NCBI GenBank assembly: GCA_963777505.1 | Contig: CAVZQN010000013.1 | Location: forward strand, 1 to 17,993 | Length of the DNA stretch: 17,993 nucleotides | DNA from: an uncultured bacterium | GTDB taxonomy: Bacteria; Acidobacteriota; HRBIN11; JAKEFK01 | Direction of reading: 5' to 3' | In this document: positions 1-17,993 of the stretch, one piece after another | How the letters are laid out: every line of letters starts with the position of its first letter | Numbering within the stretch: position 1 is the stretch's first letter | The notes under the pieces: generated by a model | Told to the model about the DNA's origin: nothing | Seen by the model: the letters and a program-made list of their open reading frames with translations, nothing else | The model's database searches: none | Position numbers and translations under genes: made by a program

Positions 1-156
1 CACGCCCGATCGTTCTCAACTGCGTCGAAAGGGGAAATGAAAGTTTTAAAGGTTGATTCCAATTTGCTTGAAAAGAATACATTTTCGCGTGTCGATCTAA
101 AAAAACTTTCCTTGGTGCCAGTTAGGAAAAAGAAGGAGCGTTTGGGGAGCAGATAA
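1..156 (+). CDS. Possible 3' end of an upstream gene (partial, hypothetical)
   Basis: Frame 1 is open from base 1 to TAA at 154-156 (HARSFSTASKGEMKVLKVDS...KERLGSR); no recognisable motif. Confidence 0.35.
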   Translation, partial: HARSFSTASKGEMKVLKVDSNLLEKNTFSRVDLKKLSLVPVRKKKERLGSR

Positions 157-369
157 ATACTACCATTCAGAGAAAGTTGATTCCTAATCCGGCTATAAGT
201 CAGGGCTGTATAGGATGTGTGTCGGATTTTGCCATCGGGGATGAAATTCGATTAATGGTTTCGCATTTCGGTCGCGTCCCCGAAGTAAATGATTTTAAAA
301 AAGCCGTCTTCGTCCACTAGCTACGCCGCACGTCTTTGTTAACAAGGGAAGTTCATTGTGGAGGCGCTC

Positions 370-1065
370 ATGAGCAATGATCTATCAATTCGCGGTTTAG
401 TACGGATTCCGGATTCGGCTGGATCCGATACGCAATCAGCAGAAGACAAGATCCAAAAAAATCCTGTAGGTAATTCTCAGCAGGCAGCCGCGACGCCAAA
501 GCTTCAACCGGAAGCCGCCAATGCACGCAGAGCTGAAGCAGGAATAACGGCGAATCAACTTCAATCGCAATTGCTCAACCAGACAAACAAAAAAATTTCT
601 ACAGGGACAACTCGTGCTACGAATCAAACACCAAAATCCGACGGCGCTGCTCTACAGAAGGCTCTCAAGATGTATGGGATTACGAATGAGCAACTGCAAC
701 GTTATGTTGCCACAGGTGAAGAGCCGGAAGGATTGAAGAAAGCTATAAGCGATGCAAGAGCTAAAGGCGGATGGCCCGCGCTAAATATTGTTCGTGCCAG
801 TTTTCAAAAGCGGGCGGAATACCTTCGAGCGAATAGCAGTCCGGATGATAATAAAAGCCGCGCACAAGCAGATCAACTCGATGCAGAATCCGCGAGCCTC
901 ACGCGAAATAGGCACGGGGTCCAACTGAAGCAGGCTAAGGATAGATTGGAATTAAGTAAAACCTCTACGCGTCCCGCTAACACTCAAAATCAAGTGACTC
1001 AAGCAACGATGGATATTGAAAACATAAGTGCTGAAATGGAGAAAATGATCAAACCGCGTAAGTAA
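370..1065 (+). CDS. Hypothetical protein (~231 aa), effector-like, with disordered N-terminus and the shared 19-aa motif
   Basis: ORF 358..1065; GGAGG at 360-364 favours the ATG at 370. Q/A/S/T-rich N-terminus, helical remainder, no hydrophobic signal peptide. Confidence 0.8.
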   Translation: MSNDLSIRGLVRIPDSAGSDTQSAEDKIQKNPVGNSQQAAATPKLQPEAANARRAEAGITANQLQSQLLNQTNKKISTGTTRATNQTPKSDGAALQKALKMYGITNEQLQRYVATGEEPEGLKKAISDARAKGGWPALNIVRASFQKRAEYLRANSSPDDNKSRAQADQLDAESASLTRNRHGVQLKQAKDRLELSKTSTRPANTQNQVTQATMDIENISAEMEKMIKPRK

Positions 1066-1188
1066 AAGTTGCTCCCCCCGTTGAATATCTATCGGTAACT
1101 CATAACCTTTCTTTGTCCCCCAAAAATAATCATTTTTTCTGCCGATTGCGTCGACATTTTCTCGCGTATTTCAAATAATACTTTTGAT

Positions 1189-1561
1189 CATTACATACTT
1201 GGCTGCGTTTACCTGGCGCAGTCGAAAGCTCAAGCTGCATTGGATGAAATGCAGCGTGAACCAGATATGGCTTTTCGATTGACGGGCCTCGCATCCGCAT
1301 ATCACGATTTGGGAAAGAAAAAGAATCGGATGCCGCATTAGCAGAACTGATCCAAAAATACCAAGGTGATTCAGCGTATCAAGTGTTAGTGTATATTCCT
1401 ACCGCGGTGAGACAGATAAAGCATTCGAATGGTTGGAACGCGCATACGTCCAACGTGATGGTGGATTATCCGAAATGAAAGGAGATCCGCTTTTGCGTAA
1501 CATTAGAAAGGATCCGCGTTTTACTGCCTTCCTCAAGAAAATGAACCTGCCGTTAGATTAG
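1189..1561 (+). pseudogene. C-terminal TPR remnant of a Ser/Thr kinase or TolB-like/TPR regulator
   Basis: Stitching frames gives HYILGCVYLAQSKAQAALDEMQREPD...AYHDLGKK/ESDAALAELIQKY...YRGETDKAFEWLERAYVQRDGGLSEMKGDPLLRNIRKDPRFTAFLKKMNLPLD*. This is the typical DPLL..LR.DPRF tail of such proteins. At least 2 frameshifts and no start codon. Confidence 0.8.
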
Positions 1562-1834
1562 TCTTTTGTGGAACCTCAAAAAGTTTTTCAGCCGCGGTCC
1601 TGATGTCATCGGGGATGGGGACCCACTGACTTGGTCAAAGGTGCCGAAGACTATGTTCTTTCCGACCGTAAAAAACCATCCAGAACAGGTACGGCTCTTA
1701 CATTATATATAAGAGAGGAAATAGACTGATAACTTTGTGGTGAGGAAGGCGCAGAAAGCTTCCTTATATATATTGGAATATGTTCTTTATCCAAATGTTT
1801 TTCTGCGGTTAAATAAATAGAACGGAGGTGGGTC

Positions 1835-2872
1835 GTGAATACTGACCGATTTCTCTCTCTGGAATCGATCGTAACGGTAATGGCTTTCGTCTTGTTGGTC
1901 TTAGGTGCAGGCTCGGTGCTTGCTGGCGACTCTGCGGATTCAGTCGTCGCATGTTTCCTCACCGATGCGGCTTGTGTCGGGAGGTTTGACTGTCGAGCAG
2001 CAAAAGGCAGCACAAGCAGAGTTAACAGGCAAACTACTTGGTGATTTGCCTTCCAATGCAATGGCTGTTCGAGTTCCGTTTACAGCGGAAGAAGCGGCCT
2101 CGATTGAAAAGTCGAAATCGACAGTTCCTCTGAAAATTGGAATGGTGAAGGCAATCAACCCACGCATTGAAGTTCGCGGTAAAAGTATCGCTCGCACAAC
2201 AACGCGTGACGGTGGTCTCGTATGGGCAGCAGTTTTCAATGCGGATAACGCAGGTGCGATCAGACTGCATGTGGAAAACATGTCGCTTCCTGCCGACACA
2301 AAAGTTTACCTGTACAGTAAGGATGGTCAGGCTTATAGGCCCTTATACCGGAAAGGGTCCGAATCGTACAGGTGAATTCTGGACCGCCACTATTTTCGGT
2401 TCGGAAGCGATCCTGCAACTGCACATTTCCTCTGCGGCAGCAAAGTCGAACTTGAGTAAAGTTTCGTTTTTCGGGTTCGGCAAGCAGGTTTGATTACGCG
2501 TAGATACGCAGGTGGATCGCAAGAGATTTTCAAACTCGTACCGAATGCGCCCCTGGCCGGAACTGGCCGTGTGACAATATAAACTGCGTTGAGGATGCGA
2601 CTTGCTACGGCGGTATCGCCGACACGCTGTCACTGGCAGTTGCAAAAATGGAGTGGCCACAGGGCGCATTCCTCTACACTTGCACAGGTGGGCTTATCAG
2701 TGACAACAATCCATCGCAGAATAACTTTTTCCTCACAGCGAATCATTGCGTTAGCAAAAACAACAATGCCAGGAACGTCAACTTCTACTGGCGATTCGCT
2801 ACTTCGTCCTGTGAAGGGACTTGTCCAACGAATGGTGGATGGTCATTTCAAACGCAGGGTGCGACTGTCTCC
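1835..2872 (+). pseudogene. Secreted trypsin-like (lysyl endopeptidase-type, S1) serine protease, frameshifted and 3'-truncated
   Basis: RBS GGAGG, a signal-peptide-like start (MAFVLLVLGAGSVLA), a propeptide split over ORFs 1905 and 2167, then CTGGLI...FLTANHC (catalytic His motif) in ORF 2648. No catalytic Ser motif follows. Confidence 0.8.
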
Positions 2873-3100
2873 CCGCGACGTGCAAAGGAGAAGCAGAGCT
2901 TAAGTGAAGAGTTGCGCCAGGAACATTTTTTATCTCTACTTTTTTCACCAAAGCAGAGGGATGTGTTGATGAAAAAAGTGCGAGGGGAAATGTTAAACAA
3001 AACTGAACGTGAATATTTTTCCCGGGTTGTCAAAAAACGGCTAATGGCCGTGACAGATCCTGATGTCCATCGTCTCGCTATGAAAGCTCTGCAACAATAA
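2873..3100 (+). pseudogene. Unrelated C-terminal fragment of a hypothetical basic helical protein, fused in frame to the protease remnant
   Basis: Composition switches abruptly after QGATVS from Cys/Gly/Asn-rich to K/R/E-rich (LFSPKQRDVLMKKVRGEMLNKTEREYFSRVVKKRL). Confidence 0.55.
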
Positions 3101-3145
3101 ACGCGCCGGTACCATAGAATGGCCTCATCAAATGGCGGATGTAAA

Positions 3146-3178
3146 GGCAAGAATTTGCCAAACGGCAAAATTTTGCCG
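3146..3178. promoter_or_regulatory. Tandem palindromic sites, candidate enhancer-binding-protein UAS
   Basis: GGCAAGAATTTGCC (3146-3159) and perfect palindrome CGGCAAAATTTTGCCG (3163-3178), about 65-100 bp upstream of a sigma54 motif. Confidence 0.55.
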
Positions 3179-3241
3179 ATTCGCAAAAAACAAAACGCAT
3201 TCTGATCTGATCATATCCTCGAAATCCTCCGCACAATGCTC

Positions 3242-3258
3242 TTGGCATAAGCGTTGCT
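3242..3258 (+). promoter_or_regulatory. Sigma54 (-24/-12) promoter
   Basis: TTGGCATAAGCGTTGCT matches TGGCAC-N5-TTGC with GG-N10-GC spacing, 28 bp before the ATG at 3287. Confidence 0.8.
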
Positions 3259-3286
3259 TTAGTGTTGAACGCATCAGGAGGGAAAA

Positions 3287-4546
3287 ATGTTTAAGGTCGG
3301 AATCAATTCAGCACCACGGATTACAACGCCGGAAATAAACGAGACCGAGGAAACTCAGCAACAAAATGTGCAGGAGCAGATTGCCCCGCAGCAGGCAAAA
3401 CCAGTTTCGGCCGCAAATTCATCGATTCGAAGTGAAGCTATGTTTTCGACAATGGCTATGCGTTCACAGTTGACTCAACAGTTAGCTAACAACGAATCTA
3501 TGAAATCGAATCCTGAATCGTTTCAAAACACCGCACAAGTTGATCTGAAAGCGCCCTTAACGGAGAGTCAGGCAGATCAGCAAATCAATAACAAACCTGA
3601 ATACGATCAGCGAAAACCACTCACTGGTAGAGATCCATGGAATGGAGCTCTGTTGCCTAAGACCCTATTCACAGGTGATGGTGATGATCTCGTTGATATT
3701 CAGCAGAGTTCCGATGGAAGAGTTCATGTGAATGTAAATGGAAAGGAAGCATGGTCCGGGACAGTCAGACAATATCAGTCACTGACAATTAATACTGGCG
3801 CTGGAAGCGATACTGTGAACATCCATAACATGAATTATTTGGTCGGTACTAAGCTTCAGACCGGTGATGGAAATGATGTAGTAAATAATCAGAGCTCGCT
3901 TACTTCGATCGATACAGGTGCGGGAAACGACACGGTCAATTCGAATGGAGACAATAATCAAATTAACACAGGCGAGGGAAACGATATTGTAGAAATAACC
4001 GGAGACAACAACGAAGTACAAACCGGAGACGGCGCTGATTGGGTTCGCCTGAACAGTGAGCGCTTTACGAATGGAGGAATTGACACTTACTCCGGTTACG
4101 CCAACCGCGTCGATACGGGAGCAGGAAATGATTCGGTGTTAGTCGAGGGACCAGTAGGGGCAGCCATTTCTACTGGTGACGGCGATGATTACGTTGACAA
4201 TAAAGGCAGTGGTTCCACTATTCAGACCGGTGATGGAAATGATTGGGTTGAAAATAGCGGAGATTACAGCAAAATCGCAACAGGCGGCGGAGACGATCGG
4301 ATCAATCAGACATCCGGAGAAGGAACAACGATCAATCCGGGAGAAGGCTACGATCATGTTTTTATTAAGGAAAATCATGATGGATCAGACACTGGCGGTT
4401 ATTGGATGAGAGATTCTTATACCGGACAGGATTACTGGGTGCGCCGTGAGGAAAATAGCGTGGCTCCAATCACGGTGGAAACAGATGGCAACGATGTTGT
4501 CTATAACAGCGATGATTCAAAAGTGATCGTTGATGATGAGAAGTAG
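3287..4546 (+). CDS. RTX-like Gly/Asp repeat (probable Ca-binding beta-roll) protein with effector-like N-terminus
   Basis: 419-aa ORF with RBS AGGAGG; about 11 copies of TGxG[ND]Dx[VI], often at 18-aa spacing; no Sec signal. Confidence 0.85.
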   Translation: MFKVGINSAPRITTPEINETEETQQQNVQEQIAPQQAKPVSAANSSIRSEAMFSTMAMRSQLTQQLANNESMKSNPESFQNTAQVDLKAPLTESQADQQINNKPEYDQRKPLTGRDPWNGALLPKTLFTGDGDDLVDIQQSSDGRVHVNVNGKEAWSGTVRQYQSLTINTGAGSDTVNIHNMNYLVGTKLQTGDGNDVVNNQSSLTSIDTGAGNDTVNSNGDNNQINTGEGNDIVEITGDNNEVQTGDGADWVRLNSERFTNGGIDTYSGYANRVDTGAGNDSVLVEGPVGAAISTGDGDDYVDNKGSGSTIQTGDGNDWVENSGDYSKIATGGGDDRINQTSGEGTTINPGEGYDHVFIKENHDGSDTGGYWMRDSYTGQDYWVRREENSVAPITVETDGNDVVYNSDDSKVIVDDEK

Positions 4547-4577
4547 GAGGAAATGTTAAAGTCGGAATCAATTCAGC
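4547..4577 (+). repeat. Direct-repeat copy of the RBS and first codons of gene 3287
   Basis: GAGGAAATGTTAAAGTCGGAATCAATTCAGC versus GAGGGAAAAATGTTTAAGGTCGGAATCAATTCAGC (3278-3312); 17 bp exact (4561-4577 = 3296-3312). Confidence 0.85.
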
Positions 4578-4613
4578 GACGAAGTTTTGAGTTTGAGGTG
4601 TCATTGTGTGTAT

Positions 4614-4627
4614 TGTACAATTGTACA
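4614..4627. promoter_or_regulatory. Palindromic TA operator overlapping a -10-like TACAAT
   Basis: Perfect palindrome TGTACAATTGTACA upstream of vapC; TGTACA cores are the known YefM/Phd-type operator. Confidence 0.65.
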
Positions 4628-4644
4628 TTAGGTTGAAATTTTGA

Positions 4645-5039
4645 ATGGAGATTGCAGTTGATGCATCGGTTCTTATCGCAGTAGTTGCGGAGGAGCCGGA
4701 AAAAGCAACTTTAATTGATCTAACAGCTGGAAGCAGTTCGATTACTCCAGCATCAACTCATTGGGAAATTGGAAATGCTTTCTCGGCTATGATAAAACGC
4801 AAACGCATTACAATAGCCGAAGCAGAAAAGGCGATTGAAAATTACAATCAGATTGCAATCCGTTTTGTCGATATCGATCTAGTTGAAGCATTACGACTCG
4901 CTGAAGATGCTGACGTATTTACGCTTACGATGCGTACTTATTGAAATGTGCACAAGCATCGAATTGTGCTCTTTTAACGCTGGATCATGGGCTTGTGCGT
5001 GCTGCAAAGCGCGCAAATATAAAGGTCCTTGAGGTTTAA
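4645..5039 (+). pseudogene. vapC: VapC/PIN-domain toxin, frameshifted near 4905-4918
   Basis: N-terminal VDASVLIA and WEIGNA; a second frame continues IYAYDAYLLKCAQASNCALLTLDHGLVRAAKRANIKVLEV* to TAA 5037-5039, completing the PIN acidic motifs. Confidence 0.85.
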
Positions 5040-5040
5040 T

Positions 5041-5301
5041 ATGAAAACGTATACGTACTCGAAGGCTCGTCAGAATTTAGCTTCCGTACTAAATCAGGCT
5101 AAGAAAGATGGGGCGGTTCGTATATCCAGAAGAGATGGGCAATCCTTCGAAATCAGGCCTGAACAACCAGGTAAATCTCCACTGGATGTTCCTGGAATTC
5201 AACTTGGAATCACCACTGACGAAATTATTCAGATTGTGCGGGAAGGTAGAAAAAAATATGGAGGATCATCCCGGATGAAGCGCCGGTCAAAAGATCGATG
5301 A
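5041..5301 (+). CDS. Phd/YefM-family antitoxin
   Basis: MKTYTYSKARQNLASVLNQAKKDGAVRISRRDG is a Phd/YefM N-terminal signature; the ATG lies just after the vapC stop with GAGG upstream. Confidence 0.88.
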   Translation: MKTYTYSKARQNLASVLNQAKKDGAVRISRRDGQSFEIRPEQPGKSPLDVPGIQLGITTDEIIQIVREGRKKYGGSSRMKRRSKDR

Positions 5302-5320
5302 AATAGTATTAATTACAACT

Positions 5321-5450
5321 ATGAAACGTTCAGGATTTGCAGATTTGCCGCTTAGGATCCGTAATGGGAATTGATTGACATTCCTCAGGAATTACTACAT
5401 CCGTCATGGGGACGCTCAAGCGCGGATTGAACATTCGTGCGAAAGAATTG
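5321..5450 (+). pseudogene. DUF763-family gene remnant (internal deletion plus nonsense codon)
   Basis: MKRSGFADLPL joined directly to LGSVMGID*HSSGITTSVMGTLKRGLNIRAKEL. Both resemble DUF763 motifs as I recall them (ADLPLH; GMDWHSSGITTSV.GALK), with TGG changed to TGA. Confidence 0.75.
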
Positions 5451-5455
5451 AAATC

Positions 5456-5530
5456 ACCACCAAGAACAAAGGTCACAAAGGATTTTATAAGATCTAAGTA
5501 ATATTTGTTCTTTGTGTCTTTGTCCTCCGT
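5456..5530. repeat. CACAAAG/CTTTGTG imperfect inverted-repeat element (REP/MITE-like)
   Basis: Left arm ACCACCAAGAACAAAGGTCACAAAG, AT-rich spacer, right arm TTTGTTCTTTGTGTCTTTGTCC. Confidence 0.55.
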
Positions 5531-5594
5531 TCACTACATGAGTTGGATCGTCTTCCTTTAAGAGCAAACAAATATGTAACAGGAGGACAAAAAA

Positions 5595-7469
5595 ATGGGT
5601 GGCGGACCAATAGGCGATCCAACAACAAAACCTATAACCCGAACGGATTCTGGTAATGTCGGGGCAACCGAGGATAAACAACCGGTCACAACCCCACCAC
5701 CGCCGTCGAAACCTGCGGACGACCCTGCAGTAACCGCAAAAACTTCTACAGCCTTGAAACAGCAAGGAACCGAAACAAAAAGTCAGCTTCAGATATCAGG
5801 ACAACTGGTTCAGCAAAACTTGAATAACGCCCTACCGGCCGGAGCGAAACCACAAGCCGCGGTCTTTGACGGACCCGGAATGGATCTGAAAAATGTCGTT
5901 GTTAGAAACTTTGATAAACCAATCGAAGCTGCAGCTCATGTAATGAAATATGAAAATACCGACCCGGCTCATGCGTCGCTGCAGTTTCATGAAATAGTTT
6001 CCAAACACAAAGATGATCCGAAATATCTGAAGGAATTTTTCGGAGCAATTGGCGGCGACAAGAGCAAAGAACTAATCGCACGATCTCACAATTTCCTGTA
6101 CATCAGCCGTCCCAATAACTCAAAAGCGGATGTTGATAAATATACAGGAGGTGTGCGAGATGCTATTCATACGCTGCATAAATCTGGCGATCTCACATCA
6201 TCGGACGTCCAGGGCATCGTGCATGCTGCAAACGCTCAGGGAGTGGATACTCTCGCAAAACTTTCTACGTCCATTTCGAATCTTCCTGAAGCAGAAAACT
6301 TGAAGAAGTCGTTTGCTGAAAACAATATGCAGCTTTATCAAGCCTATCAGTGGAATGCTACAGCGAAAGCGGCTTATGCTACGTCAGCTGCGGAATTGAT
6401 GGGGAAAACTACCACCGAAGATCAACTGAAATTCATGAGCAAGCTGAGTAAGGAAAACAAGCTTGACTCATTTGTTAAAGATGCGACTTCTTATCAACCT
6501 CAGTCCGTTTATGAAGCCTCTTCCACGTATGAAGGACGAAAAGCAGAAGCCACTCAACAACCAACAGGTGTCGCTAATCTTGTCAATACTACCTACATAG
6601 CAAGTCACGGAGATGCGCGTGATCGGTCACTCCCGATTAATGTTAAAGAGTTGGAAGACCTTCGGTTAAACATGTTCCAATCAGCAGCAGACGTGTACTC
6701 TGACCCTAAACGGATCCCAATCTGGTCTAAAAGCACGGACATGAAAGATGCCTTATCCGGAATTTTCCAGGATGATTTCGATAAGATTTGGAAATCTGGA
6801 CTTGCACAAAATAAGGCGGTATTTGATGACGAAAGCGACAACCCACACAGGTCGGCAATTCAGCCGAAACTGGAAGGGTTTTTCCAGCATGCTCTGTTTT
6901 CTGAACCTACAGGCCAGTATCGTGATGAGACGAGTAAATTTCTTGCAGGAAAAATGAACGGTTGGATGGCTGACATCAACGATTCAAAAATGTCAAAACA
7001 AGCTTTCTCTGCGAAATACGGAATGGAACGGACTCAACTCACGCACATCATGGGCGAAACCATGGGCTTTGTTAACAATGGAATGCAGACTGCGGTTAAG
7101 AGTGCGAAAGATCGCAAGGCTGCGAATGAAGCCGGATTAAAGTGGATGATGGATCTTGGATTCAGCTTACTGCCGGGAGGGGGCATTCCTAAAAAGATGC
7201 TTGGAATCGAAGGCGCGGAAACGATTTCCAAAATCGTTGCAGGTGTTCATGAAAAAGCGAAGGATGCGTTGAAAGATATGACCAAAGATGAAGCCGTGAA
7301 ATATTTGTTGAAAGAATATCCGGGTTTGCGCGCGGATAAAGTCATGGAGGAACTCTTTCAGGAACTGCGGGAAGCAGCGCCAGGTAGCGACGGTCACGAT
7401 CTTTTATCTGCGCTTCAAAGTTCTTACACTCATGTAGATTTGCACCCCAAAATTCCTGGTGGCGTTTAA
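5595..7469 (+). CDS. Hypothetical 624-aa predominantly helical protein with Pro/Thr-rich N-terminus and the shared motif
   Basis: Long intact ORF with RBS AGGAGG; no Sec signal; short hydrophobic Gly-rich segment near the C-terminus (WMMDLGFSLLPGGG). Confidence 0.9.
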   Translation: MGGGPIGDPTTKPITRTDSGNVGATEDKQPVTTPPPPSKPADDPAVTAKTSTALKQQGTETKSQLQISGQLVQQNLNNALPAGAKPQAAVFDGPGMDLKNVVVRNFDKPIEAAAHVMKYENTDPAHASLQFHEIVSKHKDDPKYLKEFFGAIGGDKSKELIARSHNFLYISRPNNSKADVDKYTGGVRDAIHTLHKSGDLTSSDVQGIVHAANAQGVDTLAKLSTSISNLPEAENLKKSFAENNMQLYQAYQWNATAKAAYATSAAELMGKTTTEDQLKFMSKLSKENKLDSFVKDATSYQPQSVYEASSTYEGRKAEATQQPTGVANLVNTTYIASHGDARDRSLPINVKELEDLRLNMFQSAADVYSDPKRIPIWSKSTDMKDALSGIFQDDFDKIWKSGLAQNKAVFDDESDNPHRSAIQPKLEGFFQHALFSEPTGQYRDETSKFLAGKMNGWMADINDSKMSKQAFSAKYGMERTQLTHIMGETMGFVNNGMQTAVKSAKDRKAANEAGLKWMMDLGFSLLPGGGIPKKMLGIEGAETISKIVAGVHEKAKDALKDMTKDEAVKYLLKEYPGLRADKVMEELFQELREAAPGSDGHDLLSALQSSYTHVDLHPKIPGGV

Positions 7470-7526
7470 TAAGGTTATTCGTGGCTTAGCGTTTTTCCGT
7501 TAAGCCCCTTGAAGTTCCGGAGACTG

Positions 7527-7554
7527 GCAAGGGCGACGTTTTGATCGCCCTTGC
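7527..7554. terminator. Stem-loop after gene 5595 (terminator or REP-like)
   Basis: GCAAGGGCGA-N8-TCGCCCTTGC perfect 10-bp stem; no U-tract. Confidence 0.45.
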
Positions 7555-7812
7555 TGCAACGCTAAATTTCCATCGGCTCTAATGACGGTGCAATTATTAG
7601 CGGTCAGTCCAATGGATCCATTAACCTATCTTGCTGTGCATTAATTGTTCTCTTAGCTGCTACATTTGCGAGTTTCATTTCTGCACTTCGCTCCTCATCT
7701 TTTTCATCCAGCAGAAGTTTTGATAAAGAGCAGGTTAGGGACTTACATTAATAATGGCCGCACAGTTTTTGATGACAAAAGTTCAACAAAATTGCGCGCA
7801 AAACAGCTGTCA

Positions 7813-7872
7813 CTTCTAAACTACAACCGTTTCAATGTTGCGACCTCTCGCGCGCGTTGTGTTTACATTTTG
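7813..7872 (+). pseudogene. Shard of an SF1 (Upf1/DNA2-like) helicase C-terminus, motif VI
   Basis: LLNYNRFNVATSRARCVYIL matches the NR.NVA.SRA[RK] motif; flanking sequence does not look helicase-like. Confidence 0.55.
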
Positions 7873-7911
7873 GATATACGGAAGCGAATATGCCCAAAGA
7901 AAAATATTTGT

Positions 7912-8424
7912 CTAATGTCGTTCTTCCTTTTTGGAAGTCTTTCTAATGCTGCCAAGGTCATTAGATTCACTATTTCTTCTTGCAACTGCTTCTAAGAGGT
8001 CCGCATTTTGATTTGTAGCGGCTATAGGTTTTGGCTCTGAATGCTCTGAGCCTTTTGAATTTTCCTGCAAATCCTGTGATTGATTTGTGAGTTCTTCCAA
8101 GTATTCGCTAAGTTCGTTCGCCGTTTGATTCTGTTCTTGCAAGTTTTCCAGATAATCCTTTTTGTCTTCATTCGTTTCGCTAATCGACTGACGAAACGCA
8201 TTAAAAAGGGTGTCCTTCAGGTTTGGTTGCTGTGAAACTTCAAATCGCTGATGTGCAGACGATGTTGAATTTGTTTTTCCGTTAGAGGACTTACTGGAAG
8301 CCGATTCAAAAGAATCTGGAATTGAACTTATACCTACACTTACGCCCGGTTTTTTTTCAATCGTGGAATTGTGAGTTTCAATAGTTTGAGAAGTATTAAT
8401 TCCGTTTGATTTTTTGATCTGCAT
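7912..8424 (-). CDS. Hypothetical 170-aa protein: Ser-rich N-terminus plus acidic coiled coil
   Basis: RBS CAGGAGG and a sigma54 promoter upstream; LFNAFRQSISETNEDKKDYLENLQEQNQTANELSEYLEEL is a heptad-like segment. Confidence 0.8.
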   Translation of the reverse strand: MQIKKSNGINTSQTIETHNSTIEKKPGVSVGISSIPDSFESASSKSSNGKTNSTSSAHQRFEVSQQPNLKDTLFNAFRQSISETNEDKKDYLENLQEQNQTANELSEYLEELTNQSQDLQENSKGSEHSEPKPIAATNQNADLLEAVARRNSESNDLGSIRKTSKKEERH

Positions 8425-8471
8425 TTTTCCTCCTGTGCGTAGACATGTGCTACGTTCTCCCTACTCAAGAT

Positions 8472-8488
8472 AGCAAGTTCAATGCCAA
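8472..8488 (-). promoter_or_regulatory. Sigma54 (-24/-12) promoter
   Basis: Minus strand reads TTGGCATTGAACTTGCT (GG-N10-GC), 47 bp before the ATG at 8424. Confidence 0.8.
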
Positions 8489-8684
8489 AGGAAGCAATTT
8501 TGTTCACGTCGATGTCATGCACCACCAGAATGCGAAAAAGGAACGGAAGTTGCTCATACTGCGATTTAAGTTGCCTGGGTTCAAATCACAAGATTTAAAA
8601 TTGTCACTTTTTAGCGCGGGACAGTCTTAATAAAATCTAGCTGCGCTGAGTTTCGTTCGGCCTTGCAATCTTTCAGTTTTTTGA

Positions 8685-8693
8685 TGCTATAAT
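8685..8693 (+). promoter_or_regulatory. Extended -10 sigma70 promoter for the protease gene
   Basis: TGCTATAAT (TGn-TATAAT) with TTGCAA 19 bp upstream of the -10 hexamer. Confidence 0.5.
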
Positions 8694-8834
8694 TTGACCA
8701 CCCCCAGGTTTTAAAAAATCCACCCATATATCCGATGCTCGCAGTCTCTCTTTTCTAAAAATTCAGTCAAGTAGTTTTTGCGTAAAACTGCTGATGGCTG
8801 AAGTATCTCTCAAACCCTGAACAGGAGGTTGTAA

Positions 8835-11800
8835 ATGAAACTCAGGAAGGCGATGTTCGCCGTAATTGTATGCGCGTGCTTGATCACGCCAACTTTGTCG
8901 GCGCAGACTGATAGCAACGATGCTCGCGATGCTGCATTGAAGCGGCTTCAGGATTCGGCTGGTGGAATGTTGGTGGTTTCGAAGCACAAAGCAACGGGTG
9001 CTGCTCGATTTATCCGGCTGCAACCCGAAGCAAGTGCCAGGCTGGGCATCACACAAGCCCCAACGAAACAAGACAAGCAGGAGCAATCCTTATTGTTTTT
9101 CCGTAACTTTGGTGCTGCGCTTGGAGTGAGTGATGCAAATGAGCTTCGATTTCATTCCGAAGTCATCGACCAACTCGGCGAAACGCATTTAACATGGAAA
9201 CAATTTCATGGAGGCGTCCCCGTATTTGCCGGTACCATCAAAACCCATTTTGACGCTTCGAATCAACTGAAGGCAGTAGTTGGAACTGCAATCCCTGGTA
9301 TATCTGTAAAACCAACACCGACATGGGAGAGCGGACGTGCCGCAGAGGTTGCTCGGAATTTCGTAATCTCTGATCGCGGGAATTCAAATAATCTCAGAAT
9401 TGGAAAGAAAACTCTCTACATTTTTCGGGAAGGCCTGGTGAAAGGCGTTCCAGGTGCCAACCATTTAGCATGGGAGATCGAAGTTACGGATGGCGCGGGG
9501 ATCCGCGACTTCGTTTATGTTAACGCGCATACAGGAAAAGTTATCGACAGAATTACTGGTGTGCACGATGACCTGTTTCGACGCGCCTACAACGGCAAAG
9601 GTCTACCAGTTGTTCCCAATAGTTATCCGAACCGTCCGTATTGGGTAGAAGGGGATCGATTTCCAACCAGGCAAGAGGAAGCAAACAACATGATTATCGC
9701 TTCCGAAGAAACATATAACATGTTCAAAAATGCGTTTGGATATCTTTCATACGATGGTGAAGATGGAATCATGGATGCAATCTTCAACCGTGGATATGGC
9801 TGTCCGAATGCATCATGGAATGGTTCGTTCATTTCATTCTGCCCTGGTTATACAACGGATGATGTAACCGCTCACGAATGGGGGCACGCTTACACTCAGT
9901 ATGCAAACAATCTGATTTATCAATGGCAATCCGGTGCTCTGAATGAGTCTTACTCTGACATTTGGGGTGAGACGATTGATTTTATTAATAACCGTGGCGT
10001 TGATGCTCCTGGTGGACCGCGCACTGCAGCAGCATGTTCCAGTTTCTCTCCTCCGGTAGGTCAGGTAAAAGTGAATTCGCCTGCAGGGATCGCTGGAGAT
10101 AAATTCGCTCAATCTGCTTCTTTTGGTCCGCCATTAACATCAACGGGTATTACGAATGACGTAGTAGCCGCGCTTGATCCTGCTGATGCAGCGGGACCAA
10201 GCACATTCGACGGTTGCTCAGCACTAACAAACGCTGCAGCCGTCAGCGGAAAGATTGCGATTGTGAACCGTGGTACCTGTACGTTTGTTCAGAAAGTACT
10301 CAATGCACAGGCTGCTGGCGCTGTTGGCGTGATCATCGCAAACAATGCGGCCAATGGTCTTCCGCCAATGGGTACTGCAGCCGGAGCAGAGAATGTGACA
10401 ATTCCATCACTTGGAATTCAACAAGCTGATGGAAATGCCATTCGAACAGCTCTCCAAACAGATGTTGTGAATGTAACTCTACTTGCGGAAGAAGGCGCCG
10501 ATCAATCGTATCGCTGGTTGATGGGTGAAGAAATTACTTCGGGTGGCGCACTACGCGATATGTGGAATCCAACATGCTATTCCAATCCTGGAAAAGTCAC
10601 CGACACAGCGTACTACATCTGTAACGCAACGGATAACGGTGGTGTACACATAAATTCCGGAATACCAAACCACGCTTTCGCATTGCTTATCGATGGTGGA
10701 ACGTTTAATGGAGAAACTGTTACACCAATCGGTCTTACGAAGGCAGTTCATATCCACTTCCGCGCTGCTACGGTTTATCACGTAGATGACAGTGATTTCG
10801 TTGATCATGCGGATGCGTTGGAAGCATCATGCGCAGATCTCACAGGGCAGCCACTCAATGCACTGACCGGCGGAGATTCTGGCGAAGTCATCACTCCGGC
10901 CGATTGTGCTGAAGTAACCAATGCAATTGAAGCTGTTGAACTGCGGACACTACCAGCATTCTGTAATTTTGGTCCACTCCTGAATCCTGGACTACCAGAT
11001 CTTTGCGATGCCGAAGTTACAAGCGGAGTTGTAGAAGACATCCAGTTGTTCGACTTTGAAAGTGATCCTGGCTCATCATGGATCATCGGCCGCACTGCAA
11101 CTTCACCTAGCTTCACACCTCGCGATTGGACATGGGTCGGTTCACTTCCAGATGGACGCGCCGGATCCGCCTTCTTCTCACCTGATCCGAATAGCGGTAA
11201 CTGCGTGCCAGATGATGATGAAACTGGAGTTTTGAATCTAACAAGTCCTGAGATCATTCTTCCTGCGACATCCGACTTTGCTATGGCAACATTCGACCAT
11301 TGGATTGCCACTGAACCAGCAGTCGATGGAGGAATCTTGTTGATTAGTGTAAATGGCGGACCATTCCAGCAAATTCCGCCATCGGAATTTACTTTCAACA
11401 ATTACATTGTGTTCTTGCTTGGAAGTACTAACCCATTAGCAGGACTGCCAGCATGGAGCGGCACTGATCCCGGCTCAGCCAGTCAAGGATCATGGGGACG
11501 TACACACGTAAATCTCGGAAACTTTGCACAACCCGGAGACTCGATCCGCTTGCGTTGGGATTTCGGAACCGATTGTGGAACTGGAGCCACCGGTTGGTAC
11601 GTGGACAATGTAAACGTCTTCAGTTGTGAACCAAACCTTCCAGAAATTTCAATCAGCGATGTGGAAATTGCGGAAGGTGATTCTGGAACTACTCCAGCAA
11701 CCTTTATTGTCACGCTTTCAACACCAACGATAGCAACTGTGTCAGTCAACTTCGAGATAGTAAAGGGCACAGCAAAACCAGGCCAGGATTATAAAAAGAA

Positions 11801-11975
11801 TAATGGCGGCACTGTCGTTATTCCGGCTGGAGCTACGGAAGGTGAAATAACCGTTAACATCAAAGGTGATAACAAATCGGAACAGGACGAAACCTTTTCA
11901 GTGGTACTGAGCGACGCAGTGAATGCAACACTTGTGGATGCTGAAGCTCAAGGTACGATCCAAACCGATGATTAA
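8835..11975 (+). CDS. Secreted M4 (thermolysin-family) zinc metalloprotease with propeptide, PA domain and C-terminal Calx-beta domain
   Basis: Signal peptide (MKLRKAMFAVIVCAC...LSA); FTP/PepSY-like propeptide; NASW; HEWGH; GALNESYSD; PA motif (GKIAIVNRGTCTFVQKVLNAQAAGA); GGVHINSG; Calx-beta-like end (GTAKPGQDY...EQDETFSVVL). Confidence 0.95.
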   Translation: MKLRKAMFAVIVCACLITPTLSAQTDSNDARDAALKRLQDSAGGMLVVSKHKATGAARFIRLQPEASARLGITQAPTKQDKQEQSLLFFRNFGAALGVSDANELRFHSEVIDQLGETHLTWKQFHGGVPVFAGTIKTHFDASNQLKAVVGTAIPGISVKPTPTWESGRAAEVARNFVISDRGNSNNLRIGKKTLYIFREGLVKGVPGANHLAWEIEVTDGAGIRDFVYVNAHTGKVIDRITGVHDDLFRRAYNGKGLPVVPNSYPNRPYWVEGDRFPTRQEEANNMIIASEETYNMFKNAFGYLSYDGEDGIMDAIFNRGYGCPNASWNGSFISFCPGYTTDDVTAHEWGHAYTQYANNLIYQWQSGALNESYSDIWGETIDFINNRGVDAPGGPRTAAACSSFSPPVGQVKVNSPAGIAGDKFAQSASFGPPLTSTGITNDVVAALDPADAAGPSTFDGCSALTNAAAVSGKIAIVNRGTCTFVQKVLNAQAAGAVGVIIANNAANGLPPMGTAAGAENVTIPSLGIQQADGNAIRTALQTDVVNVTLLAEEGADQSYRWLMGEEITSGGALRDMWNPTCYSNPGKVTDTAYYICNATDNGGVHINSGIPNHAFALLIDGGTFNGETVTPIGLTKAVHIHFRAATVYHVDDSDFVDHADALEASCADLTGQPLNALTGGDSGEVITPADCAEVTNAIEAVELRTLPAFCNFGPLLNPGLPDLCDAEVTSGVVEDIQLFDFESDPGSSWIIGRTATSPSFTPRDWTWVGSLPDGRAGSAFFSPDPNSGNCVPDDDETGVLNLTSPEIILPATSDFAMATFDHWIATEPAVDGGILLISVNGGPFQQIPPSEFTFNNYIVFLLGSTNPLAGLPAWSGTDPGSASQGSWGRTHVNLGNFAQPGDSIRLRWDFGTDCGTGATGWYVDNVNVFSCEPNLPEISISDVEIAEGDSGTTPATFIVTLSTPTIATVSVNFEIVKGTAKPGQDYKKNNGGTVVIPAGATEGEITVNIKGDNKSEQDETFSVVLSDAVNATLVDAEAQGTIQTDD

Positions 11976-11997
11976 AAGGAATTGACTTTCTGATATT

Positions 11998-12026
11998 AGG
12001 GGCCCGATGTTGAATCGGGCCCTTTT
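11998..12026 (+). terminator. Rho-independent terminator
   Basis: GGGCCCGAT-N5-ATCGGGCCC followed by TTTT, between the convergent protease and higA genes. Confidence 0.8.
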
Positions 12027-12072
12027 AATTTTGTGCTGTGTATTCGTTTCTCATCGCTACTTTGGAAGCATG

Positions 12073-12366
12073 TCAGGCTGAAATTGGTTGTATGCGTGCG
12101 AGTACTTTTTCGATTCGATCTTTTTCTTTATCAAGATCGTATCGTGATTGAAGATTCAACCAAAATCTCTCTGATGTACCAAAGTATCTAGATAATCGAA
12201 GCGCTGTGTCTGCGGAAATGGATCGTTTTGCATGTACGATCTCATTGATGCGTCTAGGAGGCACGCCGATATCAGTAGCAAGGCGGTATTGTGTGATTTT
12301 CATTGGTAGCAAGAATTCTAGTTGCAAAATTTCCCCAGGATGAATGGGGATCATTTTTTTTGCCAT
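12073..12366 (-). CDS. higA: HigA antitoxin (XRE HTH)
   Basis: IHPGEIL..EFL, RRINEIV, RSISADTALRLSRYFGTSERFWLNLQ. Confidence 0.95.
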   Translation of the reverse strand: MAKKMIPIHPGEILQLEFLLPMKITQYRLATDIGVPPRRINEIVHAKRSISADTALRLSRYFGTSERFWLNLQSRYDLDKEKDRIEKVLARIQPISA

Positions 12367-12376
12367 AACGCTTCTC

Positions 12377-12658
12377 CTAGTGGTAATCCGTTATTTCAAC
12401 TTCTTCGGCATCAGATCCAATCCAATTAAAACAAATCCGCCATTGATTATTTATTCTGATGCTATATTGACCTTTTCGATTTCCTTTCAATGCCTCTAAA
12501 CGGTTTCCCGGAGGTATGCTTAAATCGGATAACTTTTCTGCAGCGTCCAGAAGTAAAAGTTTTCGACGGGCACTCCGCTGCACCTCACGTGAAAATCTGC
12601 GAACAAGAATCCTATTAAAAATCTTTTCGGTATCATCGCCCTTAAAGGTCTTGATCAC
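12377..12658 (-). CDS. higB: HigB toxin (RelE/ParE superfamily)
   Basis: PPGNRLEALKGNRKGQYSIRINNQWRICF...EITDYH; GTG start; upstream of higA. Confidence 0.95.
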   Translation of the reverse strand: MIKTFKGDDTEKIFNRILVRRFSREVQRSARRKLLLLDAAEKLSDLSIPPGNRLEALKGNRKGQYSIRINNQWRICFNWIGSDAEEVEITDYH

Positions 12659-12666
12659 ACAAAACC

Positions 12667-12702
12667 TATATTAACGCTCCCCGTTAATAACGTCAAGCGT
12701 TA
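12667..12702 (-). promoter_or_regulatory. higBA promoter with two palindromic operators
   Basis: TTGACG-N17-TAATAT on the minus strand, overlapped by TAACG-N5-CGTTA at 12672-12686 and 12688-12702. Confidence 0.75.
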
Positions 12703-12742
12703 TGGTCTCCTCTCGCTCCTTTACTCCCTACCGTTAGCAACT

Positions 12743-12766
12743 CCGGTTTCGTTGAGAAGAAACCGG
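12743..12766. repeat. Intergenic hairpin (REP-like)
   Basis: CCGGTTTC-N8-GAAACCGG between divergent genes, so unlikely to be a terminator. Confidence 0.4.
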
Positions 12767-12968
12767 CAGTCGTCGATGAACTTTGGCGGGGACAGGTCCG
12801 GGTTCATATTTCATCAATGATGTTGTTGCCGGGGAAAAATGGAGCATTGTATTTTGTAGGTTCTTTGATTCACTATAAGACACTCATAGAGTGATCTTAA
12901 AACTGTTTCCTTTTCCCTTTTTCCGCTACAATAAAAACCTACTGTCAAACGTATTCATGGAGTTTTAA

Positions 12969-15900
12969 GTGACAGAATCCCGTGAAGATCCTGAGCCTCC
13001 TGAATCCAATGATTCCGTCGATTCCAGCCCTTCCCAACTTTTGACTCTCGATTCAGATGCAGACGCCAAGGCAAAAGGCGACGGCCACTTTCAAATTCCA
13101 AAACATATTGGTCATTATGATATTGATGCTGTTTTAGGTTCTGGCGGAATGGGACAGGTTTTCAAAGGTTATGATCCAAAACTCAAACGGTTCGCAGCAT
13201 TAAAGATATTGCGTGCTGAAACTCCTCAATTGAATCGCCGTTTTGCTCAGGAAGCAAGATTACAAGCAAGAATTGATCACCCCAATGTTTGTAAAGTGTA
13301 TGAAGTAGGGGAGGTCGATGGAAAGCATTTTATTGCAATGCAATTTATCGCTGGCAAAACTTTGCGCGATGCAGCGACAGAATTAAAACTTGAAGAAAAG
13401 CTCCGGATCATCAAGCAAGTTGCGGAGGCGTTGCATTCTGCGCATAAAGAAGGGCTTATTCACCGGGACATCAAACCATCCAACATCATGGTGGTAAAAA
13501 CTGAAGAAGGAATCTGGCAGCCCTATATTCTGGATTTCGGTTTAGCGCGGGAGCAAGAAGCTGCAGGTTTAACACTTTCAGGAGTTGTTGTTGGAACCCC
13601 GCACTATATGGCTCCGGAACAAGCTCGCGGGGATACGGCTCATCTTGATCGCAGGACAGATGTCTACGGTCTTGGAGCTACATTGTATGAATTGCTCTCA
13701 GGTCAAACACCCTATCCTGGCAAAAGTTCCGCTGACGTTTTGATCAGGGTGTTGCAAGAAGATCCTGTTCCAATTAGAAAAATCGATCGTAATATTCCGA
13801 TCGATCTTGAAACGATTGTGATGAAGTGCATGCAAAAGGAGCCTCATCTCCGTTATGAATCTGCTAAAGAATTGTACGAAGATCTTCAAAGGTATTTGGA
13901 TGGCGATCCGATTTCAGCCAGGCCGATACGTTTTTCAGAACGCCTGATTAAAAAAGCAAAGAAAAATAAAGTAGCTGCAGTAAGCATCGCCGGCGCTTTA
14001 CTGATCACTTTGGTTCTTATTAGCGCTTTAGTCTGGGTGCAAACAAAGTCCAGCATTCAATCAAAGTATGCAAGAGAGTTCGGTGAGGAAGTTCGAAGTA
14101 TTGAATCGATGATGTTAAGCGTTTATTCAGCTCCAATCCATGATATTAGATCGGAATCAGCTGTAGCCAAAAAGCGTCTTTCCAAAATTGAAAATCGAAC
14201 CAGGGAAGCTGGTAGTTGGGCATATGGTCCGGGACATAATGCGCTGGGGTTGGGATATTTCGCTATCGGTGACTACGACAAAGCATTTCAAAATCTGGAA
14301 ATTGCGTGGCAATCTAATTATCGTGAACCATCAACGATCTACACTCTTGGGAAGCTGTATGGAATCCGTTATCAACGTGAATTAGCCGAAGCAGCATCCA
14401 TTAAGAACAAAGTACTTCGTGATGAGCAATTTGCGAAAATCGAGAAAGAGCTTCGTGATCCGGCCGTTGAATACTTGAAGATGTCGAAAACGAGCATTGA
14501 TTCGCCTGCGTATGCGGAAGGACTCATTGCATTTTATGAGAAGCGATACAGTGATGCGCTAAAAAATGCCATTGAGGCTTACAAGCAAGCCGGTTGGTCT
14601 TACGATGCAAAAAAATTGGAAGGAGATCTTTATCAATCAAGAGCGAGTGAACTTGAAGATAAGGGTGACTCTGAAGAAGCTGCAAAGAATTTGGATGCGG
14701 CGGCCGCCGCCAATCGGATCGCCATCGAATTAGGTAGAAGTAGAGCAGAAATCTACTTGAACGAAGCTTCCAGATGGACTGAAATTCTGATTCGCGATAC
14801 AGAGAAGGGAAAGACCAATCAAACTGCTTTCGATCAAGGACTTCATTTTGCGGATCAAGCAATCGTGATTAATCCGGAAGCTCCGGAAGGATACGCTCGC
14901 AAGCTAAAAATCTACACCAGTGCAGGAAACTATCTGATGTACAACACCGGTGAAGACCCGCGGAAGATGATGGAACAGGCAATTCAGATGGGTGAGCAAT
15001 TGCAGAAGTTAAGTCCGCGAAATCCTATCGCATTCTCTGAATCCGGAATTGCATACAGATTGATTGGCGAGTATCAGCTTCGACATGGAATGGATCCACG
15101 AAATTCGTTGGCTAAATCGATAGACCTTCTTGGAAAATCGGTTCAGATTAAGCCAGGATTTTCACCATATTTAGGAGCACTTGGCGTTGCGTATTCACTT
15201 CTTGCAGAATATGAACTGAAACACGGAAAAGATCCACGGCCTACATTTCAGAAAGCGATTCAACAATATCGAACCTCTGAACAAATAAATCCTAACTACA
15301 CCCAGGCCTTTATAAATGCTGGAATCGCATACTGGTTCATTGCGTCTTATGAAGCGTCACGTGGCTTAGATCCAACATCTGCTTTCCAAAATGCAATTGA
15401 ACAATATCAAACGGCCATCAAAGCGAATCCAAAAAATGCCTTTGCCTTATTTAATCTGAGCCTTGCATACATGGAGGCGGGTAATTTTGAGCTTCTTTCG
15501 GGACGTGATCCCACTAAATCATATGCACAATGTCTTGATACTTTGAAGAAATGTGCAGAGCTAATGAACAATTCATATGTTCCAACTGCATTCGGCAGTA
15601 TTTTTTATCAGATGGCAAATTACGAGTTTCAAAAAGGAAATGATCCGACATCTTTACTTGAACAATCGCGCAATTCTTATCAGAAATCGATTGAAATAGA
15701 TCCTTCTAATTATGAGCCATTCGGATTTCTAGGGCGTGATGAAACTCTTGCCGCGCGCTGGAACATAAAATTGGGACATTCTCCGAGTACCCTGTTTCAA
15801 ATGGGCCGAAAAAATTTCAAAAAAGCCATCGAGTTGAATAAAGAAGAACCTACCGTCTATCAGCTATATGCCGATTTGTTGCGAAGGGAAGCTGAATGGC

Positions 15901-16254
15901 TTCAATCCCAAAAACGATCTGGAGCTGAACCGATTTCCACCGGGTTGCAGATCGTCAAAAAAAATCTCGATCTTGATTCTACATCGTCCGAAGCTTACGC
16001 TCTGGAAGGAACGTTTTTCTCTTGAAGGCAGAAGAACAAACAGATAAGACATGCGATCCAATTTGGTCACCAAAAGTAAACTTTCTTTGGAGTATGCTTT
16101 GAAGTTGAATCGCTGGCTGAAAAAGAAGTATGAGCCGGTTCTGGAAGAGCGAATAAAGGCCTTGAATGAGGCGAACCTGATCACGAAGAATTCGAAGAGC
16201 GCTAAACCAAATATTAACGTCAAACGTTATTGCTCACATTTTAAGACGGACTGA
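12969..16254 (+). CDS. Membrane-anchored Hanks-type Ser/Thr kinase with large TPR region; last ~75 codons frameshifted
   Basis: LGSGGMGQV, AALK, HRDIKPSN, DFG, GTPHYMAPEQ; TM segment (VAAVSIAGALLITLVLISALVWV); many TPRs. ORF stops at 16025 but TPR-like text continues (LKAEEQTDK, then MRSNL...LEYALKLNRWLKKKYEP) via two frame changes. Confidence 0.92.
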
Positions 16255-16577
16255 CAACAGCGTACGCTGGGATTATTCATTGATAGCGTACTATTTTCAC
16301 AAAAAGTTATCTAAGGAACCTCTTCTAATATTTTAGCTCTATTACATTCTTATGATTTTAGGTTATTATTTGAGCTAACTTATAATTGGTAAACGCTTAA
16401 GTGTCTTTAAGCCGCATTCATTTGAAGGATTAATCGTAGACTCAAGAATCGCTGAAGAAGCGTCAAGCGGATATTTCACAATCCCTCCCGGACCCTGCTA
16501 AGTACTACGTCTTCAACTTTCAAATAGAGTTCGTGATCTATAGATGGATTACAAAGAAACAAAGGAGATAGAGAAAT

Positions 16578-17086
16578 ATGCTTTCAAAAATAGATAAGGC
16601 CAAAAAGGAGAAAGAACTCCTTCGTAAAATTGCATCCGACATTCATGAAGATGTGCGAGCCAAAGCTGTAAAGCTCGATCAAGGAAATTATCCTGGTTAT
16701 CTACCGTCAACCTGGTATGCATTGTTTCAAAAACAGTTTCTTCGCCACACCGGCGAAAAGAAGTGGAAATGTTTTTTTTAAGCCCGAGTGGTTGGCTTAA
16801 AGGACTCCACCTCAATGGTGCGTTAAAGAAAGAAACCGAATTCATTGCACGGCTTAAAACAGTTTGCGTTACATTGAGAAAATTTGCTAATGAAAAAAAC
16901 GCAGGAAATGTTCGAAACCTTGGTGAAATAGCTGCAGAGGCCAAAGTGCCAGCGGAGTGGCTGGCGAATGTGATCGATTCAGAATCAATTGAATACAGGT
17001 TTAATAAGATCGGAATCGCTTGGTTGAATGAAAAGGATAATTCTGTTCTTATTCCGTCGAATGTGGGACTGAAGAAATCAGCTTAA
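16578..17086 (+). pseudogene. Hypothetical ~169-aa protein split by one frameshift near 16755-16780
   Basis: AAGGAG upstream; ORFs 16578..16781 and 16763..17086 overlap across A/G- and T-runs and read as one protein. Confidence 0.55.
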
Positions 17087-17154
17087 GCTGATGCTCAGTT
17101 AGCGATAAATATATATGATCCCAATCATGGTTTGGGAGCTCACCCCGCGCTGAT

Positions 17155-17291
17155 TCAAGCGCAGGCGTTCGCTGATAAATCGACTGGCAGTTTCATTTTT
17201 ATCAGGAAAGCTATCCAGCGCGGTTCACTGTGCAAGCTGCGTAGCAGGGGAACGCCTCTCATTTCGGAAGGCTACCGTCTCGTTGTTCGCG
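17155..17291 (-). pseudogene. C-terminal tail remnant of a kinase-TPR protein
   Basis: REQRDGSL(P)/EMRGVPLLRSLHSEPRWIAFLIKMKLPVDLSANACA*, homologous to QRDGGLSEMKGDPLLRNIRKDPRFTAFLKKMNLPLD at ~1450-1561. Confidence 0.7.
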
Positions 17292-17361
17292 CTGAGGAGG
17301 AAGAATGATGCTGCCAGTAGTACTACAACAATAGCAGATTCCGATTAATTTACGCTAGACT

Positions 17362-17391
17362 GTAGGGGCGGGGTCTAAGACCTGCTCGCAC
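17362..17391 (+). repeat. GTAG-type REP-like palindrome
   Basis: GTAGGGGCGGGGTCTAAGACCTGCTCGCAC: a GTAG tetranucleotide followed by a GC-rich imperfect hairpin. Confidence 0.6.
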
Positions 17392-17993
17392 GGTCGGTGC
17401 GTGCATCGAGATCCTTTCCGCGTGCTTGTTCGGGCGACATGTAAGCAACGGTGCCCATAGTCGATCCGCTCTTTGGTTAGTTGCTGCGGTGTGGCTGGCA
17501 GTGGGCATCTCCGTATCTGTTGTTTCGAGCTCCGCTGGTCTGTTTGGCCAGTCCAAAGTCGAGCAGCTTTGCTTGACTCCGCGTTCGGTGACGAAAATGT
17601 TGGCCGGCTTAATATCGCGATGGATGATGTGTTTTGCATGTGCAGAATCAAGGGCATCCGCAATTTGAGAACCCCATTCCAGAATCTGCTCGATCTCCAT
17701 CGGTTGTCCGGAAATGGTGTGCTTTAACGTTTTTCCTTTCATCATTTCCATGGCGATGAAAGGACGTCCCTTCGTGTTCGCCGATGTCGTGGATGGTGCA
17801 GATGTGTCGAATGGTTCAAAGCAGATGCCGATTGAGCTTCGCGCCGGAACCGCTCCAATGCTTCCGGAGTTGCAACTAAATCGTCAGGAAGGAATTTCAG
17901 TGCGACATGACGTTTGAGGTTCAGATCCTCAGCCTCATACACCACGCCCATACCGCCGCCACCAAGCTTATTTAGAATGCGATAATGTGCAAC
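17392..17993 (-). pseudogene. Hanks-type Ser/Thr kinase, multiply frameshifted and truncated (5' end beyond window)
   Basis: [38 protein letters not shown] and [21 protein letters not shown] are spread over different frames. Confidence 0.9.

What the first reader, a model, noticed from the sequence alone, without database searches (positions are those of the whole stretch)
370..5834. Three unrelated orphan proteins share an ungapped 19-aa N-terminal motif: candidate export signal or chaperone-binding site
Seen in sequence: RAEAGITANQLQSQLLNQT (gene 370, aa 54, nt 529-585), RSEAMFSTMAMRSQLTQQL (gene 3287, aa 48, nt 3428-3484) and KSQLQISGQLVQQNLNNAL (gene 5595, aa 62, nt 5778-5834). They align without gaps as [RK][AS][EQ][AL]x[IF][ST][ATG]xx[LMV][QR][SQ][QN]Lx[NQ]x[TL]. 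Each follows a ~50-aa disordered P/T/S/Q-rich leader, none has a Sec peptide, and the C-terminal cargoes differ completely. Established: T3SS substrates use a disordered N-terminal signal followed by a chaperone-binding segment at roughly this position. Inference: these are dispersed substrates of a non-canonical T3SS/flagellar-like or other export system with its own targeting motif.
Basis: partly seen in the sequence, partly recalled or inferred. Interest (0 to 1): 0.88.

Follow-up and report, generated by a model that had tools for sequence, protein, structure and literature searches.

The report
Shared N-terminal address tag, Acidobacteriota proteins
Three unrelated proteins in this soil Acidobacteriota genome begin with the same kind of flexible leader plus a conserved helix, a lineage-specific tag that also heads dozens of other proteins and most likely marks them for export, possibly through a needle-less type III-like machine found in close relatives but not in this assembly.

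Summary
It is the C-terminal half of a predicted ~36-residue helix inside a ~90-residue, otherwise disordered N-terminal module.

A profile of this module finds 17 of 24,375 six-frame ORFs in this genome at E<0.01, all at N-termini, and 0 in the reversed set. In 1.84 billion representative proteins it finds 34, all 34 at the N-terminus.

Gene 5595 is a robust member. Members have no Sec/TM segment. Their cargo differs: peptidoglycan-binding plus zincin-like fold, RTX-like repeats, hydrolase, TPR, mostly unknown.

This assembly has no FlhA/SctV, FliP, YscO, TssC, sheath, VirB4 or C39 gene. Yet 5 of 6 family relatives carry a compact non-flagellar, apparently secretin-less T3SS-like cluster, 10 of 13 class genomes have its YscO gene, and 0 of 13 have flagellar rod genes.

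Best reading (0.45): a portable export tag for that machine. The link is circumstantial. Binding, secretion and the "chaperone site" idea remain untested.

The parts
370..1065 (+). Gene P0001 (231 aa): divergent N-module plus a ~130-aa cargo of unknown family
   Evidence: Translation. No Pfam or NCBIfam family passes. 10 other proteins matched at E<=0.01; the 7 full-length ones read (54-65% identical) keep the motif almost unchanged. One cargo homologue (P0100) has a different N-terminus.
529..585 (+).
Evidence: The leave-out HMM gives only E 0.027, or no detection when the 3287 group is also left out.
3243..3257 (+). Sigma-54-type promoter (TGGCAT-N5-TTGC) 44 nt upstream of gene 3287
   Evidence: 2 matches in the window against 0.14 expected. 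Genome-wide there are 75 sites, 58 of them in front of genes. The same promoter type precedes the C7, C12 and C9 copies and member C3_5802.
3287..4546 (+). Gene P0002 (419 aa): divergent N-module plus RTX-like calcium-binding repeat cargo
   Evidence: Translation. Sub-threshold HemolysinCabind match and sub-threshold SMc04171 calcium-repeat match. Homologues P0005, P0011, P0013, P0015 and P0020 keep both the start and the motif.
3428..3484 (+).
   Evidence: hhalign against the main family gives P 0.0007 against reversed controls of 0.12-0.2. The leave-out HMM gives only E 0.069.
5595..7469 (+). Gene P0003 (624 aa): robust N-module plus an orphan ~520-aa cargo
   Evidence: Translation. A profile lacking all window groups recognises it at E 6e-22. 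Its cargo has only 2 hits among 5.8 billion proteins. The 40%-identical hit, P0039, keeps the motif after an inserted ~90-aa segment.
5724..5831 (+). Predicted single helix of the module (aa 44-79 of P0003); residues 1-43 and 80-110 are predicted disordered
   Evidence: AlphaFold2 on alignment A1: helix 44-79, block pLDDT 78-79 for residues 61-80, about 48-55 elsewhere.
5778..5834 (+).
   Evidence: (invariant Leu76).

Best explanation
The 19-residue motif is part of a portable, lineage-specific N-terminal module of about 90 residues. The module has four parts. First comes a short conserved start of the type M-x(1-4)-[RK]-[IV]-[GD], followed within about ten residues by P-[IV]. Next is a P/T/S/Q/E-rich disordered linker. 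Then comes one ~35-residue helix with the core A-T-E-x-K ... hydrophobic-x-[GA]-x-x-hydrophobic-hydrophobic-[QKR]-x-x-L-x-x-x-[LV]. A second linker leads into the cargo. The module heads at least 12 different soluble, Sec-less proteins in this genome and more in two genera of the same family.

Inferred: it is an address tag that takes these proteins out of the cytoplasm. The extreme N-terminus would act as the export signal and the helix as the docking site for a receptor or chaperone. The most likely machine is the non-flagellar, apparently secretin-less ('needle-less', Myxococcus T3SS*-like) type III apparatus that is conserved in this acidobacterial class.

Shown: the family exists, it is confined to N-termini, the helix is conserved, its members lack Sec features, its cargo is mosaic, and relatives carry the apparatus. 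Not shown: export, any binding partner, and the presence of the apparatus in this organism.
For: Family and position.
- 17 of 24,375 ORFs match at E<0.01 and 0 reversed ORFs match; all matches are N-terminal.
- All 14 newly found matches in relatives lie 8-75 residues into their open frames.
- 34 of 34 library hits are N-terminal.

Selection. In 23 orthologues of one member (50-84% cargo identity), helix columns score 0.70-0.81 conservation, linkers 0.38-0.46 and folded domains about 0.75-0.9.

Structure.
- The module is predicted as disorder plus one helix.
- It does not pack on a confidently folded cargo: residues 1-78 have pLDDT<50 while the cargo has pLDDT>90.

No Sec/TM segment is seen in 23 of 23 candidates.

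Cargo points to a site of action outside the cytoplasm.
- PG_binding_1 follows the module directly in 8 proteins.
- Other cargo includes RTX-like calcium repeats and a zincin-like C-terminal fold (Z 8.5, rmsd 3.5 A, 141 aligned).

Apparatus in the lineage.
- FHIPEP is present in 5 of 6 family relatives.
- The G001 cluster encodes SctJ/L/N/O/P-like/R/S/T/U/V, an FHA-FliM/N fusion, FliO and three small TPR proteins. No secretin was found among the 28 proteins scanned.
- YscO-like is present in 10 of 13 class genomes and flagellar rod genes in 0 of 13.

Rivals absent. TssC is found in 0 of 7 family genomes, the sheath gene in G001 only, VirB4 only weakly in G003, and C39 in 0 searches of this genome.

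Literature. The Myxococcus needle-less T3SS* lacks secretin, needle and translocon, is needed for prey lysis, and its effectors are unknown (passages read in PMC12075869 and PMC3459982).
Against: - This assembly (95.9% complete, 14 contigs) has none of the T3SS genes, yet it keeps the module genes, mostly intact.
- The module was found in only 4 of 13 class genomes (genera g1 and g3). Genus g2 has the apparatus but no module hit.
- No module gene lies in or beside the T3SS cluster, and the module HMM hits no protein of the G001 island (best E 0.5 in about 100 ORFs).
- No sigma-54 promoter occurs in that 60-kb island, whereas several module genes have one.
- T3SS signals usually lack sequence conservation (recalled).
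- Two of the three window proteins are only marginal members.
- Some copies look damaged. The C7 copy of gene 3287 carries a stop codon, the C12 copy is truncated, and one member is split relative to its G001 orthologue.
Confidence: 0.45

Rival explanations
1. The module is an address or translocation tag for a different route that these searches did not recognise. Possibilities are an undescribed exporter, release by lysis or vesicles, or a colicin-like disordered uptake domain that acts on target cells. The type III-like machine of relatives would then be unrelated.
For: - The module genes persist in an assembly without any T3SS gene.
- The module's range does not track the range of the apparatus.
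- One member family is followed by a conserved small ORF in two G000 loci and in G001, as in effector/immunity pairs. Co-folding gave only weak support: median score 0.49, best control 0.01, runs 0.00/0.65/0.49, contact agreement at least 0%, partner pLDDT at least 69. That mark was reached by 58 of 80 solved complexes and 2 of 110 mismatched pairs, but scores of 0.60 or under came from only 7 of those 80 and from both mismatches that passed.
- The genome has 12 GspE/PilB/CpaF-type ATPases and 3 secretins.
Against: - No candidate machine was found beside the members.
- Type II, type IV pilus and Tad routes need Sec or prepilin signals, which the members lack (the requirement is recalled).
- A resemblance of the start motif to this genome's own TonB boxes is purely compositional. 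Real scores equal the members' own shuffles (median -3.0 against -3.2), and 3 of 43 exceed their own 95th percentile.
- Most members have no immunity-like neighbour.
Confidence: 0.2
2. The module works inside the cell as a docking or regulatory peptide. It could be a short linear motif bound by TPR, FHA or Ser/Thr-kinase proteins, or a phospho-regulated tail. It would not be an export signal.
For: - 6 of 11 distinct member loci have a Ser/Thr kinase within 6 kb, against 21% of background genes (permutation p 0.015, a post-hoc test).
- The genome has 102 kinase-domain genes.
- Neighbours include TPR proteins and sigma-54 activators with FHA or receiver domains.
- A conserved Thr/Ser precedes the Glu of the helix core.
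- Two CesT-family domains exist at C3:354 kb, one fused to a kinase (lead from earlier notes).
Against: - PG_binding_1, RTX-like calcium repeats and a zincin-like domain are typical of proteins that act outside the cytoplasm (their usual location is recalled).
- The kinase enrichment is modest, and one neighbouring activator is simply PilR of the pilus operon.
- The PG-binding subfamily has no kinase neighbour.
- Strict confinement to the very N-terminus, with a conserved start motif, is not required of a docking peptide.
Confidence: 0.2
3. For genes 370 and 3287 the likeness to gene 5595 is convergent or compositional: Q/S/T-rich leaders followed by any amphipathic helix. On this view only gene 5595 belongs to the family, and the three-way motif as such is a coincidence.
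For: - There is no BLAST cross-hit.
- Neither protein is detected (E>100) by the family profile when both groups are left out.
Against:
- The overall build is the same: conserved start, disordered linker, conserved helix at residues ~45-75, second linker, swappable cargo.
- The motif is nearly invariant in the aligned sequences of each protein's own group (7 of gene 370's homologues at 54-65% identity; 5 relatives of gene 3287).
- The three genes sit together in one variable island.
Confidence: 0.1

Closest known systems
N-terminal secretion signal plus chaperone-binding domain of type III effectors, including effector sets that share a conserved N-terminal translocation domain (the Salmonella SPI-2 WEK(I/M)xxFF group; recalled, not from a call)
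   Same: The element lies in the first ~100 residues. It has no Sec features, a disordered start rich in S/T/P/I and a helix-forming segment at about residues 45-80. Cargo is swappable and the genes are dispersed.
   Different: The sequence is much more conserved and is lineage-specific. No dedicated chaperone gene sits beside the members. The apparatus is absent from this assembly. Secretion has not been tested.
'Needle-less' T3SS* of Myxococcus xanthus and the Myxo-type non-flagellar T3SS (PMC12075869 and PMC3459982, passages read)
   Same: Relatives carry a compact sct-like cluster with a sorting platform, ATPase and export gate. The 28 cluster proteins scanned include no secretin and no clear needle or translocon family, and the class has no flagellar rod genes. 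The effectors of the Myxococcus machine are unknown, and peptidoglycan-directed cargo would fit a role in lysis.
   Different: The phylum is different: the 2012 survey listed Acidobacteria for flagella only. The acidobacterial cluster has FliO and an FHA-FliM/N fusion. Nothing links the module proteins to it except presence in the same lineage. Only 28 proteins of one cluster were scanned for a secretin.
N-terminal marker or trafficking domains of polymorphic effectors (MIX, LXG and the like; names recalled; review PMC3482391 seen in a search listing only)
   Same: One conserved N-terminal element is fused to many unrelated C-terminal domains and is restricted to certain lineages.
   Different: Those markers are folded domains tied to T6SS or T7SS. 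Here the element is mostly disordered, and TssC is absent in 0 of 7 family genomes.
Intrinsically unstructured translocation domains of colicins and pyocins (recalled)
   Same: A disordered N-terminus carries short conserved epitopes. There is no signal peptide, one member has a possible immunity-like neighbour, and another carries a cell-wall-directed domain.
   Different: A TonB-box resemblance was tested and is only compositional. Most members have no immunity-like neighbour and no recognisable toxin domain.

Membership tests
Type III secretion substrate (effector) | A type III export apparatus (SctV/FlhA, SctR/FliP, SctN and others) encoded in the same genome | tested here: not met
   This assembly has 0 hits for FHIPEP, FliP and YscO-like and no homologue of the G001 sct proteins. 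The feature is met in relatives: FHIPEP in 5 of 6 family genomes and YscO-like in 10 of 13 class genomes. The assembly is 95.9% complete, so a gap cannot be excluded.
Type III secretion substrate (effector) | A non-cleaved, disordered N-terminal signal without Sec/Tat features | tested here: met
   No hydrophobic segment in 23 of 23 candidates. Residues 1-43 are predicted disordered, and residues 1-78 have pLDDT<50.
Type III secretion substrate (effector) | A chaperone-binding segment with a cognate chaperone | not tested
   No chaperone-like gene recurs beside the members. Candidates exist elsewhere: CesT-family domains at C3:354 kb and small TPR proteins homologous to those in the G001 cluster.
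Type III secretion substrate (effector) | Apparatus-dependent secretion shown by experiment | not testable with these tools
   This needs culture or a surrogate host.
Sec or Tat signal peptide | A hydrophobic h-region after a charged n-region (with a twin-arginine motif for Tat) | tested here: not met
   The highest 19-residue Kyte-Doolittle mean is 1.44 or less in all 23 candidates. By contrast, the neighbouring amidohydrolases and the window's M4 peptidase have obvious signal peptides.
Double-glycine leader / PCAT (type I) substrates | A C39 peptidase-domain ABC exporter and a GG-ended leader | tested here: not met
   Peptidase_C39 gives 0 hits in this genome while the control genomes ring 7 of 14. 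No GG-ended leader consensus appears in the alignments.
T6SS, eCIS or T4SS cargo | Presence of TssC, a contractile sheath or VirB4 | tested here: not met
   VipB is found in 0 of 7 family genomes. Phage_sheath_1 is found in 0 searches of this genome and in G001 only. VirB4 gives 0 hits here and one weak hit in G003.
Colicin-like bacteriocin (TonB-dependent uptake) | A TonB box in the disordered N-terminus | tested here: not met
   A PSSM built from 21 TonB boxes of this genome's own receptors scores family N-termini no better than their own shuffles. 3 of 43 exceed their 95th percentile.
Any curated protein family covering the module | A match of the N-terminal ~100 residues to Pfam, NCBIfam or a solved chain | tested here: not met
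   No family passes its cut-off on the N-terminal region in Pfam or NCBIfam. A profile of A1 finds 0 of 177,635 PDB sequences at E<=1.

The most novel reading that the evidence does not exclude
The module is a sequence-defined export signal of a needle-less, secretin-less type III-like machine in non-flagellated, possibly predatory Acidobacteriota. On this reading its bearers would be the first candidate substrates for this class of machine. They include the peptidoglycan-binding zincin-fold proteins, the RTX-like protein and the three window orphans. The effectors of this class of machine are still unknown in Myxococcus.
Probability: 0.3. Interest if true: 0.85.

Novelty: new variant of a known kind. 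Interest (0 to 1): 0.62.

Why it matters
Conserved, recognisable address tags are rare for type III-like export, and none is described for Acidobacteriota. My six literature searches found no paper describing this module or a non-flagellar T3SS in the phylum. The 2012 survey lists Acidobacteria for flagella only. The supplementary tables of those papers were not available and could list such loci.

If the tag does feed the needle-less T3SS-like machine of this class, a simple profile search would list that machine's substrates. That would make an open question directly testable: what needle-less T3SS machines export, and how they lyse prey (PMC12075869).

Even if the route is different, the module defines a fast-evolving set of roughly 10-20 probably exported proteins per genome in an uncultured soil lineage.

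Tried and rejected
1. Only a profile extends the family.
2. TonB-box mimicry of the start motif is compositional only.
3. A loose start-motif regular expression over all candidate starts gave 131 mostly irrelevant hits and was dropped.
4. The YbjN Pfam family gives 0 hits in this genome.
5. The module HMM scored against the G001 T3SS island gives nothing significant.
6. No sigma-54 promoter occurs in that island.
7. Conserved-neighbour analysis found no recurrent apparatus or chaperone gene beside the members. The recurrent neighbours are kinases, TPR proteins, sigma-54 activators, amidohydrolases and sulfatases. One nearby activator is PilR of an ordinary pilus operon.
8. A synteny test for a T3SS deletion against an assembly gap was uninformative. 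Only 1 ORF in G001:C3:4-184 kb has an orthologue of at least 62% identity in this genome.
9. Foldseek against the PDB matched only the PG-binding domain. The exhaustive aligner was needed to see the zincin-like fold.
10. The protein atlas gave only a weak lead for the cargo of gene 5595: DUF6571-type clusters at score 0.92, a level that shuffled proteins reach 4-10 times in 100.
11. Look-ups of earlier findings by sequence and by words gave nothing on this module.
12. Expression and read-mapping tools were not used.

Full report
**Setting.** The window is the whole of contig C13 of a 5.23-Mb, 14-contig genome, 95.9% complete and 44% G+C. Source names of close homologues and earlier notes of this scan assign it to Acidobacteriota.

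The contig is a mosaic near-copy (86-98% nucleotide identity) of C7:169.5-184.8 kb and of contig C12. All three genes of the finding therefore exist in three versions, 96-98% identical at the protein level.

On their own the three segments are weakly alike.
- They share 7/19, 4/19 and 4/19 identities, with one invariant Leu.
- BLASTP finds no cross-hit.

**The first sign of something real.** A protein search of relatives with P0003 gave the first lead. Only residues 7-95 matched, and they matched the N-termini of three otherwise unrelated open frames in two other genomes of the same family.

An HMM of them then found 17 ORFs at E<0.01 in this genome, all within the first ~110 residues. Seven of the 17 are new and unrelated genes. 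The reversed ORF set gave none. Iteration converged at 18.

A 15-sequence alignment (A1; one invariant Leu, Leu76 of P0003) was searched in several sets.
- Family: 19 places in G000, 10 in the same-genus genome G001, 6 in G003, 1 in G005, and none in G002, G004 or G006 at E<=0.01.
- Other families of the class: no hits. In all, 4 of 13 class genomes have the module.
- Representative library of 1.84 billion proteins: 34 hits at E<=0.001, all 34 at the N-terminus, starting at residue 32 or earlier and ending at residue 114 or earlier.
- Relatives: all 14 newly found matches lie 8-75 residues into their open frames. One of them has a sequence that I read by eye as a LysM-like domain inserted before the helix.

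**Anatomy of the module.** From:
- a short conserved start of the type M-x(1-4)-[RK]-[IV]-[GD], followed within about ten residues by P-[IV];
- a P/T/S/Q/E-rich linker;
- a conserved stretch of about 35 residues, often opened by D-P, with the core A-x-K-Q-x-A-T-E-x-K and then hydrophobic positions ending in L-x-x-Q-L;
- a second linker, and then the cargo.

AlphaFold2 on A1 predicts residues 1-43 as disordered, one helix at 44-79 (pLDDT 78-79 for residues 61-80) and disorder after it.

In a full-length member the module stays at pLDDT<50 and does not pack on a cargo that is predicted at pLDDT>90.

In 23 orthologues of that member (50-84% identical), the helix columns are about as conserved (0.70-0.81) as the folded domains (about 0.75-0.9). 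The linkers are not (0.38-0.46). This indicates purifying selection on the helix.

**How firmly do the three window proteins belong?**
- P0003 belongs firmly. A profile lacking all three window groups scores it at E 6e-22. Its only distant cargo homologue (40% identity) keeps the motif although ~90 residues have been inserted before it.
- P0001 and P0002 are divergent. With their own group left out they score E 0.027 and E 0.069, ranking 18th of 24,375. With both groups left out they are not detected.

Profile-profile comparison gives the following.

| Comparison | P | Reversed-alignment controls |
|---|---|---|
| P0001 family vs main family | 0.0017 | 0.08-0.11 |
| P0002 family vs main family | 0.0007 | 0.12-0.2 |
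| P0001 family vs P0002 family | 0.016 | 0.52 |

Both proteins have the same overall build. Their relatives keep start and motif almost unchanged: for P0001, 7 full-length homologues at 54-65% identity; for P0002, 5 sequences found with the module profile. One cargo homologue of P0001 carries a different N-terminus (P0100), so the module is swappable. I treat the two as probable but divergent members.

**Cargo and context.** No member has a transmembrane or signal-peptide-like segment: 23 of 23 candidates have a maximal 19-residue hydropathy below 1.5. Neighbouring amidohydrolases and the window's M4 peptidase have clear signal peptides.

Cargo is mosaic.
- PG_binding_1 follows the module directly in 8 proteins.
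- P0002 and its C9 paralogue carry RTX-like calcium-binding repeats.
- One member has an alpha/beta hydrolase and one has TPR repeats.
- One weak candidate has repeats that I read by eye as annexin-like.
- Most cargo has no family match. The cargo of P0003 has only 2 hits in 5.8 billion proteins.

The best-sampled member has PG_binding_1 (Z 10.5), a helical middle part and a C-terminal domain of zincin-like fold. For that domain the best match is Z 8.5, rmsd 3.5 A over 141 aligned residues. Further zincins score Z 6-8, a range the tool calls middling. The domain has no HExxH motif but does have invariant His and Glu residues.

This member is followed by a conserved 141-144-aa ORF in two G000 loci and in G001. 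Co-folding of the pair gave only weak support.
- Median score 0.49; best control 0.01; runs 0.00, 0.65 and 0.49.
- Contact agreement at least 0%; partner pLDDT at least 69.
- The mark was reached by 58 of 80 solved complexes and 2 of 110 mismatched pairs. Scores of 0.60 or under came from only 7 of those 80 and from both mismatches that passed.

Members are dispersed, and no machine or chaperone gene recurs beside them.
- Ser/Thr kinases lie within 6 kb of 6 of 11 distinct loci, against 21% of background genes (p 0.015, post hoc).
- Strict sigma-54 promoters number 75 in the genome, 58 of them before genes. They precede P0002 (3243-3257), its copies, its C9 paralogue, member C3_5802 and two weak candidates.

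**The export apparatus.** This assembly has no hit for any of the following:
- FHIPEP, FliP or YscO-like;
- TssC or the contractile sheath;
- VirB4 or Peptidase_C39.

It does have 12 GspE/PilB/CpaF-type ATPases and 3 secretins.

The same searches over the family changed the picture. FHIPEP is present, one copy each at 756-775 bits, in 5 of 6 relatives, including same-genus G001.

In G001 the gene lies in a compact cluster that encodes:
- a sigma factor;
- an FHA-FliM/N fusion and FliO;
- a short YscJ-type lipoprotein;
- FliH/SctL, the SctN ATPase, a YscO-like protein and a FliK/HpaP-like protein;
- SctR, SctS, SctT, SctU and SctV;
- three small TPR proteins.

None of the 28 proteins scanned is a secretin, flagellin, hook or rod protein.

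Across the class, flagellar rod genes occur in 0 of 13 genomes and the YscO-like gene in 10 of 13, always a few kb from FHIPEP where both were located. So a non-flagellar, apparently secretin-less T3SS-like machine is ancestral to the class.

None of its genes has a homologue in G000. The surrounding 180 kb of G001 has only one ORF with an orthologue of at least 62% identity in G000. I cannot tell a loss from an assembly gap.

**Comparison with what is known.**
- Abby and Rocha (PMC3459982, passages read) describe Myxococcales systems that lack secretin, needle, tip and translocon. They found non-flagellar T3SS only in Chlamydiae, Proteobacteria and Verrucomicrobia.
- Herrou et al. (PMC12075869, passages read) show that the Myxococcus 'needle-less' T3SS* is needed for prey lysis, acts together with a Tad-like pilus, and has unknown effectors.

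A secretin-less machine that hands proteins to the periplasm or to a pilus would fit cargo that binds peptidoglycan. This is an inference.

**Evidence against the link.**
- The module occurs in fewer genomes than the machine.
- No module gene lies beside the cluster.
- The module HMM hits no protein of the G001 island.
- That island has no sigma-54 promoter.
- The focal assembly lacks the machine altogether.

**Alternatives.** A cytoplasmic docking role and an unrecognised route both remain open. The kinase, TPR and FHA neighbours, together with the two CesT-family domains at C3:354 kb, would fit the docking role. A TonB-box-mimic (colicin-like) idea was tested and rejected.

**Verdict.** One of the three proteins is a firm member and two are probable members. 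The T3SS idea is neither confirmed nor dead: it is not met in this assembly but is plausible for the lineage. I found no description of the module in Pfam, NCBIfam or the PDB or in six literature searches. Supplementary tables were not available.

Noticed in passing
window 1-17993; G000:C7:169558-184795; G000:C12: The whole contig is a mosaic near-copy (86-98% nucleotide identity) of a C7 segment and of contig C12. These are either strain variants binned together or a triplicated variable island. Some copies are damaged: the C7 copy of gene 3287 has an in-frame TAA, and the C12 copy ends at 297 aa.
   Followed up: partly
window 4645-4944 and 5029-5301 (+): A PIN-domain gene and a Phd/YefM-type antitoxin gene sit between genes 3287 and 5595. 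This ~0.9-kb insert is absent from the C7 and C12 copies of the island.
   Followed up: partly
window 12073-12366 (-) and 12377-12658 (-): I read a HigA-like HTH antitoxin and a HigB/RelE-like toxin pair from the translations by eye. No family search was run on them.
   Followed up: no
window 1905-3100 (+): A trypsin-like serine protease appears to be broken into at least two frames (ORFs 1905-2375 and 2648-3100). It gives a weak Trypsin match, and a catalytic His-type motif is visible.
   Followed up: no
window 7912-8424 (-), promoter 8473-8487 (-): A 170-aa S/T/N/Q-rich ORF of no known family has its own strict sigma-54 promoter and an M-x-I-K-K start. It is not matched by the module profile.
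   Followed up: partly
window 8835-11975 (+), 12969-16025 (+), 17350-17751 (-): The window also holds a secreted M4 (thermolysin-type) peptidase with PA and Calx-beta domains, a Ser/Thr kinase with a long TPR region, and a fragment of a further kinase gene. The genome has 102 kinase-domain genes.
   Followed up: partly
G001:C3:93400-109520 (loci L094, L095); also G002:C18, G003:C187, G004:C8, G005:C778: A non-flagellar, apparently secretin-less T3SS-like cluster with FliO, an FHA-FliM/N fusion and three small TPR proteins occurs in an Acidobacteriota class that has no flagellar rod genes (0 of 13 genomes). The cluster is absent from the focal assembly. This deserves a study of its own.
   Followed up: partly
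G000:C3:354248-354987: There are two CesT-family (type III chaperone) matches over the cut-off, one at the C-terminus of a Ser/Thr kinase and one free-standing. They lie next to a sigma-54 activator and an FHA-domain exporter, as earlier notes of this scan described.
   Followed up: partly
G000:C8:427083-429366 (-): A 146-aa module ORF overlaps a 679-aa TPR ORF. In G001 the two form one gene, so G000 carries a frameshift or a sequencing error.
   Followed up: partly
G000:C1:369931-372060 (+): A canonical RTX-repeat protein of 709 aa starts with the same M-T-K-I-G-S start as module members but lacks the helix. The start motif may therefore occur on its own.
   Followed up: no
G000:C6:267238-268203 (+): A protein with a module-like start, a helix-like segment and repeats that look annexin-like (read by eye) lies behind a strict sigma-54 promoter.
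   Followed up: no
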